From a virus: 64,000 nucleotides of DNA. The notes beneath the pieces were generated by a model. It did not search any database and was not told the origin of the DNA. It was given only the letters and a program-made list of their open reading frames with translations. Position numbers and translations under genes: made by a program. This document shows positions 1-64,000 of the stretch, piece after piece. Within the stretch, counting starts at the first letter, position 1, and each line of letters begins with the position of its first letter. The stretch is from IMG/VR virus record IMGVR_UViG_3300045988_076381; one strand, given 5' to 3'.

Positions 1-4
1 AGGG

Positions 5-454
5 ATGGACGCAAGGGCTAGCTTTAGTAATATTGATCCAAAAGATTTAATTAAATATGGTCCTGTTGTATATACTTTAGATGCGGAAACAAAAAAAATT
101 AAATCTATCTCGATGCAGCCAGGGTCAAGAGTTTTAGTTCCTTTAGATATTCATACAAGTATTCCGGAAGGTTATATGATTACTTTACATATTCGTAGTG
201 GAGTAGCTCTTAAAGATGGATTGATTCTTGGAAATGCAATTGGGATTATAGATTTTGATTATAGAGGGAATTATGGAACTATTTTAGTAAATCCTTCATG
301 GAATAAACCTGTAGATATCTCAGAAGGAGATAGAATTTGCCAATTAATTCTTCAAAAGGTAGAGACATGTGAATGGGAAGAAGTAGATAATTTAGAAGAT
401 TTAGATGTAACAAATAGAGGGATTGGTGGATTTGGATCAACTGGAAAACAATGA
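5..454 (+). CDS. dut: dUTP pyrophosphatase (trimeric dUTPase)
   Basis: 149-aa ORF with dUTPase motifs IRSGVALK, GIIDFDYRGNYG, GDRICQL and C-terminal RGIGGFGSTG. Confidence 0.92.
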   Translation: MDARASFSNIDPKDLIKYGPVVYTLDAETKKIKSISMQPGSRVLVPLDIHTSIPEGYMITLHIRSGVALKDGLILGNAIGIIDFDYRGNYGTILVNPSWNKPVDISEGDRICQLILQKVETCEWEEVDNLEDLDVTNRGIGGFGSTGKQ

Positions 455-744
455 TGCTTATATTAGAAATATTAGGAATTGAATTTTCTACTCCGAATAA
501 ATCAGGATGTAAAATATTATTCGATGAAATAGAAAATATAGATCTTATTAGGAAAGCTTCTAGATGTATATATAATTACCAACAAGATTTAAATTTTAAA
601 ACATTACAGAATGTATTCTCCTATGATCTTAATGTAGATCAAGATCTAATGAATTATATAGAAGTGATGTCAGAAGATTTTGATCATATTTCTAGCATAG
701 TAATACATACTATAAAACATATAAATGAAGAGATTATGTTCTAA
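451..744 (+). CDS. hypothetical early protein (97 aa)
   Basis: ORF tightly coupled to its neighbours: ATGA overlap with the dut stop and TAATG overlap with the helicase start. No recognisable motif. Confidence 0.5.
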   Translation: MMLILEILGIEFSTPNKSGCKILFDEIENIDLIRKASRCIYNYQQDLNFKTLQNVFSYDLNVDQDLMNYIEVMSEDFDHISSIVIHTIKHINEEIMF

Positions 745-2246
745 TGGAGAATGCAAATAACATATTTTCTGAATTTGGAAGTGCTTTAATACAAGAAAAA
801 GAAGATCAAGAGTTGGAATCTGAAATAAAAGGATTCCATACTCTGGATTTTGAATTATCTTGGGAACAATTATCTGCAATTAAGAAAATTATTAAGTTTA
901 TAAATAATAAAAACATTAGTAACAAAGACAACACTGATAATAATAAATTATTATTGTCTGGAAAAGCTGGAACAGGTAAAACTTCAGTTATATCACAAGT
1001 AATAGCATATTTAGATAACCATAGTTATGATTATGTAGTATGTGCTCCAACTCATAAAGCTAGGATTAATCTAGAGAAACTTACTAAGACTGAAACATTA
1101 ACATTACATCAGTTATTGTTGTTAAAGCCTAATCTAGAAATTGAACAATTAAATATTAAAGAATTAGAATTTCAAAGTGGGTTGAAACATAATTGGAAAG
1201 CTAGAATTCCTAGATTAGTAATAGTAGATGAATGCAGTATGATAACCTCTGATTTATACGAGTTTATAGATAAAGAGTTAGTATCAAAAAGGAATGTAAA
1301 GATAGTTTTTCTAGGTGATTCAGCACAACTACGAGGAGTTAAAGATTTAGAAATATCTAAAGTATTCTCTTTAAAGAATAAAATAGAATTAACCAAAATA
1401 TACCGACAGAAAGATGAAGCTCCGTTATTATATTTATTAGATGAATTAAGAACATCTCCACATTTTGGTAGGTTTAAAGAGTTTAAGTCCAACTATGGAT
1501 CTTTATATAACTGTAACAATGTAAAAGATTTTATAATCGAAGCTGGAAAGAATTTTAAGAAGGCTATTAGTAAAGAAGATCCGTACTTATGTAGAATTCT
1601 TACATATACAAATAAAAGATTAAATGAGTATAATACTGTACTTAATAAACTTTTATTTAATAATAATGAAGAATATAATATTGGAGGATTTCTAACTGGA
1701 TATGATAACTTTGAGTCCGATGATTATTTTGGAAAAATATATAACTCTCTAGATTATATAATAAAAGATGTAAAGCCTTATATTAAACCTCCATCTCAAA
1801 TATTTCCTCTAGAATTAAAGGGATTTATATTAACTTTAAGAGATTTTATATATGAAGATGATATAGAAGTATTTATTATATCTAAATATATAGATCCTGA
1901 AATATTAAATTCTTTTATATCCTTATTTGAAACAACTAGACTAACCGCTCTAAAAGTAGACAAGAAAGTAAATTCTAGATTATATGGAGCATTGTGGAGT
2001 AAATATTATAAGTTACAACAATACTTTGCATCCCCGATTGATTTATATTATGATGGGAGATTAATAAAATCAGCAACACTAAAGCCTGGATATGCTATTT
2101 CAACACATAAAAGCCAAGGAAGCTCGATTACTAATGTTTATATAGATATGAAAGATATTTTAAGATGTAAAGATGAAGAGGAATTAAGACAATTACAATA
2201 TGTAGCATTGTCTAGAACTAAAAATAACATTTATTTATTAAATTAA
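744..2246 (+). CDS. SF1 DNA helicase, Dda/RecD-like
   Basis: Walker A GKAGTGKTS, Walker B VIVDECSM, motif III FLGDSAQL, motif V STHKSQGSS, motif VI YVALSRTK. Confidence 0.88.
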   Translation: MENANNIFSEFGSALIQEKEDQELESEIKGFHTLDFELSWEQLSAIKKIIKFINNKNISNKDNTDNNKLLLSGKAGTGKTSVISQVIAYLDNHSYDYVVCAPTHKARINLEKLTKTETLTLHQLLLLKPNLEIEQLNIKELEFQSGLKHNWKARIPRLVIVDECSMITSDLYEFIDKELVSKRNVKIVFLGDSAQLRGVKDLEISKVFSLKNKIELTKIYRQKDEAPLLYLLDELRTSPHFGRFKEFKSNYGSLYNCNNVKDFIIEAGKNFKKAISKEDPYLCRILTYTNKRLNEYNTVLNKLLFNNNEEYNIGGFLTGYDNFESDDYFGKIYNSLDYIIKDVKPYIKPPSQIFPLELKGFILTLRDFIYEDDIEVFIISKYIDPEILNSFISLFETTRLTALKVDKKVNSRLYGALWSKYYKLQQYFASPIDLYYDGRLIKSATLKPGYAISTHKSQGSSITNVYIDMKDILRCKDEEELRQLQYVALSRTKNNIYLLN

Positions 2247-2247
2247 A

Positions 2248-2781
2248 ATGGATTATAATATAGACTTAAATTTTCCAAAAGATATTCCTGTAGAGATTTA
2301 TACTCCAGGAGGAGAATTACTCGCTACTGTAACTACTCAAACTGAACTTTTATATATCACAAATCAGATTAGATCACAGGAATTAAAAGGATTCTATATT
2401 AAGTTCAAAGATTTAGAAATACGTATAACTAAAGATGGAACTTTAGAAAGTACTCCTGAGGAAATGTTCTGTAATTATCGTAAAATTATTAATGAGACTA
2501 TATATGGAATGCCTTTTGAAGAATATAATAAAGTAAAAATAGAAGTAGACGTAAACGGAGTTTTAACTGAAGTATATTATAAAGGTAATTTCTATGCTAA
2601 ATATCTTTCTAGAATGAGTAAAGACTCCTTTACAATAAAAACATATCCAGAATGGATGGATGTAATAACTTCTGTAGAAATGGAAGGAACAACTCAAAGA
2701 AAGATATTAGAAGAACTTTCTAATGGAACATCTTTTACAACTATATGTAATCTTTTACTATCTAATGAGAACAACGTATAA
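2248..2781 (+). CDS. hypothetical protein (177 aa)
   Basis: ORF starts 2 nt after the helicase stop. No recognised motif. Confidence 0.55.
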   Translation: MDYNIDLNFPKDIPVEIYTPGGELLATVTTQTELLYITNQIRSQELKGFYIKFKDLEIRITKDGTLESTPEEMFCNYRKIINETIYGMPFEEYNKVKIEVDVNGVLTEVYYKGNFYAKYLSRMSKDSFTIKTYPEWMDVITSVEMEGTTQRKILEELSNGTSFTTICNLLLSNENNV

Positions 2782-3988
2782 GAATGAATTAATATCTAGA
2801 GATTCTAAAGGAAAAATTAGAGTAGTATATGCTAGTGCTAAATACCTCCCTATACCTAATGAATTTAGAATCTTTAAAAAAACTGGATTATTTAAAGGAA
2901 AACTCATTGAACAGCCTGAGAAAGTTATTACAGAAGGTAAAGCTAAAAGAACTGTTCATCAACAAGGAGATTTAGAATATAATTCTACTATATCTAAGTA
3001 TTTAGATAAAGGATATAAGAAAGTAGAAGAATTATTCACAAAGCCTTTGGATAAGTTATCAGAAGAAGAAATAAATGAAAAACTTCCGTTAATAAAAACT
3101 AATGCCGATAATGTTCCTATTCCAATGGGATGTAAAAAATATACGGAAGTAGCTACTAAAGCTTTTGATAAAGAATATTTAGCTTCAAGAAAATTGGATG
3201 GAGTAAAGTGTATCTTCTATCAGAGGGATGGAGAGATTAGGACAAGTTCCAGGGGCGGTAAAGACTACAACATAGCAGCAGAACATCTAATTAATGATCC
3301 TGCTATGATAGAGATATTTAAAAAGTATCCGGATATAATGTTAGATGGAGAAATTTATAAACATGGATGGCCGTTACAAAAGATCTCTGGATTAGCTAGA
3401 ACTAAGGAAATTACTCCTGAAAAATATCAAGATATTATCCAATTACAATATTGGATATACGATATCGCTGATGATAAAATGAAATTTGAGGATAGATGGG
3501 AATTAATGCAGGAACTAGAACCTATTATATCTAAATCGTTTCACTTAAAATTAGTAGAACAAACTCCAATTTCTGGATGGTTAGGAATCGATAAATTAAA
3601 TAAGAAATATGTAGCAGAAGGATTTGAAGGAGTAGTCATTAAACGATTAGACGCATATTATGGATATGGAAAGAAGACTAGCGCAGCTATAAAGATTAAG
3701 GACTATAAGGATGAAGAATTTCTTATTGTTGGATGGATTCGAGGATTAAGACCTGAAGAGGATATGTGTTTTGTAATGGAGACTAAATCTGGAAAAAGAT
3801 TCAAAGCAAAACCTGTAGGAGATAGGAATACTAAATTGGATTATATAAAGAATATGTCTAATATTATTGGACATATGGGTACTGTTACATATTTTAATAT
3901 GTCAGAAGGTGGAATTCCAACTCAACCTGTATTTAAAACAATTAGATATGAAGAAGATATATATAATAATTATGATGAAGAGGATTAA
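2765..3988 (+). CDS. lig: ATP-dependent DNA ligase
   Basis: Nucleotidyltransferase motifs: KLDGVK (motif I Lys), MLDGEIY (III), EGVVIK (IV), AAIKIKDYKDEEF (V). Start placed at ATG 2765 (MRTTYKNE) because the track start 2723 lies deep inside the upstream ORF. Confidence 0.85.
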   Translation: MRTTYKNELISRDSKGKIRVVYASAKYLPIPNEFRIFKKTGLFKGKLIEQPEKVITEGKAKRTVHQQGDLEYNSTISKYLDKGYKKVEELFTKPLDKLSEEEINEKLPLIKTNADNVPIPMGCKKYTEVATKAFDKEYLASRKLDGVKCIFYQRDGEIRTSSRGGKDYNIAAEHLINDPAMIEIFKKYPDIMLDGEIYKHGWPLQKISGLARTKEITPEKYQDIIQLQYWIYDIADDKMKFEDRWELMQELEPIISKSFHLKLVEQTPISGWLGIDKLNKKYVAEGFEGVVIKRLDAYYGYGKKTSAAIKIKDYKDEEFLIVGWIRGLRPEEDMCFVMETKSGKRFKAKPVGDRNTKLDYIKNMSNIIGHMGTVTYFNMSEGGIPTQPVFKTIRYEEDIYNNYDEED

Positions 3989-4001
3989 ATAATAATTGAA
4001 T

Positions 4002-4229
4002 ATGAAAATTGGCAGTAGAAAATCGATCAATGATGATCTTCAAAAGTATGATCATTTAAAAAATAAGTTTTCTCTTATAGAAATAACCGAATGGACTAAT
4101 GGAGAGGGATGGGATATAGCTATAAATGAAAAAATGCTTAATCTAACTTATGGAGAACTTGAAGCTATAAATTATCTTATTAAAGCATTAGATTATGAAT
4201 CCAATAAAGTCAAAGATAAAGATTATTAA
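4002..4229 (+). CDS. hypothetical protein (75 aa from ATG)
   Basis: The track ORF starts at TTG 3996; the ATG at 4002 is preferred. No motif. Confidence 0.45.
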   Translation: MKIGSRKSINDDLQKYDHLKNKFSLIEITEWTNGEGWDIAINEKMLNLTYGELEAINYLIKALDYESNKVKDKDY

Positions 4230-4668
4230 TCAATATAATAATCCTCTTTATTATTGGTGGAAAGTTAGAAAAATATTTAAAAGACCTAAATGTCATCTTA
4301 TAATTAAGAAAAATTTATGGTTTTTTGGACTTCCTATTAGAAGAGATTATTATAATCCTATTATAAGTATAAGATTCTCAGGGTTAGGATGGAAATGGAA
4401 ATATGATGAAGTTAGACATGAATGGGATCCTTATATTCAAATATGCTTATTTAGAAAATATCATATTGTATGGATATTTAATTGGGCAAAATATGATGAC
4501 TTAGATTCTAATACAATAAGTATGGCTACATGGGAAGCTATACTAGATTATTTATATAAGCATAAAACTGTACAGGAATGCGTAAATTTTAATGCTTGGA
4601 AGAGTGGTGAAAAGATTCTAACTATAAAAGAAAATATAAAGAAAAAGTATTTAAAAACTTTAAAATAA
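4195..4668 (+). CDS. hypothetical Trp-rich basic protein (157 aa)
   Basis: ORF in the + strand gene string with a 35-nt overlap with the upstream ORF. Trp/Lys/Arg-rich. No family recognised. Confidence 0.5.
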   Translation: MNPIKSKIKIINQYNNPLYYWWKVRKIFKRPKCHLIIKKNLWFFGLPIRRDYYNPIISIRFSGLGWKWKYDEVRHEWDPYIQICLFRKYHIVWIFNWAKYDDLDSNTISMATWEAILDYLYKHKTVQECVNFNAWKSGEKILTIKENIKKKYLKTLK

Positions 4669-4682
4669 TAAACATAAATTAT

Positions 4683-4710
4683 ATTAGAGATAATTTATTT
4701 TATCTCTAAT
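4683..4710 (+). terminator. intergenic hairpin (terminator-like)
   Basis: Perfect 11-bp inverted repeat ATTAGAGATAA / TTATCTCTAAT with a 6-nt loop, in the 58-nt gap after the 4195-4668 ORF. The downstream T-tract is weak. Confidence 0.4.
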
Positions 4711-4726
4711 ATTTAAATCATAATTT

Positions 4727-4996
4727 ATGAAGTATAAAAAGAAGCCTATAATCGTAGAAGCTATACAACTTTTAAATGATGATTATTCTATAGAAGAATG
4801 TTTAAAGTTTATATATAATGTTTTTATAACTGACGATGATATAAAAACTGTTAAAAATGATAAACATATACGTATTCAAACTTTAGAAGGAGATATGAAA
4901 GCTTCTTTTGGAGATTATATTATTAAAGGAGTAAATGGAGAATTTTATCCATGTAAACCGGATATTTTTGAAAAAACATATGAAAGTATTGAATAA
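4727..4996 (+). CDS. hypothetical protein (89 aa)
   Basis: ORF follows the intergenic hairpin. No motif recognised. Confidence 0.55.
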   Translation: MKYKKKPIIVEAIQLLNDDYSIEECLKFIYNVFITDDDIKTVKNDKHIRIQTLEGDMKASFGDYIIKGVNGEFYPCKPDIFEKTYESIE

Positions 4997-4997
4997 T

Positions 4998-5870
4998 ATG
5001 AGGAAAATATTTATTTTTATAACATTAATATCATTAGTATTTTTATTAACAAAATGTAATGGAGACATATATAAAAAGAATAAAAGTGAGTTAGTTAAAA
5101 CACTTTCTTCTATGGATTTATATACAGTTCCAGTGAAAGAAAATTTATCTACTATAGTAACATTCGGAAAGGATACTTTAGCGATAACTAATACTCCTAT
5201 AAATATATATATTCCAAATGTATTAAATAGATTTGATAGTCTTAAATTAGATACTATTGCTGTAGATACTAATAACTTATTTAGTCAATATGCTCAAACC
5301 ATATTATTTGAAGATATAGAGAGCAAAGATTATGATTTTAACGATCTTGTGATTTATATTAAAAATAAATGTAAGTATTTAAATAACAAAGATTACTTCT
5401 TGCAATCTATAGAAATCCAACCTATTGCTCTAGGAACTACACAGAATATAAAATTAGGATGTGTATTAAGTAACGGTTCTGAGTATATTATATCTAATAA
5501 TGTTAGAGAAGAGTTATTTAATAATCATAAAGGATATATAAATACAATATCAGGAAAAGGAAATATTAAATTTAAATCCTATTTAGCACTTGATAGTATT
5601 AGATTAAATAAAGACTCTAATCCATATATTGCTTGGTTCATTGAAATAAATAAAGCTAGATATTATTCAGTATGTTCAGAAATAGATTGTGAGGAATATA
5701 ATATGTTTGGAGATAGAGATATTCCATATGGACTAGTCTTTTATAATACTTTCATGTATTCGGAAGAAGGAAATCCTATATTTGAAGTATATAAGGACTT
5801 CTATCTTTGGAGAGATGGAAAAAGATCTTCAATAGGAGAATATTCTGATTCTAAATGCTATAGGTATTAA
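4998..5870 (+). CDS. secreted or lipoprotein-like LruC/DUF4842-domain protein
   Basis: Start at ATG 4998 gives the signal peptide MRKIFIFITLISLVFLLTKC. FEDIESKDYDFNDLVIY matches the remembered LruC/DUF4842 signature of Bacteroidota. The track start 4935 overlaps the upstream gene and was rejected. Confidence 0.65.
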   Translation: MRKIFIFITLISLVFLLTKCNGDIYKKNKSELVKTLSSMDLYTVPVKENLSTIVTFGKDTLAITNTPINIYIPNVLNRFDSLKLDTIAVDTNNLFSQYAQTILFEDIESKDYDFNDLVIYIKNKCKYLNNKDYFLQSIEIQPIALGTTQNIKLGCVLSNGSEYIISNNVREELFNNHKGYINTISGKGNIKFKSYLALDSIRLNKDSNPYIAWFIEINKARYYSVCSEIDCEEYNMFGDRDIPYGLVFYNTFMYSEEGNPIFEVYKDFYLWRDGKRSSIGEYSDSKCYRY

Positions 5871-5886
5871 AATATCATTTAAATAA

Positions 5887-6183
5887 ATGAAAGATTTATA
5901 TAACACTATAAATAAAATAATTAATAACAAATCTTTAAATTCTGAGGAAGCAACTAACTTAGTTCATATATATATTACAGAAGAGTTAGGAAAAGAACCA
6001 ACTTCCGAAGAACTTACAGAAGTATTAAAATTACTACAAAGAGGTATATTTGATTTTGAATATATGTTGGATATTATATTAAAGAAACCTCATGTATATG
6101 GATTATATACTTGTAGTATTTATTCTTCGTTAGATGAAAGTGGGAATAGAAAATTTATAAAAAGAACTCTTTATAGAAATTAG
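5887..6183 (+). CDS. hypothetical protein (98 aa)
   Basis: ORF in the co-directional string. No motif. Confidence 0.5.
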   Translation: MKDLYNTINKIINNKSLNSEEATNLVHIYITEELGKEPTSEELTEVLKLLQRGIFDFEYMLDIILKKPHVYGLYTCSIYSSLDESGNRKFIKRTLYRN

Positions 6184-6184
6184 A

Positions 6185-6352
6185 ATGGAAACCTATATTG
6201 ATTTTGATGAACCCTATACATCAGATGTATTTGATGATGTAGATCCTTTATTAGAAGTAGAAGAACTTCCGAAAGAAATTAGAAATGAGTTATTTAAAGA
6301 AATCGAAAAAGAATTTGAAGAGGAAGAAGAATCTGATTTATTAAAAGATTAA
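6185..6352 (+). CDS. small highly acidic protein (55 aa), not in the ORF track
   Basis: ATG 6185 to TAA 6350-6352 fills the gap between neighbours exactly: it starts 1 nt after the upstream stop and ends 2 nt before the next ATG. Product: METYIDFDEPYTSDVFDDVDPLLEVEELPKEIRNELFKEIEKEFEEEEESDLLKD. Confidence 0.55.
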   Translation: METYIDFDEPYTSDVFDDVDPLLEVEELPKEIRNELFKEIEKEFEEEEESDLLKD

Positions 6353-6354
6353 TT

Positions 6355-6567
6355 ATGAGAAATTTTAAAATTACTTTATCAACCGAAGAAATTATTTCGG
6401 AAGAAGAATTACTTGATATTATAAATTATTGTTATGATACTAATTATTTAACTTTTTCTGATATTCCCAAAGAATTGATAAAAGAATATATAATTAGCGA
6501 AATAGGAAGTATATTTTCTTTCGAAACCTCTAATATAGATATTAAAGAAGTATATTGTGAAGAATAA
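6355..6567 (+). CDS. hypothetical acidic protein (70 aa)
   Basis: ORF in the string. No motif. Confidence 0.5.
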   Translation: MRNFKITLSTEEIISEEELLDIINYCYDTNYLTFSDIPKELIKEYIISEIGSIFSFETSNIDIKEVYCEE

Positions 6568-6829
6568 ATATATTGATATTACTAGGGAAGATTGGATTAG
6601 TCTAATCTCCCTAGATAAAAATAATCCAATAAATAAAAAATTGGGAGCAAAATTTATTTGTCAAGAAGAAATTAAGAAGACGGAGGAAACTATTTTATAT
6701 AGAATATGTATAGAAGATATAAAATCAAAACGATTATTTTGTGTTAAATATATTCTATTTAAAGATTCCGAAGGAAAGCCTGACATAGCAATAAATACTG
6801 AATATACTGATAAATTATATAAAATCTAA
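6557..6829 (+). CDS. hypothetical protein (90 aa, GTG start)
   Basis: GTG start overlaps the upstream stop by 11 nt. There is no early in-frame ATG. Confidence 0.45.
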   Translation: MKNKYIDITREDWISLISLDKNNPINKKLGAKFICQEEIKKTEETILYRICIEDIKSKRLFCVKYILFKDSEGKPDIAINTEYTDKLYKI

Positions 6830-6833
6830 TAAA

Positions 6834-7880
6834 ATGCTTACATATTATTTAAGAAACTTCTGGCAGGATTGTAAAATAGATTCAATTCAAAAAATTCGAG
6901 AAGCTATTCCAAATATAGATGATGAAACACTTCTAGAAATTTTAGAAGGTAAAAAGAAAGCTGTAACTGAGGATGGTATAAATTTTACTATAGAAGATGA
7001 TCATGAGGAAGATAGAATGTATTTAAGTAGAGATAGTATACAAGAATCTTTTGAATACAAATTTAGGGATTTAGCTTCTCAGATTATGGGATATTCAAAA
7101 GGATTGTATCTTGATACAGATGAGGATAGAAAACATTATTACTCTCTTTTAAAAAATACTTTTGAGGAGATTCACGAATTAGAGAATAATTGGAAAGAGT
7201 TTTGTACTTTGATAAAATGTAATATAAATCTAAAAGTTAAAGATTATCTTTATGACGAAGAGTCTTTGGAAGCAGATAATGTTGATGTATTTAATTATGT
7301 CGAACATTTAGATTCTCCTAATAAAGCTTCTTCTTACAAGGACCTTGTTTCTGAATACCTATCCACACTAAACTTTAGTTTTAAATATGCTCTAGATTAT
7401 TTAATAGAAGAACGTGACTATCGAACTATAGAATTATTAAAATTAGATTCATCTAACGGATTAAATTATATCCCGGAGCATAAAAAAGCTCAATCTGAAT
7501 TAGATACTCTTAGAGGAGATAATATCTTTCCAGAAGATATTCTTGAATGTATATGGAATAGTGGTTGGTTATCTCCAAATGGAGAATTATATGGATGTCC
7601 AGATTATGATCATATAAATTTCTCTGATAGATTAGTTAAATATTTAAATTTATCAGGAACAAATTCTGATAGAATATTAGAAACTAATGGATATATTAAA
7701 TTCTCATGTGGAAGATGGTTATATATGGAGAAAGATTTTACTCCTACTATAGCCCAATTAGAAACAATTTTAAAATGGAATAAGGAAAAGAATAAGAGTC
7801 TTAAAATTTGTATTGGAGATGGATTATCAATGGTTAATGTAGATATTATAGAGTCTAAATTAAATTCTTTAAATAAATAA
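6834..7880 (+). CDS. hypothetical protein (348 aa)
   Basis: Long ORF in the string. No family recognised from memory. Confidence 0.6.
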   Translation: MLTYYLRNFWQDCKIDSIQKIREAIPNIDDETLLEILEGKKKAVTEDGINFTIEDDHEEDRMYLSRDSIQESFEYKFRDLASQIMGYSKGLYLDTDEDRKHYYSLLKNTFEEIHELENNWKEFCTLIKCNINLKVKDYLYDEESLEADNVDVFNYVEHLDSPNKASSYKDLVSEYLSTLNFSFKYALDYLIEERDYRTIELLKLDSSNGLNYIPEHKKAQSELDTLRGDNIFPEDILECIWNSGWLSPNGELYGCPDYDHINFSDRLVKYLNLSGTNSDRILETNGYIKFSCGRWLYMEKDFTPTIAQLETILKWNKEKNKSLKICIGDGLSMVNVDIIESKLNSLNK

Positions 7881-7881
7881 A

Positions 7882-8247
7882 ATGAAAGTACATAATTTCC
7901 AAATAGAGAAAAGAATGGAATTATTTAATCGGTGGGTTAAGAAAAGGGGCGAGAGAGATAACAATTTCACTAAATATTTTTATGATGGAGGTAATGATAT
8001 ATACATAACCCCATATCAATTACAAGATCCGGATTATATCATCCCAGAATGGAATAAGACTATCCCTTCAAGGTTAAGAAAGTTATATAATAAAATAGGA
8101 AAATTATGTAAAATCGATGGTGATGTTATTGGATATTTTGCTGGGATAGTATGTGATTATACTGATTTTTATTATAGAATAGTATTAGAAGATGAACCTA
8201 GAAGTATTTTACATTCATGTGTTGGAAAAATAGATTTTATTGATTAG
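7882..8247 (+). CDS. hypothetical protein (121 aa)
   Basis: ORF starts 2 nt after the upstream stop. Confidence 0.55.
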   Translation: MKVHNFQIEKRMELFNRWVKKRGERDNNFTKYFYDGGNDIYITPYQLQDPDYIIPEWNKTIPSRLRKLYNKIGKLCKIDGDVIGYFAGIVCDYTDFYYRIVLEDEPRSILHSCVGKIDFID

Positions 8248-8272
8248 TATTAACATTTTAAATATATTTATT

Positions 8273-8542
8273 ATGAATTATTCAGAGGTTATGGAATTAC
8301 TAACTGATGAAATACTTGAATTGTACGAAATAAAAAATAGTGATTACGGAAATTCTTTTTATAAGCAATTAGATGAGGATGGATTATTAGTATCTAAGAT
8401 TAGATTGCAGGATAAATTAAGTAGATTTTCATCTATTATTAAAAAAGGTACTATAGAAGTAAAGGATGAGAAGCTTAGAGACACATTAATTGATCTCGCT
8501 ACATATAGTATAATGACTGTTGCATGGATGGATAATAAGTAA
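8273..8542 (+). CDS. DUF1599-like (nucleotide-modification-associated) protein
   Basis: ATG 8273 (MNYSEVMELL) is preferred over the track start 8240. The pattern NSDYGNSF...DKLSRFSSI...DTLIDLATYSIM resembles DUF1599 as remembered. Confidence 0.5.
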   Translation: MNYSEVMELLTDEILELYEIKNSDYGNSFYKQLDEDGLLVSKIRLQDKLSRFSSIIKKGTIEVKDEKLRDTLIDLATYSIMTVAWMDNK

Positions 8543-8545
8543 AAC

Positions 8546-8923
8546 ATGAAGAAAACAATTAGAGATTTAAATCCAGACGATATTGTATGGGTTATCAGTT
8601 TTAATGAGATTGCTGAACATAAAGTTAAATATTGCAGACCTTATAATGATCATCATTGTTTAGTAATTAAAGATTTCTCCACTTCTAAAGGATATCCAAA
8701 TCTGTTAAGTGAACATCCTGTAGATTCGGATAGAAGTGTTGTATATATAGATAAACATTATATAGTACTTAATAAAGAAGATATTCATGAATACCAAATG
8801 AAGTGTCTTATAGAACGAAGAAATAAACTATATGGATTACTGAACGGATTAAGGAAAGCAGAACGAACTTATATAAACCAAATAGATGAAGTTGAAAATT
8901 TAATAAACAAATGCAATGAATAA
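8546..8923 (+). CDS. hypothetical protein (125 aa)
   Basis: ORF in the string. Confidence 0.5.
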   Translation: MKKTIRDLNPDDIVWVISFNEIAEHKVKYCRPYNDHHCLVIKDFSTSKGYPNLLSEHPVDSDRSVVYIDKHYIVLNKEDIHEYQMKCLIERRNKLYGLLNGLRKAERTYINQIDEVENLINKCNE

Positions 8924-9299
8924 TTTTGAAGCTGCTATAGTTAAATATGTCTGTCCTATATGTGGTAGTGTTGTTGAAGATAATATTATAATAAACTCTA
9001 GATTAACGGAAGAAGATGCTTCTAAGGTACGAGAGCTTCATAATAAAATTGTAGGTTATTCTGATCATGCTTGCGAGGAATGTTCTAAATATAAAGATGA
9101 TGTAGTATATTTTATCGAAATAGATTCAGAAGAGTCCGTTGGTAATGATATGCATAGAACTGGACGAATTAGTGGAATTAGAAAAGAATCTGAATTAGTC
9201 GCAGCTGCCGAGAAATATATAATTACTTTAGAAGATGGAACTAGGTTTTGTTATATAGATAAAAAGGAAGGAAAGAGAATTGGAATGTGGAATGATTAA
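8916..9299 (+). CDS. zinc-ribbon protein (127 aa)
   Basis: Two Cys pairs, CPICGS and CEECSKY, fit a Cys4 zinc ribbon. Confidence 0.55.
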   Translation: MNNFEAAIVKYVCPICGSVVEDNIIINSRLTEEDASKVRELHNKIVGYSDHACEECSKYKDDVVYFIEIDSEESVGNDMHRTGRISGIRKESELVAAAEKYIITLEDGTRFCYIDKKEGKRIGMWND

Positions 9300-9310
9300 A
9301 TTTTTAATGA

Positions 9311-10309
9311 ATGAGACTAATTAAGCCAAGTATTGAAATATGGGATCAAGAAGAAGGTTTAAATGGGGTATATAAAAGTATTGAACGTGCGGGACGTATT
9401 TGTTATAAAAGTTCTGATAAAATAACAGAGGATTCTGCTGAACCTTTTGTAGATAGAATGATTAAATCACTACATCACTCTATGCTAGAACAGGGTACAG
9501 TATATCTTACTATTCCAAGAGAAGATATTAACTACCATATTTATTTAAGTAAGTACAGAGATAATCCATATTCAGAATGTAGAGTTGCTCAAACTTTAGA
9601 AGGTATACCAGTTGGAAGTTTATATATTAGCACTAATTATAGAGTAATTATAGAACATGACTGGACAGATGATTTAAAGTATCTATGTAAACCAACAAAA
9701 TTTCATGAGAAGAGAATTAGTGTTCATTTTACATGTGATAGGGGAATATGGAACGAATTTATTAGACATAAAACTTTACAGAGGGGAGATGATTGTGAAG
9801 TATATCCAATTGTAGACTACGATTCTGAACAGAATAACTCATTTGCCCAAGAATCTACGAGGTATTGTAATTTCTCTAAGAATAAATTCAATAATGAGAT
9901 TACTTATATAATTCCAACATGGTTAGATATTCCAGAAGGAGAAGCTTATTTCCATGATGGTATAAATTTTAGAGTTGGTGCTAATAAAGAATTTTTTGGA
10001 GAGTCTGTAAATAGTAAAGCTTGGAATAGAAATAATAATTGGAAAGAAGTAGATTCATTTTTACATAGTTTAGATGTTTCAGAGAAGATGTACTTTGATT
10101 TACTAAATTTAGGTTGGAAGCCTCAACAAGCAAGACAAGTACTACCTAATGCTCTTAAAACAGAACTTGTAATGACAGGGTTCATTTCTAACTGGAAACA
10201 CTTTATAGATCTTAGATATAGAGGAACTACTGGAAAACCTCATCTAGATGCATTTTATCTAGCAGAGAAATTATATAATCTATTTAAAGAAAGAGGTATT
10301 GAAGTTTAA
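9311..10309 (+). CDS. thyX: FAD-dependent thymidylate synthase ThyX-like
   Basis: ThyX signature IRHK...SFAQESTRY (RHR...S..QxSxRY type) and C-terminal WKHFIDLR...GKPHLDAFYLAEKL. About 20 aa are inserted inside the signature. Confidence 0.78.
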   Translation: MRLIKPSIEIWDQEEGLNGVYKSIERAGRICYKSSDKITEDSAEPFVDRMIKSLHHSMLEQGTVYLTIPREDINYHIYLSKYRDNPYSECRVAQTLEGIPVGSLYISTNYRVIIEHDWTDDLKYLCKPTKFHEKRISVHFTCDRGIWNEFIRHKTLQRGDDCEVYPIVDYDSEQNNSFAQESTRYCNFSKNKFNNEITYIIPTWLDIPEGEAYFHDGINFRVGANKEFFGESVNSKAWNRNNNWKEVDSFLHSLDVSEKMYFDLLNLGWKPQQARQVLPNALKTELVMTGFISNWKHFIDLRYRGTTGKPHLDAFYLAEKLYNLFKERGIEV

Positions 10310-10635
10310 TGAAAGAATATATTCGATTTGGAGAAATTCCTGATGATGAATGTTCTGGTATACATAATAATGAAGGAAAATTGATTGGGAAAGAGCGTGG
10401 AGTATCATATTATGAATGTATATGTTTCAATAACCAATATAGAATTTTATTACCATATAAACCTACTAGATATACGTGTATAACTCTACATAACTTATAT
10501 GAACAATATTTTGAAGGAAATATAAATATGTATCTTATAACAGGATTTAAAGTTGGATATGGGAGTGATAATGAACCATTATTGAAAAATATACAGGTAT
10601 TAAAGAAGATTAGTAGAAAGTCCTTTAAATCTTAA
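10309..10635 (+). CDS. hypothetical protein (108 aa)
   Basis: TAATG overlap with the thyX stop. Confidence 0.5.
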   Translation: MKEYIRFGEIPDDECSGIHNNEGKLIGKERGVSYYECICFNNQYRILLPYKPTRYTCITLHNLYEQYFEGNINMYLITGFKVGYGSDNEPLLKNIQVLKKISRKSFKS

Positions 10636-10654
10636 TATCCAAATTAAATATAAT

Positions 10655-11128
10655 ATGTCAATTAAAATAAGATCTAGAGTTTTAAAAGCTTCCGAATACA
10701 CCCATTCCATAATATTATTTTCCGATAAATTTCCAGAAAATGAAAATTTTATCCAGAAAATAATATATTACACAGCAAAAGGTATTTTAAATCTTTTTTC
10801 AGTATCTAAATTAGGAGATTTTTTATCCGGATATGTTCTTCAAAAAGTATTTAAACATAGAGGAATATTTGAATATTGGGTAAAAAATAAATGCCAAACT
10901 AAAATTATATATAATATACCTCGCTACCAATTAGACACCCTTATCGAGCGTTGTGATAAAGAAAATATTCCAACCTATCAAGATATCGATTTTAAAACAA
11001 AAGAGTGTGTAGGTCTTTATATAGGGCCTTATTGGACAAATAAATTATATTATGTCTTAGATAACAGAATCATCCAAGAAAAATTTGAATCAGATTTAGA
11101 TATAAAGAATGATGATAAAAATGTGTAA
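10655..11128 (+). CDS. hypothetical protein (157 aa)
   Basis: ORF in the string. Confidence 0.5.
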   Translation: MSIKIRSRVLKASEYTHSIILFSDKFPENENFIQKIIYYTAKGILNLFSVSKLGDFLSGYVLQKVFKHRGIFEYWVKNKCQTKIIYNIPRYQLDTLIERCDKENIPTYQDIDFKTKECVGLYIGPYWTNKLYYVLDNRIIQEKFESDLDIKNDDKNV

Positions 11129-11148
11129 AATAGATTTTAGAATTTAAT

Positions 11149-11856
11149 ATGAATAAAAATAAAAATCCTTTCGTATCATATTCGGAGTTTTTTACTAAAT
11201 TAGATCCTAATACAGAGAAAGTATCTCCAGAAATATTAGATATGAAATTTAAAGATTTAACAAATGATAGAAACAATATTTCTAACAGCCCTGGCAATAA
11301 TGATTCTGGGGTATCTACTAATAGCAGCTCCGATAATTTTAATTTTACTAAACCAGCTGATTCTAGCAATTTGGAAACTAATAGAGCCAATATGGGACAA
11401 AATCAAAAGAATGAATTAAAGAAGCAGATTACTTCTTATATAAATTCTTTAGACATAGAAAATGATTATAAGAAATATTTAATTAGATTAGCTGAAAGAG
11501 AGAGTAATTTTAATCCAGAAGTAATAAATGCACAAGGATTTAAAGGATTATTTCAATTTGGGGATGATGCTTTAAGAGATATCGGGATGACTACTTCTGA
11601 TTATATGTCAGATTGGAAGAAGCAGATTGATGCTGTTATTAAATTTACTAATTTAAATAGAGAAAGACTTAGAAATACCCTAAGAGGAACTAATGGAAAA
11701 GATATCGATGGGACTAAGATAAATGAGTGGGGCTTATTAGGAGCTGCGCATCTAGGTGGCGTTGGGGGAGTGAACAAGTTCCTGTTTAAAGGAGCTAATC
11801 CAGTTGATGCGAATAATACTAGTATAAAAGATTATTTAATATACTTTAGTAAGTAA
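11149..11856 (+). CDS. SLT-domain lytic transglycosylase
   Basis: ERESNFNPEVINAQGFKGLFQF matches the SLT catalytic E-S...GLxQ motif. The N-terminal region is S/N-rich and low-complexity. Confidence 0.75.
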   Translation: MNKNKNPFVSYSEFFTKLDPNTEKVSPEILDMKFKDLTNDRNNISNSPGNNDSGVSTNSSSDNFNFTKPADSSNLETNRANMGQNQKNELKKQITSYINSLDIENDYKKYLIRLAERESNFNPEVINAQGFKGLFQFGDDALRDIGMTTSDYMSDWKKQIDAVIKFTNLNRERLRNTLRGTNGKDIDGTKINEWGLLGAAHLGGVGGVNKFLFKGANPVDANNTSIKDYLIYFSK

Positions 11857-12161
11857 TGAAATATAAAGATATCATATTAATATTCTATTGTTTATTAATT
11901 GTAATATTAACATTTGGAATTGGAAGAATCTCAGGAAAGATATCACATCAAAGTGATATAATAAAAGAGAATTTAAATATACAAAATTATCTTCCATCTA
12001 TAGATATTAGGAGATATTCTCCGGTAAGTGAGACTGAACAGTCTTTATTAAATAAAATGAGTAAAGAAGGTTATTGTTTAGTTGATGTAACAATTGAAAA
12101 TGGAAGAGTATTTTATTATTTTCAAAAGATAGTATATAAGAAAGAATTTAATTTGAAATAA
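11856..12161 (+). CDS. small membrane protein (lysis accessory candidate)
   Basis: N-terminal TM helix IILIFYCLLIVILTFGIG. TAATG overlap with the SLT gene. Last gene of the + arm. Confidence 0.5.
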   Translation: MKYKDIILIFYCLLIVILTFGIGRISGKISHQSDIIKENLNIQNYLPSIDIRRYSPVSETEQSLLNKMSKEGYCLVDVTIENGRVFYYFQKIVYKKEFNLK

Positions 12162-12163
12162 AG

Positions 12164-12207
12164 AAACCCTAACAGTGCATTATGCATTGTTAGGGTTTTT
12201 CTTTTTT
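12164..12207. terminator. bidirectional intrinsic terminator between the convergent arms
   Basis: Stem AACCCTAACAgTGCA / TGCAtTGTTAGGGTT, flanked by AAAGAA upstream and TTTTTCTTTTTT downstream. It sits between the + stop (12161) and the - stop (12206). Confidence 0.75.
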
Positions 12208-12676
12208 ATTTGGCTGGATATTTTTTATTAGATATGTATTTTAAGAATTTAAATTGAAATAATTTCCTAGTATTTAAATATTCTGGATTATTTTCATTAT
12301 ATCTAGCCTCAGTTTCAAAACATATATTCTTATATGCCATATTATATGGAGGTAAAATTATCTCTATAATCCAACATATTACATATATTAACAATGGAAG
12401 TAAAGGAGTAGCTAAAATCCACCATAAAGAGAGATTAAATATTAAACAAGATAAAACTGCTATAATAATAGATGTAATCCAAATCTCAGTCTGTTGATAT
12501 ACATGAATCGTTTCATGTCTAAAAAATCTTTCATTAAGTCTTCTAGTATCACCCTTATGTTCGCTTCTTATCCATAAAATAAAAATAGTTACCATAGCAA
12601 GAAATCCTTTAACTGGAATTAGTGGATTATATATTACTAATGGTAAAAGTTTATGTTTTTGTTTTGATGTAGTCAT
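12206..12676 (-). CDS. polytopic membrane protein with HExxH motif
   Basis: 156 aa with about 4 hydrophobic segments and the motif FFRHETIHVYQ (HExxH). Last gene of the - strand operon. Confidence 0.6.
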   Translation of the reverse strand: MTTSKQKHKLLPLVIYNPLIPVKGFLAMVTIFILWIRSEHKGDTRRLNERFFRHETIHVYQQTEIWITSIIIAVLSCLIFNLSLWWILATPLLPLLIYVICWIIEIILPPYNMAYKNICFETEARYNENNPEYLNTRKLFQFKFLKYISNKKYPAK

Positions 12677-12689
12677 ATATAATAAGTAT

Positions 12690-15600
12690 TTATTCTTCTG
12701 AATTTAATAAATTAAACACGTTCTGAGTTTGTTTTATTACATAAAAATTCTTAGGAATCTCTTTTCCGAAAGAACTTTCTCCTTTAGCTATTCTAATAGT
12801 AGAGTCTTTCAGTCTTTCTAAAAAACTAAGAGCTACCGGAGTATCTAAAGAAAGTCCTAGAGGAGCCCAAAATACAAGTTCGTCAGTGGAATTTAATAAA
12901 GTTTGTCTTAGAATATTCTTAGTTAAGGGATCAAATTCTTCTCCACTTTCTTCTTTATCTTCTATTATTAATCTAAATAATAATGCAAGTAAAGCAGCCC
13001 ACATAGAATCTGCTAATAATTGTCTAGCATTTCTAATTCTATAATCTTTATGTTCTAAAGTTGCATCAGTATTCTTATTTATATAATACTTAAATAAATA
13101 TTGCATATAATAGAATGTACTATTTACCATTCCTTCTATAAATCTTCCAGTCCATTCTTTAGCTGGAATATCTGTAACTTCTGTAGTTTCTATTAAGTGA
13201 GATTCTCCATTTTCATCCACTATAGATTTTAAATAAAGTAAATTTCCTTCATCATCAGTCTTTTGCCTCCACTCCCCTTTAGGAGTTTTATCAGTTCCAC
13301 CTAAGAAAAATCTTTCACGAGTAGACGAGAAGTAAGATTTAAATTGGAATAGTATTTTACCAACAAATTTATGTCTAGCAGCAAAAGCATTTTCATGGTC
13401 CATATAACCAAATAAGGAATCAGCTGAGGATTTTATATTTCTTTTTTCTGCAACGGTATATGCGGAAGGTAATGCTACTGGATTAGATTCATTAAATTTT
13501 AACTCTTCCCAATCAAGATCATTTTCATGTTCAATATTAAATTGAGTTAGATGTGCGATATAATCTGCTTTTTGTTTATTATATAAAGGATGCGATTTAT
13601 CTCCAGATGCGAATATAGAATATCTCCCATCTTTAGTCCAATCATATATCAATTCTCCATCTTTAGACATATGGTGAGCTTTCAAACAATCATCATGAAT
13701 CATTTGAGCTACTATAAATACCATTCTATTTAAAAAATCTGGAGCAGTAGTAGCCCAATAAGCACCTCTTCTTAATAATCCTTTATAACCTTTTCTATCA
13801 GAATTTAATTCGTACGCTAACGAATTAGCATCCATTCTAGTCATCCCATAAAAATAGTTTAAAGCTTCTACTAAAGTCCAATTATCAGAACTTACACCGG
13901 TATTTCCCATAACTATACCATAAGCTTTAGCAGCTTCTGAGGAAGTAAATCCATTATCTCCTAATAATCTACCAGCAGCACGAGTCATTAGAAGATAAAA
14001 TCCTTGGATAGGTTCTCTAACCAATGAATTAAGATTTAATGCCAACATTGAAACTCGTGCGGCTGTAGTAAATGGCTGAATTGCTTTATAAAATTTCTGA
14101 TTAGATTTTTCTATAGCACTTTCTCCAAATATAACAGTTTTTAGATAAATATCAATTTGTTTATTTAAATTCTCAAAGTTAACATTAGTATCGTATGACT
14201 GTAAATATATAGCATGTCTTATATCGTTAATAAAAGGAAGAATAGTATCAAAAGAAGATTTTCTTATATAAGCATGAACGAATACATCCTCTAATAACTC
14301 TAAGTTAGTCTCCCAATAAGAGGTATCTTGTTCTGAAAGATATTTTTCTCTAGTAGTTGGAGAAACATTTAAGAAATTATACATAGTTAAATAATCATTC
14401 TTTCCGGCTTCTGAATCCTGTTCAATCGTTTCTTCTTGAGCTTTAGTAGCCCTTCTTATATCAACCTGTTCATTCCATTTATCTTTTATCCATGAAAAGA
14501 ATCCCTTACTTTTTAATTGGGAAAATGCTGTACCTCTTAATAAAGGTATATCAAAATAGTGCCCGCTTTGAATTAGTTCCTGCACAGGAGTAGTTTTTAT
14601 TGCTTCTTCTTCTGTTAAATTATAATCAACTCCACGCTTTATTCTATTTACATTCCATAAGAAAGATTTCAACCATTTTCGCTCGGCTTGAGAAAGATCA
14701 TTTGTCATGTCATAAGGATTCTTTGCTCTAAAATTACGAGCTATTCTTCCAGTAGAATCTCTCTCAAACATATTTTTAAATGCGTTAGTTGAATCTTTAA
14801 AAGTCCATCGTTCTACTTGAGTAAATCCTTTTGATTTATATAACTCTAACACTCGTTGTAAAGATTTCTCCTTATATTTCTCAAACCATTCACGCATCTT
14901 CTGGAATTGTAATTCAGTTAAATCTACTATATCTTTCATTAAAGGAATCATTTCTGGATTTTCTACATAATACCCTCCTAAGGTCATAGTTTCAGATATA
15001 TTTTTGAGATTGAAACTTATTTGACTTATATCATGATCTGAATCGAAATAGATACGTTTATAATGTAGAATAGTCCTAGATATTTGGGAATATAATAAAG
15101 ATAATCCAGTTGGGTCAGAATCATAATTATTATCTGCTCTAATAATTAATCTGTTTCCGGCTGCTTCTCTAATAATATCTTGTAATTTTCTTAACTGTTC
15201 TATTTTATATCTACCGGTTTCATTATCTAATTTATAATTATTATAGAAATCATAAATTAAATCAGAAGTTCCTTTTACTAATTCTGTTCTATCTTGTCCT
15301 AGAATAGTTAATAGTCTTAATTTTAAAGCTTCTATCCTATCTGCAATTATTAATTCTGATTTAAAGTAATTTGTAATATCTAGTTCCTTAGATAAGATAT
15401 TAAAATTATGCGTTAATTTATTTATATCTATAGGATAAGATTGTCCTTCTTTATAATTAATTACTTGAATATTTCCTATTTTAAAGTTACTAAAATAATC
15501 ATGTAATTCATTTATAACTAACATTGTCTCTAATAACTTAGCGTTTCCTACAGTATTGGATAATAGATTTTTTAATTTCTTATATTTAGCCTCAGATCCT

Positions 15601-17162
15601 AAATTTCCAAAGATATTATGAGATCCATTATTCCAATTAAGTTTTTTTGTTAAATTTATATCTGTCATAGATATAATATCTACTATGTTATTGGCTACAT
15701 CTCTAAACGCATAAATCCCTATCTCCGCTAATTCTGGAAGGTCTAATACTTCATATCCTGGATTATCTATGTAATTACAAAATACTCTAGTTAGATATGT
15801 ATTTGCTTTTTGTGGAAGGTATTTAAATTTATTTTTATCTTCTAAAGATTCAGAAGTCTTTTTTAAATAATCAAACTCTTTCCATAAAGTAAAATAGTAA
15901 GATTCACTTCTATCCTCCATTTTTTCTTGATACTCTCTAGCTTTTTCTAATAATTCTTCTTTAGTTGGAGCTTCTATTACGGGAATATCTTGTCCCTTTC
16001 TTTTAGATACATAATCATTAAAGAACCATACTTTTCTATAATTATCATATTTAGCCACCCTCTCTACAAATTCTTTCGGAGTTTCTTTAGATAATTTCCC
16101 AAAAGCGATTTCTGAGTATTTAGCCACATTTTTAGTAGCTTCTGTATTATAACTTACTTCTGATACATTTGCTCTAATATGTTCTTGTACTATCCTAGTT
16201 ATGTATCCATTAGGATAGGATAATCTTTGCATAGATTTTCCCTCGGTAGTTTTGTTTATAGGTTCTTCAACTTTATAAGATGTAAATGTCTCATTAGTAT
16301 AATTTATATCCGATATAATAATAGGAACTATATTCAAAGAAGCTAACTTTACTCCAATTCCATTATTAGCTAATAACGCTCTATATGCAGCTAATTGATA
16401 ATCTATTGTTAATTGTTTAGAAGAATACCATGTTTCATATGGTTTATTTGAGATTTTAAAATCATAAATTTCTACATTTCCTCTTTCATCTATAGCTAAT
16501 AAATCTAATCGTCCTATGATAGGATCAGATTCATCATCAGAAGTTTGTAGTGTTAATTCCGGGATAAATTTATACTTTTTTCCTTTACTAATTTTAGATT
16601 CTAAATTCTTAAATGTAAAATATAAATTTTCGATTGTATCATATGGAAGATCAACAATCTGAGATATTGTATTTAAATCCTGATTTTTGAAATATAACTC
16701 AGCTACTTTATGTACTTTATCTCCAATCTTTGCTAGATGTCCCCAATTTTCTATATCAAATTCTATCTGTCTCTTCGCATCTTCTTCTGATAATCCTTCT
16801 TTAGTTAAAAGTTTTAACTGATTCTTTTTATATTCCTCTACTTTAAATTCTGGAATTACACGATCTCCATTAGAATTTAGCCAAGTAGTTATAGCTGTAG
16901 TTACTCCCAATCTCTTAGGAGTAACTACTTCATTTTCTTGTGTTGATTGATTAAATTTGGACTCTTGTACAGTAGAATTTAACGCTAAGAGTTTATTATA
17001 TATAGAATCCTGAATAGTATTACTTTCATCAAATACCGCATCTCCATATTTATTATAATAGAGCATATTTCCATAATTCTTGGCTATGAAAGCATCTAAG
17101 TCTCGTTCAGAATTAAAGGAATGCTTAGATCCGTTTATTGTTAAAAAATATTTACATGCCAT
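12690..17162 (-). CDS. giant virion-block protein (1490 aa) with N-terminal PD-(D/E)XK nuclease-like motif
   Basis: Uninterrupted 4.5-kb ORF starting MACKYF. GRLDLLAID-x8-VEIYDFK (D220...E231..D234xK236) fits a PD-(D/E)XK core. Confidence 0.8.
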   Translation of the reverse strand: MACKYFLTINGSKHSFNSERDLDAFIAKNYGNMLYYNKYGDAVFDESNTIQDSIYNKLLALNSTVQESKFNQSTQENEVVTPKRLGVTTAITTWLNSNGDRVIPEFKVEEYKKNQLKLLTKEGLSEEDAKRQIEFDIENWGHLAKIGDKVHKVAELYFKNQDLNTISQIVDLPYDTIENLYFTFKNLESKISKGKKYKFIPELTLQTSDDESDPIIGRLDLLAIDERGNVEIYDFKISNKPYETWYSSKQLTIDYQLAAYRALLANNGIGVKLASLNIVPIIISDINYTNETFTSYKVEEPINKTTEGKSMQRLSYPNGYITRIVQEHIRANVSEVSYNTEATKNVAKYSEIAFGKLSKETPKEFVERVAKYDNYRKVWFFNDYVSKRKGQDIPVIEAPTKEELLEKAREYQEKMEDRSESYYFTLWKEFDYLKKTSESLEDKNKFKYLPQKANTYLTRVFCNYIDNPGYEVLDLPELAEIGIYAFRDVANNIVDIISMTDINLTKKLNWNNGSHNIFGNLGSEAKYKKLKNLLSNTVGNAKLLETMLVINELHDYFSNFKIGNIQVINYKEGQSYPIDINKLTHNFNILSKELDITNYFKSELIIADRIEALKLRLLTILGQDRTELVKGTSDLIYDFYNNYKLDNETGRYKIEQLRKLQDIIREAAGNRLIIRADNNYDSDPTGLSLLYSQISRTILHYKRIYFDSDHDISQISFNLKNISETMTLGGYYVENPEMIPLMKDIVDLTELQFQKMREWFEKYKEKSLQRVLELYKSKGFTQVERWTFKDSTNAFKNMFERDSTGRIARNFRAKNPYDMTNDLSQAERKWLKSFLWNVNRIKRGVDYNLTEEEAIKTTPVQELIQSGHYFDIPLLRGTAFSQLKSKGFFSWIKDKWNEQVDIRRATKAQEETIEQDSEAGKNDYLTMYNFLNVSPTTREKYLSEQDTSYWETNLELLEDVFVHAYIRKSSFDTILPFINDIRHAIYLQSYDTNVNFENLNKQIDIYLKTVIFGESAIEKSNQKFYKAIQPFTTAARVSMLALNLNSLVREPIQGFYLLMTRAAGRLLGDNGFTSSEAAKAYGIVMGNTGVSSDNWTLVEALNYFYGMTRMDANSLAYELNSDRKGYKGLLRRGAYWATTAPDFLNRMVFIVAQMIHDDCLKAHHMSKDGELIYDWTKDGRYSIFASGDKSHPLYNKQKADYIAHLTQFNIEHENDLDWEELKFNESNPVALPSAYTVAEKRNIKSSADSLFGYMDHENAFAARHKFVGKILFQFKSYFSSTRERFFLGGTDKTPKGEWRQKTDDEGNLLYLKSIVDENGESHLIETTEVTDIPAKEWTGRFIEGMVNSTFYYMQYLFKYYINKNTDATLEHKDYRIRNARQLLADSMWAALLALLFRLIIEDKEESGEEFDPLTKNILRQTLLNSTDELVFWAPLGLSLDTPVALSFLERLKDSTIRIAKGESSFGKEIPKNFYVIKQTQNVFNLLNSEE

Positions 17163-17166
17163 ACTG

Positions 17167-20100
17167 TTAACATTTTTCTAGTAATTGTGTATTTGGATTT
17201 TTAGAATTTAATAAACTACTTTTTATATTAGTAATATTCCTGTTCTTAAATGCTTCTGATACATTTTCTGGATTAAATAAAGAGAATCTCTTATTTCCGG
17301 CAGAGAGTAATAAACTATTAAATTCTGTTATTATTTTTTCAATTGGCATCTTACTTAATTTCCTACTTAAAGTTTCTGATATTTTTTCTGGAAGAGTATT
17401 TAAATCTAGAGATAACGTAGAATCTAATACTTTTAAATATTCCCCAAAGAAATCTGTAGAAGATAATAAATTATTTATATTAAACTCCTCGCTACTAAAT
17501 ACCCCACTTAAACTATCTGCTATAAATTCTACGAAAGCTTCTTCTTTAGCATCGTTTAATGTTCTATTAGTAAGTATATTTCTAAATCTCTCATTAAATT
17601 CCGGGAGAGTAGCAACTTTATCTAGTAAAGAGGAATATAAAGAATAATTCTTACTTCTCATTGCTCCCATTATTAAATGCATTAATTCATGTAATGGAGA
17701 AGAGATATCAGCTCTATTAATATTTACATATATTTTCCCATTCCAAATAAACGCTCCTGCTCTAGAAAACGAATCAGCTAAAGTACTATTTAGATTTTCA
17801 GAATCAACTAATTCTTGAATTTTAGCATCATCTATTACGTTAATAATATTATTATATGTTGAATTAATATTTTCTATAACTCTATTTAGAATTTTCTTTT
17901 TATCAAATTTATCATAAGTATCAGTAAAGTATTCCACCTTTTTTATTTGAGGGATTTCATCTGTTATAGATAAATTCTCTAATTCTTTTTGTCTAGTTTT
18001 ATTTATTGGATAATATAATTCTGAAATAAGATATTTTCCGGATTTAATATCGTTAAGATTTATATACCAAGAATTATTATATATCTCTCCATTTAATCCT
18101 ACTATTTCAGACTCTAAATTGATTCCTTTATCAGTTATAGATTTAATTCTAAGATATTTAGTAAATTTATCATTATACTTAATCTTTACAACATCATCTA
18201 CTTCTATGATATTAATAACTTGTTCCGGAGAACGTTGATATATTCTAGGATCATAATAAAATCCAGTTGAATCATTTACTTGAATTCCGGTTCTTATATT
18301 CTTTAGCCCGTAAATTTTAGTATCTTTTACATTATTAGCTTTTATATATTCAGAAGTGAGATCTATCAACTCTCCGTTTTTAATCATATCTAATATTGTT
18401 GGAGTTAATAGTGATACTCTACCATGAGGAAGAGTTTTCTTTTTTGAATCTTGATATCTTTCTTTAAATTCTCTTTCTGTAATATTTTTAGGAATTACAT
18501 ACACTGCCTCTTGTTCAATTGCCCAATCCCGGGATTTGTTCAGGAGGCTTTTCTTTTTCAAGATTTCTTCTAAAGAATAACCATAAGTGCTATGATTTAA
18601 ATCATATAATCTACTTAAACGTTTTTTATTATATTCAGAAATCTCTTTATGTCCAATTATTCCTAATTCATAATTTGGATTTATAGCAAATCCGATATAT
18701 TCTAATTGCTGTGGAGATACTATTTTCCTAAAAGATCTCCTTTTTAAATATCCAGATCTATAACTACCCGGAACAATAATAGTTCCTGTTATAGGGTCAT
18801 AATTAGATACTACTCCAATAAATGTTATATCATTTTCTTTAAATCTAATGATATCTCCTCTTTGTAATTTAGCAGTTTCTTGTTCTGCGTTAGAAGAGTC
18901 TATATTTATAATGTGATATAAATCTTTTAAAGGAATATAGTTAGAATTAGGATCAAATACTATTTCATTATCGACTCTAATAAAAGCTTTACTAACATTC
19001 TCTTTTTTAGTATTTAAATCTTCTACTAATTCTAAATCGGAAGTATTATTATAATGTATAGCTGATAGTGATGGAATATTTATTCTCTGTCCTTTAGAAT
19101 TTTCTGATAATGGAAATTCTGTTTTTAAATCTACAAATCCTATTTTTGGAGCAGAGTCATTTGTTGTTCTATTTAAAAAGTATATTCTATCCCCACTTAT
19201 CCCAACTACTATATGTTTACTAATAACAGGTGATCCATCAGTTCTTTTTAAATCCCATTCAATAGAAACAGAGTCACCAATACGTAAAGATCTAACTTTA
19301 TCTCTTCTATATTTAATAACAGATTCCCTATCTAAATTATCAGAGAAGTCTCCTTCTAATTTCCGATAAGGTTGTTGGTCAGATTTTAGAATATTTAAAT
19401 TGAACCAGATAGATTGATATTTACTTTTATCTTTAGTATTTAAAGAATAAGTATCATAATCATTAATAAACTGATTATATACATTATCTAAATCCGGATG
19501 ATTTTCTTTAGTAAATATCACTGTCTCTATATTCCGAAAAGGAATTTTTTTAGTAAAGTATTTACCATCTTTATTCTTTAAAGCTACTTCTACTATTGTA
19601 CCTATAGTTCTAACCACAGGAGCGTAATATGTAAAAGAATCCCATTCACTATTCTCATCCTCTTTATTCCAAGATCTTAATTTAATTATATCATTTTGAC
19701 GTAATTCTTGGGTTATAGTAGCATTAGTTCCGTTAGAAACATCTAATTTAAATCCTGATTTCCCTACTGTGTAATACTTGAATGAGAGTCCTTTTCTGTC
19801 GAATCCTATAGATTTAATCAGTGGTTGATTATTATAATCTTCTGATTCAATATTTCTTTCATAAGTATCTCTTACATTCTTTATTAAATCTTCCGGAAGA
19901 TTTGGATCTTTCAATGCTCCATATAACTTTCTAAATACAATTTGTTTGTTTTTTTCTAGAGATAATTTAACTAAATCAGTATAAGATATAGTAAAATGTC
20001 CTACATTAGATCCGTATTTATTAACTAATGTAATAAATGTTTCTCCATTTCTATTCTTCCAAACAGATTGAATTGGATGATATTTAACATAGGAAAAATA

Positions 20101-21228
20101 ATCATCATCAAATTTACCATACACTATATCTTTATCTCTACTAAAATTCGGAATTAGCAGTAAATCTCCTGGAACTAAAGAGTATAATTGAGCTTCTGTA
20201 GTAACTTTGACTGGTTCTGAATAATTTAGATTATATAAATCCTTTTTAGGATTACCTTCCGAATCTAATACAGTCGATTCATAATTCTTCCAGATTATTT
20301 CTGATATTTGTTGATAGGATACATTCTTAGATTTTGGAATTTCCATTTCTATATAATAAGAATCATTCTTACCAACAAATGGAGGTTCATCATTTTCTTT
20401 AGTTGTATTTAATATAATATCTAACTCCTGATTAGATTTTTGAATAAATGGATTTATATCCATAGAAAATAGTCTACTAATAAATTCATTAAATAAATCA
20501 GAATTATTTAAATTTAGTACATCTCTGTATCTAGGTTCTGATACTAAATATGCGATGAATTCGTTTAAATCATAACTAGATCCTTTAGATACTTTATTAA
20601 TAAACTCTTTTATGTAAGGATTCTTATCCTGATTTTGTTTAGCAGTAGTATATATATTATATGCTATCTCATTTATTCTTTCAAAATTAGAATCCGTTTT
20701 ATTTATTTTAGAATAATATAAATGAAGTAACTCATGATATAAATCCCTGAGGGTTGCATCATTAAAGGTTCCATTAGTTTTTAAGATAATAAATTCATTA
20801 TTTAACAAAGTCCCTCTAACATCTACATTTTCATCAATATTTAGTGATTCTATATTTTCATCTAATAACAATATATTTGGTTGAGAAGGATTAATAGCAT
20901 TCATATCTATTAATTTATTAACCAAAGTATAATAACTCTCTTGTAGAGATTTATCAGATGTATAAGGAACTAAAGAATTTCCTATGTCTTCTATACTAGC
21001 ATTTCCAATTAAAGGCTCTCCATTAGAATATACTATCTTAGTAGATAAAAGATTTAAATCCGAAAGAGTACTTAACAAGATATTTAAAGAATCAATATCT
21101 AGATTAGAAATAGACTCACTCAAAGTAACTGCACTAACTTCATCATACGAAGTTAAGTTGGTAGGAATAATCCCACCAACTTTTTCTTCTCCATCTATAG
21201 TATATTGTATTTCTATATTACATCCCAT
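17167..21228 (-). CDS. giant virion-block protein (1353 aa from MGC start) with two HExxH motifs
   Basis: Motifs YHELLHLYY (about 20722-20745) and LHELMHLIMG (about 17661-17700). The ATG at 21228 (MGCNIE) is preferred because it matches the conserved junction motif; the track start is 21237. Confidence 0.8.
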   Translation of the reverse strand: MGCNIEIQYTIDGEEKVGGIIPTNLTSYDEVSAVTLSESISNLDIDSLNILLSTLSDLNLLSTKIVYSNGEPLIGNASIEDIGNSLVPYTSDKSLQESYYTLVNKLIDMNAINPSQPNILLLDENIESLNIDENVDVRGTLLNNEFIILKTNGTFNDATLRDLYHELLHLYYSKINKTDSNFERINEIAYNIYTTAKQNQDKNPYIKEFINKVSKGSSYDLNEFIAYLVSEPRYRDVLNLNNSDLFNEFISRLFSMDINPFIQKSNQELDIILNTTKENDEPPFVGKNDSYYIEMEIPKSKNVSYQQISEIIWKNYESTVLDSEGNPKKDLYNLNYSEPVKVTTEAQLYSLVPGDLLLIPNFSRDKDIVYGKFDDDYFSYVKYHPIQSVWKNRNGETFITLVNKYGSNVGHFTISYTDLVKLSLEKNKQIVFRKLYGALKDPNLPEDLIKNVRDTYERNIESEDYNNQPLIKSIGFDRKGLSFKYYTVGKSGFKLDVSNGTNATITQELRQNDIIKLRSWNKEDENSEWDSFTYYAPVVRTIGTIVEVALKNKDGKYFTKKIPFRNIETVIFTKENHPDLDNVYNQFINDYDTYSLNTKDKSKYQSIWFNLNILKSDQQPYRKLEGDFSDNLDRESVIKYRRDKVRSLRIGDSVSIEWDLKRTDGSPVISKHIVVGISGDRIYFLNRTTNDSAPKIGFVDLKTEFPLSENSKGQRINIPSLSAIHYNNTSDLELVEDLNTKKENVSKAFIRVDNEIVFDPNSNYIPLKDLYHIINIDSSNAEQETAKLQRGDIIRFKENDITFIGVVSNYDPITGTIIVPGSYRSGYLKRRSFRKIVSPQQLEYIGFAINPNYELGIIGHKEISEYNKKRLSRLYDLNHSTYGYSLEEILKKKSLLNKSRDWAIEQEAVYVIPKNITEREFKERYQDSKKKTLPHGRVSLLTPTILDMIKNGELIDLTSEYIKANNVKDTKIYGLKNIRTGIQVNDSTGFYYDPRIYQRSPEQVINIIEVDDVVKIKYNDKFTKYLRIKSITDKGINLESEIVGLNGEIYNNSWYINLNDIKSGKYLISELYYPINKTRQKELENLSITDEIPQIKKVEYFTDTYDKFDKKKILNRVIENINSTYNNIINVIDDAKIQELVDSENLNSTLADSFSRAGAFIWNGKIYVNINRADISSPLHELMHLIMGAMRSKNYSLYSSLLDKVATLPEFNERFRNILTNRTLNDAKEEAFVEFIADSLSGVFSSEEFNINNLLSSTDFFGEYLKVLDSTLSLDLNTLPEKISETLSRKLSKMPIEKIITEFNSLLLSAGNKRFSLFNPENVSEAFKNRNITNIKSSLLNSKNPNTQLLEKC

Positions 21229-21230
21229 AG

Positions 21231-24200
21231 TTAACAATTTATAATAAGTTTTATTTTATTAAGCCTCATTAGATTATTTATAAGCTCGACTGTTTCAATA
21301 GTTTTGCTAGTCTTATTATTAATCTCTTTTAATTTATAGTTATAATTACTTCTTATTAAGTAATATCTTTCATCTCCTAGAAGATCCACTTCTTTAAATT
21401 TTTTATTCTTAGTATCTTTTCCTATTTGTTCTAAGAGCTGATATTTACCTAAATCTTCATTATATACCTTTACATATTTATTATTAGAAATTAATGCTTC
21501 AAAACTATCTCTAATTGAAGCCATTCTAAGAAGGATATCATCTATATTAACATCTTCCATAGTTACTTTATCACTCTTTGAATCATAAATTACTCCGGGA
21601 GTTATAGTATTTAAATCTAATCCTCCAATATATTTAAAGTAATCTACAATTAAACTTCCAGGATTAAATACTGATCCTTGTAATACTTTTAATATACTAT
21701 CTTGTCCTTTTCTCCCTTTATGAGTAATTAAATTATATATGAAAAATAAATCTGATAACTTGATCCCTCTAAATTCAACATTTTCAATTTCTCCAAATGC
21801 TGAAACTTGTTTATCAAATTCTGGATTATTTACAGTAGTAACCATATTTATAGATGGTCTGTAATATATATAATTAGATCCATCTAATTTAGAAGTATTA
21901 TCAGTTATAATTAATCCATTTAAAAATGCGTTATTAACTAACTGAGATCCAAAAGTCATTACTCCTTTAGAATTAATTGTATATCCACTCTTTAACATTG
22001 GAATTACATAAGATTCCATATATAATTTAAAGGATGCTAAACCATCATCATTAGATAAAGAATAAGATGTCTGCTCGGTAGCAGTAAGCATTTCCCCATT
22101 TAAGAAATAATTTTGGCCTTTAGGAACTGAAATAGATAAATTTTTATTTTTTAAATACTTCCTAATTATCAATTCATCTATATAATCTCTAATGATATTT
22201 AGTTGAGATTCAGATAGTTTATTAGGCATAGTAATTTTACCAATCCTCCTTCTCATTATTACGTTTTCTAAATTATCTATAATAGAGTTTGATAATGCAT
22301 ATTTAACACTTCCTAATTTAGAATTTTGTTCATTTATATAATAAGCATTAATAAATGCTTTATAATGCGGAAGAGAATCTATTAAATCAAATACATTTAT
22401 TACAGACTTTATTAAATTATAGAATTTAATAACAGATTCAGCATAATCAGGTTGTTCTAAAAATTTAGTTAAATCAAATTTCATACTAGAAAAAGTTCCA
22501 TTTGAAGACATTTTATCTAGAGCATCTCCAACTATAGAAGATAATTCTTGATCTGTATATATATTCCCAATATTAGGGTTATATTCTTTTAATGCCCCAA
22601 TAAAATAATCAGCTGTATCTCCGGTTAATTGAAGTTTATCTAATCCATTCTGAATTAATGTATTAAAGGACTTGCTGAAATTATATCTATCATATTGTTT
22701 AGTCTTTATACCTCCATTAATTCCTAAAATTTGACCTAACGTAGCTATTTCTTTTGCTCCAGTGTAAGCTTTTACAAAGGTAGTAAAATTTGTTTTAGAT
22801 TTTACTGATGAATTAAACAAATCTTTTAAATCTTTAAATTTCCTCACTTGTTTAAAATATCTAATTAATCCCTGCACTACTTCCTCAGAAGATCTAACTA
22901 ATGCTAATTCATCCCACTCTGACATAGAATCTAAGAATGTTAAAGCATACTCTTCATCAAGAAATCTTTCATTAACAAAATTATATTTAGTAGTTTCAAG
23001 ATCATTTATAATTTCGTTTATATCATTTGATGTTAGTTCATTAAGTTTAAATGCGGAGATTATCTTAGAATTATATAATGTATTTAAATATAATGAAACA
23101 GATTTTACATATCCTTTTCCAATAAAATTTGTAAGTGATGGTCCTTTTTCTATATTTCTTAATGTGGAATCTATAGTAGCGTATTGATCATACATTCTAT
23201 TAACTGTAGCTGCTTGAACTATAGCATTAACCTCTGAACTAGTCATAAGATCTGAGATATTATCAAATGATAAGCCTTGGATTAATAAATATACATATAC
23301 TCCAGCCAGGTCAGGACCAGCGTTAATCTTTGATAAGATCAATTCTTTAGCATTGTCAGTAGCAGCTGAGATTAAACTTGAGATAACGAGAGATTTGTCT
23401 TCTTGAAATCTATTTTGTGTAAGATCTATTGCATCATTCACACTAATACTTTTATCTCTAGCCTCATTTAAAAGATCATATACAAACTCAATATCATCAA
23501 GATTAATGTTAGCCAAACTATTTGTGAATAATTTAACGAGTTCCCCATCACTCTTCCCTTCATTTCCAGGAATATTTTTATAAATCTCAAAAACATTATT
23601 AAAATATAAATTTGATTTTAATAAATCTTCTACAGTTAATCCTTTTTCAGCTAATTTTCTTATCTCCTGATTAAAGTACTGAGTTGCAGCTAAAAATACC
23701 TTTTGTCCTACAGCACTTATACCGATAACTTCCTTCCCTGCCATATTCTCGAAGAATAAGTTCCATTTAACAGATGGACAGAAATCTGTAACCGTTTTAG
23801 CATAAGCTCCAGCCTCAGATTTAGCAGCAGCAGCTTGTGGGTCTCCCATACTAATAGGTGATTCGGCAGCTACAAGATTCTTAAAGTTATCAGAGATTTG
23901 ATAGATTTTATTATATACAAAATTCTTTGTAGCGGATAAAAGTTTATTTGGACTTATTTCTTTAAGATGTCTAGATATATCAATATCTAAATTCTCTATC
24001 ATATTTGATATAAGTATTCTGGCACTTTCTATATCCTCATTCCTTGATTTATCATCTGAATTTTCTTTTATATAATTTAGATCATTAACTAAATCAGGAT
24101 TATAATATAATTGTATATTAGTTTGTTTGAATCTATCTACCTTATTTAAAACATCTACAGCTAATTTTAATCTAGTATTATCCCCATCATATTCTCCGTT

Positions 24201-24395
24201 TAAGATAGATAAGATTTCAGGAGTTATATCTATATAAGGTATTTCCGGATTTATTTCAGAAGTTATTGTATATTTTAAATCTGAATTTGGAAATGGTAAT
24301 TGTTTTGAGAGTTCAAATGATTCATTATCTCTATAATTAAATAACGATGACCATGCTTCATAAATTCCATTTTTATTTATTAAAGGCATTGTCAT
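21231..24395 (-). CDS. giant protein segment (1054 aa as annotated); probable 3' exon of a spliced gene
   Basis: Long ORF whose frame stays open for 12 codons upstream of its ATG (back to TGA 24434-24432), immediately downstream of two group I intron cores. Confidence 0.75.
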   Translation of the reverse strand: MTMPLINKNGIYEAWSSLFNYRDNESFELSKQLPFPNSDLKYTITSEINPEIPYIDITPEILSILNGEYDGDNTRLKLAVDVLNKVDRFKQTNIQLYYNPDLVNDLNYIKENSDDKSRNEDIESARILISNMIENLDIDISRHLKEISPNKLLSATKNFVYNKIYQISDNFKNLVAAESPISMGDPQAAAAKSEAGAYAKTVTDFCPSVKWNLFFENMAGKEVIGISAVGQKVFLAATQYFNQEIRKLAEKGLTVEDLLKSNLYFNNVFEIYKNIPGNEGKSDGELVKLFTNSLANINLDDIEFVYDLLNEARDKSISVNDAIDLTQNRFQEDKSLVISSLISAATDNAKELILSKINAGPDLAGVYVYLLIQGLSFDNISDLMTSSEVNAIVQAATVNRMYDQYATIDSTLRNIEKGPSLTNFIGKGYVKSVSLYLNTLYNSKIISAFKLNELTSNDINEIINDLETTKYNFVNERFLDEEYALTFLDSMSEWDELALVRSSEEVVQGLIRYFKQVRKFKDLKDLFNSSVKSKTNFTTFVKAYTGAKEIATLGQILGINGGIKTKQYDRYNFSKSFNTLIQNGLDKLQLTGDTADYFIGALKEYNPNIGNIYTDQELSSIVGDALDKMSSNGTFSSMKFDLTKFLEQPDYAESVIKFYNLIKSVINVFDLIDSLPHYKAFINAYYINEQNSKLGSVKYALSNSIIDNLENVIMRRRIGKITMPNKLSESQLNIIRDYIDELIIRKYLKNKNLSISVPKGQNYFLNGEMLTATEQTSYSLSNDDGLASFKLYMESYVIPMLKSGYTINSKGVMTFGSQLVNNAFLNGLIITDNTSKLDGSNYIYYRPSINMVTTVNNPEFDKQVSAFGEIENVEFRGIKLSDLFFIYNLITHKGRKGQDSILKVLQGSVFNPGSLIVDYFKYIGGLDLNTITPGVIYDSKSDKVTMEDVNIDDILLRMASIRDSFEALISNNKYVKVYNEDLGKYQLLEQIGKDTKNKKFKEVDLLGDERYYLIRSNYNYKLKEINNKTSKTIETVELINNLMRLNKIKLIINC

Positions 24396-24413
24396 GTAGA
24401 CTTTATCAATATC

Positions 24414-24731
24414 CGTTTGACCTTTATATTTTCATATAAAGACTGACTATATCATCACTTTTAAAGTGCCTCCCGCTTCGGATTATTTAAATCCTACTCT
24501 ACTAAGTTCTATTTAAATATTAAATAGCTTTTCGATAGTCGATGAACTCTTCTCTTATATAAGAGACTTAGCTGCGGATTACCCAATCTTAATACTTTTT
24601 ACTATACTGAGGTAATTACTCTCACCATTTAAATATTACTATCTAAACTTAGTATATTAAGCTCTAAGGGATTTCCCGCAATTCAAGAGGTTTAATGACT
24701 ACAATATAACCTATAGTCCGATCCTTGGCTG
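24414..24731 (-). ncRNA. group I (IA-like) intron core, copy 2 (boundaries approximate)
   Basis: Core elements P AAUUGCGGGAAA (24683-24672), Q AAUCCGCAGC (24580-24571), R GUUCAUCGACUAU (24547-24535), S AUGAUAUAGUC (24455-24445). Helices P4 UGCGGG/UCCGCA, P6 UCUCUUAU/AUAAGAGA, P7 GACUAU/AUAGUC, P7.1 CUAUUUA/UAAAUAG, P7.2 GGAUU/AAUCC, P3 CCUCUU/GGGAGG, P8 CACUU/AAGUG, P9 CUUUAUAU/AUAUAAAG. Confidence 0.8.
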
Positions 24732-24734
24732 AGA

Positions 24735-24976
24735 CTTATTATCTTATAACTGTTTATGTTATAATTCTATGATTTCATTTTGTTATATTCATAGTTTAGA
24801 CTATATCTTCATGAATTACTCATGTTGGATGCTCGTGGGAGAGATTATTGTTAGGCTCACTCTCCTAGTCGTTGAACCTTCTAGATTCTTTTAACCTAAA
24901 TCTAGCTCGGCTGCTGATTGTCCACTTCTGGAGTTCCCAGCAATTCTTCCAATTTTATATGACCCCTAAGTATTTA
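24735..24976 (-). ncRNA. group I (IA-like) intron core, copy 1 (boundaries approximate)
   Basis: Core elements P AAUUGCUGGGAA (24945-24934), Q AAUCAGCAGCC (24919-24909), R GUUCAACGACUAGG (24877-24864), S AAGAUAUAGUC (24809-24799). Helices P1 AUAUGGCU/GGUCAUAU, P3 UUGGA/UCCAA, P4 UGCUGG/UCAGCA, P5 UCCA/UGGA, P6 CUAGAUU/AAUCUAG, P7 GACUA/UAGUC, P7.1 GGAGAG/CUCUCC, P8 CAUGA/UCAUG, P9 CUAUGA/UCAUAG. Confidence 0.8.
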
Positions 24977-27900
24977 AGCCATATCTGATACAGATTAACA
25001 TAAGCTTCATTACTTTCTGCATCAGAGAATCCTACTACATCCATTGTCATAATAGACTGAAATGCTTGTGCAGGAATACGATTCGCTGTTATTTTTAAAC
25101 TCTCAATAAATGATCTATATATCTTCTTAGAATCTCTTTCGATTCTTCTATTTATATAATCATCATATTCATCTTTTATCTCTTCTATACTACTATTATT
25201 TATAGCTAATTCTTCTCCTAATCTCGAATCTGTCATATTTATATAATCTCTTAACTCTTTAATATTATCAGAATTAAAATTATACCATATTCCTATATAC
25301 TCATCAGAAGAATTAAATACATTAACTAAATTCCCTAAATTAGAAGGATCTACAACAATCACTTCTTGAACTATTCCATTACTAGTATCCTGATAAAAAT
25401 GAAGTCCAGATGTTTTATATACAGCTTCTCCATTTTCATTTAATCTCCATTCTTCTCCATCTATAACTTCTGTTAATATTTCCAGTGGAGTTAGTGAAGA
25501 TATATAATTTTCAGAACTAGGCTTATTTATAATAATTCTAGTATTATCTAAACTATTCTTTAGAAATTCTATATCATTAGGAAGAGGATCAGATTTAGCT
25601 TTATTATATGTTCTTAATAATTTCTGTCTAAAGTACTCCCCATTACTATTAATAATATTCGCAATATTATCTCCAGTTCGTAATCCGAATATAGATTGAT
25701 ATACCTTAGATATTACAGCCTGTGCTCTTTTTATATTTAAATCATGTATTCTTACTCCTTGAAGTCCTCCGACAAATTCTATTATATCATTGTTATCTAT
25801 AATCATTTGATATTCAGGCATTCTCGGATCTAATAACATAATATTTTCATCCAATAATCCAATATATCTATTAACAAACTGTTGAAGTGCTAGAATTTCC
25901 TCTTTAGATGCTTTAGACTCTCTTAATCTAAACATATCTTCGATTATCGGATGGTCATAAATATTATATTTCTTATTTATCCCATCAATACTCCAAGTAG
26001 CTCTAAAAGGTTGAAGTTCTTTTCTGATTCCTTTTAAATTAGTTACTGTAGTATTTAAATTCCTATAATGTTTAAATTTATCATAAGTATTTATATCCAC
26101 CTGTTCTCCAGTAGTAGGATCTAATACAATATCACCAAATTCTATTAAATCCGTAGATATTTCCTGTGTTAAATTTCCTGTTTCTAAATATCTATCTAAA
26201 CCTGATCTAAGAATATTTCCATTTTCATCAGTAAGAGAATAATAACCAGCTTCATTAGCTATATGTATTAAATCTTCCTGAGAATAATATCCTCTTAAAA
26301 CATTTCCATTAGAATCAAATAAATTCTCAGATCCATCAAAATAATAATGTTTTATAGATCCATAAGAAGGAATCATTACAGCTCCCATACCAGAGAAAGT
26401 TCTTTTAATACTATCAGAGTTCATTTTAGATGCTAACATAGTTATAAAAGAACTATTTATACTTCCGGAACTAAACGGAATTTTAAATCTTAAATCTCTA
26501 GCATTAAATAATTCATTATTTAAATTCTCCTCAAACTCTCTTGCAGCTTCTTCCAAATAACCAGTAATTACTCCATCTCCAGAGCTTCCTTCGAAGGCTT
26601 TAATAGTTGCTTTAGCTAGAAGTTTATATAATAATGTTTTATTAGCTTCTCCTAATTCTGTAAGAGTTTCTAAGTTATTAGCTTGATTATGCGCTTCAAA
26701 ATACTTCTTTAAAGTAGTATTTACTACAGAACCTAAAGCTCTATAAGCCGCATCAGCTAAATCTGATGTATATCCATTAGCTGCTAAAGTACTAATAATC
26801 TGAGTAGATTCAGTAACAGTAGATAAATCAGCATGGTGATCTGCATCCATTTGAATACCCACGAATTGTGTACCAACTCTACCATAGGATAAAGGAGTAT
26901 CATCGTATCTAGCATTGGCTGGATTTGTATTAAACGCTCCAACTTTTATTGATGTTCCATTTGCTAGGTAATGTATATCAGAGTATTTAAGAGGTTGATA
27001 TATATAATTCTGATCTAGTATTACTCTTAATTTTCTTTGTTCGTCTAATATATAACTAGAATCTTCTGGAATATTGTTAAATGTAAATGGAAGATCTTGT
27101 TTAGATATAATTGTATTTAATAAATCTAAATCACCATTAACCATATTTAATAGATCCCTCTTAGTTATATAATATCCGGTTTTATTCATAAACTGTACTG
27201 TAGCATTTACAGAAGCCTCTCCTTTATCTCCGGAATTACTTAAATAAGGATCTAAAGGATTAGAATTATCTAATGAATAAGAATACTCTCCACCTAGAGC
27301 TTTCCATAATTTATAATTACTATCTATTACTACAGTTCTTGTTACATTTCTACTATTCTGAGTATCTCCCCCGTTATTATTAACTCTTCGTTCTATAATA
27401 TTATAAGTATTATTTCCTAGAGATTCTAAATCAATTATTCTATAATATTCTCCATTATTCGCATTATAATAATATAAATCCTCGGATATAATATCTCTAA
27501 GATGACGTTTATTACCATTAAAATCTTGCATTAAATTAATAATAGGAACATCCCATTTTCTATCAGTCATTTTTTGCAACAATTTAACTTTCTCCGGAGA
27601 TTTTCTCATTCGATAATTAGTTATAGAGAATATAGCACATTTCATTAATAACCCATTACCAAATTCAAGATCTACATTATATCCAAAATTCTTTCTATTA
27701 TATCCAGCACTAGAGCTAAACATTGAATTGTTCTCTAACACATTTTGAAATGGATTACATTCCATAGAGCCATCTAATACCTTTACATTATCAGTCTCCC
27801 CAGAAGGATTAAATACAGGAGCTTCTATATCTTTGATAATTGCTACATTTATAGTTGGAGTTGTTCCTTCTAATGCTTTTTGATAATAGTTGTGTATAGT

Positions 27901-30900
27901 AGCCTGCATAGCAACCATACGTTTATATTGAGCTAATAATCTATTAGCATGATCCCGGATAAAATATTCCGGATTTATAGATCCATCGGAATTTAAATAA
28001 TACACGCCTCTTAATTTAGAAGGATGTGCATAAGGTTCACCTACACTTACTTGAAGGAATTGATTAGATAAGAACCCATCCAAAAAGAAATATTTTTCTA
28101 ATATAGGATTTAATTTCCCATCTTTTTCTAATAACATCATTCCATCTCTGCCAATCCAATTTTTTAGAGAAGGAATATCTTTTAAGAATTTAAATACTTT
28201 GGTATCTACTTCAATACCTTTAGATTTTAAATCCTTTTTAAATATCTCTTTTGATCTATTTATAAAATCCTTGTAATAAGAATTATCTGTAGTAGATACT
28301 TGATAGATATTAGCCATATTTTCTATAAATGGATTTAATCTAAATACACTATTACCTTTAGACATTTCCACTTTAGAATAATGAACTTCTTCTATAAATT
28401 TAAAATTAGGATCTTCTAAACTTAATTCTCTAGCTATTTGAGAGACTTCCTTCCATCTAGTAGATAAGAGATTATTTATTGCGATGATATTATTATTTAT
28501 AATCTCAGCTTTTTCTTTCTTATTTTTAATTTTAGATATAGAATCTAATAAAGAAACACCTAATCTTTCACCTATTCTATAATAAGATTTAAATAAATTT
28601 GATAATAGATTAGTATAATAAATCTGTTGGCTATTAAAATTCTCTACTTCGATCTGAGTAGCAGATGCAGATTTAATATTCTTCCCATCAAATTTAATAT
28701 CCTTAGATATTTTAATAAGAGATTGATTAGATTTATCTGCGTATACAGTTGGAAGAAATTCTATATAATTAATTTGATCATTCATTAGATTTTTGAAATA
28801 ATCTAATATTATAGATGATACTCCGTACTCAGAAACATTGAATTTATTCTTTTGTACTGTTGTTCCATTTGGAGATATAAATTCTGTTTTTAATCCAATT
28901 CCTTTTAAATATTCTGGATTATTATAGAATATATTAGATTCGAATATATTAGATATATTAGAATGCTTTCTAACATTATTCTGATAATCTCTAGTAGTAT
29001 ATATAAACTCGTGTATGTTTTTAACTAAATTCATCAATCCTATAGATGGCACATTATCTCCATCAGAGTTTTTATATGTACTTGGACTAGCTTCTCTATT
29101 TAATAAATTTATGGAACTAACTGCGGCTTTAAATACACTTGATCTATCTCCTTTAGAATTTAAATTAACCTTTAATCTTGGTCTAGTTTTACTTGATGTA
29201 AAGAATTTATTAAAAGTAATATCCTTCATTGTTTTAAATTCTGGAAAGGATTTTTTTACTTTAGATTTAAATTCTCCTGGAGTAAGATTAACTTTATTAG
29301 AATCATATTCTTTATATATAGAATCTAGAGTATCAATTGTTTTAAGTGTTCTATATAATAATCCCAAAAGATCTCCTTTTAGATTAGATTCGGCTTCCGT
29401 TCTATATTGTGATTTTAATATAGAATATAATTGCCCAGAACTATTTATAAATGGAAGATCTGTAGATAATTGTAACAATTCTAACAACCTAAATCCATTC
29501 ATAATAGATTCTGATAAAGTTTTACCATTTATAATCGCACTAACTTGTTCTGGATTTGGGATTGTAATACTATCTAATAATTCTTTATTTAAATCTTTTC
29601 CAGTTATAGCATCTTCGTTAGCAATATTTAAATGATCATTAATAAATAATGTTCTAGATCCAATGGTGATAGAAATAGAATCATCTAAGACCTTAACTCT
29701 AAATTTATTTCGTAATACATTTAAAATAGTATTATCATAATCACCATTTCTAGCTATAGAATCAACATATTCAGTTAAATTTCTTTCCTGTCTAAATAAA
29801 GAGGATTCATAAGTTAGATTTGAGAATGTATTTACTTCATACTCTTTACTTTCTGAATTATATTCATATGATATATATTCTGATCCATCCTGTTTATTCA
29901 TATAAGCTAAGACATCCAAGAAATAGTTAAAACTTAAATCTCCTTGGTTATCTTTAATTATATTATATAAAGATTTAGCTTCTGGAGTAGAGTCAAAGAT
30001 GTATTTATATATAGACAATAATGCCTTTTTAGTATCTAAATTAAAGTCTAAATTCTTCTTAAATTTATTTATTTTTGATGGATCAGTTTTTCCATCTGTA
30101 ACAAATAAAGAATTAAAAAATTCTATATAAGCTACTGTAGGATTTAATTTACCTAATTTTAATGAATTATATTTATTAGAAGATTTAATAACAGGATCTC
30201 CGATTCTAGATATAGCATTGTTAAATTCATTAACTGTCATATAAGATATCTCATCCCATTTCCCATCAGAATCTAATAAAGGAATATTTTGTATAATAGC
30301 TTTAGTTAAACTAGTAGTCTCTCTATTTATATCGGAATCTTCATTAACTCTAAAATGTTGTCTTAATGCATTTTTAGTGAACGGAAGATATTTAATTTCA
30401 TTTCTATTAGTAGATTTAATTCCTAATTTAAATGGATCTATTGAAATTAATCCGTCTGTTAATAATACTATTAAATTATCAAAATTCTCTAAAGTCACTA
30501 AAGCGTTATATGCATTTAAATAATCTTGATTAGATTTAGATAAAGGAGTGTATAGAACATTATTAATCGAATTTAATTTTGATGTAGGATTATGTTGATC
30601 ATAATATTCATTTAATCTAGATATAATAGTAGTAAATTCTGTAATATTAAAAGATCCATCCTGATTATATAAAGGAATAATATCTTTTTCTCCTAAAAAT
30701 TTTGTTATATGATTAAATAATATTTGTTTATATTCTGCAATATTATTATTTAATTCTGAATAAGTTCGAACAATTTTTCCAGAATCTAGATTTAGAAAGG
30801 AATTTTTAAATATCTCCCTTTTAAATGTAGAAACAAATCTATTATATAAACTATTATTATTTTGAAATTTAGTAATTAAATCTCTATTAGTCTTTATTTC

Positions 30901-31338
30901 TTCATTATAGGTAACGTTTTTTCTACTTCTATTTAATTGTTCTACATATTCTTTCGTAGCTAAATCTCTATCCTCCTCCGTCACAGATTCATCTTCTTCT
31001 ATAGTCTTTACTTCATTCTCTAATGTAGTTACTAGAGGATCTGGATTTTTATATTCTTCCGGAGGTAAAGTTTTTTCTATATTCTTAGTTAAAATTTTAT
31101 CTAAGGAATTATTAAGTATTGTATTTAATTCCGTATTATAGGAAAATAATCTTATATATTCCTTTATTGCATCTACTAAATTTTCATCAGAATCAATGAT
31201 AAAATCTTTTTGCAGAGAATTTTTAATATTCTGAAATTGTTGATCTGAAATAGTATCTCCCTGAAAATTAATCCAGGGAGATAGATTTATTAAAAATTCT
31301 GGGCTTCTAGTGTTTGAATCAAAAAATTTACAAGCCAT
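24955..31338 (-). CDS. giant virion-block protein (2127 aa from MACKFF start); probable 5' exon of a spliced gene
   Basis: Uninterrupted 6.4-kb ORF. Its last ~7 codons and stop lie inside the predicted P1/P2 region of intron copy 1. The size is similar to crAss-like virion RNA polymerases, but no catalytic motif could be assigned confidently. Confidence 0.8.
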   Translation of the reverse strand: MACKFFDSNTRSPEFLINLSPWINFQGDTISDQQFQNIKNSLQKDFIIDSDENLVDAIKEYIRLFSYNTELNTILNNSLDKILTKNIEKTLPPEEYKNPDPLVTTLENEVKTIEEDESVTEEDRDLATKEYVEQLNRSRKNVTYNEEIKTNRDLITKFQNNNSLYNRFVSTFKREIFKNSFLNLDSGKIVRTYSELNNNIAEYKQILFNHITKFLGEKDIIPLYNQDGSFNITEFTTIISRLNEYYDQHNPTSKLNSINNVLYTPLSKSNQDYLNAYNALVTLENFDNLIVLLTDGLISIDPFKLGIKSTNRNEIKYLPFTKNALRQHFRVNEDSDINRETTSLTKAIIQNIPLLDSDGKWDEISYMTVNEFNNAISRIGDPVIKSSNKYNSLKLGKLNPTVAYIEFFNSLFVTDGKTDPSKINKFKKNLDFNLDTKKALLSIYKYIFDSTPEAKSLYNIIKDNQGDLSFNYFLDVLAYMNKQDGSEYISYEYNSESKEYEVNTFSNLTYESSLFRQERNLTEYVDSIARNGDYDNTILNVLRNKFRVKVLDDSISITIGSRTLFINDHLNIANEDAITGKDLNKELLDSITIPNPEQVSAIINGKTLSESIMNGFRLLELLQLSTDLPFINSSGQLYSILKSQYRTEAESNLKGDLLGLLYRTLKTIDTLDSIYKEYDSNKVNLTPGEFKSKVKKSFPEFKTMKDITFNKFFTSSKTRPRLKVNLNSKGDRSSVFKAAVSSINLLNREASPSTYKNSDGDNVPSIGLMNLVKNIHEFIYTTRDYQNNVRKHSNISNIFESNIFYNNPEYLKGIGLKTEFISPNGTTVQKNKFNVSEYGVSSIILDYFKNLMNDQINYIEFLPTVYADKSNQSLIKISKDIKFDGKNIKSASATQIEVENFNSQQIYYTNLLSNLFKSYYRIGERLGVSLLDSISKIKNKKEKAEIINNNIIAINNLLSTRWKEVSQIARELSLEDPNFKFIEEVHYSKVEMSKGNSVFRLNPFIENMANIYQVSTTDNSYYKDFINRSKEIFKKDLKSKGIEVDTKVFKFLKDIPSLKNWIGRDGMMLLEKDGKLNPILEKYFFLDGFLSNQFLQVSVGEPYAHPSKLRGVYYLNSDGSINPEYFIRDHANRLLAQYKRMVAMQATIHNYYQKALEGTTPTINVAIIKDIEAPVFNPSGETDNVKVLDGSMECNPFQNVLENNSMFSSSAGYNRKNFGYNVDLEFGNGLLMKCAIFSITNYRMRKSPEKVKLLQKMTDRKWDVPIINLMQDFNGNKRHLRDIISEDLYYYNANNGEYYRIIDLESLGNNTYNIIERRVNNNGGDTQNSRNVTRTVVIDSNYKLWKALGGEYSYSLDNSNPLDPYLSNSGDKGEASVNATVQFMNKTGYYITKRDLLNMVNGDLDLLNTIISKQDLPFTFNNIPEDSSYILDEQRKLRVILDQNYIYQPLKYSDIHYLANGTSIKVGAFNTNPANARYDDTPLSYGRVGTQFVGIQMDADHHADLSTVTESTQIISTLAANGYTSDLADAAYRALGSVVNTTLKKYFEAHNQANNLETLTELGEANKTLLYKLLAKATIKAFEGSSGDGVITGYLEEAAREFEENLNNELFNARDLRFKIPFSSGSINSSFITMLASKMNSDSIKRTFSGMGAVMIPSYGSIKHYYFDGSENLFDSNGNVLRGYYSQEDLIHIANEAGYYSLTDENGNILRSGLDRYLETGNLTQEISTDLIEFGDIVLDPTTGEQVDINTYDKFKHYRNLNTTVTNLKGIRKELQPFRATWSIDGINKKYNIYDHPIIEDMFRLRESKASKEEILALQQFVNRYIGLLDENIMLLDPRMPEYQMIIDNNDIIEFVGGLQGVRIHDLNIKRAQAVISKVYQSIFGLRTGDNIANIINSNGEYFRQKLLRTYNKAKSDPLPNDIEFLKNSLDNTRIIINKPSSENYISSLTPLEILTEVIDGEEWRLNENGEAVYKTSGLHFYQDTSNGIVQEVIVVDPSNLGNLVNVFNSSDEYIGIWYNFNSDNIKELRDYINMTDSRLGEELAINNSSIEEIKDEYDDYINRRIERDSKKIYRSFIESLKITANRIPAQAFQSIMTMDVVGFSDAESNEAYVNLYQIWLKYLGVI

Positions 31339-31340
31339 AT

Positions 31341-34300
31341 TTAACAAATATTATATTTACTTCTTATCTTATTTATATCAGATAGTATTGTTTGTATATT
31401 CATATTAGATAAAATTAAATTTACTGTATCAGGGATGATTTCAGATTTAGTTATATAATCCACTAGTAAGTTATTGCTATCATAAGTTAATAACACTTTT
31501 GTTATATTTCTTAATATTTCTAAATCTTTAGGATCTGATACTACATCAAACATTTTTCCAAATGCTTGTGACAAAGATATAATATTTTTATCAGAATTAC
31601 TATCTTCTCTTACTAAATTTTCTTTATTCCTAGAATAGATGTTTAGAGAATCTTTTTCAAAGTTATAGTCTATATAATCCACTTCTGTTGTAGAATCTAA
31701 ACTAATAGATTCTGATTTAAGACGATTATTTACTAATCCTAAAATATTTCTTATATCTTCTGAGATAGAAGTTTCCGAACGTCTAGCAGGATTAGTGAGA
31801 ATAGATCCAATTGAATCATCTATAAGATCATTTAGATCATTATTACTAGTATTTAATTTACGTCCTATTTCTGCTCCTAATATTTCTAATGTATTTATAG
31901 GAGCTTCTGATTTGGTTTCTACTTCTGGTTTAATTCTTTCAACTCTAGCAATGCCAAAATTAGTAGGATCAGCTAAATCTCTAGAAGGTTGGAATACGAA
32001 TTGTGGGGTTTGAATATCTCTATCTATATAATACTGCCCCTCAGGATTTCTTGCTTCGTAAAAATATTCTCCTCCAGTATAATCGGTTTTCTTATCTGTT
32101 AATTCATAAACTGGAAATGGAAAAATTCCATTTTTAAATAAAGGATTATAATTAGGAGCTTCTACAGAATTAATACTTCCATCAGGCTGTTTATAATTTC
32201 TTCTTCCCAACATAGCAAATTCCATAAAATCAATTATATCTAAATCAGTAATTCCATCTTCTTTATTCCAATCCTGAAATATTCCACCATTCTCTTCATT
32301 TATAATTGGAGAAGAAACTAATAATTCAGGATGTAACCTTTGATTTATCTTAAACTCTATAATTTTATTTATAAATTTAAGTACATCATTTCCGTTAATA
32401 GTAGAAGAATAATTTTCCATCTTTTTTATCTCTTCTGGAGTAGTTTCCATATGTAACCTCTCCATTATTCTTAGGATATGAGGTAATCCAAATTTAACTT
32501 TAGAACCAGGAAGATCAAATGGATTTTCCGCATTTCCTTCTTTGGCAGCAAGTGCTGATAGAGAATTAAGTAACTTTTCAGCAATTTTTATGTGCTTAGA
32601 TTCCGGCTTTCCAGTAGTTTTTAGGTAATTATAATAATTATATATAGATAGTAATGTATCAAATCCTATAAAATCTCCAAAGTAAGATTTATAAAATTTA
32701 CCATTATATTTAGCTACTCCAGAATTCTTTTTATATGAATTTATAAATTCTCTATATTTAGATATAAAGGATTGGAATGTTTGTCCTTCCGGATTTAAAA
32801 TGATCATTCTAATTTTATCTCTTCTATCTAGATCATTATCATATTTTCCATTCATTTGGTCTATGTAATAATCTCCATACTGATCTTCTGAGATAATATT
32901 ATCATCCTCATCAAATATATATTTACTATGTGTAGCAAATACTACTGCTTTGCCTTTGATATTATTCTTATTTATTTCAGCATTTAATCTCTCAGATTTA
33001 GATTTTAATATAGGTTCTAATCTAGATTTTTGAGTAGTATCTGCTTTATTATATTCCTCTAAAGTTTCATAATAATCATTATATAGAGTATTTAATCTCT
33101 CGTTACGTTGAATTAATAACTCATTCCGATTAGATTTACCGTATCTAGTATTAGTTACTATATAAGGTTTGGAGAAGTAAATTCCTCTAAATTCAGATTC
33201 TTTAGATTCAAATGGAACATGTGCAAATTTTTTCTTATCTGATCCTTTATATATAATACTATTAGTAATTCGTTCTAATTCGAAATCATCTCTAAGCTGG
33301 AAATATTTATTAGATTTTCCACTTTCATCCAAAATGAAACTATTCATTATTTGTCCATAGAATTTTTGATATTCTACAAACCATGCTTTAGAAGCTCTTT
33401 GTTCTGGAGTATCAGAATCTTTAATTCTAAAAGATTCATTATTAATATTTGGTAATTCTACTATATAAAGCTCTACAGTATTCTCTTCTGTAGAAGAATT
33501 TAATATAGGAATTTCATATATAATTCTAATAACAGAATCTTCTTTTCCTATAGATTTATTAAAATATTTAGTTGCTTTTAATACAAACTTCCCGTTAGAT
33601 AAATCTAATGTTCCAGTATTTCCAGATATGTCATTATATAAATTAGATAAATCTTGTTCAATATTATAATCTTTAAATAATTTATTTCTTCTGGATTTTG
33701 TGTAATTATATAATATACTCTTTACTTCTAATATCTTTTCATCAACTCTTTCGAATTGTGTAGGATTTAAGCCATCAATTTCTCCATTAAAGAATGCTCT
33801 ATGTTCACTATTTGAATCTAATCTTAGCATTATAGCGGAATCTTTAATGCTATAAGTAGTTATATCACCATTAATTTCTGCTTTAGGTTTAATTCTTGTT
33901 CTATAAGAATAACATATAAAACTATCAGGAGAATGTTTCTCTGTTTTAGATTCTATTCTTTCTAATTGTTGAATTTCTCTATTAGCTTCTGGAGAATCAC
34001 TAAATGCAGCATCTAAAACTTTTCCTAATTCTACATTAGGTTGGGGTGTTGAGACTGATGTAGTAGAAGATTCTTTCTTTTGAGGTTCTATAGTTTTATT
34101 CTCTAACGAAGCATTAAGAGCTTTCAATCTTAATTCTGAGAAAGATTTAGCAGCTTCATTATTTAATATAGAGGATTGTGTATAACTAATTCTTTCAGAT
34201 CCTTTAGTAAGTTTAGTAGTTAACCCATTATTTATAATAATAGTACCTTCTTTAGATCTAGTTATAGCAGTATATAAATCTCTAGTAGCTTTTTCTACAA

Positions 34301-37300
34301 ATTCTCCATGAGATCCGAAATTAAATTTCTTATCTACTATAAAGTATTTAGCTTCTGAACCTTGTACTTCTTCAAGTTTAAATTTCCTTATTTTTCCAGG
34401 ATTCTTTTTTATATAAGTATCTATTAGCTTATATGTATCAGAATTTACATCATCATATATAAATCCTATCGGCTCTTCTGAGTCATGAACTAATTTATCT
34501 AAATCAAAAGTAGAAATAGATCCAACAATTTTATCTCCAGAGAGTTTTACGTCGTCTTCATAATATTTTAGACTAGGTACGTTCTCATAGTTAGATAACG
34601 CTATTTTTATTCCCTCTTCTAAATTAAATTCTCCTGTAGTATAGTAATTATCTACATTTCTAACTCTATCAGTTAATACTCTTAAAGAATCTAAGTTATC
34701 TTTTTTATGGATATTAGTAATTCTTAAAGATGTAGCTAAAGTAGGTGTGTATATTAAATTAGTATCTACATCTATCCCTAAATACGCTCCATCACTTCCA
34801 GCATAACCAGATTGTAATAAATCACCGGAAGTAATTAATATCTTATCATTTTGTTGAGCCCATGAAGATAATAATTCTAATTCAAATTTAGATAATTGTG
34901 TAACTTCATCGATAAATATCAATCTTTGATCTTGAAATATCCCAGATTTAAAATTAGAAGGAGTTAGATATTTAGGATTTATTCTAACAACTAATTCCTT
35001 GTCTTGAGTTTCTAGTATATCTATAACCCTCTCATTCTCCGGAATAGTTTTAGATTGAGGATCATTAAACTGTTTCTTGGCCTTTTCTATTATTTCTGGA
35101 GATACTAAAATAGAATTTAATAACATATCAGCGGTAATTGCTGTTAGTTTTTTATTCTTAATAGTATCATTTATAGTGTTCAATCCTTCCGTTTCAGAAT
35201 AAGATTTTCCAGTAATCGAATTTAATAGATTAACTGTTTGTTGCATCTTAGGTCCAGATATAACAGCACCTTGTTCTCCTAATAATTTATTAGCTAATTT
35301 AAATACTAAAGAATCAACACCAGTAGTCTTACCTACTCCTGGTGCTCCATTTATAAATACTGTATTTTGTAGTCTAGATATATAATTCTTATATTTATCT
35401 CTAAGTGCTGGATTTGTAATACTATTCTCAAACTCCTTAGTTAACTCGGTAGAGTTGTTCATGAAGTTTATATCTATAATACAAGCTAACGCAATCCTTG
35501 CAGCATATTCTTGAGAAAATATAGGAATTATAAGTTGTTTATCTGATCCCAAGGATTCATTCACTATATCTCTTAATGCATTATTAAATGTAGATGCTTT
35601 TGTGGTTAATATAGTATGATAATAGATAAATAAATCGGAGGGAGACATCTCAGTTATTTCAGAATTTAAAGAAGCTGGATTATTATAAGCTTCTTTCATT
35701 AATTTAGAATAATCATAATTCTGAAATAATTTAGATATTAAATGTTCTTTAGATACTGTATTATTCTTAGATAATTTAGTAGCATTATCATAAATTCTAT
35801 CTTCTACTTCTAAAATAAGTTTCTCCAATGAAATATATTCTTCATCAGTTAAATCCGAATTATTTAAACTATCTAAATTATAATTAGATAATATATCATC
35901 CACTCCTTCAAATAATTCGGGAGCTTTATTTCTAAATAATTTATCCTGATAATTCTTTATGAGAGCTTGTCTAGTTTTTATAGCTGTAAGCTTATGCTCT
36001 TTAAGTTTATTACCTTTATTTTGTTCAGATAATTTTTTATAGAATCCCAATTTATTCTTTATCCTTTCTAATTCTTGTATAACTTCAAATGCGGAATTAG
36101 ATTCTATTTCTGGAAGCTTTTCTGATACTCCTAATTTTTCTCTTACATAATTTAAAGTAGAATTAAATCCATATCCTCCATTTTCAATAGTAGAAGATTG
36201 CATCGAAGATACTACTGATTGCAATGCGTTAATCACATTTATTGCAGTATCAAGTTGTTCTAATTTAACCTTTCCTTGCAAAACATAATCAGAAAGTGTA
36301 TTAGTAGATTTTAATAAATCACTTTCATTTGATAATAATTCAAAGATATTAATATTTCCAGCAGATTCATCTACATTTAAATATATCTCAGATAATAAAG
36401 TATTTAAAGGATTCTCTACTAACTGAGAAGGATCTATTGAAGCTTCTGATAAAATATTTATTTCTGATAAAGATGATTTTGTTTTAGATTTATTTGAATC
36501 ATTTATACTTTCTATAATGATCCTTTTCTCTACATCATTTAAATTAGAATTTTTTAATAGGCTTGCTATTTCAAACCAATCTTTTACATTTTTTAACTCT
36601 TCTGATATTTGTATTACCTCTTCTAAATTATTAACTCCAATTTCTTCAAATCCTTCTTTTAAAGCAGCTTGAAAATCCGGAGATTGGGATTTTATATTTT
36701 GTAAATCATAATTAACTAATTCCCCAAGACTCTCATCTACATAAGATAAAAGATTAGATACATAAGAAGAGTAATCTAATTCTACCTTATTATCTGATTT
36801 TAGATATGTCTTTATATAAGAATATAAATCCTTAGTTAATTCTATTCCCTCATTTCTAGCACTTTCAATTAAATTCATCATTGATCTAGTCCTAAGTTGG
36901 GGAATTAGATTAAACTGTAATAATCCAGATAAATTAATAAGAATCTTTCTAATATTAGATATTACTTCTTCTGAAGAGTTTAAATTAGGAAGATTTAAAT
37001 TATTTTGTATATAAGATTTAACTATAGAATTAGAAATGTTCTTATTTAAAAATTCTTCTATAGATTCTCTTATTACGAAATTTTTATCTAAAGTAGGATC
37101 TGAGTTTAATTTATTGTTAATAGAATTAGATAAGGTATCTATTTTCTGATCTATATTAAATATTGTATCAAATATATTAGATATAAATTCTCCAGAATTC
37201 TTATATGTAGAGAAAATACTACCTACATCAATTCCAGATCCATCCTGATTTATTGAATTAAAGAAGTTTTTAATTATATTCTGAGTATTTATATCAGATA

Positions 37301-40148
37301 AATCCGTATTTCTATATTCAAATATATAATCAATCCCTCTTTCTACAGGAACCCCTAATTCAAGTCCTAATTTTCTTGCTAAATCAAAATTACGTTTTGC
37401 ATCTTCATCAAGATTAAGTAAGGCCTCTTCATCTATTCCTGATAGATATCCTTTTATTTTATTTAATAACGGTAACTTAGATACTATATTTATAATATTA
37501 TCACCATATTTCTGTGATAATGACGTAAATATTTTATACGCTTTATCTAATTTCTCGTTATTATCTTCTCTATAAGCTTTATATCTAGATTTAATTTCCT
37601 CTCTTTCGGATTCTGATAAAGATCCGTACGGTTTGCCAAGAATATTTTCTGTATATGTATATATATCAGAAGAATAAATTTTATTAGATATTTCGCTTAT
37701 ATTAAATAAAGCTCTTTTTAAATACTCTTCGGATTTTCCTCCTCGTAATAGTATATCCTTCTCTGTTCTTTTTTGTTGAAGTTCTTCATTTATTATATTT
37801 AATCTACTCTCCAACTCTGTTTTATTCGGAATTTCTTTATTAGGAGCATTTAATCGATTCTCTATATCTTTCTTTTCTAGGAGTAGATTTCCTATTTCTT
37901 TTCCTAATTGATTATAATCTCTAATAATATCTAATCTTCCATCAAATTTAATAAGATCTTCTACTCTCCTATCCCTTAATGCTGATAAAGATATTAATTC
38001 TTCATCACTAAGGCGTAGATTTTCTTCATTAATAATAGCATCCCACTGATTTATTAACTGTAATGATAGGTCTATTACAGCATCATTTTGGGAAATATCT
38101 CCAGATTCTACAGGAGAGTAATTTATATTCTCTCCTTCTATTGTTCTATTAGTAGCAGAAAGATTTTTTGGAGCTACACCTTGTTGTCTTAATCTCTCTA
38201 ATTCTGAGATTAATTTAGATTTACCTCCATTTCGTAATATGTAAAAGATATTATCAGTAGCTTGTTCCGGAACTCTTTTATTTATATCAGATAAATTATT
38301 AGCAGCTTTAAATATAGCCCCACCAATAGCACCCCCAAATCCAGCCATTAGATATCTTTCCAATGGATTAGAGGATAAGAAATCAAAAGAAGCATCTTTT
38401 TGTGTACCAGAAATTCCTGTGAATACATCTGTAATAGCTTTAGACATATCCATAATAGCTTCTTCTGACATTTCCTCAATTCCCTCAGCTACAGCATTAC
38501 TAGCTATTCCAGAACCTGAGATAATATTATTTATAGGTTCCTTTACTTTTTTAAATGTATTTATAGCTTTCTTTAATACAGAATTAAATGTAGCTTTATC
38601 TTTTGTATTATTTGCAGTATAATGTAATAATTCTCTATTTTCTTCAATAAATTTCTTTCCAGCATTTCTTATAGCGGCCCTTTCACTGTCAAACCCCAAA
38701 CCTTCTAAAGCTTTCTGTCCTATCTCTGTAGATTGTATCATCCAAGTGGTAGCACCCATAGCTAATCCAGCAGTTAGAGCTGCGGTTCTTCTATCATATC
38801 CAGCATCTAGAGCATCATTATATACATCCAAGGTAGAGGTTCCTGACATATAAAAATTAGCCATGAATCTACCTAAGAAATTATTTCTTATATTCGCTTT
38901 ATTTATAGCATTTATAACTGCTGGATCTGAGTTAATGATAGTATTATATAATCCTCTATTTTGAATTATACTACCGTCAGAGATAGCTTTTACTACCTCA
39001 TCTCCATATTTAGCTTTTATAGCTTTTAAAGCAGCTCTTTCAGAGTTTCCTATACCAAGCCAATTAGGGATTTGGGCTAATAATCTCTGTTGGAATAATT
39101 GGGAGCCTATATCAGATACTAACCTTCCAAAATTTTCAAAGGTTAATAATTTCTCTTGAGACTTATCCGATACACTAGTATTAAATTGGTTTGCTTTAGC
39201 TTCTATAGTATTTAATATCCCAAAATTAGGATTTGGATTATTATTAATAGCTCCATCCAGCATTTTATATAAAGTAATCCCTAACTTAGTACCTTCTCTA
39301 AGAACTAAAGCTCCAGCGTATGCTTGACCTACATAGGGGATAAATAGAGGAGCTATACTAGCTACAGTTTGTGCTATAGTAGACCCAATACTTGATTCTT
39401 CTCCATCATTATCAAAAAAATCAAATTTATTCCATGTAGAATTTTCTCTAGTAATTACATCAAATGCACTTAATACCTGTTTACCATGAACTTCTCGATT
39501 CCCAAGAGTTTCATAATAAGGCATTCCAGTCTCATCTAGTTTTATCTCTCCTTTTTTATGTTGTATTAATCTCCCAGTTTCTGGATCAGTCTCTTGAACA
39601 TCTTTATCATACTGAGCCAGAACTATAGGAGTTTTAGTTACTGTTCCCCAAAATCCTAGATCCTCTGGAGTTAAATCCATCCATCTGTTATTCTCGGTAT
39701 CGAAGATTTTATTTTGTTGAGCCATTTCTCTAGTAGACATACTAGTCATTTCTGTACCTAGTATAGTATTTAATCCAGTACTCTGAATAAAGGGATTTTT
39801 AGTCTTTATTATATCTAAGGAAATGTCTTGTACAGGAGAAAGTTGGGATTTAAAAGGAGACATTATATCATACTGCACCTTAGGAAGATCTTCTTCTGTG
39901 AATTGTCCTATAGATAATGTATTATATGAAGATAATGCTTTATTATAAAATGTATTAAATGCGTTATCATCAAACTTTCCATCTGGCGAAGTAAATGCTT
40001 GAATGATCTTTTCATTTTGTTTATATTCATCCTTTGACTTCAATTCTATATCATTAGGAGTAATTCCATTTTGTAAGAAGTCTATATAAGTTTTATCTTG
40101 GTTTGAGTAATATAACCCAAACCAATCTTTTTTCTCTAAATTATCCAT
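31341..40148 (-). CDS. giant protein (2935 aa) with embedded SF1 helicase-like ATPase module
   Basis: Walker A INGAPGVGKTTG, Walker B LIFIDEVTQLS, motif III TSGDLLQSG, motif V VQGSEAKYFIV, motif VI LYTAITRSKEG (about 34240-35360). Gly/Ala-rich hydrophobic segments lie near the N-terminus. Confidence 0.85.
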   Translation of the reverse strand: MDNLEKKDWFGLYYSNQDKTYIDFLQNGITPNDIELKSKDEYKQNEKIIQAFTSPDGKFDDNAFNTFYNKALSSYNTLSIGQFTEEDLPKVQYDIMSPFKSQLSPVQDISLDIIKTKNPFIQSTGLNTILGTEMTSMSTREMAQQNKIFDTENNRWMDLTPEDLGFWGTVTKTPIVLAQYDKDVQETDPETGRLIQHKKGEIKLDETGMPYYETLGNREVHGKQVLSAFDVITRENSTWNKFDFFDNDGEESSIGSTIAQTVASIAPLFIPYVGQAYAGALVLREGTKLGITLYKMLDGAINNNPNPNFGILNTIEAKANQFNTSVSDKSQEKLLTFENFGRLVSDIGSQLFQQRLLAQIPNWLGIGNSERAALKAIKAKYGDEVVKAISDGSIIQNRGLYNTIINSDPAVINAINKANIRNNFLGRFMANFYMSGTSTLDVYNDALDAGYDRRTAALTAGLAMGATTWMIQSTEIGQKALEGLGFDSERAAIRNAGKKFIEENRELLHYTANNTKDKATFNSVLKKAINTFKKVKEPINNIISGSGIASNAVAEGIEEMSEEAIMDMSKAITDVFTGISGTQKDASFDFLSSNPLERYLMAGFGGAIGGAIFKAANNLSDINKRVPEQATDNIFYILRNGGKSKLISELERLRQQGVAPKNLSATNRTIEGENINYSPVESGDISQNDAVIDLSLQLINQWDAIINEENLRLSDEELISLSALRDRRVEDLIKFDGRLDIIRDYNQLGKEIGNLLLEKKDIENRLNAPNKEIPNKTELESRLNIINEELQQKRTEKDILLRGGKSEEYLKRALFNISEISNKIYSSDIYTYTENILGKPYGSLSESEREEIKSRYKAYREDNNEKLDKAYKIFTSLSQKYGDNIINIVSKLPLLNKIKGYLSGIDEEALLNLDEDAKRNFDLARKLGLELGVPVERGIDYIFEYRNTDLSDINTQNIIKNFFNSINQDGSGIDVGSIFSTYKNSGEFISNIFDTIFNIDQKIDTLSNSINNKLNSDPTLDKNFVIRESIEEFLNKNISNSIVKSYIQNNLNLPNLNSSEEVISNIRKILINLSGLLQFNLIPQLRTRSMMNLIESARNEGIELTKDLYSYIKTYLKSDNKVELDYSSYVSNLLSYVDESLGELVNYDLQNIKSQSPDFQAALKEGFEEIGVNNLEEVIQISEELKNVKDWFEIASLLKNSNLNDVEKRIIIESINDSNKSKTKSSLSEINILSEASIDPSQLVENPLNTLLSEIYLNVDESAGNINIFELLSNESDLLKSTNTLSDYVLQGKVKLEQLDTAINVINALQSVVSSMQSSTIENGGYGFNSTLNYVREKLGVSEKLPEIESNSAFEVIQELERIKNKLGFYKKLSEQNKGNKLKEHKLTAIKTRQALIKNYQDKLFRNKAPELFEGVDDILSNYNLDSLNNSDLTDEEYISLEKLILEVEDRIYDNATKLSKNNTVSKEHLISKLFQNYDYSKLMKEAYNNPASLNSEITEMSPSDLFIYYHTILTTKASTFNNALRDIVNESLGSDKQLIIPIFSQEYAARIALACIIDINFMNNSTELTKEFENSITNPALRDKYKNYISRLQNTVFINGAPGVGKTTGVDSLVFKLANKLLGEQGAVISGPKMQQTVNLLNSITGKSYSETEGLNTINDTIKNKKLTAITADMLLNSILVSPEIIEKAKKQFNDPQSKTIPENERVIDILETQDKELVVRINPKYLTPSNFKSGIFQDQRLIFIDEVTQLSKFELELLSSWAQQNDKILITSGDLLQSGYAGSDGAYLGIDVDTNLIYTPTLATSLRITNIHKKDNLDSLRVLTDRVRNVDNYYTTGEFNLEEGIKIALSNYENVPSLKYYEDDVKLSGDKIVGSISTFDLDKLVHDSEEPIGFIYDDVNSDTYKLIDTYIKKNPGKIRKFKLEEVQGSEAKYFIVDKKFNFGSHGEFVEKATRDLYTAITRSKEGTIIINNGLTTKLTKGSERISYTQSSILNNEAAKSFSELRLKALNASLENKTIEPQKKESSTTSVSTPQPNVELGKVLDAAFSDSPEANREIQQLERIESKTEKHSPDSFICYSYRTRIKPKAEINGDITTYSIKDSAIMLRLDSNSEHRAFFNGEIDGLNPTQFERVDEKILEVKSILYNYTKSRRNKLFKDYNIEQDLSNLYNDISGNTGTLDLSNGKFVLKATKYFNKSIGKEDSVIRIIYEIPILNSSTEENTVELYIVELPNINNESFRIKDSDTPEQRASKAWFVEYQKFYGQIMNSFILDESGKSNKYFQLRDDFELERITNSIIYKGSDKKKFAHVPFESKESEFRGIYFSKPYIVTNTRYGKSNRNELLIQRNERLNTLYNDYYETLEEYNKADTTQKSRLEPILKSKSERLNAEINKNNIKGKAVVFATHSKYIFDEDDNIISEDQYGDYYIDQMNGKYDNDLDRRDKIRMIILNPEGQTFQSFISKYREFINSYKKNSGVAKYNGKFYKSYFGDFIGFDTLLSIYNYYNYLKTTGKPESKHIKIAEKLLNSLSALAAKEGNAENPFDLPGSKVKFGLPHILRIMERLHMETTPEEIKKMENYSSTINGNDVLKFINKIIEFKINQRLHPELLVSSPIINEENGGIFQDWNKEDGITDLDIIDFMEFAMLGRRNYKQPDGSINSVEAPNYNPLFKNGIFPFPVYELTDKKTDYTGGEYFYEARNPEGQYYIDRDIQTPQFVFQPSRDLADPTNFGIARVERIKPEVETKSEAPINTLEILGAEIGRKLNTSNNDLNDLIDDSIGSILTNPARRSETSISEDIRNILGLVNNRLKSESISLDSTTEVDYIDYNFEKDSLNIYSRNKENLVREDSNSDKNIISLSQAFGKMFDVVSDPKDLEILRNITKVLLTYDSNNLLVDYITKSEIIPDTVNLILSNMNIQTILSDINKIRSKYNIC

Positions 40149-40149
40149 A

Positions 40150-42024
40150 TTATTTAAATGCCTCTGGATTTAATCCTCCAGTTCTTTGTGTAATTTGATT
40201 AGTATTTCTTATTACATTCTCGTAACCTAAATTAGATTTAGCTGTTTGTGGAGCTGTTTTTCCTGTGAATAAGATTGACATTAATTCATCTTGTACAGGT
40301 AAGAATATAGAGGATTTATAAATATCATCGTCAGAAAGAAGCCAGTATTCTGGAGGTACATAACCATTAGCTCTTAATAATTTATTTTCTAAATTTGATC
40401 TAACTCTAGAATACATATCCCTAGCTTTATCCTCCAAATCATTACTTAATCTCTTAGTAACTTTATTTAATTGTGTCTCCTCTGCTACTTCTTCTGGGAT
40501 TAGAGATGGGATAACCATAAATTGATGCATATAAGATAATTGACTTTGTGCAGGTTCTCCATTTCTAAGTATCAAATGATCAACATTATGCGCTCTATAA
40601 ATATTTAATTTCTGATCTTCTGTAACAGTTGGACCTATAGCAGAAATTTCATTATCAGCATCCTCTAAACGTTTTAACGCATTTAAATCTACTACTTTAG
40701 ATCCTGTTTTGGGATCGGTTACATAGGGCAACCATGTCATTGCTATTCTATCCCCTTCATATAGCACTTTACTTAAATCATTAGGATTTAAAGTAATTCC
40801 AGTTCCAACAGAAGCTCCAGAAATATCTACTAAAGAACCTAATCCCCCATCTGTGATTATATCAGATAAGTAATTCTCATTTAATACTTCTCCTTTAGAT
40901 CCTATTAGGGGTCGTATACTAGCCTTAGCATCAAAAGAATATTTATTTCCTACATTTATAGTATATTTTTGATTTTTGGGATCAGATACATAACTCATTA
41001 AAGGATTGATATCAGTCATTCCTCCCGAACCTCCTGATCCACTTCCAGATTTACCTTCTATAGCTTCATCTTTTAAAGATTGAGAGTAGGAATGATCTGT
41101 TCCGAATATAAGAATATTCTTAATACTCTCTATTGCATTTTCTCTAGGATCTCCAGTATTATTAATAGCAGCTCTTGCTATTAAAGTGTTTCTAGATTGT
41201 TGATCTAAGTTATTCCATATATAATTTAACGCAAGATTAGCATTCTTCCTTTGTGTAGCAACTTCCTCAGTTAATTTAAAAGTTCCATCAGGAGCGGTAT
41301 TTAACTTCTCACTTACAATAGCTTGTAATCCTTTTTCTAATTGATTAGCTCTAGCTTTATCAAAGTAATAATCAGAAGATTGTTTTTCTACTCCTATAGA
41401 TTTAACAATATCCTCTATTCTTTTACTTATATCATTTATATTTAAGCTTCCAGCAACAGTTTGTGATAAACTATTATCAAATATATAAGCTCTACTATTA
41501 TTTCTTAAAGTTAAAAGATCATTATTAGTTAGTATCCTATATCCTTCTCTATCTTCTGAATACTGATCTGGAGTAATCATTACAAGTTCTCCATTAGTAT
41601 TTTGTGCAAATAAATTCCCGGAATAATCAACTGCTGCTTCTGAAAGTGTTCCTTTAGATAAAGCATGTTCTTTTGCTTGATCAAATATCTGTTTATTATT
41701 CTGAATCTCGTTTAATCTAGATACTAATCCTGTATATTGTCTAACGCTGATAGGTTGTCCTAAAAGATCTGTATCAGCAAAGATATTACCAACTTGTTCC
41801 GCGAAATAATTAACTTCATTAGTTAATCCTTTACCAACCATTTGACCTATAATATCTTTCAACTGTTTCTGAGAATTATCAATCTTAGTATCACCAGATT
41901 TAGCAGAAGAATTAGCTACGGCTGATGTCCCTTCTTCTCTTCCAATAGGTTGAAAGAAAGGAGAATACCCAACCCACGGGGCCAGTTGTCCTCCTTCTTG
42001 AAATTTTTTAATATTTAACTTCAT
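40150..42024 (-). CDS. virion-module protein (624 aa), N-terminal KFQEGG motif
   Basis: ORF starts 2 nt after the upstream stop. Internal GSGSGGSGG linker. No family recognised. Confidence 0.7.
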   Translation of the reverse strand: MKLNIKKFQEGGQLAPWVGYSPFFQPIGREEGTSAVANSSAKSGDTKIDNSQKQLKDIIGQMVGKGLTNEVNYFAEQVGNIFADTDLLGQPISVRQYTGLVSRLNEIQNNKQIFDQAKEHALSKGTLSEAAVDYSGNLFAQNTNGELVMITPDQYSEDREGYRILTNNDLLTLRNNSRAYIFDNSLSQTVAGSLNINDISKRIEDIVKSIGVEKQSSDYYFDKARANQLEKGLQAIVSEKLNTAPDGTFKLTEEVATQRKNANLALNYIWNNLDQQSRNTLIARAAINNTGDPRENAIESIKNILIFGTDHSYSQSLKDEAIEGKSGSGSGGSGGMTDINPLMSYVSDPKNQKYTINVGNKYSFDAKASIRPLIGSKGEVLNENYLSDIITDGGLGSLVDISGASVGTGITLNPNDLSKVLYEGDRIAMTWLPYVTDPKTGSKVVDLNALKRLEDADNEISAIGPTVTEDQKLNIYRAHNVDHLILRNGEPAQSQLSYMHQFMVIPSLIPEEVAEETQLNKVTKRLSNDLEDKARDMYSRVRSNLENKLLRANGYVPPEYWLLSDDDIYKSSIFLPVQDELMSILFTGKTAPQTAKSNLGYENVIRNTNQITQRTGGLNPEAFK

Positions 42025-42025
42025 A

Positions 42026-45000
42026 TTATTTCTTAATTATTCCTCCGAATCTAAATACTTTAGGATATTGTCCAGATAATCCTAATTTTTGTAAATCTAT
42101 ACTCCTCTTTAATCCTTTAAGTTGTAACTCTTTTTGAGCGTTAATAATATTTTTATATTCTGGATCTAAGAATAATTTAGTAGGATCTTTCTTATATTCT
42201 TCTTTTTGATATAACGCATCTAATCTTCTCTGTAAATCTGATGCAGTAATAGAATCCTCTGTAGATAATCTAGCATTTTTATATTGAGAATCTAAAAGTT
42301 GTTCATTTACTTTTCTAGCATTATTTGTATTTATATACTGCTTAGTTTGTTCTGTTACATCATGTAAGAATGTATCCCAGATATTAGCATTTTGTCCTAT
42401 CTTCTGAGCTTTTAAATTCGCTAAAGTATTTAAATACTCTGTAGTAGCTAAACGATTTCTATTTGCAGCTTCCTCTCTTCTCATTAAATTATTAGCATTA
42501 ACTTGAAATGCTTTTTCTCTAGACTGTTGTATAGCTTGTTCGTTTGCTAAATCTCCTTGTAATCTTGCTTCTGCTGCATTTTTAGCTACTTCTAAATTAT
42601 ATGCTAATTGTCTATCGGCATCTGAGGTTAGAGGTGTTCTAGTTAATCCTTCTAAATTTGCTGCTTGTTTATAATAAGCTTGTCTAACTCCTTCATTTCC
42701 TTGAATGGAATAATTTAAATCCGTAGGGAGATTTATTAAAGAAGGTCTTAGATCTTTTTTTAATGTTTTATATATCTTATTATTAGCTGCTGTTTTTTGT
42801 ATAGCAGAAGCTAAGGAAGATATAGTAGTTAGAGGAATACTTCCTAATGACGATTTAGTTGGAAGATAATTTTGAGATTCAATATTAGAACCAGTTGAAG
42901 ATTTAGTGATAGGAGTATTTAAAGAAGATGTATTCATTGGTTTTAAATTAAAATCAAGAGTATTATTATTTAAAACTCCAGCATCAATTCTCCTCATTCT
43001 AGAAGGTGATTTTCCAGTCGCAATAACTTCTTCTAATATGTTAGTAGGTGTAACTCCTCCATCTTGATATTTAATAACTCCTCCATTTTTAAATTCCTTA
43101 ACTTTTTTATTTGCTTCAATCCATTCTTTAGAGCCTAATTCATATTTATCTCTTTCTTTAAGAAGTTTATTTCGAACAGAATAATAATCTAAATTACCTC
43201 CATTTTTATATCTTGGTAGTAGTGCAATCATATTTTGATATTCTATCCATTTATCAGAACCAAATTCATATTGATCTCTTAATCTTGCATATGTATTACG
43301 AATTTTTAAATTAGTTAGTTTCTTTTTATTTATATTATCTATTGGTTTGTTTATTCCGGAAACTATTTTAGATAAATGTTCAGCTTCTTTTCTATATCCT
43401 AATTCATTAAGTCTTTTTGCTTCTTCAATATCCCTTTTCCTTCTTAATTCTGATATCCGTAAAAGTTCTGATATTTTCTTATTATTCTGATTATTAATTT
43501 TTCCACCTGAATTTGTAACTATTTTGGATAAATTTTTATTTTCTTCTTTATACCCTAATTCATTACGTCTCTTGGTTTCCTGACCTTTTAAATATGCTAA
43601 TTGCGTTCTCCTCCTTGCATCTTCTAACTTTTGTTTATTTGCAGCTATTATTGCTTTTCCTTCATCACTTTCTCTAAATTTTTTAGCATCCGCTTTTCTT
43701 ATATCAGATTTAGTTACCCTAGTAGCTTTTCCAGAAGGTTCTACTAAAGGTCTAGTTGTGCCAAAAGGAGTTGACTGCATAGATTCTAATAGGGTACTAT
43801 TTAATGTAGCATCATTAGCTCCTTTCGTAGGATTTACAACTCTATGTATTAATTTCTCCTTCTCTTCAAGTATCTCCGATCTTGGTGCTCTTACATTAGT
43901 AAGTTTTCCTGGGACTTTTTCAGTTAAAGGTCCATGATAAACTACAGTAGGAGCTCCAGAAATTTGTCCGAGATAAATATTATTATCCTCTAATTGTTTC
44001 TGGATATTGCCACGTCTATAATAAGCCTGCTCTGCTACTAATCCTTTCTGGAAGGATGAGAGTTTATTATTCTTAATCTTATCTAAAGTTTCTGGTGTTA
44101 ATTCTCTCCCAGCTACTTTAGTTTCTTTTACTTTTCCAACTCCGCGTGTGAAAGAATTATACCATTTACCTTTAGGTATTTTTATATTACTTAAATCCTC
44201 GTCAGTTAAATCCGTATATTGAGATTTTAATTTAGTCTTAACAGTAGTTAATTTATCCTCTGTCGACATCTTATTAAATCCCTCTACCTCATTATTTTTA
44301 AATGAAATTTCTTTAGTTTTACCGTTAACATTAACTTCTAGAGGTTTAGATAATTCTCCTGCACTAGCTTTTTGAGTATATAACTTCTTCCCAGCAACAT
44401 TTCTACCGATACCTGTTACAGCATTTAATCCATTAGCTAACAATCTCCAGTCATTTATAGTTAATTCTTCTCCTGACATCACTTTACCTAAAGCAGTAAG
44501 AGAAGTTCCTAATCCTAATGCAGTAAATGCTTTACGTAGTATTGGAGCTGCTGTTTTTATTGCTTTAGTTACTTTAGCTCCTTTAGCCACTGTTCCTAAT
44601 CCGGGAATTAATGTTGCTGCATCCATCCCTAGATTTAGTATTAAGTTCCCAGTATCACTCCATGACCAATCATCATCACGTTTATAATCAGCAATAGCAG
44701 TAGAAATTGTAGATCCTAATCCTGTTGCAGCTCCCACAGCATTTCCTACACCAAACGCAGCGGTAGAAGCTAAGCCAGCTACATCTAATGCTAATGCTGT
44801 TAAATCTGCTTTATCTGCTGCACTTAATGATTCTCCAGAGAATACATCTGACATGGAAGCAGATTGTTTATCTTGTAGATCTGAGGAAATTGAATTTCTT
44901 AATATTCCACCTTCTTGATACATTCCTACTCCACTTGGTATATATCCGGTACTTGCATAGTTACTTATTGGAGCATATTTTAATCCTAAAAATGGTTTAA

Positions 45001-46600
45001 TCTCGTTATCATATAAGCCATATTTAGAATATAAATCAGCCAAAAACTTACTTCCCAAGGTTAAATCTCTCCCTTCAACTGGATTTACATTAAGCTTATT
45101 TAAATTAATAGAAGAAATTCCTGGATAATTTGATGTCGGACTAAATTGTAAATAACCTTGATTATATTTAAATTCCCCAGGAATTATATCTCCAGTCTTT
45201 TTATTAATAGCATAAATCCCCGTCGATTTATATGGTCTACCACTACTTAGATAACTCTCAACATTCTGAGGATTATTTATTCCAATAAATTCATAATCTT
45301 CAACCGCTTGATTATCTCCTATATAAGGATTAAAATAATCAATACCATATTCTTCTCCTTCCGGAAGATTTAATAACTTAGCTAATTTATAATAAGCATT
45401 ATAACTCTGTTCCTTATCCCAATCTTTCTTATATTTAATATTCTCAGCATTTTTTCTCCAACTATATACTTCTGGATTATATATATCATTTAAATATTTA
45501 ACATTACTTCCTACATAATCCTTAATCTTTTCATAAGGTATATAATCAGTATCATACCATCCAGATTTTAACATATATGTAGCTGGGTTAGATTCAAATG
45601 GAAAATGCCCTCTTAATCCTATAAGATTACCAGAAGGATCTATTTCTCTCAATCCTTCTTTAGTAACTACTATATTTTTCCCATTGAAGTTATATTTTAA
45701 AGGAGCATTTTCTGGTAAATTGTTTACTTTTCTTATTTCATCTTCTTCTTTTTTAATCTCGTCCGGAGATTTACTTGATTCTTGTGTGGTAGAAGTTCCC
45801 TGATCGGAGCTTCCAAAGATATATTTCCAGATATAATCCCCAAATCTTTGGTTATTTTTTTGCTCTTCCCAATCAAACTCGGAATTAGGATTTCCGTCTC
45901 TACCTTGTGATAAATCTTCTATAAATTGATCGTATTCTTGTATAGATTTAAAAGGAAGATTTTCATATCCTTTAAATGGGGTTTTATCTTCCGATGATAA
46001 ATATTCATAGAATCTTCCTCTATTACTTTCTAAAGCCCTGATTACATCATCAATCCTTTCTGAGGTAGTTTTTCTATTATATACTTCTTGATTTATTTTT
46101 CCTCCCCATACAGAATTAATTAATTCTCTAGGATTCCATGATACATCTATTTTATCAGGTTCTTGTAGAGTATTAGAGTATTCAGTAAGATTTAAAAAAT
46201 TATTATCTATAGCTTTAGCTAGATAATCACTACTATATTTATCACCTAAATTAAATCCTTCTGAGTTGTTATATTTAATATCAAATCCACTTGGAGTACT
46301 ATTAATCTCTTGTATATCACCTTTATTTAGAGCGTCTAAAAATCTATTATAAGAAGCATCTACTCCAGATCCTCTTCTTCTATAAGAGTTTTTTAAACTT
46401 CGGGAGTCATCAGAACTAACCCAATTCTGGAGTTTTTCTTTAGCTTCTTTTATATCGTATTTTTTACCGTTAATAGTAATTGTCTTTGTTTCTTGCTCTT
46501 TTTTATTATAAAGGTCTTGTAATTCTTGCTTCTTTTTATTATATTCTTCTATATTTGAAGGAGATTTACCTCCAGTTTCAAATTTAGGAACTTGTGCCAT
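42026..46600 (-). CDS. tape-measure-like / internal virion protein (1524 aa)
   Basis: Long Gly/Ala-rich hydrophobic stretch (LALDVAGLASTAAFGVGNAVGAATGLGSTI...GLGTVAKGAKV) typical of tape-measure or ejection proteins. Coiled-coil basic repeats and repeated xxGG motifs. Confidence 0.7.
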   Translation of the reverse strand: MAQVPKFETGGKSPSNIEEYNKKKQELQDLYNKKEQETKTITINGKKYDIKEAKEKLQNWVSSDDSRSLKNSYRRRGSGVDASYNRFLDALNKGDIQEINSTPSGFDIKYNNSEGFNLGDKYSSDYLAKAIDNNFLNLTEYSNTLQEPDKIDVSWNPRELINSVWGGKINQEVYNRKTTSERIDDVIRALESNRGRFYEYLSSEDKTPFKGYENLPFKSIQEYDQFIEDLSQGRDGNPNSEFDWEEQKNNQRFGDYIWKYIFGSSDQGTSTTQESSKSPDEIKKEEDEIRKVNNLPENAPLKYNFNGKNIVVTKEGLREIDPSGNLIGLRGHFPFESNPATYMLKSGWYDTDYIPYEKIKDYVGSNVKYLNDIYNPEVYSWRKNAENIKYKKDWDKEQSYNAYYKLAKLLNLPEGEEYGIDYFNPYIGDNQAVEDYEFIGINNPQNVESYLSSGRPYKSTGIYAINKKTGDIIPGEFKYNQGYLQFSPTSNYPGISSINLNKLNVNPVEGRDLTLGSKFLADLYSKYGLYDNEIKPFLGLKYAPISNYASTGYIPSGVGMYQEGGILRNSISSDLQDKQSASMSDVFSGESLSAADKADLTALALDVAGLASTAAFGVGNAVGAATGLGSTISTAIADYKRDDDWSWSDTGNLILNLGMDAATLIPGLGTVAKGAKVTKAIKTAAPILRKAFTALGLGTSLTALGKVMSGEELTINDWRLLANGLNAVTGIGRNVAGKKLYTQKASAGELSKPLEVNVNGKTKEISFKNNEVEGFNKMSTEDKLTTVKTKLKSQYTDLTDEDLSNIKIPKGKWYNSFTRGVGKVKETKVAGRELTPETLDKIKNNKLSSFQKGLVAEQAYYRRGNIQKQLEDNNIYLGQISGAPTVVYHGPLTEKVPGKLTNVRAPRSEILEEKEKLIHRVVNPTKGANDATLNSTLLESMQSTPFGTTRPLVEPSGKATRVTKSDIRKADAKKFRESDEGKAIIAANKQKLEDARRRTQLAYLKGQETKRRNELGYKEENKNLSKIVTNSGGKINNQNNKKISELLRISELRRKRDIEEAKRLNELGYRKEAEHLSKIVSGINKPIDNINKKKLTNLKIRNTYARLRDQYEFGSDKWIEYQNMIALLPRYKNGGNLDYYSVRNKLLKERDKYELGSKEWIEANKKVKEFKNGGVIKYQDGGVTPTNILEEVIATGKSPSRMRRIDAGVLNNNTLDFNLKPMNTSSLNTPITKSSTGSNIESQNYLPTKSSLGSIPLTTISSLASAIQKTAANNKIYKTLKKDLRPSLINLPTDLNYSIQGNEGVRQAYYKQAANLEGLTRTPLTSDADRQLAYNLEVAKNAAEARLQGDLANEQAIQQSREKAFQVNANNLMRREEAANRNRLATTEYLNTLANLKAQKIGQNANIWDTFLHDVTEQTKQYINTNNARKVNEQLLDSQYKNARLSTEDSITASDLQRRLDALYQKEEYKKDPTKLFLDPEYKNIINAQKELQLKGLKRSIDLQKLGLSGQYPKVFRFGGIIKK

Positions 46601-46616
46601 AGTTAATGATTAAAGT

Positions 46617-46649
46617 AAAAAATGGAGTATTATATTTAAATAATACCCC
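46617..46649 (-). terminator. intrinsic terminator after the 92-aa gene
   Basis: On the - strand, GGGGUAUUAU-UUAAAU-AUAAUACUCC (9 of 10 bp) is followed by AUUUUUU. It lies between stop 46662 and the next ATG at 46600. Confidence 0.6.
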
Positions 46650-46661
46650 ATCTAAGATAAT

Positions 46662-46940
46662 TTATTGTCTTTTCTTTACTACTAATTTAGTACCTTTTCT
46701 CGCTAAAACAGGTTCAGTAGGAGCTTCTGCTTGAGCAGCTTGTCCCTGAGTCATTTCGACTAACGCTGAACATACCGCCAATGCAGCTTGACAATCCTGA
46801 TTTTGAGTTGCCTGAGCAGCTAATTGAAGAATTTGCTGAAAGATTTGTTCTGGACTAGGTTGAGCCTGAGTAGCAGGTTCCGCGGGCATAGTTCCGCCCT
46901 CTTGTAAGATTTTTACTTTAAATTTTTCGTTTACTTTCAT
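46662..46940 (-). CDS. small Ala/Gln/Pro-rich protein (92 aa), N-terminal ILQEGG motif
   Basis: ORF with visibly higher GC than its surroundings, flanked by a promoter-like box and a terminator. Confidence 0.65.
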   Translation of the reverse strand: MKVNEKFKVKILQEGGTMPAEPATQAQPSPEQIFQQILQLAAQATQNQDCQAALAVCSALVEMTQGQAAQAEAPTEPVLARKGTKLVVKKRQ

Positions 46941-46968
46941 TTCTTTAATATTTAACGTTAAACTTGTA

Positions 46969-46976
46969 CAAAGTTA
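46969..46976 (-). promoter_or_regulatory. possible Bacteroidota -7 box (TAACTTTG)
   Basis: A TAnnTTTG match about 28 nt upstream of the ATG at 46940. No good TTTG -33 partner (only TTTC). Confidence 0.3.
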
Positions 46977-47027
46977 AGATTTTGTATGTGAAATTCCTAT
47001 TATTTGGTAGTGGATAATAATTCTGAA

Positions 47028-47084
47028 TTATTTACCACCTTTTGAGCCTTTACCTTTAGATTTGCTTTTAGATTTACAAGCCAT
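47028..47084 (-). CDS. micro-ORF MACKSKSKSKGKGSKGGK (18 aa), speculative
   Basis: ATGGCTTGTAAA start is identical to the starts of the 2130-aa ORF and nearly identical to the 1490-aa ORF. Extremely Lys/Ser/Gly-rich. Located in the gap between the HTH gene and the 92-aa gene. Confidence 0.25.
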   Translation of the reverse strand: MACKSKSKSKGKGSKGGK

Positions 47085-47159
47085 AGTGTTTAAGATTTAA
47101 ATTTGTTAGACATACAGTTAGTTATCTAATATATTAGATATTTATTCTTAATGTATTTA

Positions 47160-47918
47160 TTAAATTGCTTTTAATTTACAACCGGACTTAAGTTCTTCTT
47201 GATTCTGAGCATTTGATTGTTTCTGTAATAATTTAACTTCATGATTGAGTCTCTTAATTTCTTCTTGCATCTCATGTAACATTTCATCATGCTCTTCAAT
47301 CTTCTTTCTATTAAATAATACTGCTTGGCCAATTGTTTCTAAATCAAATGTGTATAAATACTTATTATCCATAGATTCCGAATCCTTTGCGTTAGTTTTA
47401 GTTTTTGACATACCCCAATCGTTTACAAATGTTTTATATAATTCTTTCCAAGTGTCGTAAGAGACATTTAATTGTTTACAGATATTTATATCAGTATCAC
47501 ATAGCTTTCCAAAATTCCCATCTTTATACATTCTCTCTTGAAGAACCATGTATGCAGATTTAGATTTAAAATCTAAATTCTTGTTATCTAAAAAATCATA
47601 TGAAAACATCTCAAAGTTTTTATAGAGAGGACTATCTATATTAAATTTATATAAATTGCTATTTTTAAATCCCCTACTTATTTTTGTTATATGTCCATCT
47701 TTTTCTAATAAATCTAGATATTTCTTTAATGTAGGTCTAGAAAGTCCAGATTTTTCTGATAACTTCTTATAGGAAGGAAAACATTCCTTAGTATCTTTAT
47801 TCATATAATATCTAAGGATTGCATAAACTCCAACTCCTAGATAATTTATTTTTGAATTTGTTATTCCATGAGGAATTTGAACATGTCTAATAGTTGATTT
47901 ATTATCATTTGTTTCCAT
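47160..47918 (-). CDS. winged-helix/HTH DNA-binding protein (regulator or initiator-like)
   Basis: FPSYKKLSEKSGLSRPTLKKYLDLLEKDGHITK is a typical HTH (HTH_36/DnaD-N-like) segment. The C-terminus is coiled coil (EIKRLNHEVKLLQKQ). Confidence 0.7.
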   Translation of the reverse strand: METNDNKSTIRHVQIPHGITNSKINYLGVGVYAILRYYMNKDTKECFPSYKKLSEKSGLSRPTLKKYLDLLEKDGHITKISRGFKNSNLYKFNIDSPLYKNFEMFSYDFLDNKNLDFKSKSAYMVLQERMYKDGNFGKLCDTDINICKQLNVSYDTWKELYKTFVNDWGMSKTKTNAKDSESMDNKYLYTFDLETIGQAVLFNRKKIEEHDEMLHEMQEEIKRLNHEVKLLQKQSNAQNQEELKSGCKLKAI

Positions 47919-47956
47919 AAATTTAAATATTAAATTGTAAAGTTGATTTACATTTG

Positions 47957-47987
47957 CAAATATAATAAATAAACTTGGTTATTCAAA
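47957..47987 (-). promoter_or_regulatory. Bacteroidota-type promoter for the HTH gene
   Basis: On the - strand, TTTG (47987-47984), a 19-nt spacer, then TATATTTG (47964-47957, TAnnTTTG), 38 nt upstream of the ATG at 47918. Confidence 0.6.
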
Positions 47988-47994
47988 ATAAATT

Positions 47995-48038
47995 TATAAG
48001 GAATTTTTTACAATACTATAAGGAATTTTTGACAATTA
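47995..48038. repeat. two tandem 22-bp direct repeats (operator/iteron candidates)
   Basis: TATAAGGAATTTTTTACAATAC and TATAAGGAATTTTTGACAATTA, 19 of 22 identical, immediately upstream of the -33 box. Confidence 0.8.
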
Positions 48039-48151
48039 AAAAATCAATATTTTATTGAAAATATTTCTTATTAGCTTTATTTTAATTCTAAATTTCTAGG
48101 TAAATTATAATTTATGCTATATTTAACTAAATGTTATATCTTTAACAATCC

Positions 48152-48164
48152 GGAATTTTTTACA
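48152..48164. repeat. third copy of the repeat core GGAATTTTTTACA
   Basis: CCGGAATTTTTTACACTA shares the 13-nt core with the tandem repeats, about 115 bp away and in the same orientation. Confidence 0.6.
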
Positions 48165-48208
48165 CTATCTATATATACTGGGTCGCAAAGCTCCGAACTA
48201 GATTTAAT

Positions 48209-48243
48209 GTTTTTATTAAAACACTTCGTGTTTAAATAAAAAC
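48209..48243. terminator. long AT-rich hairpin downstream of the lysozyme gene
   Basis: Arms GTTTTTATTAAAACAC and GTGTTTAAATAAAAAC with loop TTC (15 of 16 bp). The T-rich tract is only on the + side, so function on the - strand is uncertain. Confidence 0.4.
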
Positions 48244-48312
48244 TTTGTTTGTTTTATCACTTATAACTTATTTAAATATCCGTATTTATAAGCTTTATAT
48301 ATATTTAAATAC

Positions 48313-48885
48313 CTAAGATTTATATTTGTTAGATATATAATTATTCACCTCATCTACTCTATTTAACCATCCCTTCAAAAATTTATTTTGAGACGGTTTT
48401 CTATCTACAATTTCTTGATAATATTCTTTTCTTTTAGAAATAAACTCTTGCAGCAAATTTTTCGAATTACATAAATTAGCTAATCTAATTGTAGTAGGTC
48501 CAATTTTCCCATCCACATCCAAAGAATGTCCTAAATTTAAAATAGCTTTTTGGAGGCATTTAACACCATTAGAGACACCAGCATTAACTGAATGATCTAA
48601 CAGATGGGCAGAGATATAAATGTTGCTTATATCGTCTATTTTACATTTGTTATAAAATTGATCTGCATAGAATTGTTCTACTAAATCTTCTAATTCCTTA
48701 ACTGTTGTTATTATTTGCCCCCTTTTTAAGGGTTTGAATTTATCAATGATCTTCCATCCTTCCCATTTAGGGAAATTAGCACGAGATATTCCGCAGTATG
48801 TCTCTTTCCCAGAGTCGTCAGGGTCAAATACATAACCCCCCTCGTTTCTTAAGATCATTGATATAAGAGTATGAGATTTATTCAT
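48313..48885 (-). CDS. GH108-family lysozyme with PG_binding_3-like C-terminal domain
   Basis: RNEGGYVFDPDDSGKETYCGI matches the GH108 EGGYxxDxxDxGGxTxxGI signature. The C-terminal part contains DGKIGPTTIRLAN. Confidence 0.8.
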   Translation of the reverse strand: MNKSHTLISMILRNEGGYVFDPDDSGKETYCGISRANFPKWEGWKIIDKFKPLKRGQIITTVKELEDLVEQFYADQFYNKCKIDDISNIYISAHLLDHSVNAGVSNGVKCLQKAILNLGHSLDVDGKIGPTTIRLANLCNSKNLLQEFISKRKEYYQEIVDRKPSQNKFLKGWLNRVDEVNNYISNKYKS

Positions 48886-48898
48886 TTAAATATTTAAA

Positions 48899-49930
48899 TT
48901 ATTTATATTTTTCTATTAATGCCTTTAATTCTGGATTATTTTCAATTAATCTAAGCCCTTTTCGTATAGTTTCTGAATATTTAGTAGGATCAGATCCGTT
49001 ATCATATATACTATATGAAGCACTATTATACATTTTTGGATTTTCCTGGAAATACTCTAGAGCACTTTCAATAGGATCAAATTTCTCAACAGATTCTTTA
49101 GCTTTATTTAAACTATTAATAATGGCATCCGGAATTTTATTATCTCTAAACCTTTTCTTTAAATAATTAACAAAATATTCTTCCCCTTCTGGAGTTAGAT
49201 GGTATTGTTCTCCGCCAAATAGAGCTCTATCTTTTGTTATATAATCAATTCTTTTTTCTCCAGGTTTTGGTTCTGGCATAAATTTGGTTAATATTTTTAT
49301 ATAATCAAGCTTTCCTTTTCTATCTGGATGATCCAATCCAACAAGTTGATTTGGAGTATATGTAGCATTTTCTTTATATATTGCAATATTATAATTCATA
49401 GCATCAGTAACATCCTTTTTTGTAGCATCTTTTCTTCCTAAATATCCATGTCTAGAAGGATTAACTCCTAAAGTAGATTCATTGTAGGATAATGCTATTG
49501 CTTTCTCAGGTGTCATTCCTTTAACTTTTTTAGAGGCCTTGATTATATCTATTAAAGGTTGTTTATATATAGGAGGAAGATTAACATCATTTCCATTTTC
49601 ATCCTTAGTTATTCTAATAACATCTGATTTATCTTTAATTTCCCTAATTCTGACATTTTTAGTATAGAGAGCATGTTGGAGATCTCTGAATAGAGTATCT
49701 AATGTATCAAAAGCAGTTCTCTTAGGGTCTCTTGGATAATTATGTCTGATTGCTATTGCCTTATCTTCTTGTTCGGGTGTAAGTTGTCTATTATCAAAAG
49801 CTTCTTCCCAATCTTCATTTATATAACTAGTATTATCTCTAAGTTCTTTAGTTGTCATAGGTCTGGTAGATCTATTAATAACTAAATCTCTATATAATTT
49901 ATGTAATTGTTCTTTAGTATAATCACCCAT
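48899..49930 (-). CDS. virion-module protein (343 aa), weak transglycosylase-like motif
   Basis: AIALSYNESTLGVNP is faintly reminiscent of the SLT E-S motif. No further support. Confidence 0.55.
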   Translation of the reverse strand: MGDYTKEQLHKLYRDLVINRSTRPMTTKELRDNTSYINEDWEEAFDNRQLTPEQEDKAIAIRHNYPRDPKRTAFDTLDTLFRDLQHALYTKNVRIREIKDKSDVIRITKDENGNDVNLPPIYKQPLIDIIKASKKVKGMTPEKAIALSYNESTLGVNPSRHGYLGRKDATKKDVTDAMNYNIAIYKENATYTPNQLVGLDHPDRKGKLDYIKILTKFMPEPKPGEKRIDYITKDRALFGGEQYHLTPEGEEYFVNYLKKRFRDNKIPDAIINSLNKAKESVEKFDPIESALEYFQENPKMYNSASYSIYDNGSDPTKYSETIRKGLRLIENNPELKALIEKYK

Positions 49931-50603
49931 GTTTTTCAGTATTTACATATTCCGGATCATTATTATCTTGAATTTTCATGTATTTAAATACAGACTTACC
50001 TAATCTCTTATATACAGAATCGGTTTTTAATTTCTCTGCTTTTTTAGCTTGGCGAATTAAGACTCTAGTATTCTTCCTAGAAAATATTCTCTCTCCACCT
50101 TTTATTTTATATTGTACTTTACCGTTAGTAGAAAGTATCTCTAGTAAATCCTCTAAATCATCAATATCATTTTCTATTTTATCTTTAGGAGATTCATCCT
50201 CCAAATCTTCTAAATAATCTAATCTTTCTTCAAGTACTTCATCTAATCCCTCAAACTCTACACTTTCTCCAGATCGAATTCCGGAATTATTAGATACCTC
50301 TAATACGAATAACACATTCTTTTCAGATATAATACTTGTATCATTAGGCTTCCCTTCTTTATTAGATATTACTTTAAATTCTGGAGAGATGAAGACTATA
50401 TCTAAATATAAAGGTGTATCTTTCATCCAATAATTTACTTCTTCTTGTACTTCTGGATATATAAATAGAAGTCCTTGATTTTCTGATAGACTTTCTATAT
50501 GCATAAATCCATGTTCTCTTTCCCAGTCATCTATAGCAGTATCACAGAGATATTCTTTATTATGTACTTTAACTTTTACAATTGATTTCTTTAATTCTGA
50601 CAT
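49923..50603 (-). CDS. DUF192-domain protein with acidic C-terminal extension
   Basis: REHGFMHIESLSENQGLLFIYP...NYWMKDTPLYLDIVFIS...VLFVLEVSNNSG follows the DUF192 pattern (GLM...mlF...fWMknt..pLDi.Fi...yvLE). It is followed by LEDLEDESPKDKIENDIDDLEDLLE. Confidence 0.7.
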   Translation of the reverse strand: MSELKKSIVKVKVHNKEYLCDTAIDDWEREHGFMHIESLSENQGLLFIYPEVQEEVNYWMKDTPLYLDIVFISPEFKVISNKEGKPNDTSIISEKNVLFVLEVSNNSGIRSGESVEFEGLDEVLEERLDYLEDLEDESPKDKIENDIDDLEDLLEILSTNGKVQYKIKGGERIFSRKNTRVLIRQAKKAEKLKTDSVYKRLGKSVFKYMKIQDNNDPEYVNTEKHG

Positions 50604-50612
50604 AATTATATA

Positions 50613-51425
50613 TTATTTAAAATAAGGATCTTCATCATCAATATAATAATTCTTCATATTATCTCTTAATAAATAAGATCCTACTTTAGGATTAAATTTA
50701 ATATCTTCCCTAATTTCTAAAGATTTCTCTCTTTTAGGAATAGTATATTTCCCTGTAACTATAGAAGGAAAGTCATATGTATCATTTACTTTAATAGTAT
50801 TATTCTCCTTATCCCATTGGATAGTAAAATTCCCAAAAAGATCTAATCCGGTTGCCCAACGTTGATTCTTATTCGGACGTTCTATATATTTAACAGTTAA
50901 TCCCTCATTAACTACTTTCGGCTCTCCAGATTCTAGTACCTCTTTTCCGGTTTTATATATCTTTTCCAATCTAGATTTACTAGGTAATTCTGGATATTTT
51001 TCTATGTATTTATCATAATTACGTAGAATTTTACCTACATTTAAGGTGTCTACCATAGATTGTACTCTACGGGCTACTGGTTGCGGGATTCCTACATATT
51101 CAGCATTTTTAGGATCTTTATCTTTGTCAGCATTTATCCTAGCTTTAGAAGATTTTATTAATCTCGAATCCTTTCCTAAATTTAAATAATGCTTAAAGAA
51201 AGCTTCTTCAATAGGAGTGGCCAATTCTTTTTCATCCCGTACTGGAACTGGAGTGTTAGTATAATTTAAATATGGAAGGCGTATATAATAAGGAGCACTC
51301 CAATAACCATCAGCAGGATTAAGGAAGTTGTATACTCTTTCTGCTTGAGTTTGCTTTACATTGCTTTTTCCTCCACTTTGATACTTTTGTATTAAATAAG
51401 AATTTACTTTATTTAAATTTAACAT
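50613..51425 (-). CDS. virion-module protein (270 aa), N-terminal KYQSGG motif
   Basis: ORF in the - operon. No family recognised. Confidence 0.6.
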   Translation of the reverse strand: MLNLNKVNSYLIQKYQSGGKSNVKQTQAERVYNFLNPADGYWSAPYYIRLPYLNYTNTPVPVRDEKELATPIEEAFFKHYLNLGKDSRLIKSSKARINADKDKDPKNAEYVGIPQPVARRVQSMVDTLNVGKILRNYDKYIEKYPELPSKSRLEKIYKTGKEVLESGEPKVVNEGLTVKYIERPNKNQRWATGLDLFGNFTIQWDKENNTIKVNDTYDFPSIVTGKYTIPKREKSLEIREDIKFNPKVGSYLLRDNMKNYYIDDEDPYFK

Positions 51426-51444
51426 AGTATTATATATAAAAGGT

Positions 51445-51484
51445 TATATTTAAATAGAATATATTTCAATTCTATTTAAATATA
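51445..51484 (-). terminator. intergenic hairpin (attenuator/terminator-like)
   Basis: 16-bp stem including the perfect ATTTAAATAGAAT / ATTCTATTTAAAT arms. On the - strand it is followed by CCUUUU. Confidence 0.45.
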
Positions 51485-51490
51485 CCTATA

Positions 51491-52705
51491 TTATTCAATT
51501 TCTTTAATTACTTTACCTTTATCAATAGTATTATGTAATATCTCCTTAACTAATAACTTCCCAGCTTCAATAGCGGCCTCATCACTATCTTCTTTATATA
51601 ATTCCTCCAATTTTTCAGTAACTTCTAATCTAAGAATTAATTCTTCCCGTTCTATTTCAGCTACCTGAGATATCTTATCTCCTTCTTTTAATATAACAGG
51701 AATCCCTTTCCTAGATATATCTTCTGTATCTAGATGATGAAGTTCTTTATGTAATTTACCCTCTGGAATTATATTCTTCTCTCCTATTTTTCCACCATCT
51801 TTATATTTAAGAATATTTTTCTGGGATTCAGTGTATTTAATTCTAAAGGATTCTAAGAATTTAAATCCATCCTTTCCAAATCTAATATTATTTAATCCTC
51901 CAGATTGTTCTAATTGCAATCTATTAGTAAACATATCAGAAGAACTTATTGATCTTGCGGATCTATCTGATGCATCTGTTAAGATATCATCTATAGTATT
52001 TTGATATCCTTGAGCTTTATCCATTTTTTTATTAGCTTTTTTCCTGGCTTTATTAGAAAATAATCCATATTTTTTTCCAGATAGACCTCCAGCATCTGTA
52101 ATGAATTTACCAGTTCCTGTATAAGAAGAGTTATTAGCAATATTTTGATCTACAGTAAATTTTCTAGATTTTTTTCCAAATGCGTTATTTATTAATCCTA
52201 CAGCACCAAGATTAAAAAAGCTACTTCCTAAAATAGCATCAGCTGTAGTCATTTTATCTGTTCCAATTCCTAATTTTTCTAATCCATTTCCTACTAATTT
52301 ACCTGCCTTCATTGCTATTCCTACACCTGGAATTGCAGTTCCTACAGTATTACTAATAACATCATATCCAGCATCAAGTCCTTTAGTTATATTTCCCTTC
52401 TTACCGGAATAATCCTTTCCAATTAAATTGGCTCCTATATCTAAAACAGATCCTATATTAGCAGAAGTACCTAACCCACTTAAAGCACTTGTAGTTAAGG
52501 TAGGAATAACCAATTTACTTAGAGCACTTATAGTTGAAGTAGGAGCAAAATTAGCTTTAATACTATCCCATAATCCAGGTCCTGTTTTAGATAAAGAAGC
52601 ATTTTGCAATGCCATTTTATTTAATGTAAGAGGGCTGCTAGCACTAACAGATCCTATCAAAGGTCCTGTTGATGTAACTATTCCCCCATCATAAAACTTT
52701 TTCAT
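51491..52705 (-). CDS. Gly/Ser/Ala-rich internal or tail-associated protein (404 aa), N-terminal KFYDGG motif
   Basis: The N-terminal half is rich in small residues (GPLIGSVSASS...GTAIPGVGIAMKAGKLVGNG), like tape-measure or ejection proteins. Confidence 0.6.
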   Translation of the reverse strand: MKKFYDGGIVTSTGPLIGSVSASSPLTLNKMALQNASLSKTGPGLWDSIKANFAPTSTISALSKLVIPTLTTSALSGLGTSANIGSVLDIGANLIGKDYSGKKGNITKGLDAGYDVISNTVGTAIPGVGIAMKAGKLVGNGLEKLGIGTDKMTTADAILGSSFFNLGAVGLINNAFGKKSRKFTVDQNIANNSSYTGTGKFITDAGGLSGKKYGLFSNKARKKANKKMDKAQGYQNTIDDILTDASDRSARSISSSDMFTNRLQLEQSGGLNNIRFGKDGFKFLESFRIKYTESQKNILKYKDGGKIGEKNIIPEGKLHKELHHLDTEDISRKGIPVILKEGDKISQVAEIEREELILRLEVTEKLEELYKEDSDEAAIEAGKLLVKEILHNTIDKGKVIKEIE

Positions 52706-52715
52706 TTTAGTTTAT

Positions 52716-55700
52716 TTAACAAAAGCTTATTTCAAACATTGTTTGTAATGCGGTAATAATAACTCTCTTATCTCCTTTATATTTAACTCTAATCTTTATA
52801 TATTTATCTCTGGGCCTAGTTTCTTCTATTTTTAATTTAATATTTCCCTTATTTCCTTTTTGATATTTAAAAGGTTCTAGAGTAATATTAACAAAGTCTT
52901 CCTGATATCTGGTATTACCTTTAATAATACCACAAGTAGACATATCCTTAATAGGTTGAATTCTTCTTAAACTATACTCAGATAATCTATCATCATAGAA
53001 TACAATAGCAGATTTTCCAGTAGATTTATTATTACAGTCTTTATTATCGATAAATTTTATATAATCATCTGTCTCAGATTCTTCAATTTCTCCCTTCTGT
53101 ACTAAATAAGTATTTTCTTTTAAATCTGGGATGTTAGAGAAATCATACGCATCTCCGATTACTTCAAATGAGACTAATTCTGGGAGGACGTTATTAGATA
53201 TAATAAAGAGATTTGTAAAGACTTTATGATATCCAACATTCTTATTTACAACAAACTCAAATTCAAATGGGTCATAAGAAAGAGGTACTCCTTTTGAATC
53301 TCGTTCTTTATACCATGAGGTTGGATAGATTTTTTCTTTATTATCAAATATTCCAGCTACTCCATGTCTCCAGAAATATGTAGGATTTTTCCAAGTCTCG
53401 GAAGATGTTCTTATATAAACTACTCCAGTATATGTACTACTAGCATCTACTTCTAATTCTTCCATATTTGATGTTATAGATTCGTTTCTCCCTCGCACTA
53501 ATTCTGCTCGAATATTTAGAGTTACATACTTATTCCCTTCTAGGTATTTATTTCTAATAGTACTATTAGATGATCTTAATATCAACCATGTCTGTCTATT
53601 CGAAACTTTATTACCTATCTTATCTTCATGAGTATATAAATAAAAATCTTCGTTATCTGGATAAATGTCATTATTTATAAATTCATATTTAGAGTATTTA
53701 ATTCTAAATTTATCTGGATCTACATCTAATTTAATATCTAATAACCCTACTGCAACATCTTTTCCAATTGTAATAGGAGAGGTAAGATCCGGGATCTCTA
53801 TTCCTTTATATACAACTAAAGGATTATTAATCGGATTTAATATACTTTCCCAACTTACTTTATTCGAATAAGTAGTGGGATCTCTTAATATAATTCCTTT
53901 AGCTGCAACAGAACCTTCCCATGTAACTGAGACTTTAGATATATTCTTAGAATCTTCTTTATTATTAGTAAAGAATACATTAGATATATTTTCAGACATT
54001 AATGGAATCCATGAATATCTGGTTGTCCACAATTGTAATTTTTCATTATAACACAAATTCCATTCTCTAGAAGTTATAAATTCTCCTACTGGATTTATAT
54101 CCTGAATATCATCATAGAAAGTAAATAATACATCAAATTTAAATTTATTAAAATGTGTTTTTACATTCCGCAATCCTAAGGTAGTGCTTCTCTCTCTTTC
54201 AGTAAATGAAATATTATCATTTAAATATTTCTGAATTTTAAAATCAGATATAATCTCAAATGATTTTCCATTTGTTCTCCAAATCTTTTTAGCAAAAGTA
54301 TCGACACCATATACATAATTATCTGTTTTTAATACAGAGTCCTTCCACTGAGATCCATATAATTTAGATAATAAAATAGGACGTTCTGGGAGAACATTAT
54401 TGGAATTTAAATATACTGGATTATTTAATTCTCCAGCTGTTTGGATTCTTTCATTTATTGGTATAAGTCCAACTCCCTTTTCGAATACTACTACTAAATC
54501 TCCATACCATTCGATAATAGATGTAATAGTTCCATATTCTTTATTATAATCTCTATAATTACTTAATTGAAATACTCTATAATTATTTTTAAATGCGTCA
54601 GATATGAATATATCAGAATACATTATTCTATTAGAAAAATCATTTTTTATATATGGAACATCCGGAAGAATAAAATAATTCTTATCTGATGTAGAACTAT
54701 TATATCCAGAATTATATACTGTACTTTCAGGAATTTTATACTCTCCAGATGCATTAAATCTAGATATAGGATAAAATGTTCTAGGATGTCCATTTAAAGC
54801 CGCTTCTGAGGTATTAGATCCATCTTCACATCGTAATGCTAAATTTATATTAGATAAACATTTTAATGTAACCCAATGTCCAATTTGAACTGCATTAACA
54901 TCTCCTCTATTTATCAGTTCCGCTTTTTCCAAATCTAAAGCTCCATCTTCTGAACCAGTATAATTATCTCTCCATGTATAAGGATCTACAATAGTATCGT
55001 TAGTAGGACTTTCCGGATCTTGGAAGTTTCTACACATTCTATGAGTAAAAATATTTATATAACAATCTCCTCTATAACAAACTAATTCTTCGCCTTCTAA
55101 TGAATCCCACTCATATCTATCACATATAGAATAATATGGAGACATATCACTAAATCTAGCTTTAAAATAATCGACTAACATGCCTTCATTATATCCCGGA
55201 ATCATTATATCTACTAATTTACAGTATGATTGTAGTCCTTCAATTCCTACATAAGAACCCCAAGATCCCCGTAATAGGTTTTTTGCTTTAGCTTTATTAT
55301 CTTCTTTACCTAGATATTTAAATTTATATGCAACTTCGGCTTCACCAGCTCTAGAAGAAAAATCTTGCGTTCCAGATGTTTTTAATTGAATGTTATCATC
55401 AATATAAGTTAAACTTATATTTTGATACCAAGATCTACTACTATTACCTTCTTTATTTCTAGAGAAATTCGGAAATGTATAATGTCTATCATCTCCTCTT
55501 TGGGTAATATAATTTTCTGTAGTATCGTACGTTAAATACGAATCTCTGAGAACGAATTTAGATCCATTAAATATCTGAGAGTATAATTCATTATTTAATT
55601 CCGCTTCCGGAACAATAGCAGCATTTGGTAGGGTATCATTAGAATATAATAATCTATTATTAATATCATTTTCTAAAATACTATCCCCATTACTATTAGC

Positions 55701-57629
55701 TATGAAAGATTCAGTCATTCCTAACGGTTTACCGTCTCCACGTTTTACTGGAAGAACAGGGATCTTAGAATTTAAATCTAATCCTATAGTTGCTCCTTGA
55801 CAATATACTGTTGGAATTCGTTTTTGACGTACAAAAAAGAATCCTTTAGTATATTTTTTTAATTCTTTTATTAAATTCTCAGTATCCTTCCAAGTAGGAT
55901 AATCGGAGTTATTTTCTGAATTCTTAAATATGAATTTAATACCTACTGGTTTATTATATCCATCATAAGTAGAGTTCTTTTCAATACTTAATTTAACTAC
56001 ACCTTTAGCATTATCCAAAGAAGATTTTATAAATCCATTCTCTAAAACTTCTATATAATTTCTATCTCCCGGAAGTTCGGTATCTTTATTCCAATTATAT
56101 ATAGATTCAATTTTTTCAGTATTCTCAATTCCTAAATTCCTTCCCCGGATATTAAATACTGGAGACAATGTAAAGTCATTCATTATATATACTATTCCAA
56201 ATCTATATATATCTTCCCAATATCCTACTCTATGATAGATATTATATACATTATAATACATTCCGAAGGTTTCTCTACTAGATCCAACTGGTGTGTAATA
56301 CCCATTATCTAATGATATATCTCCAACCTCATCTTCTGTATAAATTTCTGGAATAATACGCAAAGATAGATCAGCCAATTCTTTATACGGAATAGTTGTT
56401 TTATTTACATTACTTAAAAATAATCTATTTTGTACTTGAGCCTGAGATTTAGCATTTTCTACAATACTATATTGGATATTAATATCATCTAAACTAATTT
56501 CTGACACAGGTTCTATACCTGTTATAGTAACAGTACATACAGTATTTATTACAGAGAAGCTATTAACTAATTTATATGCTTTTGTAATCTCTGTTCCATT
56601 TTCAGTACTAGTGGATCTTGTATAATAGATATTTAGATAATCATAAGAATCGTCTATATTAGTTATAGTGAATCTAATAGTTTTATACGCATTAGTATCT
56701 AATATTCCACCTTTTATAGTTTTTATATCACTAATATCTCCTATATAAACAGAAACAATTCCTGATTCAGCAACAAAATCAGTCTCGTTTCCATCAGAGT
56801 CTTGATATTTAAAATAAAATACATAATTCCCAACCTTTAATTCCCCTCCAGATTCTACACCATCAAATCTAATAACTGGAAGAGTTTTTATAGTTTTATA
56901 TAGTTTAGTCTCTCCGTCTAAGGAATTTTCATCATATATATTAGTATCATTACTCCCATTTCTATCTATAATTTTATACATTCCATTTTCAGTTGGAGTA
57001 AAACGGGAATTTATAAGTCTTGGGGGATTTAAATCATCATTAAGTATAAGATTTACGCTTCCGTCATACGATTCTTGAATCTCTATATCAACTGGATTAT
57101 TTATACTAAAATTTAAATCTTTAGTACTAAAATCAACTAAATCCCCTTTTCTATTAGATGTAATCAATCTTCCTTCATTATTACCTGGATTACCAACTTC
57201 AATTTCTTTTTTGCTATTAGTACGAACCCATTCTCTTGGACTTAATGCTTGTCTTGGTGTATATTTAAGAGAAGAGTATTCAGCGGTTGCTTCTGAAAAT
57301 CTACTTTTAACTTCATCTGTATTTATATTACTATTATTAGAACTTATTATAAATAAAGTATCTATATTTTGATCAGTAATATAGATTTCTTTTTCTTTAA
57401 ATATTCCAGTATCATTATCTATAGGTTCAATTATTTTTAAAGTAGCAGGAATTTCAATGTCCCCACTTTTTATTACATATCTTCCATCAGTAGCTTTAAG
57501 ATATCTATTTCCGGATAATCTTAAATTTCTAAATGGATTATATTCATATGCTAAAAACCCTTCTGTTTGAAGAGTCTTATACATAATTTCAAATGTAATA
57601 TCAAAATTTAAGGTTAAAAAAGGGGTCAT
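52716..57629 (-). CDS. large tail/virion structural protein (1637 aa)
   Basis: Uninterrupted 4.9-kb ORF with N/Y/S/T-rich, beta-type composition. Assigned by size and position in the structural operon only. Confidence 0.65.
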   Translation of the reverse strand: MTPFLTLNFDITFEIMYKTLQTEGFLAYEYNPFRNLRLSGNRYLKATDGRYVIKSGDIEIPATLKIIEPIDNDTGIFKEKEIYITDQNIDTLFIISSNNSNINTDEVKSRFSEATAEYSSLKYTPRQALSPREWVRTNSKKEIEVGNPGNNEGRLITSNRKGDLVDFSTKDLNFSINNPVDIEIQESYDGSVNLILNDDLNPPRLINSRFTPTENGMYKIIDRNGSNDTNIYDENSLDGETKLYKTIKTLPVIRFDGVESGGELKVGNYVFYFKYQDSDGNETDFVAESGIVSVYIGDISDIKTIKGGILDTNAYKTIRFTITNIDDSYDYLNIYYTRSTSTENGTEITKAYKLVNSFSVINTVCTVTITGIEPVSEISLDDINIQYSIVENAKSQAQVQNRLFLSNVNKTTIPYKELADLSLRIIPEIYTEDEVGDISLDNGYYTPVGSSRETFGMYYNVYNIYHRVGYWEDIYRFGIVYIMNDFTLSPVFNIRGRNLGIENTEKIESIYNWNKDTELPGDRNYIEVLENGFIKSSLDNAKGVVKLSIEKNSTYDGYNKPVGIKFIFKNSENNSDYPTWKDTENLIKELKKYTKGFFFVRQKRIPTVYCQGATIGLDLNSKIPVLPVKRGDGKPLGMTESFIANSNGDSILENDINNRLLYSNDTLPNAAIVPEAELNNELYSQIFNGSKFVLRDSYLTYDTTENYITQRGDDRHYTFPNFSRNKEGNSSRSWYQNISLTYIDDNIQLKTSGTQDFSSRAGEAEVAYKFKYLGKEDNKAKAKNLLRGSWGSYVGIEGLQSYCKLVDIMIPGYNEGMLVDYFKARFSDMSPYYSICDRYEWDSLEGEELVCYRGDCYINIFTHRMCRNFQDPESPTNDTIVDPYTWRDNYTGSEDGALDLEKAELINRGDVNAVQIGHWVTLKCLSNINLALRCEDGSNTSEAALNGHPRTFYPISRFNASGEYKIPESTVYNSGYNSSTSDKNYFILPDVPYIKNDFSNRIMYSDIFISDAFKNNYRVFQLSNYRDYNKEYGTITSIIEWYGDLVVVFEKGVGLIPINERIQTAGELNNPVYLNSNNVLPERPILLSKLYGSQWKDSVLKTDNYVYGVDTFAKKIWRTNGKSFEIISDFKIQKYLNDNISFTERERSTTLGLRNVKTHFNKFKFDVLFTFYDDIQDINPVGEFITSREWNLCYNEKLQLWTTRYSWIPLMSENISNVFFTNNKEDSKNISKVSVTWEGSVAAKGIILRDPTTYSNKVSWESILNPINNPLVVYKGIEIPDLTSPITIGKDVAVGLLDIKLDVDPDKFRIKYSKYEFINNDIYPDNEDFYLYTHEDKIGNKVSNRQTWLILRSSNSTIRNKYLEGNKYVTLNIRAELVRGRNESITSNMEELEVDASSTYTGVVYIRTSSETWKNPTYFWRHGVAGIFDNKEKIYPTSWYKERDSKGVPLSYDPFEFEFVVNKNVGYHKVFTNLFIISNNVLPELVSFEVIGDAYDFSNIPDLKENTYLVQKGEIEESETDDYIKFIDNKDCNNKSTGKSAIVFYDDRLSEYSLRRIQPIKDMSTCGIIKGNTRYQEDFVNITLEPFKYQKGNKGNIKLKIEETRPRDKYIKIRVKYKGDKRVIITALQTMFEISFC

Positions 57630-57635
57630 ATATAA

Positions 57636-60600
57636 TTAAGTAAAATTAACTAAATTCTCTGGTTTACTAAAATTAGACCCAGTTATATTTCCTCTTACCT
57701 GTAATTGTTTGCTAAATACCAGATCATCTGGATTTCTAAGGTTAGCATTACAACAATCTTCATTATCTGATAAATTTCTAAAAGAATACCAGTCAATATA
57801 TCTAGATTCCTGATTACTTGCTCCAAAACCCATTCCTATCAGATGAATGTTATTATTTAGAATACTAAAAAGAGGATGTACCTCAAATTTATCTACTCTC
57901 TTAAAATATAATTTTTCATTATTAGTAGCGTACATGTTATCTAAATCCTTAGACATATATGTAGTATAACTACTTGCTTCGAGATATATGTTTTTAACTT
58001 TATTTAAATTAGAGGAGGTTAAAGAAGAACTAAATATATATCTATAAGGTATGCCAGCTGAAAAAGGAGCTTGTGTAGTTTCTATTGGTTTGTAATCTTC
58101 TAATTTTGTTTTATCGGGGCCAGTATCTGTACTTCCATATCCAATATAATACTCATTATCCTTTAATGAATTTATATATGTATTTATTATTGTAGTAATC
58201 CTGTCATTTAGAGGTATAGTACCATCATCTGTTTTTATATTAATATTTACTGATGAAAATGATCCAGTTAATTTTATCTTTCCTTCTAATGTAGTATCAT
58301 AAAGATTATCATATTTAATTGTATCAGGATTAGGTATAGTATAAGGATTATTAGATACTCCAGATACTTTACTTGCTCTATATAAATTATTAAATAATGT
58401 ATTAAATTCTGACCTTATATTATCTGCTGACATAGTATTTCCAACTCTAGTTCCGTATATATTACAAATACACATTGTATTTCCATCAAATTCTATTATA
58501 ACAAAGGTTGATGGATAATATTTAGAAGAATTTTTATTAGGATAAAAATATAATTTATTACAGGTTCTACTTCCCCAGTTATTTACGAAAGCTTCTAGAG
58601 AAGTATCAAGACTATCTCCAGCAAATGCTAATATCCCTATTTTATTATTCCCTAGTCTTGATTTTATTTTATTTACGACTGTGGTTGGAGAATTTCCTGC
58701 GTCTACAGTGTAATCTCTATCATAACCCCCTTTATTTGGATCTTTAGTAACCCACTCAGATGATACATCCTTATCTACAAAAATATTATCTACTCCATCC
58801 TTAACACAGATCCAATCTCCACGTCCATCATCGTTATGATAATAAGGTATTCCAGATGATACTTGTAGTCCATCCCACCCTAATAATCCTACAGGTTCCC
58901 ATTTATTATATTCTATTTTATCTCCCGGAATATTTGTAGTATATGTTCCTGATTTTACTTGTTTATTTAGGGTTGCAGTTATAGTAAGCTTCCTAATATT
59001 TTCATCATCCTGAGTTTTATCATCAGTTATAACAGCGGATGGAAAAATTAATGGAGTTCCAGAAGTAGTTAAACTATAATTAGATGTATCAGATGAGTAA
59101 ATTATATCAGCATCTAATATCCCAAAATTAAGTTTATTTACTTTTCTAAGTTTATACTCTGAACTTACTGTAACACTATTTTCTATAGTAGTTTCATATA
59201 GCGTCTTGTGTTCCCCTTCTTCAATTAAATCGGAAGCTGATGACAATGAAGGTTGTAGTATATTATCTTTTTTATGGATAATAGTTGGTCCAGTAATACT
59301 CTTTTGGGATAAATCTATAGCAGAATCCGATACTACTGTTATATAATTATCTATTTTAAGTGTTGAAAAGTTCTTAGTATCTTCTGTAATAGCAGAAGTA
59401 TAATAAGAATTAAATTGTCCATTTGTGAAAAGAGTATATAAAGCATTATATTCCTCAACCTCAAATCGGTGTTTTTCTGTATCCTTATTAAAGCTCAATC
59501 CACATATTCTACATATATAAAAATTATTATATCTTAACCTAGTATATTCAGAATTATATACATAATTATTTTGAGTACTAAAATTCTTATATATTTTAGT
59601 ACCATTTCCTAATTGAGGTTCTATTTTATATATCCACGGTAATCTAGGATTAGATATAGAAGGCTCTTTAGTATTTATATTCTCTTGAACAGTTTCTCCA
59701 GATACTATTTTAAAATAATCCTCTAATCTTGAAGAATCCAATAATAAATAGTAATTGGTACCGGAAGATTCTAAATAATTATTTTCGAAATTTGTAATAG
59801 CGGAATCTATATCTTCCACCCCTTCCCCGTTTTGATAATAATAAGGTTCTACTTTTAAATCTTTATCAAAACAATCTATAGAGAAATTATAGGATCCTGA
59901 AATAGATTTAGATAAAGGGTATATAAGAGATGCATTTGCGGATACATCATAAAATTCTATATACATTACATCACACTTATTTAATCCATTTGATGTTCCT
60001 CTAACAAAGAAGTCTGTAGTAATAGTAACCCTTTTAACTTCTCTTCCTTCTATATTAGTAGTACTAGTAGTAGAATATCTCCATATATTAGATTCTTTAC
60101 TAGTTAATAGATCTCGATAATTTAATACTGTTGTATATTTAAGATTCTCAAACCATTGGAATCTTGAATATGGTTTTATAGTTATACGTGTATCTTTTTC
60201 TTTACTTAATTTTAATAAATCATGTTTAATTGATATTACGGGTTGTGGAATATTCTCTCCGGGCTTTAAAATATACTCGGGATCTATTTCTTCATCCTCA
60301 TGGGTACCTTCTTCATCTTTTTCTATTCTTACTCCATATACATTATTATAACTATCACTTTCACTATTAATAGTAAGTTCTACATTGTAATCATCCTTAC
60401 CATTTTCAGTTACATCTCCTATCTCAATATTAAAAAAATCAATAGGTTCTATCTCTAATACTATAATTAAATATCCATTAAATCTAGAACTATATGTATT
60501 ATATAATGAGGGATCCTGAACTGTTTTTAATTGAATATTACCTCCAAATGCTTCGCCTTCTGTATAAAAAAACTTTCTAACTTCGTTTGTAAATACATTA

Positions 60601-61217
60601 GTTTGATCTTCTATATAAGTAATAGATCCATTTTCATTTACAGTGGCAAGATGTAATGAAAAAACTCTCCGTTGAAGTTTCCCGTTACTGAATGTAGTAT
60701 TGTAATTTTTATAAGTTTCTATAAAGTCATCTATCGAAGAGCTACCAGTGCTAGGAGTTATATAAATTAGAAATTTATCCCCGGGCCTTAAAACCATTCG
60801 TTGCAATAAAGAAAAATCAGCTTTTAAATAAGTAATTTGTAATCCTTTACTCTTCCCTTCTGGATATAAAGTACTATCAAGTATATCAGTATCTATATCA
60901 TCCATAGATAATTCTTCCGAAGATATATTCCTTTCTGGAGATGGAAATGAACCTAATTCACATTCTCCAGTAAGAGGATTCATCGATGCTATATATATAA
61001 TCCCTCCATACTGCTTTATTCCAAGAGGAATAAAATCTTTCTTTAATGCACAAGATTCAACTCTCCCATTTCCAGAATCATTTTGTAATATAAACTCATT
61101 ACCATCAAAAGTTATAATCGTTCCATTTAAACAATCTGTTAATACTGTATTCGGAACTACAGTATCATTCATATCCATTAATAATCCTCCATTAAAGGAG
61201 TTTTGAGCTATTTCCAT
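57636..61217 (-). CDS. large tail/virion structural protein (1193 aa)
   Basis: Uninterrupted 3.6-kb ORF with N/S/T/Y-rich composition typical of tail or receptor-binding proteins. Assigned by position only. Confidence 0.65.
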   Translation of the reverse strand: MEIAQNSFNGGLLMDMNDTVVPNTVLTDCLNGTIITFDGNEFILQNDSGNGRVESCALKKDFIPLGIKQYGGIIYIASMNPLTGECELGSFPSPERNISSEELSMDDIDTDILDSTLYPEGKSKGLQITYLKADFSLLQRMVLRPGDKFLIYITPSTGSSSIDDFIETYKNYNTTFSNGKLQRRVFSLHLATVNENGSITYIEDQTNVFTNEVRKFFYTEGEAFGGNIQLKTVQDPSLYNTYSSRFNGYLIIVLEIEPIDFFNIEIGDVTENGKDDYNVELTINSESDSYNNVYGVRIEKDEEGTHEDEEIDPEYILKPGENIPQPVISIKHDLLKLSKEKDTRITIKPYSRFQWFENLKYTTVLNYRDLLTSKESNIWRYSTTSTTNIEGREVKRVTITTDFFVRGTSNGLNKCDVMYIEFYDVSANASLIYPLSKSISGSYNFSIDCFDKDLKVEPYYYQNGEGVEDIDSAITNFENNYLESSGTNYYLLLDSSRLEDYFKIVSGETVQENINTKEPSISNPRLPWIYKIEPQLGNGTKIYKNFSTQNNYVYNSEYTRLRYNNFYICRICGLSFNKDTEKHRFEVEEYNALYTLFTNGQFNSYYTSAITEDTKNFSTLKIDNYITVVSDSAIDLSQKSITGPTIIHKKDNILQPSLSSASDLIEEGEHKTLYETTIENSVTVSSEYKLRKVNKLNFGILDADIIYSSDTSNYSLTTSGTPLIFPSAVITDDKTQDDENIRKLTITATLNKQVKSGTYTTNIPGDKIEYNKWEPVGLLGWDGLQVSSGIPYYHNDDGRGDWICVKDGVDNIFVDKDVSSEWVTKDPNKGGYDRDYTVDAGNSPTTVVNKIKSRLGNNKIGILAFAGDSLDTSLEAFVNNWGSRTCNKLYFYPNKNSSKYYPSTFVIIEFDGNTMCICNIYGTRVGNTMSADNIRSEFNTLFNNLYRASKVSGVSNNPYTIPNPDTIKYDNLYDTTLEGKIKLTGSFSSVNINIKTDDGTIPLNDRITTIINTYINSLKDNEYYIGYGSTDTGPDKTKLEDYKPIETTQAPFSAGIPYRYIFSSSLTSSNLNKVKNIYLEASSYTTYMSKDLDNMYATNNEKLYFKRVDKFEVHPLFSILNNNIHLIGMGFGASNQESRYIDWYSFRNLSDNEDCCNANLRNPDDLVFSKQLQVRGNITGSNFSKPENLVNFT

Positions 61218-61218
61218 A

Positions 61219-61818
61219 TTAAAATTCCGTTAAATCTTCTCTAGTTATATTATCAATTTTAGTAAACTCGTACCCATCAAAAGATCTTTTTAAGAAATAT
61301 TCTACATCTTTAGTAGAATAATTCTCAAAAAATACCTTATATCCAGGAATTCCGTATAATTTAACTCTAAAGAAATGATCGTAGTTTAAATTAAGCAAGC
61401 ACTCATCAAGCACTCTATATAAGCATACATCTCCAAAATTAAACGTAATATTTCTTTTATTTAAATAAATAGATTTAAATTTCTCCTCAGTTAATCCAAA
61501 ATAACAATACCCCCACCATTTAGTTCTACGCTGTCTATATAAAAACCTCATCTTAGTAATCATCTTACTAATAGCGTATCTAATTTTGTGAGCAATACTT
61601 TGAAATGTAACTCTTCCAATGAGAAATTTAAACATCTTACCATCTATTTTACTAGATAAATAAACATCACTATTATTAGATATTACATAATATAAATATC
61701 TATTCCCATATTTAATAATAGTAGTTAAATCTTCTATACTAAATTCTGGGAATTTTTCTTGTAATATCGGGAGATAATCCTTTAAATACTTAATCTTATT
61801 AGCCATACTTATTACCAC
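61219..61818 (-). CDS. hypothetical basic protein (199 aa; alternative ATG at 61806)
   Basis: The track start (non-ATG) is at 61818. The ATG at 61806 (MANKIKYL) overlaps the upstream stop. Confidence 0.55.
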   Translation of the reverse strand: MVISMANKIKYLKDYLPILQEKFPEFSIEDLTTIIKYGNRYLYYVISNNSDVYLSSKIDGKMFKFLIGRVTFQSIAHKIRYAISKMITKMRFLYRQRRTKWWGYCYFGLTEEKFKSIYLNKRNITFNFGDVCLYRVLDECLLNLNYDHFFRVKLYGIPGYKVFFENYSTKDVEYFLKRSFDGYEFTKIDNITREDLTEF

Positions 61819-62260
61819 TATTTACATTATCAAAAAATTCTCTAGTTAAGGAGTAATTTAACATTACTCCTCTAGTTAAAGTTCCTTTCTTACCTTTCTC
61901 ATAGAATAATTTAATTTGTGGGTATTTATACTCAGAATCAAAATAATTATACATTGTATTTGTAGAAGTCTTTAGATGATTTAAAAGTTCTTCTCCTTTA
62001 AGTATTTCAATCCCCAAAATCATTCTTTTTCTGGTTGTAAATACGAAAGTAGTACTATTTCTGATAATATCCAATATTACTAAATATAAAAAGTAAATAT
62101 AAATCCTACAACACCATAATCGGAGTTCTGCACCATTTTTATAATTCTTTTTAAGCATTTTTCTAGATACCTCTAACTTCTTTAAATCGAATTTTTCAAA
62201 CAATTCAGGTGCGGAGAATGTATAACTAAGAGAAGATATTGTTGTATTATTATATTTCAT
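61799..62260 (-). CDS. hypothetical protein (153 aa)
   Basis: Its start overlaps the stop of the upstream ORF by 1 nt (62260). Confidence 0.55.
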   Translation of the reverse strand: MKYNNTTISSLSYTFSAPELFEKFDLKKLEVSRKMLKKNYKNGAELRLWCCRIYIYFLYLVILDIIRNSTTFVFTTRKRMILGIEILKGEELLNHLKTSTNTMYNYFDSEYKYPQIKLFYEKGKKGTLTRGVMLNYSLTREFFDNVNSGNKYG

Positions 62261-62949
62261 TACTTCTCTGGTTTAAATGATTTTCCGTAAGATTTTCTAT
62301 CAAAACTAGTCATTACATCTAAAATCCTATTCATATCGTTTTGAGATACTTTTTCCGGAACTCTAGCTCTTTCACATAACCTAGCCCATTCTAATTTTAT
62401 ATTCTGAGCCATTTGATATGTATTAGGATCTCTAGTTCTAATAGCTTGTTTATATAAATCTGTATAAGCACAATATGCTGCAATTGCTTCGGCCTCTTTA
62501 GAATTTATATAAGGAAATCCTTCTTCATCTAGAATTTGTTTCCTATATAAAACTAATACATTCTTATAATCCTTATCAAATAATAAAGTATTTTCCCTCA
62601 TCTGGTAATTTAATAATACTCCATAATCATATAATAAGGATTTATTATATTTCCAGTATTCTATATATTGTTCTATGTAATTAGTAATAACTTGAGGCCA
62701 ACGTTGTTTATTAGATGTTTTTTGAGAGTCTATAAAATTCCCGAATACTGCTTCGATACTAGTAACATCACATGGGAGTTCTAATTCCCCGTTTACAACG
62801 TCTCCAACAAATTCCTTTATCTCAGTTTGTTTATTTCCTATCTTATCATATGCAATCATTCCTGAGGATTCAAATTCTAATTGGTCTATATTTAAACCGT
62901 AATTAGTTTGAATATATGTATATGCTGTGTGGAAGTTTAAATTCTTCAT
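62260..62949 (-). CDS. virion-module protein (229 aa)
   Basis: ORF in the - operon. No motif. Confidence 0.6.
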   Translation of the reverse strand: MKNLNFHTAYTYIQTNYGLNIDQLEFESSGMIAYDKIGNKQTEIKEFVGDVVNGELELPCDVTSIEAVFGNFIDSQKTSNKQRWPQVITNYIEQYIEYWKYNKSLLYDYGVLLNYQMRENTLLFDKDYKNVLVLYRKQILDEEGFPYINSKEAEAIAAYCAYTDLYKQAIRTRDPNTYQMAQNIKLEWARLCERARVPEKVSQNDMNRILDVMTSFDRKSYGKSFKPEK

Positions 62950-62954
62950 ATATA

Positions 62955-63638
62955 TTAAGCTTTAGCTACTTGATCATTTGGTAGGTTAGGTGCGGCTAAA
63001 CTCCTATACCACCGTACCTTTTTTTCTGTGATTCTTCTTTTAATATCATTAGTCAAGAAGTTCATATTAGATACCTCTTCTGCATTACAACAAGTAAATT
63101 GTTCTAATTGTCTAGGATCTTTAAATACGGCTATTATAGATAATGTTTTAATCAACGGAGCATTAAATATATAACAATCATACATCCCATTTTCATTAGG
63201 TGCTGTATCTATATAAATATAAGGCTTTCTTCCTAACCACCTATTATATTTATGATACTGATAAGATATATCAGTATAAATTTTAAATGGAGTATTTCTA
63301 TCAACAGTTCCGAAATACTGAATTGCATCAACTCCTAAATCTGTAACAATTTGAGGTATTTCTACATGAGGAATATTAGTCTCTCTAACATTTAAATTAG
63401 AATTACATAAATTACAATTCTCTATAGGTTTACAATCTACCTCTAAACAATTAATAGATGTAACTAAATCCTTAACTGGAAGAAGTCCTTTTAAAGCGTA
63501 TTCTTTTATTATAGTTAATCTCTCATCTACTATATCATCTTCTAACTGTTCAACAGATAAGGATATATTAGATGTAATACCTCTTAATCCTGATAAAATA
63601 TCGTTTAAAATCGCAGAGGCTAATTTATTTAATTCCAT
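62955..63638 (-). CDS. virion-module protein (227 aa)
   Basis: First gene after the strong terminator at about 63653-63693. No motif. Confidence 0.6.
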   Translation of the reverse strand: MELNKLASAILNDILSGLRGITSNISLSVEQLEDDIVDERLTIIKEYALKGLLPVKDLVTSINCLEVDCKPIENCNLCNSNLNVRETNIPHVEIPQIVTDLGVDAIQYFGTVDRNTPFKIYTDISYQYHKYNRWLGRKPYIYIDTAPNENGMYDCYIFNAPLIKTLSIIAVFKDPRQLEQFTCCNAEEVSNMNFLTNDIKRRITEKKVRWYRSLAAPNLPNDQVAKA

Positions 63639-63652
63639 ATAGTATAATATTT

Positions 63653-63693
63653 AAAAAGGCAGATAAGAATATTATTATCTTACCTGCCTTTTA
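63653..63693 (-). terminator. intrinsic terminator after the Ig-like gene
   Basis: Stem GGCAGATAAGA / TCTTACCTGCC (one mismatch), flanked by AAAAA and TTTT. On the - strand the hairpin is followed by UUUUU. Confidence 0.7.
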
Positions 63694-63715
63694 TTAAATA
63701 ATATATTTTCTTATA

Positions 63716-64000
63716 TTAAGCGGTTACAGTTACATTAACAGTTAGTACTGTATCTGATCCTTTTTTATAAATTACAGCTACAGCAGAGTCTGTAGTAGCC
63801 TTGCCAGTAATTTCTGTTCCTTTTACTTCAACTTTGTCAGTAGAAGCAGAAGATACACTATCATATTCAGAAATCTTAATATCTACATATTTCTTTTCTC
63901 CTACTTTTAATGTCATAGTCTGAGTAGCCGCATCCGTACCAGTATTATCGGAAGCTTTTTCTACATCATCTATAACTACTCCAGCAGCTTTTACAGCAGT
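63716..64000 (-). CDS. Ig-like (Big_2-type) domain protein, 5' end outside the window
   Basis: The frame stays open upstream of the track ATG to the window edge (...TAVKAAGVVIDDVEKASDNTGTDAATQT-MTLKVGEKK...). The beta-strand-rich VxVxV pattern ending TVNVTVTA is typical of bacterial Ig-like domains on capsid or decoration proteins. Confidence 0.6.
   Translation of the reverse strand, partial: TAVKAAGVVIDDVEKASDNTGTDAATQTMTLKVGEKKYVDIKISEYDSVSSASTDKVEVKGTEITGKATTDSAVAVIYKKGSDTVLTVNVTVTA

What the first reader, a model, noticed from the sequence alone, without database searches (positions are those of the whole stretch)
24396..24990. Tandem introns with a micro-exon of 3 nt or less likely fuse the 2130-aa and 1054-aa ORFs into one ~3180-aa product
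The two ribozyme cores fill the whole 559-nt gap, which is the only large non-coding gap in the giant-ORF block. Between P9/P9.1 of copy 1 and P1/P2 of copy 2 there is essentially no room for exon. The best boundary I can draw is ...AUAAUAAG|UCU|CAGCC (24735|24734-24732|24731). There UCU(GA) can pair with the copy-1 guide UUAGG (P10), and AGUCU pairs with GGACU as P1 of copy 2. Because the putative micro-exon is 3 nt, several splice models all keep the reading frame. One gives ...YQIWL-S-DIDKVYMTMPLINK and another gives ...YQIWLLQTDIDKVYMT.... The 1054-aa frame is open for 12 codons upstream of its ATG. Multiple group I introns in one phage gene are known. Two ORF-less introns abutting with a near-zero exon inside a giant virion-protein gene would be unusual. 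It would also make synthesis of the C-terminal third splicing-dependent. Exact splice sites cannot be fixed by eye.
Basis: inference. Interest (0 to 1): 0.9.

Follow-up and report, generated by a model that had tools for sequence, protein, structure and literature searches.

The report
Two introns split phage RNA-polymerase gene
Two self-splicing group I introns, separated by a 16-base (not 3-base) micro-exon, interrupt what is really one ~3,189-residue gene, most likely a crAss-like phage virion RNA polymerase, right at its catalytic Asp-x-Asp-x-Asp motif; this kind of arrangement is already known from intron-rich gut phages.

Summary
The 559-nt gap (24396-24954, minus strand) contains two full-length group I introns (Rfam RF00028, 64.8 and 62.2 bits, cut-off 50). 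The main interpretation also holds: the 2130-aa and 1054-aa ORFs are exons of one gene. Intron-less relatives read straight through (L024: ...YQIWLQGSDYDIDKAY...). Of the 147 best family representatives, 130 carry the uninterrupted motif and 112 of those are at least 2800 aa (median 3273).

The "micro-exon of 3 nt or less" and both proposed junction peptides are wrong. The micro-exon is 16 nt, CCAAGGAUCGGACUAU (24728-24713). Exon 1 ends at 24977, intron 1 is 24976-24729, intron 2 is 24712-24414, and exon 3 starts at 24413. The spliced product is 3189 aa: ...YQIWL-QGSDY-DIDKVYMTMPL.... Near-identical strains carrying intron 2 only, a different intron only, or both introns fix these junctions.

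The micro-exon supplies the first Asp of the invariant GSD[YFL]D[IV]D motif, which matches the DFDID catalytic motif of crAss-like virion RNA polymerase gp66. Fold and profile searches for that identity were inconclusive. Three alternative intron sites lie within 16 nt. This is a new member of a known kind, of moderate interest.

The parts
24977..31347 (-). Exon 1 of the giant gene, ending ...UAU CAG AUA UGG CU (residues 1-2123 plus two bases of the Leu-2124 codon). The annotated 2130-aa ORF runs on into intron 1 and ends with the spurious tail KYLGVI*.
   Evidence: ORF list; translation; comparison with relatives that lack intron 1 (L002, L003, L008, L024).
24977..24984 (-). 5' exon strand of intron 1 P1 (AUAUGGCU). 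The last U (24977) forms the U.G wobble at the 5' splice site.
   Evidence: Complementary to GGUCAUAU at 24964-24957 (read from the sequence; coordinates checked). The same pairing is present in L005/L006.
24729..24976 (-). Intron 1 (site A): 248 nt, no ORF, group I, IA-like with one P7.1-type hairpin. The terminal G is 24729 (...UCUCAG).
   Evidence: RF00028, 64.8 bits. The orthologue in L005/L006 is 85-88% identical. L020/L029 have T at the position of 24735 but keep the CAG.
24957..24970 (-). Internal guide sequence of intron 1. CUUAGG (24970-24965) pairs with the start of the micro-exon, CCAAGG (P10). GGUCAUAU (24964-24957) pairs with the end of exon 1 (P1). It overlaps the false stop codon of the 2130-aa ORF.
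   Evidence: Read from the sequence. L005 has CUUGG|GGUCAUAU, a perfect complement of CCAAG. The U-to-C change in L026 turns a G.U in P10 into G-C.
24713..24728 (-). Micro-exon, 16 nt: C CAA GGA UCG GAC UAU. It holds the third base of the Leu codon plus Gln-Gly-Ser-Asp-Tyr, and so encodes the first Asp of the DxDxD motif.
   Evidence: The homologous codons are contiguous with exon 1 in L002/L008, with exon 3 in L003/L007, and with both in L024. Variants in L005 (UCU) and L020/L029 (GGU) are synonymous.
24414..24712 (-). Intron 2 (site C): 299 nt, no ORF, group I, IA-like with P7.1/P7.2-type insertions. The terminal G is 24414 (...CAAACG).
   Evidence: RF00028, 62.2 bits. Orthologues are 88-92% identical in L002/L005/L008 and 65-75% in L033/L034.
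24697..24707 (-). Internal guide sequence of intron 2. AUAUU (24707-24703) pairs with the start of exon 3, GAUAU (P10). GUAGUC (24702-24697) pairs with the micro-exon end GACUAU (P1, with U.G at the splice site).
   Evidence: Table of exon/guide pairs in 8 sequence types. Pair counts: 90.7% of cells paired, 4 of 9 pairs changed on both sides, slid controls 33-59%.
21231..24413 (-). Exon 3: GAU AUU GAU AAA GUC UAC AUG... = DIDKVY plus the annotated 1054-aa ORF. It carries the second and third Asp of DxDxD.
   Evidence: Translation. P0003 and L003/L007 show DYD[IV]DK[AV]Y contiguous. The spliced CDS is open for 3189 codons.

Best explanation
The 2130-aa and 1054-aa ORFs are exons 1 and 3 of one gene. 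Two independent, ORF-less, self-splicing group I introns sit 16 nt apart in it.

Each intron uses a conventional internal guide sequence:
- Intron 1 pairs GGUCAUAU with the end of exon 1 (AUAUGGCU; U.G at the splice site after 24977). It pairs the adjoining CUUAGG with the first six bases of the micro-exon (P10).
- Intron 2 pairs GUAGUC with the last six bases of the micro-exon (GACUAU; U.G after 24713). It pairs the adjoining AUAUU with the start of exon 3 (GAUAU).

The 16-nt micro-exon is therefore almost entirely taken up by recognition sequences: 6 nt for intron 1, a 4-nt spacer, and 6 nt for intron 2.

Removing both introns yields a 3189-aa protein reading ...ANRIPAQAFQSIMTMDVVGFSDAESNEAYVNLYQIWLQGSDYDIDKVYMTMPL.... 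The micro-exon supplies Q-G-S-D-Y, which includes the first Asp of the family's invariant GSD-x-D-x-D motif. That motif has the same form as the DFDID catalytic Mg-binding motif of crAss-like phage virion RNA polymerase gp66.

The protein is therefore most likely the phage's giant two-barrel RNA polymerase, and it can only be catalytically competent after both splicing events.

Shown: the introns, the junctions, the continuity of the gene in relatives, and the conservation of the motif.

Inferred: splicing activity in vivo, the RNA polymerase function, and packaging in the virion.
For: 1. Both introns match RF00028 above the gathering score over the full model.

2. Natural intron-minus alleles exist for every site.
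- L002/L004/L008 lack intron 1 and read TGG CTT CAA GGA AGT GAC TAT|intron.
- L003/L007 lack introns 1 and 2 and read ...GGT AGT|other intron|GAT TAT GAT ATT GAT AAA.
- L024 has no intron here at all, with TTG CAA GGT AGC GAT TAT between the Trp codon and DIDK.
- L002, L003 and L005 are near-identical strains, and all three give the same spliced peptide, YQIWLQGSDYDIDKVY.

3. The spliced window CDS is one open frame of 3189 codons.

4. An HMMER search of 1.84 billion representatives found 1232 relatives. Of the top 147, 130 have the continuous motif [WYFL]xQGSD[YFL]D[IV]D. Of those 130, 112 are at least 2800 aa (median 3273 aa; for example P0018 is 3181 aa). About a dozen begin just after the motif, like the window's 1054-aa ORF.

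5. P1 of intron 2 co-varies with the exon: AGUGACUAU/GUAGUCACU, UCUGACUAU/GUAGUCAGA, AGUGACUUU/GAAGUCACU, CGACUUU/GAAGUCG. The U.G pair is invariant at the splice site.

6. L020/L029 carry AAUAAUUCUCAG|CCAAGGUUCGGACUAU. The G at 24735 is absent and the CAG is retained. All micro-exon variants are synonymous.

7. R, P, S and G-S-D-x-D-x-D are invariant in alignments of 59 and of 20 diverse relatives.

8. Literature. gp66 of crAss-like phage phi14:2 carries 1361-DFDID-1365. Each Asp is essential, and the fourth position is Ile or Val in all crAss-like RNA polymerases (10.1101/2020.03.07.982082). crAss-like genomes have a block of giant proteins, one of them carrying DxDxD. In the figure showing that block, a LAGLIDADG domain is marked as an intron-encoded endonuclease. 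Some groups have a high intron density (PMC7886860).

9. The window shows such a block of seven contiguous large ORFs. The 1490-aa ORF has an exonuclease hit (a faint PDDEXK hit in its homologues).
Against: - There are no RNA data, so splicing, its order and its efficiency are inferred.
- Intron 2's P1 in the window is only 6 bp, against 9 bp in strains without intron 1. Intron 1's P10 has an A.A mismatch.
- The RNA polymerase assignment rests on a short motif plus gene context.
  - Pfam and PHROGs gave nothing.
  - Sequence and profile searches of the PDB gave nothing.
  - Both AlphaFold models were of low confidence at the motif, and Foldseek found nothing.
- The intron 1 boundaries could slide by one base (CUU|...C|CAA). 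That gives the same protein but needs a terminal C instead of G.
Confidence: 0.9

Rival explanations
1. The two ribozymes abut, with a micro-exon of 3 nt or less (UCU, 24734-24732). Intron 1 ends at G24735, and P1 of intron 2 is AGUCU/GGACU. The product is ...YQIWL-S-DIDKVY... or ...YQIWLLQTDIDKVY....
For: The Rfam alignment of intron 2 does draw a P1 using AAGUCUCAG/AUCGGACUA. These models keep the reading frame.
Against: - L020/L029 have U instead of G at the position of 24735, so no terminal G is available there. The proposed AGUCU/GGACU helix also loses a pair.
- L005/L006 have both introns but lack the UCUCAG hexamer altogether.
- The model discards QGSDY. G, S and the first D are invariant across the family.
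- The homologous bases are demonstrably coding in L002, L003, L008 and L024.
Confidence: 0.01
2. Same introns, but intron 1 ends at G24735. The micro-exon is then 22 nt (UCUCAGCCAAGGAUCGGACUAU), and two extra residues are inserted (WL-LS-QGSDYDID).
For: It is in frame. G24735 is present in the window and in most tandem-intron strains.
Against: - L020/L029 lack that G and L005/L006 lack the hexamer, yet both keep G|CCAAGG.
- None of the 130 continuous relatives has an insertion between [WYFL]x and QGSD.
- The CCAAGG/CUUAGG P10 is longer, and it is supported by L005 and L026.
Confidence: 0.04
3. The two ORFs are expressed as separate polypeptides (a split gene). The introns are decayed relics or are not spliced. 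Alternatively, the tandem pair is removed as one unit, as in some fungal tandem twintrons.
For: - Gene callers report separate ORFs.
- The 1054-aa ORF has its own ATG.
- Multisubunit RNA polymerases are naturally split.
- In Ophiostoma, the cox3-640 tandem group IA modules appear to splice as one unit (PMC12308204).
Against: - Without splicing, no product contains the first Asp of the triad. The micro-exon has no start codon, and the 1054-aa ORF starts after the motif.
- Composite removal would join UGG CU to GAU AUU. By hand translation this shifts the frame and stops after 8 codons (WLILIKST*).
- Both ribozyme cores score above threshold.
- Guide sequences co-vary with the exons.
- Micro-exon variation is purely synonymous.
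Confidence: 0.04

Closest known systems
Group I introns (with or without homing endonucleases) in core genes of crAss-like phages, especially the intron-rich Delta and Zeta groups (Yutin et al. 2021, PMC7886860)
   Same: - Gut-metagenome phage with contigs of 80-176 kb.
- A block of giant proteins, one with DxDxD.
- Group I introns that fragment essential genes.
- LAGLIDADG endonuclease ORFs in the same gene of relatives (L003, L008).
- TAG-recoded relatives (L035).
   Different: - That paper found introns through their protein domains. The two window introns have no ORF and would have been missed.
- The nucleotide-level splice map, the 16-nt micro-exon and the three alternative sites within 16 nt at the catalytic motif were not seen in the passages of the paper I searched for intron, RNAP and intein.
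- I did not test membership of the window in a particular crAss group.
Virion RNA polymerase gp66 of crAss-like phage phi14:2 (Drobysheva et al., 10.1101/2020.03.07.982082)
   Same: - A giant protein carrying a D-F/Y-D-I/V-D motif with Ile or Val (not Gly) in the fourth position.
- The motif is preceded here by an R-x-P...S segment reminiscent of beta' NRxPxLH.
- It lies within a block of very large genes.
   Different: - 3189 aa against 2180 aa.
- No detectable sequence or profile similarity to PDB chains, which I expect to include gp66.
- The fold was not confirmed.
- I saw no mention of introns in the gp66 gene in the passages read.
Several group I introns in one phage gene: DNA polymerase and terminase of Bastillevirinae (PMC11878797), Jug phages (PMC12880540), and phage Twort orf142 with three introns (Landthaler and Shub 1999, known to me only from its title in a reference list; not read)
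   Same: - Several IA-type self-splicing introns in one essential gene.
- Introns are present or absent among close strains.
- Insertion is at highly conserved codons.
   Different: In the passages I read I found no phage case of two introns only 16 nt apart, with the intervening exon consumed by P10 of one intron and P1 of the next. This is absence of evidence only.
Closely spaced or tandem organellar introns (Ophiostoma cob-201/219: two group IB introns 18 nt apart; cox3-640 tandem IA modules; rnl-576/577 group II introns with a 1-nt exon; PMC12308204)
   Same: Two autocatalytic introns are separated by an exon of 1-18 nt, which is easily mistaken for a single composite intron.
   Different: - Those are mitochondrial, are often endonuclease-bearing, and some splice as one unit.
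- Here the host is a phage. Both introns lack ORFs, and each has its own complete guide sequence, so independent splicing is expected.
PhiPA3 gp210 intron in a virion RNA polymerase subunit gene (PMC11620839)
   Same: A putative group I intron inserted next to conserved aspartates of a phage RNA polymerase gene. The endonuclease-bearing variants at this locus could act in the same way between co-infecting phages.
   Different: - That intron is in a beta-like subunit of a multisubunit jumbo-phage polymerase and carries an HNH endonuclease.
- The window's introns have no endonuclease.

Membership tests
Group I self-splicing intron (Rfam RF00028), intron 1 | Conserved catalytic core P3-P9 that scores above the family threshold | tested here: met
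   64.8 bits against a gathering score of 50, model positions 1-253, E 3.6e-14.
Group I self-splicing intron (Rfam RF00028), intron 2 | Conserved catalytic core P3-P9 that scores above the family threshold | tested here: met
   62.2 bits against 50, model positions 1-253, E 2.2e-13. Orthologues in relatives score 63-77 bits.
Group I intron (both introns) | 5' splice site after a U that forms a U.G wobble with the internal guide sequence (P1); intron ends in G | tested here: met
   - Intron 1: AUAUGGCU/GGUCAUAU, terminal G at 24729.
- Intron 2: GACUAU/GUAGUC, terminal G at 24414.
- For intron 2 the U.G pair is invariant in 6 distinct sequence types, and 4 of 9 P1 pairs show double-sided changes.
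- For intron 1 only two lineages are available, so the support is weaker.
Group I intron (both introns) | Self-splicing activity (guanosine-initiated transesterification) | not testable with these tools
   This needs in vitro transcription and splicing, or RNA-seq.
Mobile group I intron with a homing endonuclease | An endonuclease ORF inside the intron | tested here: not met
   - The introns are 248 and 299 nt and have no ORF.
- Relatives do carry LAGLIDADG or HNH-type ORFs at sites B and C.
Two-barrel RNA polymerase / crAss-like virion RNA polymerase (gp66-like) | Catalytic DxDxD (DFDID-type) motif, conserved across orthologues | tested here: met
   - The spliced sequence reads GSDYDID.
- G-S-D-x-D-x-D is invariant in alignments of 59 and of 20 relatives, and the fourth position is I or V in the counted motifs.
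- This matches the description of gp66.
Two-barrel RNA polymerase / crAss-like virion RNA polymerase (gp66-like) | Two double-psi beta-barrel domains; detectable homology to known RNA polymerases | tested here: inconclusive
   - Pfam, PHROGs and PDB sequence or profile searches gave nothing.
- hhalign against beta' gave probability 0.2.
- AlphaFold models have pLDDT below 50 at the motif.
- Foldseek gave no match.
Two-barrel RNA polymerase / crAss-like virion RNA polymerase (gp66-like) | Packaged in the virion; transcribes early genes | not testable with these tools
   This needs virion proteomics and biochemistry.
crAss-like phage (Crassvirales) | Hallmark capsid, portal and terminase genes, and phylogenetic placement | not tested
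   - The window holds replication genes, a block of giant ORFs and one 'virion structural protein' hit.
- There was no near match in GenBank phages.
- The only protein-level GenBank matches are unannotated 'Bacteriophage sp.' records from human faeces.

The most novel reading that the evidence does not exclude
The 16-nt micro-exon must serve at once as the P10 partner of the upstream ribozyme (6 nt) and the P1 partner of the downstream ribozyme (6 nt), with only 4 nt between them. Two ribozymes of about 250-300 nt may not be able to dock on it at the same time. Splicing would then be obligatorily ordered or coupled, or would partly fail by exon skipping to a truncated product. Production of the catalytically competent virion polymerase would become a kinetically gated step. 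Three intron lineages compete for sites within 16 nt of the catalytic codons, with endonuclease-bearing variants in relatives. The locus may therefore also be a hotspot of intron-mediated interference between co-infecting gut phages.
Probability: 0.2. Interest if true: 0.6.

Novelty: new member of a known kind. Interest (0 to 1): 0.42.

Why it matters
- Annotation. The gene would be called as two unrelated hypothetical proteins. The residues that define its probable function (the first catalytic Asp and the Gly-Ser before it) lie in a 16-nt exon that no gene caller would find. About a dozen of the top 147 database representatives of this family are such fragments.
- Biology. The locus is a compact natural experiment. 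Near-identical phage strains carry no intron, intron C, intron B (with an endonuclease), or A+C at the catalytic codons of an essential enzyme. That allows direct tests of intron homing, of how the guide sequence and exon evolve together, and of how two ribozymes share a very short exon.
- Expectations. It does not change what is known about group I introns or about intron-rich gut phages.

Tried and rejected
- Megablast of the locus against GenBank phages gave no match.
- PHROGs and Pfam on the separate ORFs and on the spliced junction region gave nothing relevant.
- phmmer and profile searches of PDB sequences with the spliced region (1, 8 and 20 sequences) gave nothing.
- Two AlphaFold2 runs were of low confidence exactly at the motif: P0008 with 14 rows, and a 400-residue stretch of P0040 with 20 rows. 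Foldseek against the PDB was therefore meaningless.
- The word-indexed homologue search returned only short fragments, because relatives are interrupted by introns or are TAG-recoded.
- I first considered 5' splice sites for intron 2 after the Ser codon or after GACU. I rejected both because they give U-A rather than U.G at the splice site, and because L003/L007 show GAT TAT GAT ATT contiguous.
- I considered G24735 as the end of intron 1 (22-nt exon) and rejected it on L020/L029 and L005.
- Landthaler and Shub 1999 (phage Twort) could not be read.
Full report
**Observation**

On the minus strand, a 2130-aa ORF (24955-31347) and a 1054-aa ORF (21231-24395) are separated by 559 nt. This is the only sizeable gap in a contiguous run of giant ORFs from 12690 to 46600. 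Rfam finds exactly two families' worth of signal in the 64-kb window, both RF00028 group I intron and both in this gap:
- 25012..24780: 64.8 bits, E 3.6e-14.
- 24741..24423: 62.2 bits, E 2.2e-13.

Both cover the full model and exceed the gathering score of 50. The two ribozymes are real and far beyond chance. They are about 50% identical to each other over their length (63% over aligned columns). They are therefore two different introns, not copies.

**Where the exons are**

A search with a provisional fused peptide returned three downstream-half fragments. One of them (P0003) begins MDYDVDKAYITSPIIN. This showed that the codons upstream of the window's ATG are coding.

I fetched the contigs that encode these proteins and 26 IMG/VR loci. 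Together they give a natural series of alleles:
- **No intron here:** L024. The DNA between the Trp codon and DIDK is TTG CAA GGT AGC GAT TAT. The protein reads ...NRIPAQAFQSIMTMKVVGFSDAESNEAYVSHYQIWLQGSDYDIDKAYITSPIIN inside a 2440-aa ORF that continues for about 1050 residues past the motif.
- **One intron after the Tyr/Phe codon (site C, the window's intron 2):** L002, L004, L008, L015, L018, L022, and the distant L033 and L034. L010, L012, L025 and L030-L032 also break here, but their gaps are much longer (1.1-1.8 kb).
- **One intron after the Ser codon (site B; absent from the window; a 1475-nt gap in most carriers):** L001, L003, L007, L009, L016, L017, L019, L027, L028. A LAGLIDADG ORF was seen in L003.
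- **Two introns, as in the window (sites A + C):** L005, L006, L011, L013, L014, L020, L021, L023, L026, L029.

L002, L003 and L005 are near-identical strains with three different intron configurations. All three splice to the same peptide, YQIWLQGSDYDIDKVY.

In window coordinates (verified):

| Element | Coordinates | Notes |
|---|---|---|
| Exon 1 | ends at 24977 | ...UGG CU |
| Intron 1 | 24976-24729 | 248 nt |
| Micro-exon | 24728-24713 | C CAA GGA UCG GAC UAU, 16 nt |
| Intron 2 | 24712-24414 | 299 nt |
| Exon 3 | starts at 24413 | GAU AUU GAU AAA... |

The spliced CDS is a single open frame of 3189 codons.

- Strains L020 and L029 read AAUAAUUCUCAG|CCAAGGUUCGGACUAU. That G is a U, while the CAG immediately before CCAAGG is kept.
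- L005/L006 have both introns but lack the UCUCAG hexamer altogether.
- The micro-exon variants (GGA/GGU, UCG/UCU) are all synonymous for QGSDY.

**Mechanism**

Both introns have textbook guide sequences.
- **Intron 1.** 5'-CUUAGG|GGUCAUAU-3' (24970-24957) is complementary to the ligated exons AUAUGGCU|CCAAGG. P1 has 8 bp with U.G at the splice site. P10 has 5 of 6 pairs.
  - In L005 the guide is CUUGG|GGUCAUAU, a perfect match to CCAAG.
  - In L026 a U-to-C change converts a G.U of P10 into G-C.
- **Intron 2.** 5'-AUAUU|GUAGUC-3' (24707-24697) is complementary to GACUAU|GAUAU.
  - Across eight exon/guide sequence types (six distinct over the nine pairs counted), P1 co-varies with the exon: UAU/GUA against UUU/GAA, and AGU/ACU against UCU/AGA. 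The U.G pair is invariant.
  - A formal count gives 90.7% of cells paired, 4 of 9 pairs with changes on both sides, and 33-59% paired when the partner strand is slid.

The micro-exon thus consists of 6 nt read by intron 1, 4 nt of spacer, and 6 nt read by intron 2. In the window, intron 2's P1 is only 6 bp, against 9 bp in strains without intron 1.

Removing the pair as one unit would join UGG CU to GAU AUU. By hand translation this shifts the frame and stops after eight codons. Both introns must therefore be excised separately. None of this has been observed at the RNA level.

**One gene of about 3200 codons**

I ran a profile of permitted fragments (alignment A3) through HMMER against 1.84 billion representatives.
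- It found 1232 relatives.
- Of the best 147, 130 contain the uninterrupted motif [WYFL]xQGSD[YFL]D[IV]D.
- Of those 130, 112 are at least 2800 aa, with a median of 3273 aa. For example, P0018 is 3181 aa with the motif at residue 2203.
- About a dozen start just after the motif and are 950-1056 aa long, like the window's downstream ORF.
- A GenBank record, MT835492.1, is also continuous here (AWL*GADYDIDKAY). It carries 28 in-frame TAG codons in the stretch examined, so it is TAG-recoded.

**What the protein is**

R-x-P, S and G-S-D-x-D-x-D are invariant in alignments of 59 and of 20 diverse relatives.

The published description of crAss-like virion RNA polymerase gp66 gives the catalytic motif as 1361-DFDID-1365. 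Ile or Val occupies the fourth position in all crAss-like orthologues, and each Asp is essential (10.1101/2020.03.07.982082).

Yutin et al. describe a 'transcription gene block' of several giant proteins, one of them with DxDxD. A figure legend there marks LAGLIDADG as an intron-encoded endonuclease within that block. They also report very high intron density in some groups with genomes of 145-192 kb (PMC7886860).

The window fits this picture: the giant-ORF block, an exonuclease hit in the 1490-aa ORF, relatives' contigs of 80-176 kb, and TAG-recoded relatives.

Every independent homology or fold test I could run was negative or uninformative. The polymerase assignment is therefore a well-motivated inference rather than a demonstration. 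I did not test membership in Crassvirales.

**Comparison with what is known**

- Several group I introns in one phage gene, and presence/absence of introns among strains, are well known (PMC11878797, PMC12880540, PMC7886860).
- An intron next to conserved aspartates of a phage RNA polymerase gene is known in PhiPA3 (PMC11620839).
- Two group I introns 18 nt apart are known in fungal mitochondria (PMC12308204).
- What seems particular here is the combination: two ORF-less introns 16 nt apart in a phage, three alternative insertion sites (A, B, C) within 16 nt of the catalytic codons, and a micro-exon that encodes the first catalytic Asp.
- The site-B intron of L001 is 72-82% identical over aligned columns to site-C introns. 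This suggests one lineage that has occupied two sites 6 nt apart.

**Verdict**

The headline feature, a near-zero exon, is refuted and replaced by a 16-nt micro-exon. I rate this a new member of a known kind, of moderate interest. It is useful mainly as a clean, annotatable example and as a tractable system for studying how two ribozymes share a very short exon.

Noticed in passing
window 23355/23354 (minus strand, between the Asp and Asn codons of ...SLISAATD|NAKELILSKINAG); L002 11036-11334, L005 4995-5292, L001 2939-3267, L008 11116-12516: Relatives carry a further group I intron at a second site in the same gene, about 350 codons downstream, just after ...SAATD. The Rfam hits score 54.7-64.1 bits, and L008 has a LAGLIDADG ORF there. 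The window is continuous at this point. AATDNAKELIL is among the most conserved stretches of the family.
   Followed up: partly
L001 1555-1921; L003 8514-9970; L009, L016, L017, L019, L027, L028 (gaps of 1475 nt): A third intron site (B, after the Ser codon of QGS) lies 6 nt upstream of site C and is used instead of sites A and C in many strains. L003 shows a 356-aa LAGLIDADG ORF there. The ORF-less L001 version is 72-82% identical (aligned columns) to site-C introns, so it may be the same lineage retargeted by 6 nt.
   Followed up: partly
L010 2235-4001 (also L012, L030; L025; L031/L032): The interruption after the Tyr codon is 1.1-1.8 kb long in these strains. In L010 it holds two endonuclease-like ORFs: 207 aa with HNH, homing-endonuclease and intron-encoded-nuclease PHROG hits, and 233 aa of LAGLIDADG type. 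I did not resolve whether this is one intron with two ORFs or another tandem pair.
   Followed up: partly
L035 (GenBank MT835492.1, 66806-80161, reverse complement): This unannotated human-faecal 'Bacteriophage sp.' record has the orthologous gene without introns at the motif. It carries 28 in-frame TAG codons in 660 codons and no ORF of 200 aa or more under code 11, so TAG is evidently reassigned. One TAG aligns with the Gln of WLQG.
   Followed up: partly
window 12690-17162 (-), 31341-40148 (-), 52716-57629 (-): Other giant ORFs have weak domain hits. The 1490-aa ORF has an exonuclease hit (phrog_298; faint PDDEXK_1 in its homologues). The 2935-aa ORF has a sub-threshold AAA_19 helicase-like stretch at residues 1594-1784. 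The 1637-aa ORF matches a 'virion structural protein' family (phrog_15100, E 4e-27). The rest have no hits at all.
   Followed up: no
window 29015-29635 (+) and 20984-21244 (+): ORFs of 206 aa and 86 aa lie antisense within or overlapping the giant minus-strand genes. They are probably chance ORFs in AT-rich sequence (window GC 27.8%).
   Followed up: no
window 744-11856 (+): A divergently oriented replication and nucleotide-metabolism module lies here: a Dda-like helicase (744-2246), an ATP-dependent DNA ligase (2723-3988) and a thymidylate-synthase-like protein (9311-10309). No tRNA genes were found anywhere in the window.
   Followed up: no

What the first reader, a model, noticed from the sequence alone, without database searches (positions are those of the whole stretch)
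24414..24731. Second, independent group IA intron core (copy 2) immediately downstream
A second full set of core elements follows the first. These are P AAUUGCGGGAAA (an exact consensus match), Q AAUCCGCAGC (exact), R GUUCAUCGACUAU and S AUGAUAUAGUC. The helices are P4 UGCGGG/UCCGCA, an extended P5 arm of about 95 nt, P6 UCUCUUAU/AUAAGAGA and P7 GACUAU/AUAGUC. Two IA-type insert hairpins are present (CUAUUUA/UAAAUAG and GGAUU/AAUCC), followed by P3 CCUCUU/GGGAGG, P8 CACUU/AAGUG and P9 CUUUAUAU/AUAUAAAG. The peripheral elements differ from copy 1, so this is not a simple recent duplication. Candidate 3' splice sites fall after G24414 (supported by a 3-bp P10, GAU/AUC, next to a candidate IGS GGACU) or after G24421. 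Neither copy contains a homing-endonuclease-sized ORF.
Basis: partly seen in the sequence, partly recalled or inferred. Interest (0 to 1): 0.75.

Follow-up and report, generated by a model that had tools for sequence, protein, structure and literature searches.

The report
Second tandem self-splicing phage intron
This is a real group I self-splicing intron, the second of two side by side and separated by only 16 coding bases, and it cuts a giant crAss-like phage gene (probably its RNA polymerase) inside the conserved Asp-x-Asp-x-Asp motif; the kind of element is well known, but the arrangement explains why such genes look broken.

Summary
The finding holds, with corrections. Rfam's group I intron model scores both copies above its curated threshold on the minus strand: copy 2 at 24741-24423 (62.2 bits, cut-off 50) and copy 1 at 25012-24780 (64.8 bits).

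Its 5' splice site, guide sequence and P10 are wrong.

- Copy 2 is 24712..24414 (299 nt). P1 is GACUAU/GUAGUC, P10 is GAUAU/AUAUU, and the terminal G is G24414.
- Copy 1 is 24976..24729 (248 nt).
- Between them lies a 16-nt micro-exon (24728..24713) encoding (L)QGSDY.

Removing both introns fuses the 2130-aa and 1054-aa ORFs into one 3189-aa ORF. That ORF is colinear with intron-less relatives across the invariant motif WLQGSDY|DIDK.

Seventeen relatives of copy 2 at the same site pair in 98.7% of cells, against 38-49% in shifted controls. Twenty-three base pairs carry compensatory changes, including pairs in P1.

Relatives carry no intron, copy 2 alone, both introns, or versions of copy 2 with LAGLIDADG endonuclease genes. 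At least three or four insertion sites cluster within about six codons.

The host gene is probably the crAss-like RNA polymerase, but direct homology tests failed. This is a new member of a known kind, with moderate interest.

The parts
24414..24712 (-). Intron 2, the finding's 'copy 2': an ORF-less group I intron of 299 nt. It starts AGGUUAUAUU... and ends ...GUCAAACG, with the terminal G at 24414.
   Evidence: Rfam RF00028 scores 62.2 bits against a cut-off of 50. The boundaries come from intron-less and single-intron alleles. The structure covaries in 17 relatives. Coordinates verified.
24713..24728 (-). Micro-exon of 16 nt, CCAAGGAUCGGACUAU. It supplies the third base of the Leu codon plus Q-G-S-D-Y. 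Its last 6 nt, GACUAU (24718-24713), form the exon strand of P1 of intron 2.
   Evidence: Splicing gives ..YQIW-L-QGSDY-DIDKVY.., colinear with the intron-less WLQGSDYDIDK. The micro-exon is conserved in all two-intron alleles.
24729..24976 (-). Intron 1 ('copy 1'): an ORF-less group I intron of 248 nt. P1 is AUAUGGCU|U (exon 24984-24977) with guide sequence GGGGUCAUAU (24966-24957). It has P9 and P9.1 hairpins, and its terminal G is at 24729.
   Evidence: Rfam scores 64.8 bits for 25012-24780. It is absent from the 98%-identical alleles L003/L004, which fixes its boundaries. RNAfold recovers P1, P9 and P9.1.
24697..24707 (-). Internal guide region of intron 2. AUAUU (24707-24703) pairs with the first 5 nt of exon 3 (P10). 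GUAGUC (24702-24697) pairs with the micro-exon end (P1), with a U24713-G24702 wobble at the 5' splice site.
   Evidence: P1 has 3 pairs with compensatory changes: exon GAC/GAU with guide GUC/AUC, and exon UAU/UUU with guide GUA/GAA. P10 is 5 bp and paired in 98.8% of cells.
24469..24690 (-). P3 to P7.2 domain of intron 2.
- P3 24690-24684 with 24475-24469
- P4 24680-24675 with 24578-24573
- P5 24670-24668 with 24584-24582
- P5a 24661-24654 with 24595-24588
- P6 24566-24561 with 24556-24551
- P7 5' strand 24540-24535
- P7.1 24527-24521 with 24515-24509
- P7.2 24494-24490 with 24484-24480
   Evidence: Compensatory pairs: 5 of 7 in P3, 5 of 8 in P5a, 1 of 3 in P5, and 2 of the 4 tested in P6. P4 and P7 are invariant. 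P7.1 and P7.2 could be tested only in 8 close relatives, where no pair changes on both sides.
24414..24468 (-). P8 (24468-24464 with 24460-24456), P7 3' strand AUAGUC (24450-24445), P9 (24441-24434 with 24429-24422) capped by a GAAA tetraloop (24433-24430), and the tail GUCAAACG ending in the terminal G at 24414.
   Evidence: P9 has 5 of 8 compensatory pairs and P8 has 2 of 5.
24977..31347 (-). Exon 1 of the giant gene: 2123 codons plus 2 nt. It was called mechanically as a 2130-aa ORF that reads on into intron 1.
21231..24413 (-). Exon 3 of the giant gene. It begins GAU AUU GAU AAA (D-I-D-K). It was called mechanically as a 1054-aa ORF starting at the ATG at 24395.

Best explanation
Copy 2 is a genuine ORF-less group I intron of the IA type, similar to phage IA2 introns. 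It occupies 24712..24414 on the minus strand.

It is the downstream member of a pair of independent introns in one giant late gene of a crAss-like phage. A 16-nt micro-exon separates the two.

It sits at a codon boundary inside an invariant G-S-D-Y|D-I-D motif (DxDxD). That motif is probably the Mg-binding site of the phage's giant RNA polymerase.

Inferred mechanism, the standard group I pathway:
1. The micro-exon end GACUAU pairs with the guide GUAGUC to form P1, with a U-G wobble at the splice site.
2. An external guanosine bound in P7 attacks after U24713.
3. P10 (GAUAU/AUAUU) aligns exon 3.
4. The freed 3' OH attacks after the terminal G24414.

Intron 1 is removed in the same way using its own P1 and its own terminal G. 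Only removal of both introns, with the micro-exon retained, gives the 3189-aa ORF.

What is shown here: the RNA architecture, the exact junctions, ORF restoration, covariation, and presence/absence polymorphism. What is inferred: catalysis itself and its independence from protein cofactors.

The intron has no endonuclease gene of its own. Relatives at the same site carry a LAGLIDADG gene in the P7.2 loop, so this copy is most simply a derivative that lost the gene, or one that never gained it, and that spreads by recombination or with endonucleases supplied by co-infecting phages.
For: - Rfam RF00028 scores 62.2 bits against a cut-off of 50. Both copies are the only hits in the 64 kb, even at relaxed E-value.
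- Splicing at the stated junctions gives one 3189-aa ORF with no internal stop.
- The junction peptide ..NLYQIWLQGSDY|DIDKVY.. is colinear with L003 (98% identical, copy 2 only), with MT835470 (about 28% identical, same site, with LAGLIDADG) and with intron-less alleles that read TGG TTR CAR GGT TCT GAC TAT GAT ATT GAT AAR.
- Covariation on alignment A3 of 17 site-B introns: 98.7% of cells paired against 38-49% when partners are slid; 23 pairs changed on both sides against 1-5; score 0.292 against at most 0.088; 0 of 500 shuffles reach it. Compensatory changes occur in P1, P3, P5, P5a, P6, P8 and P9.
- U at -1 and G at the 3' end hold for all sites examined.
- LAGLIDADG_2 ORFs sit in relatives' introns at E 1e-26 to 2e-32.
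- The core is 70-78% identical to introns of Staphylococcus, Listeria, Bacillus, Vibrio, Lak and crAss-like phages.
- Thirteen substitutions lie in the roughly 35 nt immediately 5' of the site, against none in the flanking 240 nt, between window and L003. This looks like a co-conversion tract.
- Host context: a crAss muzzle protein hit (PF25731, E 4.6e-29). Yutin et al. 2021 (PMC7886860) place a DxDxD-bearing giant RNAP in the crAss-like transcription block.
Against: - There are no RNA data, so splicing is inferred from sequence alone.
- P7.1 and P7.2 could be tested only in 8 close relatives, where no pair changes on both sides.
- P4, P7 and P10 never vary, so they are uninformative.
- The A3 alignment was made after cutting ORFs and a P6 extension out of the longer relatives by hand. 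The structure was derived from the window sequence, which favours it over the slid controls.
- A 16-nt exon between two ribozymes invites exon skipping, as seen in Twort orf142 and the SIOphi polymerase gene (PMC11878797). Splicing efficiency is therefore unknown.
- The RNA polymerase identity of the host gene was not confirmed by any direct test.
Confidence: 0.88

Rival explanations
1. The intron core is real, but the boundaries are the reader's: a 5' splice site after AAGUCU (about 24732), guide sequence GGACU, a 3-bp P10 GAU/AUC, and no exon between the two introns.
For: AGUCU (24736-24732) and GGACU (24719-24715) can form 5 bp. Rfam's generic model also drew its P1 there.
Against: - GGACU lies within codons GGA UCG GAC UAU for the invariant G-S-D-Y, which intron-less alleles encode contiguously.
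- Alleles L015 and L016 read AAUUCU with no compensating change in GGACU.
- Single-intron alleles such as L003 have no AGUCU partner at all, yet keep the GACUUU/GAAGUC pairing.
- The alternative P1, GACUAU/GUAGUC, has three compensatory pairs.
Confidence: 0.02
2. The introns are decayed relics that no longer splice. The 2130-aa and 1054-aa ORFs are translated separately as two subunits.
For: - Gene callers report two ORFs in every relative.
- An ATG lies 18 nt inside exon 3.
- There are no expression data.
- 63 of 150 family representatives in protein databases end within the motif.
Against: - The split would leave D-Y on one chain and D-I-D on the other, cutting an invariant motif.
- Both ribozyme cores score above the curated threshold.
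- 98.7% of helix cells are paired, with many compensatory changes between lineages, so the fold is under purifying selection.
- The frame and the encoded residues are restored exactly.
- 78 of 150 representatives are single uninterrupted ORFs of about 3000-3700 aa.
Confidence: 0.05
3. The two cores form one composite unit: a twintron, or a single excision from the 5' splice site of copy 1 to the 3' splice site of copy 2. The 16 nt between them would not be an exon.
For: The two cores are only 16 nt apart. Exon skipping by tandem group I introns is documented in Twort and SIOphi.
Against: - Joining ..UGGCU to GAUAUU.. shifts the frame and deletes the invariant QGSDY (sequences).
- Each core has its own P1, its own guide sequence and its own terminal G.
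- Copy 2 occurs alone in L003, L005, L018 and L020, with the QGSDF codons directly in exon 1.
- Neither core is nested inside a helix of the other.
Confidence: 0.03
4. It is a true group I intron, but it is not autonomous. Efficient splicing in vivo would need a protein cofactor, such as a LAGLIDADG maturase supplied by a related intron or a host factor.
For: - Relatives at the same site encode LAGLIDADG proteins, a family that includes maturases.
- The intron is very A+U-rich (31% G+C).
- Four of eight Bastillevirinae introns spliced only in vivo (PMC11878797).
Against: - The core is complete, including a GAAA-capped P9 and a long P5 arm.
- No maturase gene is detectable in this window.
- ORF-less copies persist in several lineages.
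Confidence: 0.15

Closest known systems
Phage subgroup IA2 group I introns (T4 td, nrdB and nrdD; Staphylococcus phage Twort orf142; Bacillus SPO1-like and Bastillevirinae terminase and polymerase introns)
   Same: - The same P/Q/R/S core and the same R and S consensus (GUUCAxCGACUA / GAUAUAGUC).
- Extra hairpins between P7 and P3'.
- A GNRA-capped P9.
- Insertion in a conserved catalytic motif of an essential phage gene.
- 70-78% nucleotide identity over P3-P7 to Staphylococcus, Listeria, Bacillus and Vibrio phage introns.
- Several introns in one gene, as in Twort orf142 (cited in PMC11878797).
   Different: - The host gene is a 3189-aa crAss-like gene, not nucleotide-metabolism, DNA polymerase or terminase.
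- There is no P2.
- The intervening exon is only 16 nt.
- Subgroup assignment rests on architecture and BLAST similarity, because no subgroup-specific model was available.
Group I introns of crAss-like phages (Yutin et al. 2021, Nat Commun, PMC7886860)
   Same: The same phage assemblage and high intron density. A LAGLIDADG intron is drawn in the transcription gene block (their Fig. 3). Copy 2 is 72-77% identical over its core to introns in cr271_1 (DNA polymerase) and cr108_1, and copy 1 is 67-68% identical to introns in cr1_1 and cr50_1.
   Different: That study detected introns through their endonuclease domains, so ORF-less introns like these two would not be seen. It reported RNAP ORFs disrupted 'within the DxDxD motif' and proposed 'additional, yet unknown expression mechanisms'. 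Here the disruption of the motif is fully explained by two ORF-less introns.
The same intron family with a homing endonuclease at the same site (MT835470 = L001; IMG/VR loci L026-L028 and L043-L060)
   Same: The same insertion point (GAY UAY | GAU AUU GAU). The same P1, P10, P3-P9 and tail (UGAUGAUAUAGUCAGUCUU...AAACG), and the helices covary.
   Different: Those copies are 1073-1748 nt. They carry a LAGLIDADG_2 ORF in the P7.2 loop, and some also carry a 211-aa zinc-finger ORF in the P5 arm, a hairpin in the P1 loop, a bulged A in P4 and a long P6. The window copy has none of these.

Membership tests
Group I intron (Rfam RF00028) | Covariance-model score at or above the curated gathering score | tested here: met
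   62.2 bits against a cut-off of 50, E 2.2e-13, full model 1-253, for 24741-24423 on the minus strand
Group I intron (Rfam RF00028) | Conserved core helices P3-P9, including the P3/P7 pseudoknot, supported by covariation | tested here: met
   72 pairs, 98.7% of cells paired against 38-49% when slid, and 23 pairs with changes on both sides. P4 and P7 are invariant and therefore uninformative.
Group I intron (Rfam RF00028) | P1 between the 5' exon end and an internal guide sequence, with a U-G wobble at the 5' splice site | tested here: met
   GACUAU (24718-24713) with GUAGUC (24702-24697). The U-G wobble is present in 17 of 17 sequences and three other pairs are compensatory.
Group I intron (Rfam RF00028) | Terminal G before the 3' splice site, and P10 with the 3' exon | tested here: met
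   G24414. The junction is fixed by intron-less alleles. P10 is GAUAU/AUAUU, 5 bp and essentially invariant.
Group I intron (Rfam RF00028) | Removal restores a continuous reading frame colinear with uninterrupted homologs | tested here: met
   A 3189-aa ORF. WLQGSDY|DIDK matches the intron-less loci L024 and L029-L041, and 78 of 150 representatives.
Group I intron (Rfam RF00028) | Guanosine-dependent self-splicing | not testable with these tools
   Needs an in vitro transcript with GTP and Mg2+, or cDNA from infected cells.
Subgroup IA (IA2-like phage introns) | Extra paired elements P7.1 and P7.2 between P7 and P3' | tested here: met
   CUAUUUA/UAAAUAG and GGAUU/AAUCC are present and fold in the minimum-free-energy structure. 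In the 8 relatives that could be aligned, no pair changes on both sides, so there is no covariation support. In endonuclease-bearing relatives the ORF sits in the P7.2 loop.
Subgroup IA (IA2-like phage introns) | Assignment by a subgroup-specific model or phylogeny | not testable with these tools
   Only BLAST similarity of 70-78% to Twort-like, SPO1-like, Listeria and Vibrio phage introns is available.
Mobile (homing) group I intron | Encodes a homing endonuclease | tested here: not met
   The longest ORF in copy 2 is 32 aa. Relatives at the same site do encode LAGLIDADG_2.
Mobile (homing) group I intron | Presence/absence polymorphism at one site among close relatives, with exon co-conversion | tested here: met
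   Alleles exist with none, copy 2 only, or both introns. Thirteen substitutions cluster in the roughly 35 nt 5' of the site, against none in the 240 nt on either side. Co-conversion is an inference from that pattern.
Twintron (intron within intron) | One intron nested inside the other, so that the outer one forms only after the inner is excised | tested here: not met
   The two are separated by a coding 16-nt exon. Each has its own P1 and terminal G, and copy 2 occurs alone in L003, L005, L018 and L020.
crAss-like virion RNA polymerase (two-barrel RNAP, as phi14:2 gp66) | Invariant DxDxD metal-binding motif in a giant protein of the transcription block | tested here: met
   G-S-D-x-D-x-D is invariant in alignment A4 of 22 full-length homologs and intact in 78 of 150 representatives. 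The context includes a crAss muzzle protein. The link to RNAP comes from PMC7886860.
crAss-like virion RNA polymerase (two-barrel RNAP, as phi14:2 gp66) | Detectable sequence or fold homology to a solved two-barrel RNAP | tested here: inconclusive
   - No PDB hit by phmmer or by profile.
- No Pfam or PHROG hit.
- The AlphaFold model of a homolog segment has mean pLDDT 55.7, and below 50 at the motif.
- Foldseek found nothing at E <= 0.001.

The most novel reading that the evidence does not exclude
The 16-nt micro-exon flanked by two independent ribozymes inside the catalytic DxDxD motif may be more than two chance invasions. It could act as a splicing checkpoint. Only correct removal of both introns yields active polymerase, and exon skipping gives a frameshifted dead product, so splicing kinetics would tune how much of the giant protein is made late in infection. 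Alternatively, it could be the footprint of competition between homing endonucleases for overlapping targets. Insertion of copy 1 four codons upstream would then protect the allele from the site-C and site-B endonucleases.
Probability: 0.1. Interest if true: 0.6.

Novelty: new member of a known kind. Interest (0 to 1): 0.4.

Why it matters
The ribozyme itself is ordinary. The context has three practical consequences.

1. It shows concretely that "frameshifted" or "split" giant polymerase-like genes in crAss-like phages can be intact genes interrupted by small introns that carry no endonuclease gene. Annotation based on protein domains cannot see these introns. Yutin et al. 2021 left disruptions inside the DxDxD motif unexplained.

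2. It defines a dense intron hot spot in an invariant motif: at least 3-4 insertion sites within about six codons, occupied in roughly 40% of the family representatives sampled. Alleles exist with no intron, with one, with two, and with endonuclease-bearing introns. That makes it a good natural system for studying the gain-and-loss cycle of homing endonucleases.

3. A 16-nt exon between two group I introns is a stringent test case for exon definition and exon skipping by ribozymes.

Tried and rejected
- Pfam and PHROGs on the three neighbouring giant ORFs gave nothing useful.
- PDB sequence search of both exons found nothing. A 22-sequence profile found only noise.
On the second attempt it gave a poor model, pLDDT 55.7. 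Foldseek against the PDB gave only noise.
- tblastn of family members against annotated phages found only the unannotated records MT835470 and MT835492. The RNA polymerase assignment therefore stays an inference.
- Rfam at gathering threshold missed the introns of L001 and L002. At relaxed threshold, L001's intron appears as two half-hits split by its ORF, and L002's is still missed. A negative Rfam result in relatives is therefore not evidence of absence.
- My first guess for copy 1's 5' splice site, after AAGCU with guide sequence GGCUU, was abandoned. The following 26 nt show a codon-like substitution pattern between window and L003, and RNAfold recovers the 9-bp P1 AUAUGGCUU/GGGGUCAUAU.
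- The inner parts of the P5 arm (P5b and P5c) could not be aligned consistently across lineages and were left out of the pair count.
- The first protein search with a single junction peptide found only two clusters. An alignment-based locus search was needed.

Full report
**1. What is there**

All claimed elements lie on the minus strand. Rfam's group I intron model (RF00028) gives two full-length matches above its gathering score of 50: 25012-24780 at 64.8 bits and 24741-24423 at 62.2 bits, E 2.2e-13. A relaxed whole-window scan finds nothing else. These are P, Q, R, S, P3, P4, P6, P7, the two hairpins between P7 and P3', P8 and P9. The intron alone folds with z = -3.2 relative to shuffles, and the minimum-free-energy structure recovers the nested helices. 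Neither intron holds an ORF longer than 53 aa. The two copies are no more alike overall than shuffled sequence, 169 against 166.9 +/- 3.6 identical positions, so they are not a duplication.

**2. The host gene and the exact junctions**

The introns lie between a 2130-aa ORF (31347..24955) and a 1054-aa ORF (24395..21231) on the minus strand.

Contigs L003 and L004 carry the same phage gene, with the spliced CDS 98% identical at nucleotide level. They have only 335 nt between the two ORFs: the copy-2 core with a different 5' end, and no copy 1.

The stretch I first took for the beginning of copy 1 differs from L003 in a codon-like pattern (CUG/UUA, CUU/UUA). The 16 nt upstream of copy 2 encode QGSDY, against QGSDF in L003. 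This fixes:
- the end of exon 1 at U24977 (..UGG CU|);
- intron 1 at 24976-24729 (248 nt, terminal G at 24729);
- a 16-nt micro-exon at 24728-24713 (C CAA GGA UCG GAC UAU);
- intron 2 at 24712-24414 (299 nt, terminal G at 24414);
- exon 3 from 24413 (GAU AUU GAU AAA).

Splicing gives one 3189-aa ORF with no stop. Its junction peptide is ..NLYQIWLQGSDY|DIDKVYMTMPL...

**3. Independent confirmation from relatives**

An alignment-based locus search in IMG/VR returned 56 loci of the same gene. Using tblastn and motif scans, they fall into five classes:
- (a) Intron-less alleles (L024, L029-L041), reading TGG TTR CAR GGT TCT GAC TAT GAT ATT GAT AAR without interruption.
- (b) Copy-2-type intron only, ORF-less, 333-335 nt (L003-L005, L018, L020).
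- (c) The same intron at the same site but 1073-1081 nt, with a LAGLIDADG_2 ORF in the P7.2 loop (MT835470 = L001, L026/27, L043-L060; Pfam E 2e-26). A longer form of 1743-1748 nt adds a 211-aa zinc-finger ORF in the P5 arm (L006, L017, L025, L028).
- (d) A different intron two codons upstream, between S and D (L002, L007, L009-L013; 1457 nt where the whole intron is held (L002 is cut off), with a 382-aa HTH-LAGLIDADG ORF).
- (e) Both introns, as in the window (L008, L014-L016, L019, L021-L023).

**4. Structure test**

I aligned 17 distinct site-B introns with 12 nt of exon on each side. ORFs and a P6 extension were cut out of the long ones (alignment A3). I then counted pairs for a structure written from the window sequence.
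- Cells forming standard pairs: 98.7%, against 38-49% when the 3' partners are slid by 1-3 columns.
- Pairs with changes on both sides: 23, against 1-5.
- Covariation score: 0.292, against at most 0.088. None of 500 shuffles reaches it.
- Compensatory pairs occur in P1 (3), P3 (5 of 7), P5, P5a (5 of 8), P6, P8 and P9 (5 of 8).

P1 is the micro-exon end GACUAU with GUAGUC (24702-24697). Synonymous exon changes (GAC/GAU) and the Tyr/Phe change (UAU/UUU) are matched by changes in the guide. P10 is GAUAU (exon 3) with AUAUU (24707-24703).

Caveats: the structure was derived from one of the aligned sequences. P4, P7 and P10 never vary. P7.1 and P7.2 could be assessed only in 8 close relatives.

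**5.

The proposed guide sequence GGACU is exon, lying in codons GGA UCG GAC U. Its proposed partner AGUCU is the 3' tail of intron 1. It mutates to AUUCU in L015 and L016 without compensation, and it does not exist in single-intron alleles. The finding's interval, 24414-24731, therefore includes the micro-exon and 3 nt of intron 1.

**6. Host gene identity**

The window carries a crAss muzzle protein (PF25731, E 4.6e-29). Its nearest named relatives are Flavobacterium phages FpV4 and Fpv3, plus the unannotated human-gut records MT835470 and MT835492.

An exhaustive search with the last 1200 aa of exon 1 finds 692 homologs. In 22 full-length members, the segment R-I-P-x-Q..Q-S-F..W-L-Q-G-S-D-x-D-x-D is invariant or nearly so.

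Yutin et al. 2021 state that one giant protein of the crAss-like transcription block carries the DxDxD motif of the RNAP beta'-like subunit (PMC7886860).

On that basis the gene is probably the giant phage RNA polymerase, and copy 2 splits the motif as D-Y|D-I-D. Every direct homology test failed or was uninformative. I hold this at about 0.6.

**7. A hot spot**

Among the 150 best cluster representatives:
- 78 have the motif intact;
- 37 end right after GSD[YFL] (site B);
- 15 end after QGS (site C);
- 4 end after GSD;
- 7 end after W (site A, copy 1's site).

Each site examined has U at -1. Window and L003 differ at 13 positions in the roughly 35 nt 5' of site B and at none in the 240 nt on either side. 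Overall identity is 98.06%. This is what exon co-conversion during intron acquisition would leave. Copy 1 is almost invariant among two-intron alleles, with 6 variable columns, which suggests recent spread.

**8. Relation to what is known**

Group I introns are common in phages. They are reported as dense in crAss-like phages, including a LAGLIDADG intron in the transcription block (PMC7886860). That study found introns through endonuclease domains. It left disruptions "within the DxDxD motif" of RNAP ORFs unexplained, proposing "additional, yet unknown expression mechanisms". Whether the window belongs to the group they discussed (Zeta) was not determined. In this lineage, the disruption is explained by ORF-less introns.

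Copy 2's core is 70-78% identical to introns of Staphylococcus, Listeria, Bacillus, Vibrio, Lak and crAss-like phages. Copy 1's core resembles introns of cr1_1, cr50_1 and Flavobacterium phages. Several introns in one gene, and exon skipping, are known from Twort orf142 and the SIOphi polymerase gene (PMC11878797).

**9. Verdict**

This is a real, independent, ORF-less group IA-type intron. It is a new member of a known kind. The junctions are corrected, and the setting is moderately interesting: a tandem pair, a 16-nt micro-exon, and an intron hot spot in an invariant DxDxD motif.

Noticed in passing
window 24713-24985 (minus strand); loci L002, L007-L013, L024-L060: The invariant motif W-L-Q-G-S-D-Y-D-I-D-K of the giant gene is an intron hot spot with at least 3-4 distinct insertion sites: within the Leu codon, S|D, D|Y(?), and Y|D. 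Of 150 family representatives, 63 end within the motif and 78 are uninterrupted.
   Followed up: partly
L006 3616-5363; L017 and L025 3616-5362; L028 3595-5337: Some site-B introns carry two ORFs: a 211-aa protein with an FCS-type zinc finger and a weak DUF5889 match in the P5 arm, plus a LAGLIDADG gene in the P7.2 loop. In L017 and L025 the LAGLIDADG ORF is broken into pieces of 162 and 85 aa, which looks like endonuclease decay.
   Followed up: partly
window 24977-25012 against L003 9606-9641: Thirteen mostly synonymous substitutions cluster in the roughly 35 nt upstream of the copy-2 site between two otherwise 98% identical alleles, with none in the flanking 240 nt. This looks like a co-conversion tract, or selection to keep P1 pairing.
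   Followed up: partly
window 12690-61217 (minus strand): An uninterrupted run of very large minus-strand ORFs: 1490, 1356, 3189 (spliced), 2935, 624, 1524, ... 1637 and 1193 aa. Most have no Pfam or PHROG match. Only the 1637-aa one hits the crAss muzzle family, and the 2935-aa one has a weak AAA_19 match. Several adjacent ORFs overlap by a few bases.
   Followed up: partly
window about 12000-12700: The coding strand switches here, and the GC and AT skews change sign at the same place. Upstream plus-strand genes include a Dda-like helicase, an ATP-dependent DNA ligase and a thymidylate synthase.
   Followed up: no
L001 7144-8218; L002 863-1169: Rfam at its gathering threshold misses relatives' introns that are split by an ORF or divergent. 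L001 appears only as two sub-threshold halves, and L002 is not found at all. Intron counts based on Rfam in these phages will be underestimates.
   Followed up: yes
window 24715-24736 (minus strand): AGUCU in the 3' tail of intron 1 can pair with GGACU in the micro-exon. It is not conserved, since L015 and L016 break it, but it could transiently compete with P1 of intron 2 in this allele.
   Followed up: partly

What the first reader, a model, noticed from the sequence alone, without database searches (positions are those of the whole stretch)
24735..24976. Group IA intron core (copy 1) begins inside the last codons of the 2130-aa giant ORF
Read on the - strand, the RNA carries matches to all four classical group I core elements in canonical order. 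These are P AAUUGCUGGGAA, Q AAUCAGCAGCC, R GUUCAACGACUAGG and S AAGAUAUAGUC. The consensus forms I remember are AAUUGCGGGAAA, AAUCCGCAGC, GUUCAACGACUAGA and AAGAUAUAGUCC. Every expected helix can be drawn: P3 UUGGA/UCCAA, P4 UGCUGG/UCAGCA, P5 UCCA-GAAG-UGGA, P6 CUAGAUU/AAUCUAG, P7 GACUA/UAGUC and P8 CAUGA/UCAUG. There is also an extra hairpin between P7 and P3' (GGAGAG/CUCUCC), which is the P7.1 hallmark of subgroup IA phage introns, plus P9 CUAUGA/UCAUAG and UUAUAAC/GUUAUAA. A P1 helix AUAUGGCU/GGUCAUAU with a terminal U.G wobble places the 5' splice site after U24977 or U24976. On that model the annotated C-terminus (L)KYLGVI-stop of the 2130-aa ORF is intron sequence.
Basis: partly seen in the sequence, partly recalled or inferred. 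Interest (0 to 1): 0.75.

Follow-up and report, generated by a model that had tools for sequence, protein, structure and literature searches.

The report
Two introns splitting a phage gene
This is a real 248-base self-splicing (group I) intron, one of two sitting 16 bases apart inside the most conserved motif of a giant gut-phage gene; it is a well-documented example of a known kind of element, not a new kind.

Summary
Rfam's group I intron model hits window 25012..24780 (-) at 64.8 bits (threshold 50, E 3.6e-14). A second hit lies directly downstream at 24741..24423 (62.2 bits).

Intron-free alleles in related phage contigs and a 1,159-representative protein family fix the boundaries:
- exon 1 ends at U24977
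- a 16-nt micro-exon lies at 24728..24713
- intron 2 is 24712..24414
- exon 3 starts at 24413

Splicing joins the "2130-aa" and "1054-aa" ORFs into one 3189-aa protein. The junction reads IWLQGSDYDIDK, the family's commonest motif, with three invariant Asp.

Structure is backed by covariation: 7 double changes against one relative, and 41 of 61 pairs across 18 family members. Intron 1 is absent from genomes 98-99% identical in the flanks, so it was gained or lost recently. It carries no endonuclease ORF.

Group I introns are already reported at high density in crAss-like gut phages, so this is a new member of a known kind. Splicing itself is untested. The host protein's identity as an RNA polymerase is inferred, not shown.

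The parts
24977..31347 (-). Exon 1 of the giant gene. Its last bases are ...CAG ATA TGG CU, the first two bases of a Leu codon.
   Evidence: ORF 24955..31347. Identity to the intron-1-free relative L003 runs at 97.6% up to window 24979. The splice model is in frame.
24729..24976 (-). Group I intron 1 (248 nt), with no ORF and a final G at 24729.
   Evidence: Rfam 64.8 bits. Own model R1 scores 324.6 bits. Covariation. Boundaries. No ORF longer than 41 aa.
24957..24984 (-). P1 hairpin: exon AUAUGGCU (24984..24977) pairs with the internal guide GGUCAUAU (24964..24957). U24977.G24964 is the splice-site wobble pair. The ORF's UAA stop (24957..24955) starts on the last base of P1.
   Evidence: Sequence. 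8 of 8 pairs in the window and L007. Recovered by the free-energy fold.
24825..24952 (-). P3 (24952..24948 with 24829..24825), which encloses: P4 (24942..24937 / 24917..24912); P5 (24932..24929 / 24924..24921, GAAG loop); P6 and P6a (24910..24899 / 24887..24877); the 5' strand of P7 (24870..24866); and P7.1 (24865..24860 / 24843..24838).
   Evidence: Helix positions. In the 18-sequence alignment, all 5 P3 pairs, 6 of 7 pairs of the long P6 stem (P6a) and 6 of 6 P7.1 pairs show changes on both sides. P4, P5, the 2-bp base of P6 and P7 never vary.
24744..24824 (-). P8 (24824..24820 / 24814..24810), the 3' strand of P7, UAGUC (24803..24799), P9 (24794..24789 / 24772..24767) and P9.1 (24764..24758 / 24750..24744).
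   Evidence: Pairs with changes on both sides: P8 5 of 5, P9 5 of 6, P9.1 7 of 7.
24713..24728 (-). 16-nt micro-exon CCAAGGAUCGGACUAU. With the CU from exon 1 it encodes L-Q-G-S-D-Y, including the first Asp of the triad.
   Evidence: Intron-free alleles read CTT CAA GGA AGT GAC TAT at this spot. Of 10,976 U/G boundary combinations, only 2 recreate the family motif, and both use 24729, 24713 and 24414.
24414..24712 (-). Group I intron 2 (299 nt), with no ORF. P1 is GACUAU/GUAGUC and the final G is at 24414.
   Evidence: Rfam 62.2 bits. Homologous introns sit at the same DY|DID site in L001, L003, L004 and L007. P1 co-varies with the exon codons.
21231..24413 (-). Exon 3, starting GAU AUU GAU (D-I-D), which carries the second and third Asp of the triad.
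   Evidence: The motif WLQGSDYDID is found in 28 family representatives.

Best explanation
Window 24976..24729 (minus strand) is a compact group I ribozyme intron without an ORF, of IA-like architecture. It interrupts a roughly 9.6-kb phage gene inside a Leu codon (CU|C), 16 nt upstream of a second group I intron (24712..24414). The transcript is expected to fold into P1-P9.1. Guanosine would attack after U24977, and the freed exon end would attack after G24729, joining exon 1 to the 16-nt micro-exon. Intron 2 would likewise join the micro-exon to exon 3. Only the doubly spliced mRNA encodes the 3189-aa protein with the invariant motif WLQGSDYDIDK. Unspliced RNA yields a 2130-aa product that ends ...IWLKYLGVI and lacks the Asp triad. 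The intron is, or recently was, mobile. The RNA architecture, the boundaries, the restored frame and motif, and the presence/absence polymorphism are shown here. Catalysis, the order of splicing and the route of mobility are inferred.
For: 1. The Rfam group I model scores above threshold, E 3.6e-14.

2. Compared with the 87%-identical homologue in L007, all 61 pairs are kept and 7 have changes on both sides, against 0-2 in the slid controls.

3. Across 18 family members, 96.5% of cells are paired, and 41 of 61 pairs have changes on both sides against 10-17 in the slid controls. No shuffle of 500 reaches the observed value.

4. The spliced coding sequence is 9570 nt, in frame, with one terminal stop.

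5. The junction peptide IWLQGSDYDIDK matches intron-free homologues. P0003 reads AYLQGSDYDIDK and MT835492 reads AWLQGADYDIDK. It also contains WLQGSDYDID, the commonest form of the motif in a family of 1,159 representatives that are mostly 3000-3700 aa long. G, D, D and D are invariant in that family.

6. Only 2 of 10,976 boundary combinations recreate the motif.

7. L004, L006, L010 and L003 lack intron 1, yet the flanks are 98.7% identical (L004 against the intron-bearing L007) and 97.6% identical (L003 against the window).

8. Related introns sit in other phage genes, including the annotated split dUTPase of crAss-like phage cr50_1.
Against: There is no experimental or RNA-level evidence of splicing. 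P4, P5 and P7 never vary in my alignment, partly because the relatives were retrieved with a 23-mer that covers P5 and the 3' strand of P4. That alignment was also fitted to the model, so it leans towards the structure. P10 (CCAAGG with CUUAGG) has an A.A mismatch in the window. P1 of intron 2 has only 6 bp here, against 9 bp in relatives. There is no endonuclease gene, so current mobility is not explained directly.
Confidence: 0.88

Rival explanations
1. The ribozyme is an inactive relic. The two ORFs are made as separate polypeptides of 2130 aa and 1054 aa that work as a split protein.
For: Gene callers report two ORFs. ORF 2 has its own AUG at 24395. Many family members in databases end at ...LQGSDY.
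Against: Compensatory changes keep every helix between the window and L007. The micro-exon keeps the codons QGSDY in frame although it lies in no ORF. The invariant Asp triad would be split, with its first Asp untranslated. Uninterrupted homologues are the norm.
Confidence: 0.05
2. The two ribozymes act as one unit. The 5' site of intron 1 is joined to the 3' site of intron 2, and the micro-exon is skipped.
For: [quoted passage not shown]
Against: Skipping 16 nt shifts the frame: CU+GAUAUUGAUAAAGUCUACAUGA runs into UGA within 8 codons (sequence). It would also delete the first Asp. Skipping could occur as a by-product but cannot give the functional protein.
Confidence: 0.03
3. The intron ends at G24735, or at G24743, so the exon between the introns differs from my model.
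For: A model with a 3-nt exon UCU (final Gs at 24735 and 24421) is also in frame.
Against: That model gives IWLLQTDIDK, which loses the invariant G and the first Asp. Intron-free alleles and the L007 allele place the exon at CCAAGG... directly after a G. See also the enumeration.
Confidence: 0.02

Closest known systems
Group I catalytic introns (Rfam RF00028), phage IA-type such as T4 td/nrdB/sunY (comparison from general knowledge)
   Same: P/Q/R/S core, P3-P9 order, a U.G pair at the 5' splice site, a terminal G, an extra hairpin between P7 and P3', and insertion in a highly conserved coding site of a phage gene.
   Different: Very compact at 248 nt, with no P2 and no endonuclease ORF. It lies 16 nt from a second intron. 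No subgroup-specific test was run here.
Group I introns of crAss-like gut phages (Yutin et al. 2021, PMC7886860); the split dUTPase with an 'intron-encoded HNH endonuclease' in phage cr50_1 (MT774375)
   Same: The same intron sequence family: 68% identity over 90% of intron 1. The same ecological setting, human gut phage contigs. That paper reports a high density of group I introns and shows a LAGLIDADG intron endonuclease in the transcription gene block.
   Different: Those introns were found through their endonuclease domains. This one has no ORF and would be missed that way. The site (within a Leu codon just before QGSDYDID) and the tandem arrangement are not described in the text I read.
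Phage Twort orf142: three group I introns in one gene, with exon skipping (Landthaler & Shub 1999, cited in PMC11878797)
   Same: Several self-splicing introns close together in one phage gene, so correct expression needs several independent splicing events.
   Different: Here the internal exon is 16 nt and encodes part of a catalytic motif, and skipping it shifts the frame. I did not read the Twort paper, so exon sizes are not compared.
Homologous introns at the neighbouring sites of the same motif in relatives (L001/MT835470 and L005)
   Same: The same gene and the same 10-codon motif. L001 has an intron-2 homologue at DY|DID that carries a LAGLIDADG ORF (Pfam E 2.3e-26). L005 has a LAGLIDADG-ORF intron at GS|DY.
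   Different: Intron 1 occupies a third and rarer site. None of the 16 truncated family representatives ends at W-L. It has no ORF.

Membership tests
Group I intron (RF00028) | Covariance-model score at or above the curated gathering score | tested here: met
   64.8 bits against 50, full-length match to model positions 1-253.
Group I intron (RF00028) | Conserved core helices P3-P8 in canonical order, including the P3/P7 pseudoknot, supported by covariation | tested here: met
   61 pairs are 100% paired in the window. P3, the long P6 stem, P7.1, P8, P9 and P9.1 co-vary. P4, P5, the 2-bp base of P6 and P7 never vary, which says nothing either way.
Group I intron (RF00028) | 5' splice site after a U that forms a U.G pair in P1 with an internal guide sequence; 3' terminal G | tested here: met
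   U24977.G24964 closes the 8-bp P1. G24729 precedes the exon in both intron-bearing alleles.
Group I intron (RF00028) | Removal restores a continuous, conserved host reading frame | tested here: met
   The 9570-nt spliced coding sequence is in frame. The junction matches the family motif and the intron-free alleles.
Group I intron (RF00028) | Guanosine-dependent self-splicing | not testable with these tools
   Needs in vitro transcription with GTP and Mg2+, or RNA data.
Subgroup IA | Extra P7.1 (and P7.2) element between P7 and P3' | tested here: met
   GGAGAG/CUCUCC at 24865..24860 / 24843..24838. All 6 pairs show changes on both sides across the family.
Subgroup IA | The remaining subgroup-specific features (P2, joining-segment lengths, peripheral contacts) | not tested
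   No subgroup models were at hand. No P2 is apparent between P1 and P3.
Mobile (homing) group I intron | Intron-encoded homing endonuclease | tested here: not met
   No ORF longer than 41 aa lies in 24414..24976. Relatives of the family do carry ORFs.
Mobile (homing) group I intron | Presence/absence polymorphism at one site among closely related genomes | tested here: met
   L004 (without) against L007: flanks 98.7% and 97.4% identical. L003 (without) against the window: upstream exon 97.6% identical.
crAss-like phage virion RNA polymerase (DxDxD-bearing giant protein) | Invariant DxDxD motif in a giant protein within a block of giant genes | tested here: met
   D116, D118 and D120 are invariant in 24 sequences. 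The gene sits in a block of ORFs of 1524, 624, 2935, 3189, 1356 and 1490 aa.
crAss-like phage virion RNA polymerase (DxDxD-bearing giant protein) | Detectable homology to a solved or annotated RNA polymerase | tested here: inconclusive
   Pfam, PHROGs and PDB sequence and profile searches found nothing. Foldseek on a model with pLDDT 78.7 gave no significant PDB hit and only uncharacterised viral hits.

The most novel reading that the evidence does not exclude
The pair of ORF-less ribozymes may be more than passive parasites. They flank a 16-nt exon that carries the first catalytic Asp, and skipping that exon shifts the frame, so the full-length enzyme needs two precise splicing events. This could act as a kinetic or conditional gate on its synthesis. 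Alternatively, three different intron sites within one 10-codon motif could mark an arms race between co-infecting phages. In that case, occupying a site and recoding the flanking exon (Ser AGT to TCN) would protect against a rival's endonuclease.
Probability: 0.12. Interest if true: 0.6.

Novelty: new member of a known kind. Interest (0 to 1): 0.45.

Why it matters
Practical consequence: the "2130-aa" and "1054-aa" genes are one 3189-aa gene, and the annotated C-terminus is intron sequence. ORF-based annotation of these gut phages therefore cuts their largest conserved protein at its most conserved motif. About 1 in 10 of the best 150 family representatives are cut at this motif.

Biological interest: this is a clean natural case in which one catalytic motif is assembled from three exons, one only 16 nt long. 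Three alternative intron sites are used within ten codons, and gain or loss has been recent among near-identical genomes. That makes it good material for studying intron homing and co-conversion in uncultured phages.

It also shows that ORF-less introns, which endonuclease-domain searches cannot see, add to the intron load already reported for crAss-like phages.

Tried and rejected
1. It was in frame. I rejected it because it gives IWLLQTDIDK, which loses the invariant Gly and first Asp, and because it contradicts the intron-free alleles.

2. The megablast search of the region against GenBank phages found no match. Only two unannotated records at about 30% amino-acid identity turned up by tblastn.

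3. Attempts to identify the host protein all failed. These were Pfam and PHROGs on the ORFs, PHROGs on 23 family fragments, phmmer and two profile searches against PDB sequences, and Foldseek against PDB and BFVD. None gave a significant named hit.

4. The first AlphaFold model, built from 6 sequences, was unusable at pLDDT 39.

5. Rfam at the gathering threshold missed the ORF-containing introns in L001, L003 and L005. These were recognised by alignment instead.

6. Scanning the whole window at E<=1 gave no further intron, and there are no tRNA genes.

Full report

A scan of the whole 64-kb window against all 4227 Rfam families gives exactly two matches above curated thresholds, both to RF00028 (group I intron). 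One is at 25012..24780 (64.8 bits, E 3.6e-14). The other lies directly downstream at 24741..24423 (62.2 bits, E 2.2e-13); the gathering score is 50. A permissive scan at E<=1 adds only a sub-threshold S15 hit elsewhere.

An unconstrained minimum-energy fold of the intron recovers P1, P4/P5, P6, P7.1, P8, P9 and P9.1 (z = -2.15). The feature is real and not a chance match.

**2. Setting**

The two hits lie between a 2130-aa ORF (24955..31347, -) and a 1054-aa ORF (21231..24395, -). Both sit in a run of giant minus-strand ORFs of 1524, 624, 2935, 2130, 1054, 1356 and 1490 aa. Elsewhere the window encodes a Dda-like helicase, a DNA ligase, a thymidylate synthase, an endolysin and a virion structural protein, so this is a phage.

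No close relative is in GenBank phages. IMG/VR holds identical or near-identical stretches on contigs of 82-167 kb. The nearest GenBank relatives are two unannotated human-faecal phage scaffolds. Weaker protein links go to the crAss-like phage cr50_1 and to Flavobacterium phages.

**3. Boundaries**

My first model had a 3-nt exon between the introns. It was in frame but gave IWLLQTDIDK at the junction. Homologues showed that this was wrong:
- MT835492 (L002) has no intron here and reads TAG as a sense codon. It reads ...HFQAWLQGADYDIDKAYV.
- MT835470 (L001) has one intron, carrying a LAGLIDADG ORF (Pfam E 2.3e-26). It sits between ...WLQGSDY and DIDKAYI.
- Logan contigs L004, L006 and L010 (about 82% nucleotide identity) and L003 (about 89%) read ...TGGCTT CAA GGA AGT GAC TAT, followed by the intron-2 homologue. 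They lack intron 1.
- L007 and L008 carry both introns and read ...ATATGGCT|TGAG...ATAAG|CCAAGGATCTGACTAT|AGAT....

The boundaries in the window are therefore:
- exon 1 ends at U24977
- intron 1 is 24976..24729
- the micro-exon is 24728..24713 (CCAAGGAUCGGACUAU)
- intron 2 is 24712..24414
- exon 3 starts at 24413

The spliced coding sequence is 9570 nt, in frame, and encodes 3189 aa with ...NLYQIWLQGSDYDIDKVYM... at the junction.

I enumerated all 10,976 combinations of U-ending and G-ending boundaries in the region. Of these, 2,015 are in frame, but only two recreate the family motif. Both use G24729, U24713 and G24414. The one using U24977 gives the exact motif, and the other inserts three residues and ignores P1.

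**4. Is it one gene?**

A profile search of 1.84 billion representative proteins finds 1,159 relatives. Most are 3000-3700 aa long, with the motif near residue 2100. WLQGSDYDID is the commonest form of the motif, found in 28 representatives. The Gly and the three Asp are invariant in a 24-sequence alignment.

Sixteen of the best 150 representatives have their match to the profile end at this motif. The tails printed for these show most stopping at ...LQGSDY and two at ...LQGS, so the site is often interrupted.

**5. RNA structure**

I wrote the helices as P1, P3-P9 and P9.1, with P7 as a pseudoknot.
- Against the 87%-identical L007 copy, all 61 pairs hold and 7 have changes on both sides (P3, P6 x2, P7.1 x2, P9, P9.1). 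The slid controls give 0-2.
- A 23-mer from P5 and the 3' strand of P4 retrieved 56 IMG/VR loci. A model built from the two sequences aligned 18 distinct family members.
- In that alignment 96.5% of cells are paired. 41 of 61 pairs show changes on both sides, against 10-17 in the slid controls. No shuffle of 500 reaches the observed value.

Three caveats apply. The alignment was fitted to the model. P4 and P5 could not vary, because of how the relatives were retrieved. The P1 columns of distant members are uncertain.

Intron 2's P1 gives independent support for the micro-exon. The exon and guide strands change together: AGUGACUAU/GUAGUCACU in L004, UCUGACUAU/GUAGUCAGA in L007 and AGUGACUUU/GAAGUCACU in L003.

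**6. Mobility**

L004 (no intron 1) and L007 (with intron 1) are 98.7% identical over 3378 nt upstream and 97.4% identical over 5391 nt downstream. The window and L003 are 97.6% identical over 3621 nt, up to two bases before the splice site. Intron 1 was therefore gained or lost recently.

It has no ORF longer than 41 aa. Intron-bearing alleles use Ser TCG or TCT where intron-free alleles use AGT. That fits co-conversion of flanking exon sequence, or selection for pairing in P1 of intron 2.

Because the introns are 16 bp apart, a double-strand break made by a neighbouring intron's endonuclease could carry intron 1 along. LAGLIDADG ORFs occur in the L001 and L005 introns at adjacent sites. This route is an inference.

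**7. Mechanism**

The expected mechanism is standard two-step group I splicing at each intron. P10 of intron 1 uses the first six bases of the micro-exon (CCAAGG with CUUAGG, one A.A mismatch; a perfect CCAAG/CUUGG in L007). P1 of intron 2 uses the last six bases (GACUAU/GUAGUC). The two demands do not overlap.

Skipping the micro-exon would shift the frame. Unspliced RNA terminates seven codons into the intron, at a UAA that starts on the last base of P1.

**8. Comparison with known elements**

Yutin et al. 2021 (PMC7886860) report a high density of group I introns and inteins in Delta and Zeta crAss-like gut phages. They also describe a "transcription gene block" of giant proteins, one with a DxDxD motif, and a LAGLIDADG intron endonuclease drawn in that block. 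Their introns were found through endonuclease domains.

Intron 1 is 68% identical over 90% of its length to the region of crAss-like phage cr50_1 where the dUTPase gene is split by an annotated "intron-encoded HNH endonuclease". The element is therefore a new, ORF-less member of a known family in a known setting.

I could not confirm that the host protein is the RNA polymerase. Sequence, profile and fold searches all came back empty. I treat that identity as an inference, at about 0.6, resting on the invariant DxDxD, the gene block and the literature.

**9. Verdict**

Novelty is modest. The interesting details are:
- the micro-exon, which carries one catalytic Asp
- three alternative intron sites within ten codons across relatives
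- recent gain or loss of the intron
- the consequence for annotation: two "genes" are really one

Noticed in passing
L011:4645-4891, L013:5919-6162, L015:9588-9855(-), L025:3173-3438(-), L043:6548-6834(-), L057:4828-5048, L058:7648-7905: In ORF-bearing relatives of intron 1, an endonuclease-like ORF sits in the P1/P2 loop. Its last codons read straight through the ribozyme core P3-P6. The conserved DNA GAATTGCTGG..CCAGAAGTGGACAATCAGCAGCC is translated as ...ELLE(N/T)PEVDNQQPS, so this stretch may be under both RNA and protein constraint. From the flanking peptides, the host genes look like a DNA polymerase (L058), dUTPase (L025, L043), a helicase (L015, L035) and an anaerobic ribonucleotide reductase (L014, L057). 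These host genes were not checked against any profile library.
   Followed up: partly
window 24414-24712 (-): The second group I intron (Rfam 62.2 bits) sits at DY|DID. This is the commonly occupied site of the motif in the family. Its P1 co-varies with the Ser and Tyr codons of the micro-exon in relatives.
   Followed up: partly
L003:5034-6519, L004:5036-5334, L007:4995-5292: Close relatives carry a further group I intron at ...SLISAATD|NAKE..., with a LAGLIDADG ORF in L003. The window lacks it; its sequence is continuous there.
   Followed up: partly
L005:2504-3976 and L009: A third insertion site in the same motif (WLQGS|DYDID) is occupied by an intron carrying a 356-aa LAGLIDADG ORF with faint helix-turn-helix hits.
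   Followed up: partly
L002 (MT835492) 5701-7200: The homologous gene contains many in-frame TAG codons at positions where relatives have Gln or other residues, so this relative appears to read TAG as a sense codon. The window uses the standard code in this gene.
   Followed up: partly
window 12690-46600 (-): A continuous block of six giant genes totals about 11,100 aa after joining the split gene. None has a Pfam or PHROG family above threshold. The only weak matches are an AAA_19 hit in the 2935-aa ORF and an exonuclease hit in the 1490-aa ORF.
   Followed up: no
window 63324-63408 (-): A sub-threshold Rfam match to the ribosomal S15 leader (23.2 bits against 39.5, E 0.39), probably chance.
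   Followed up: no
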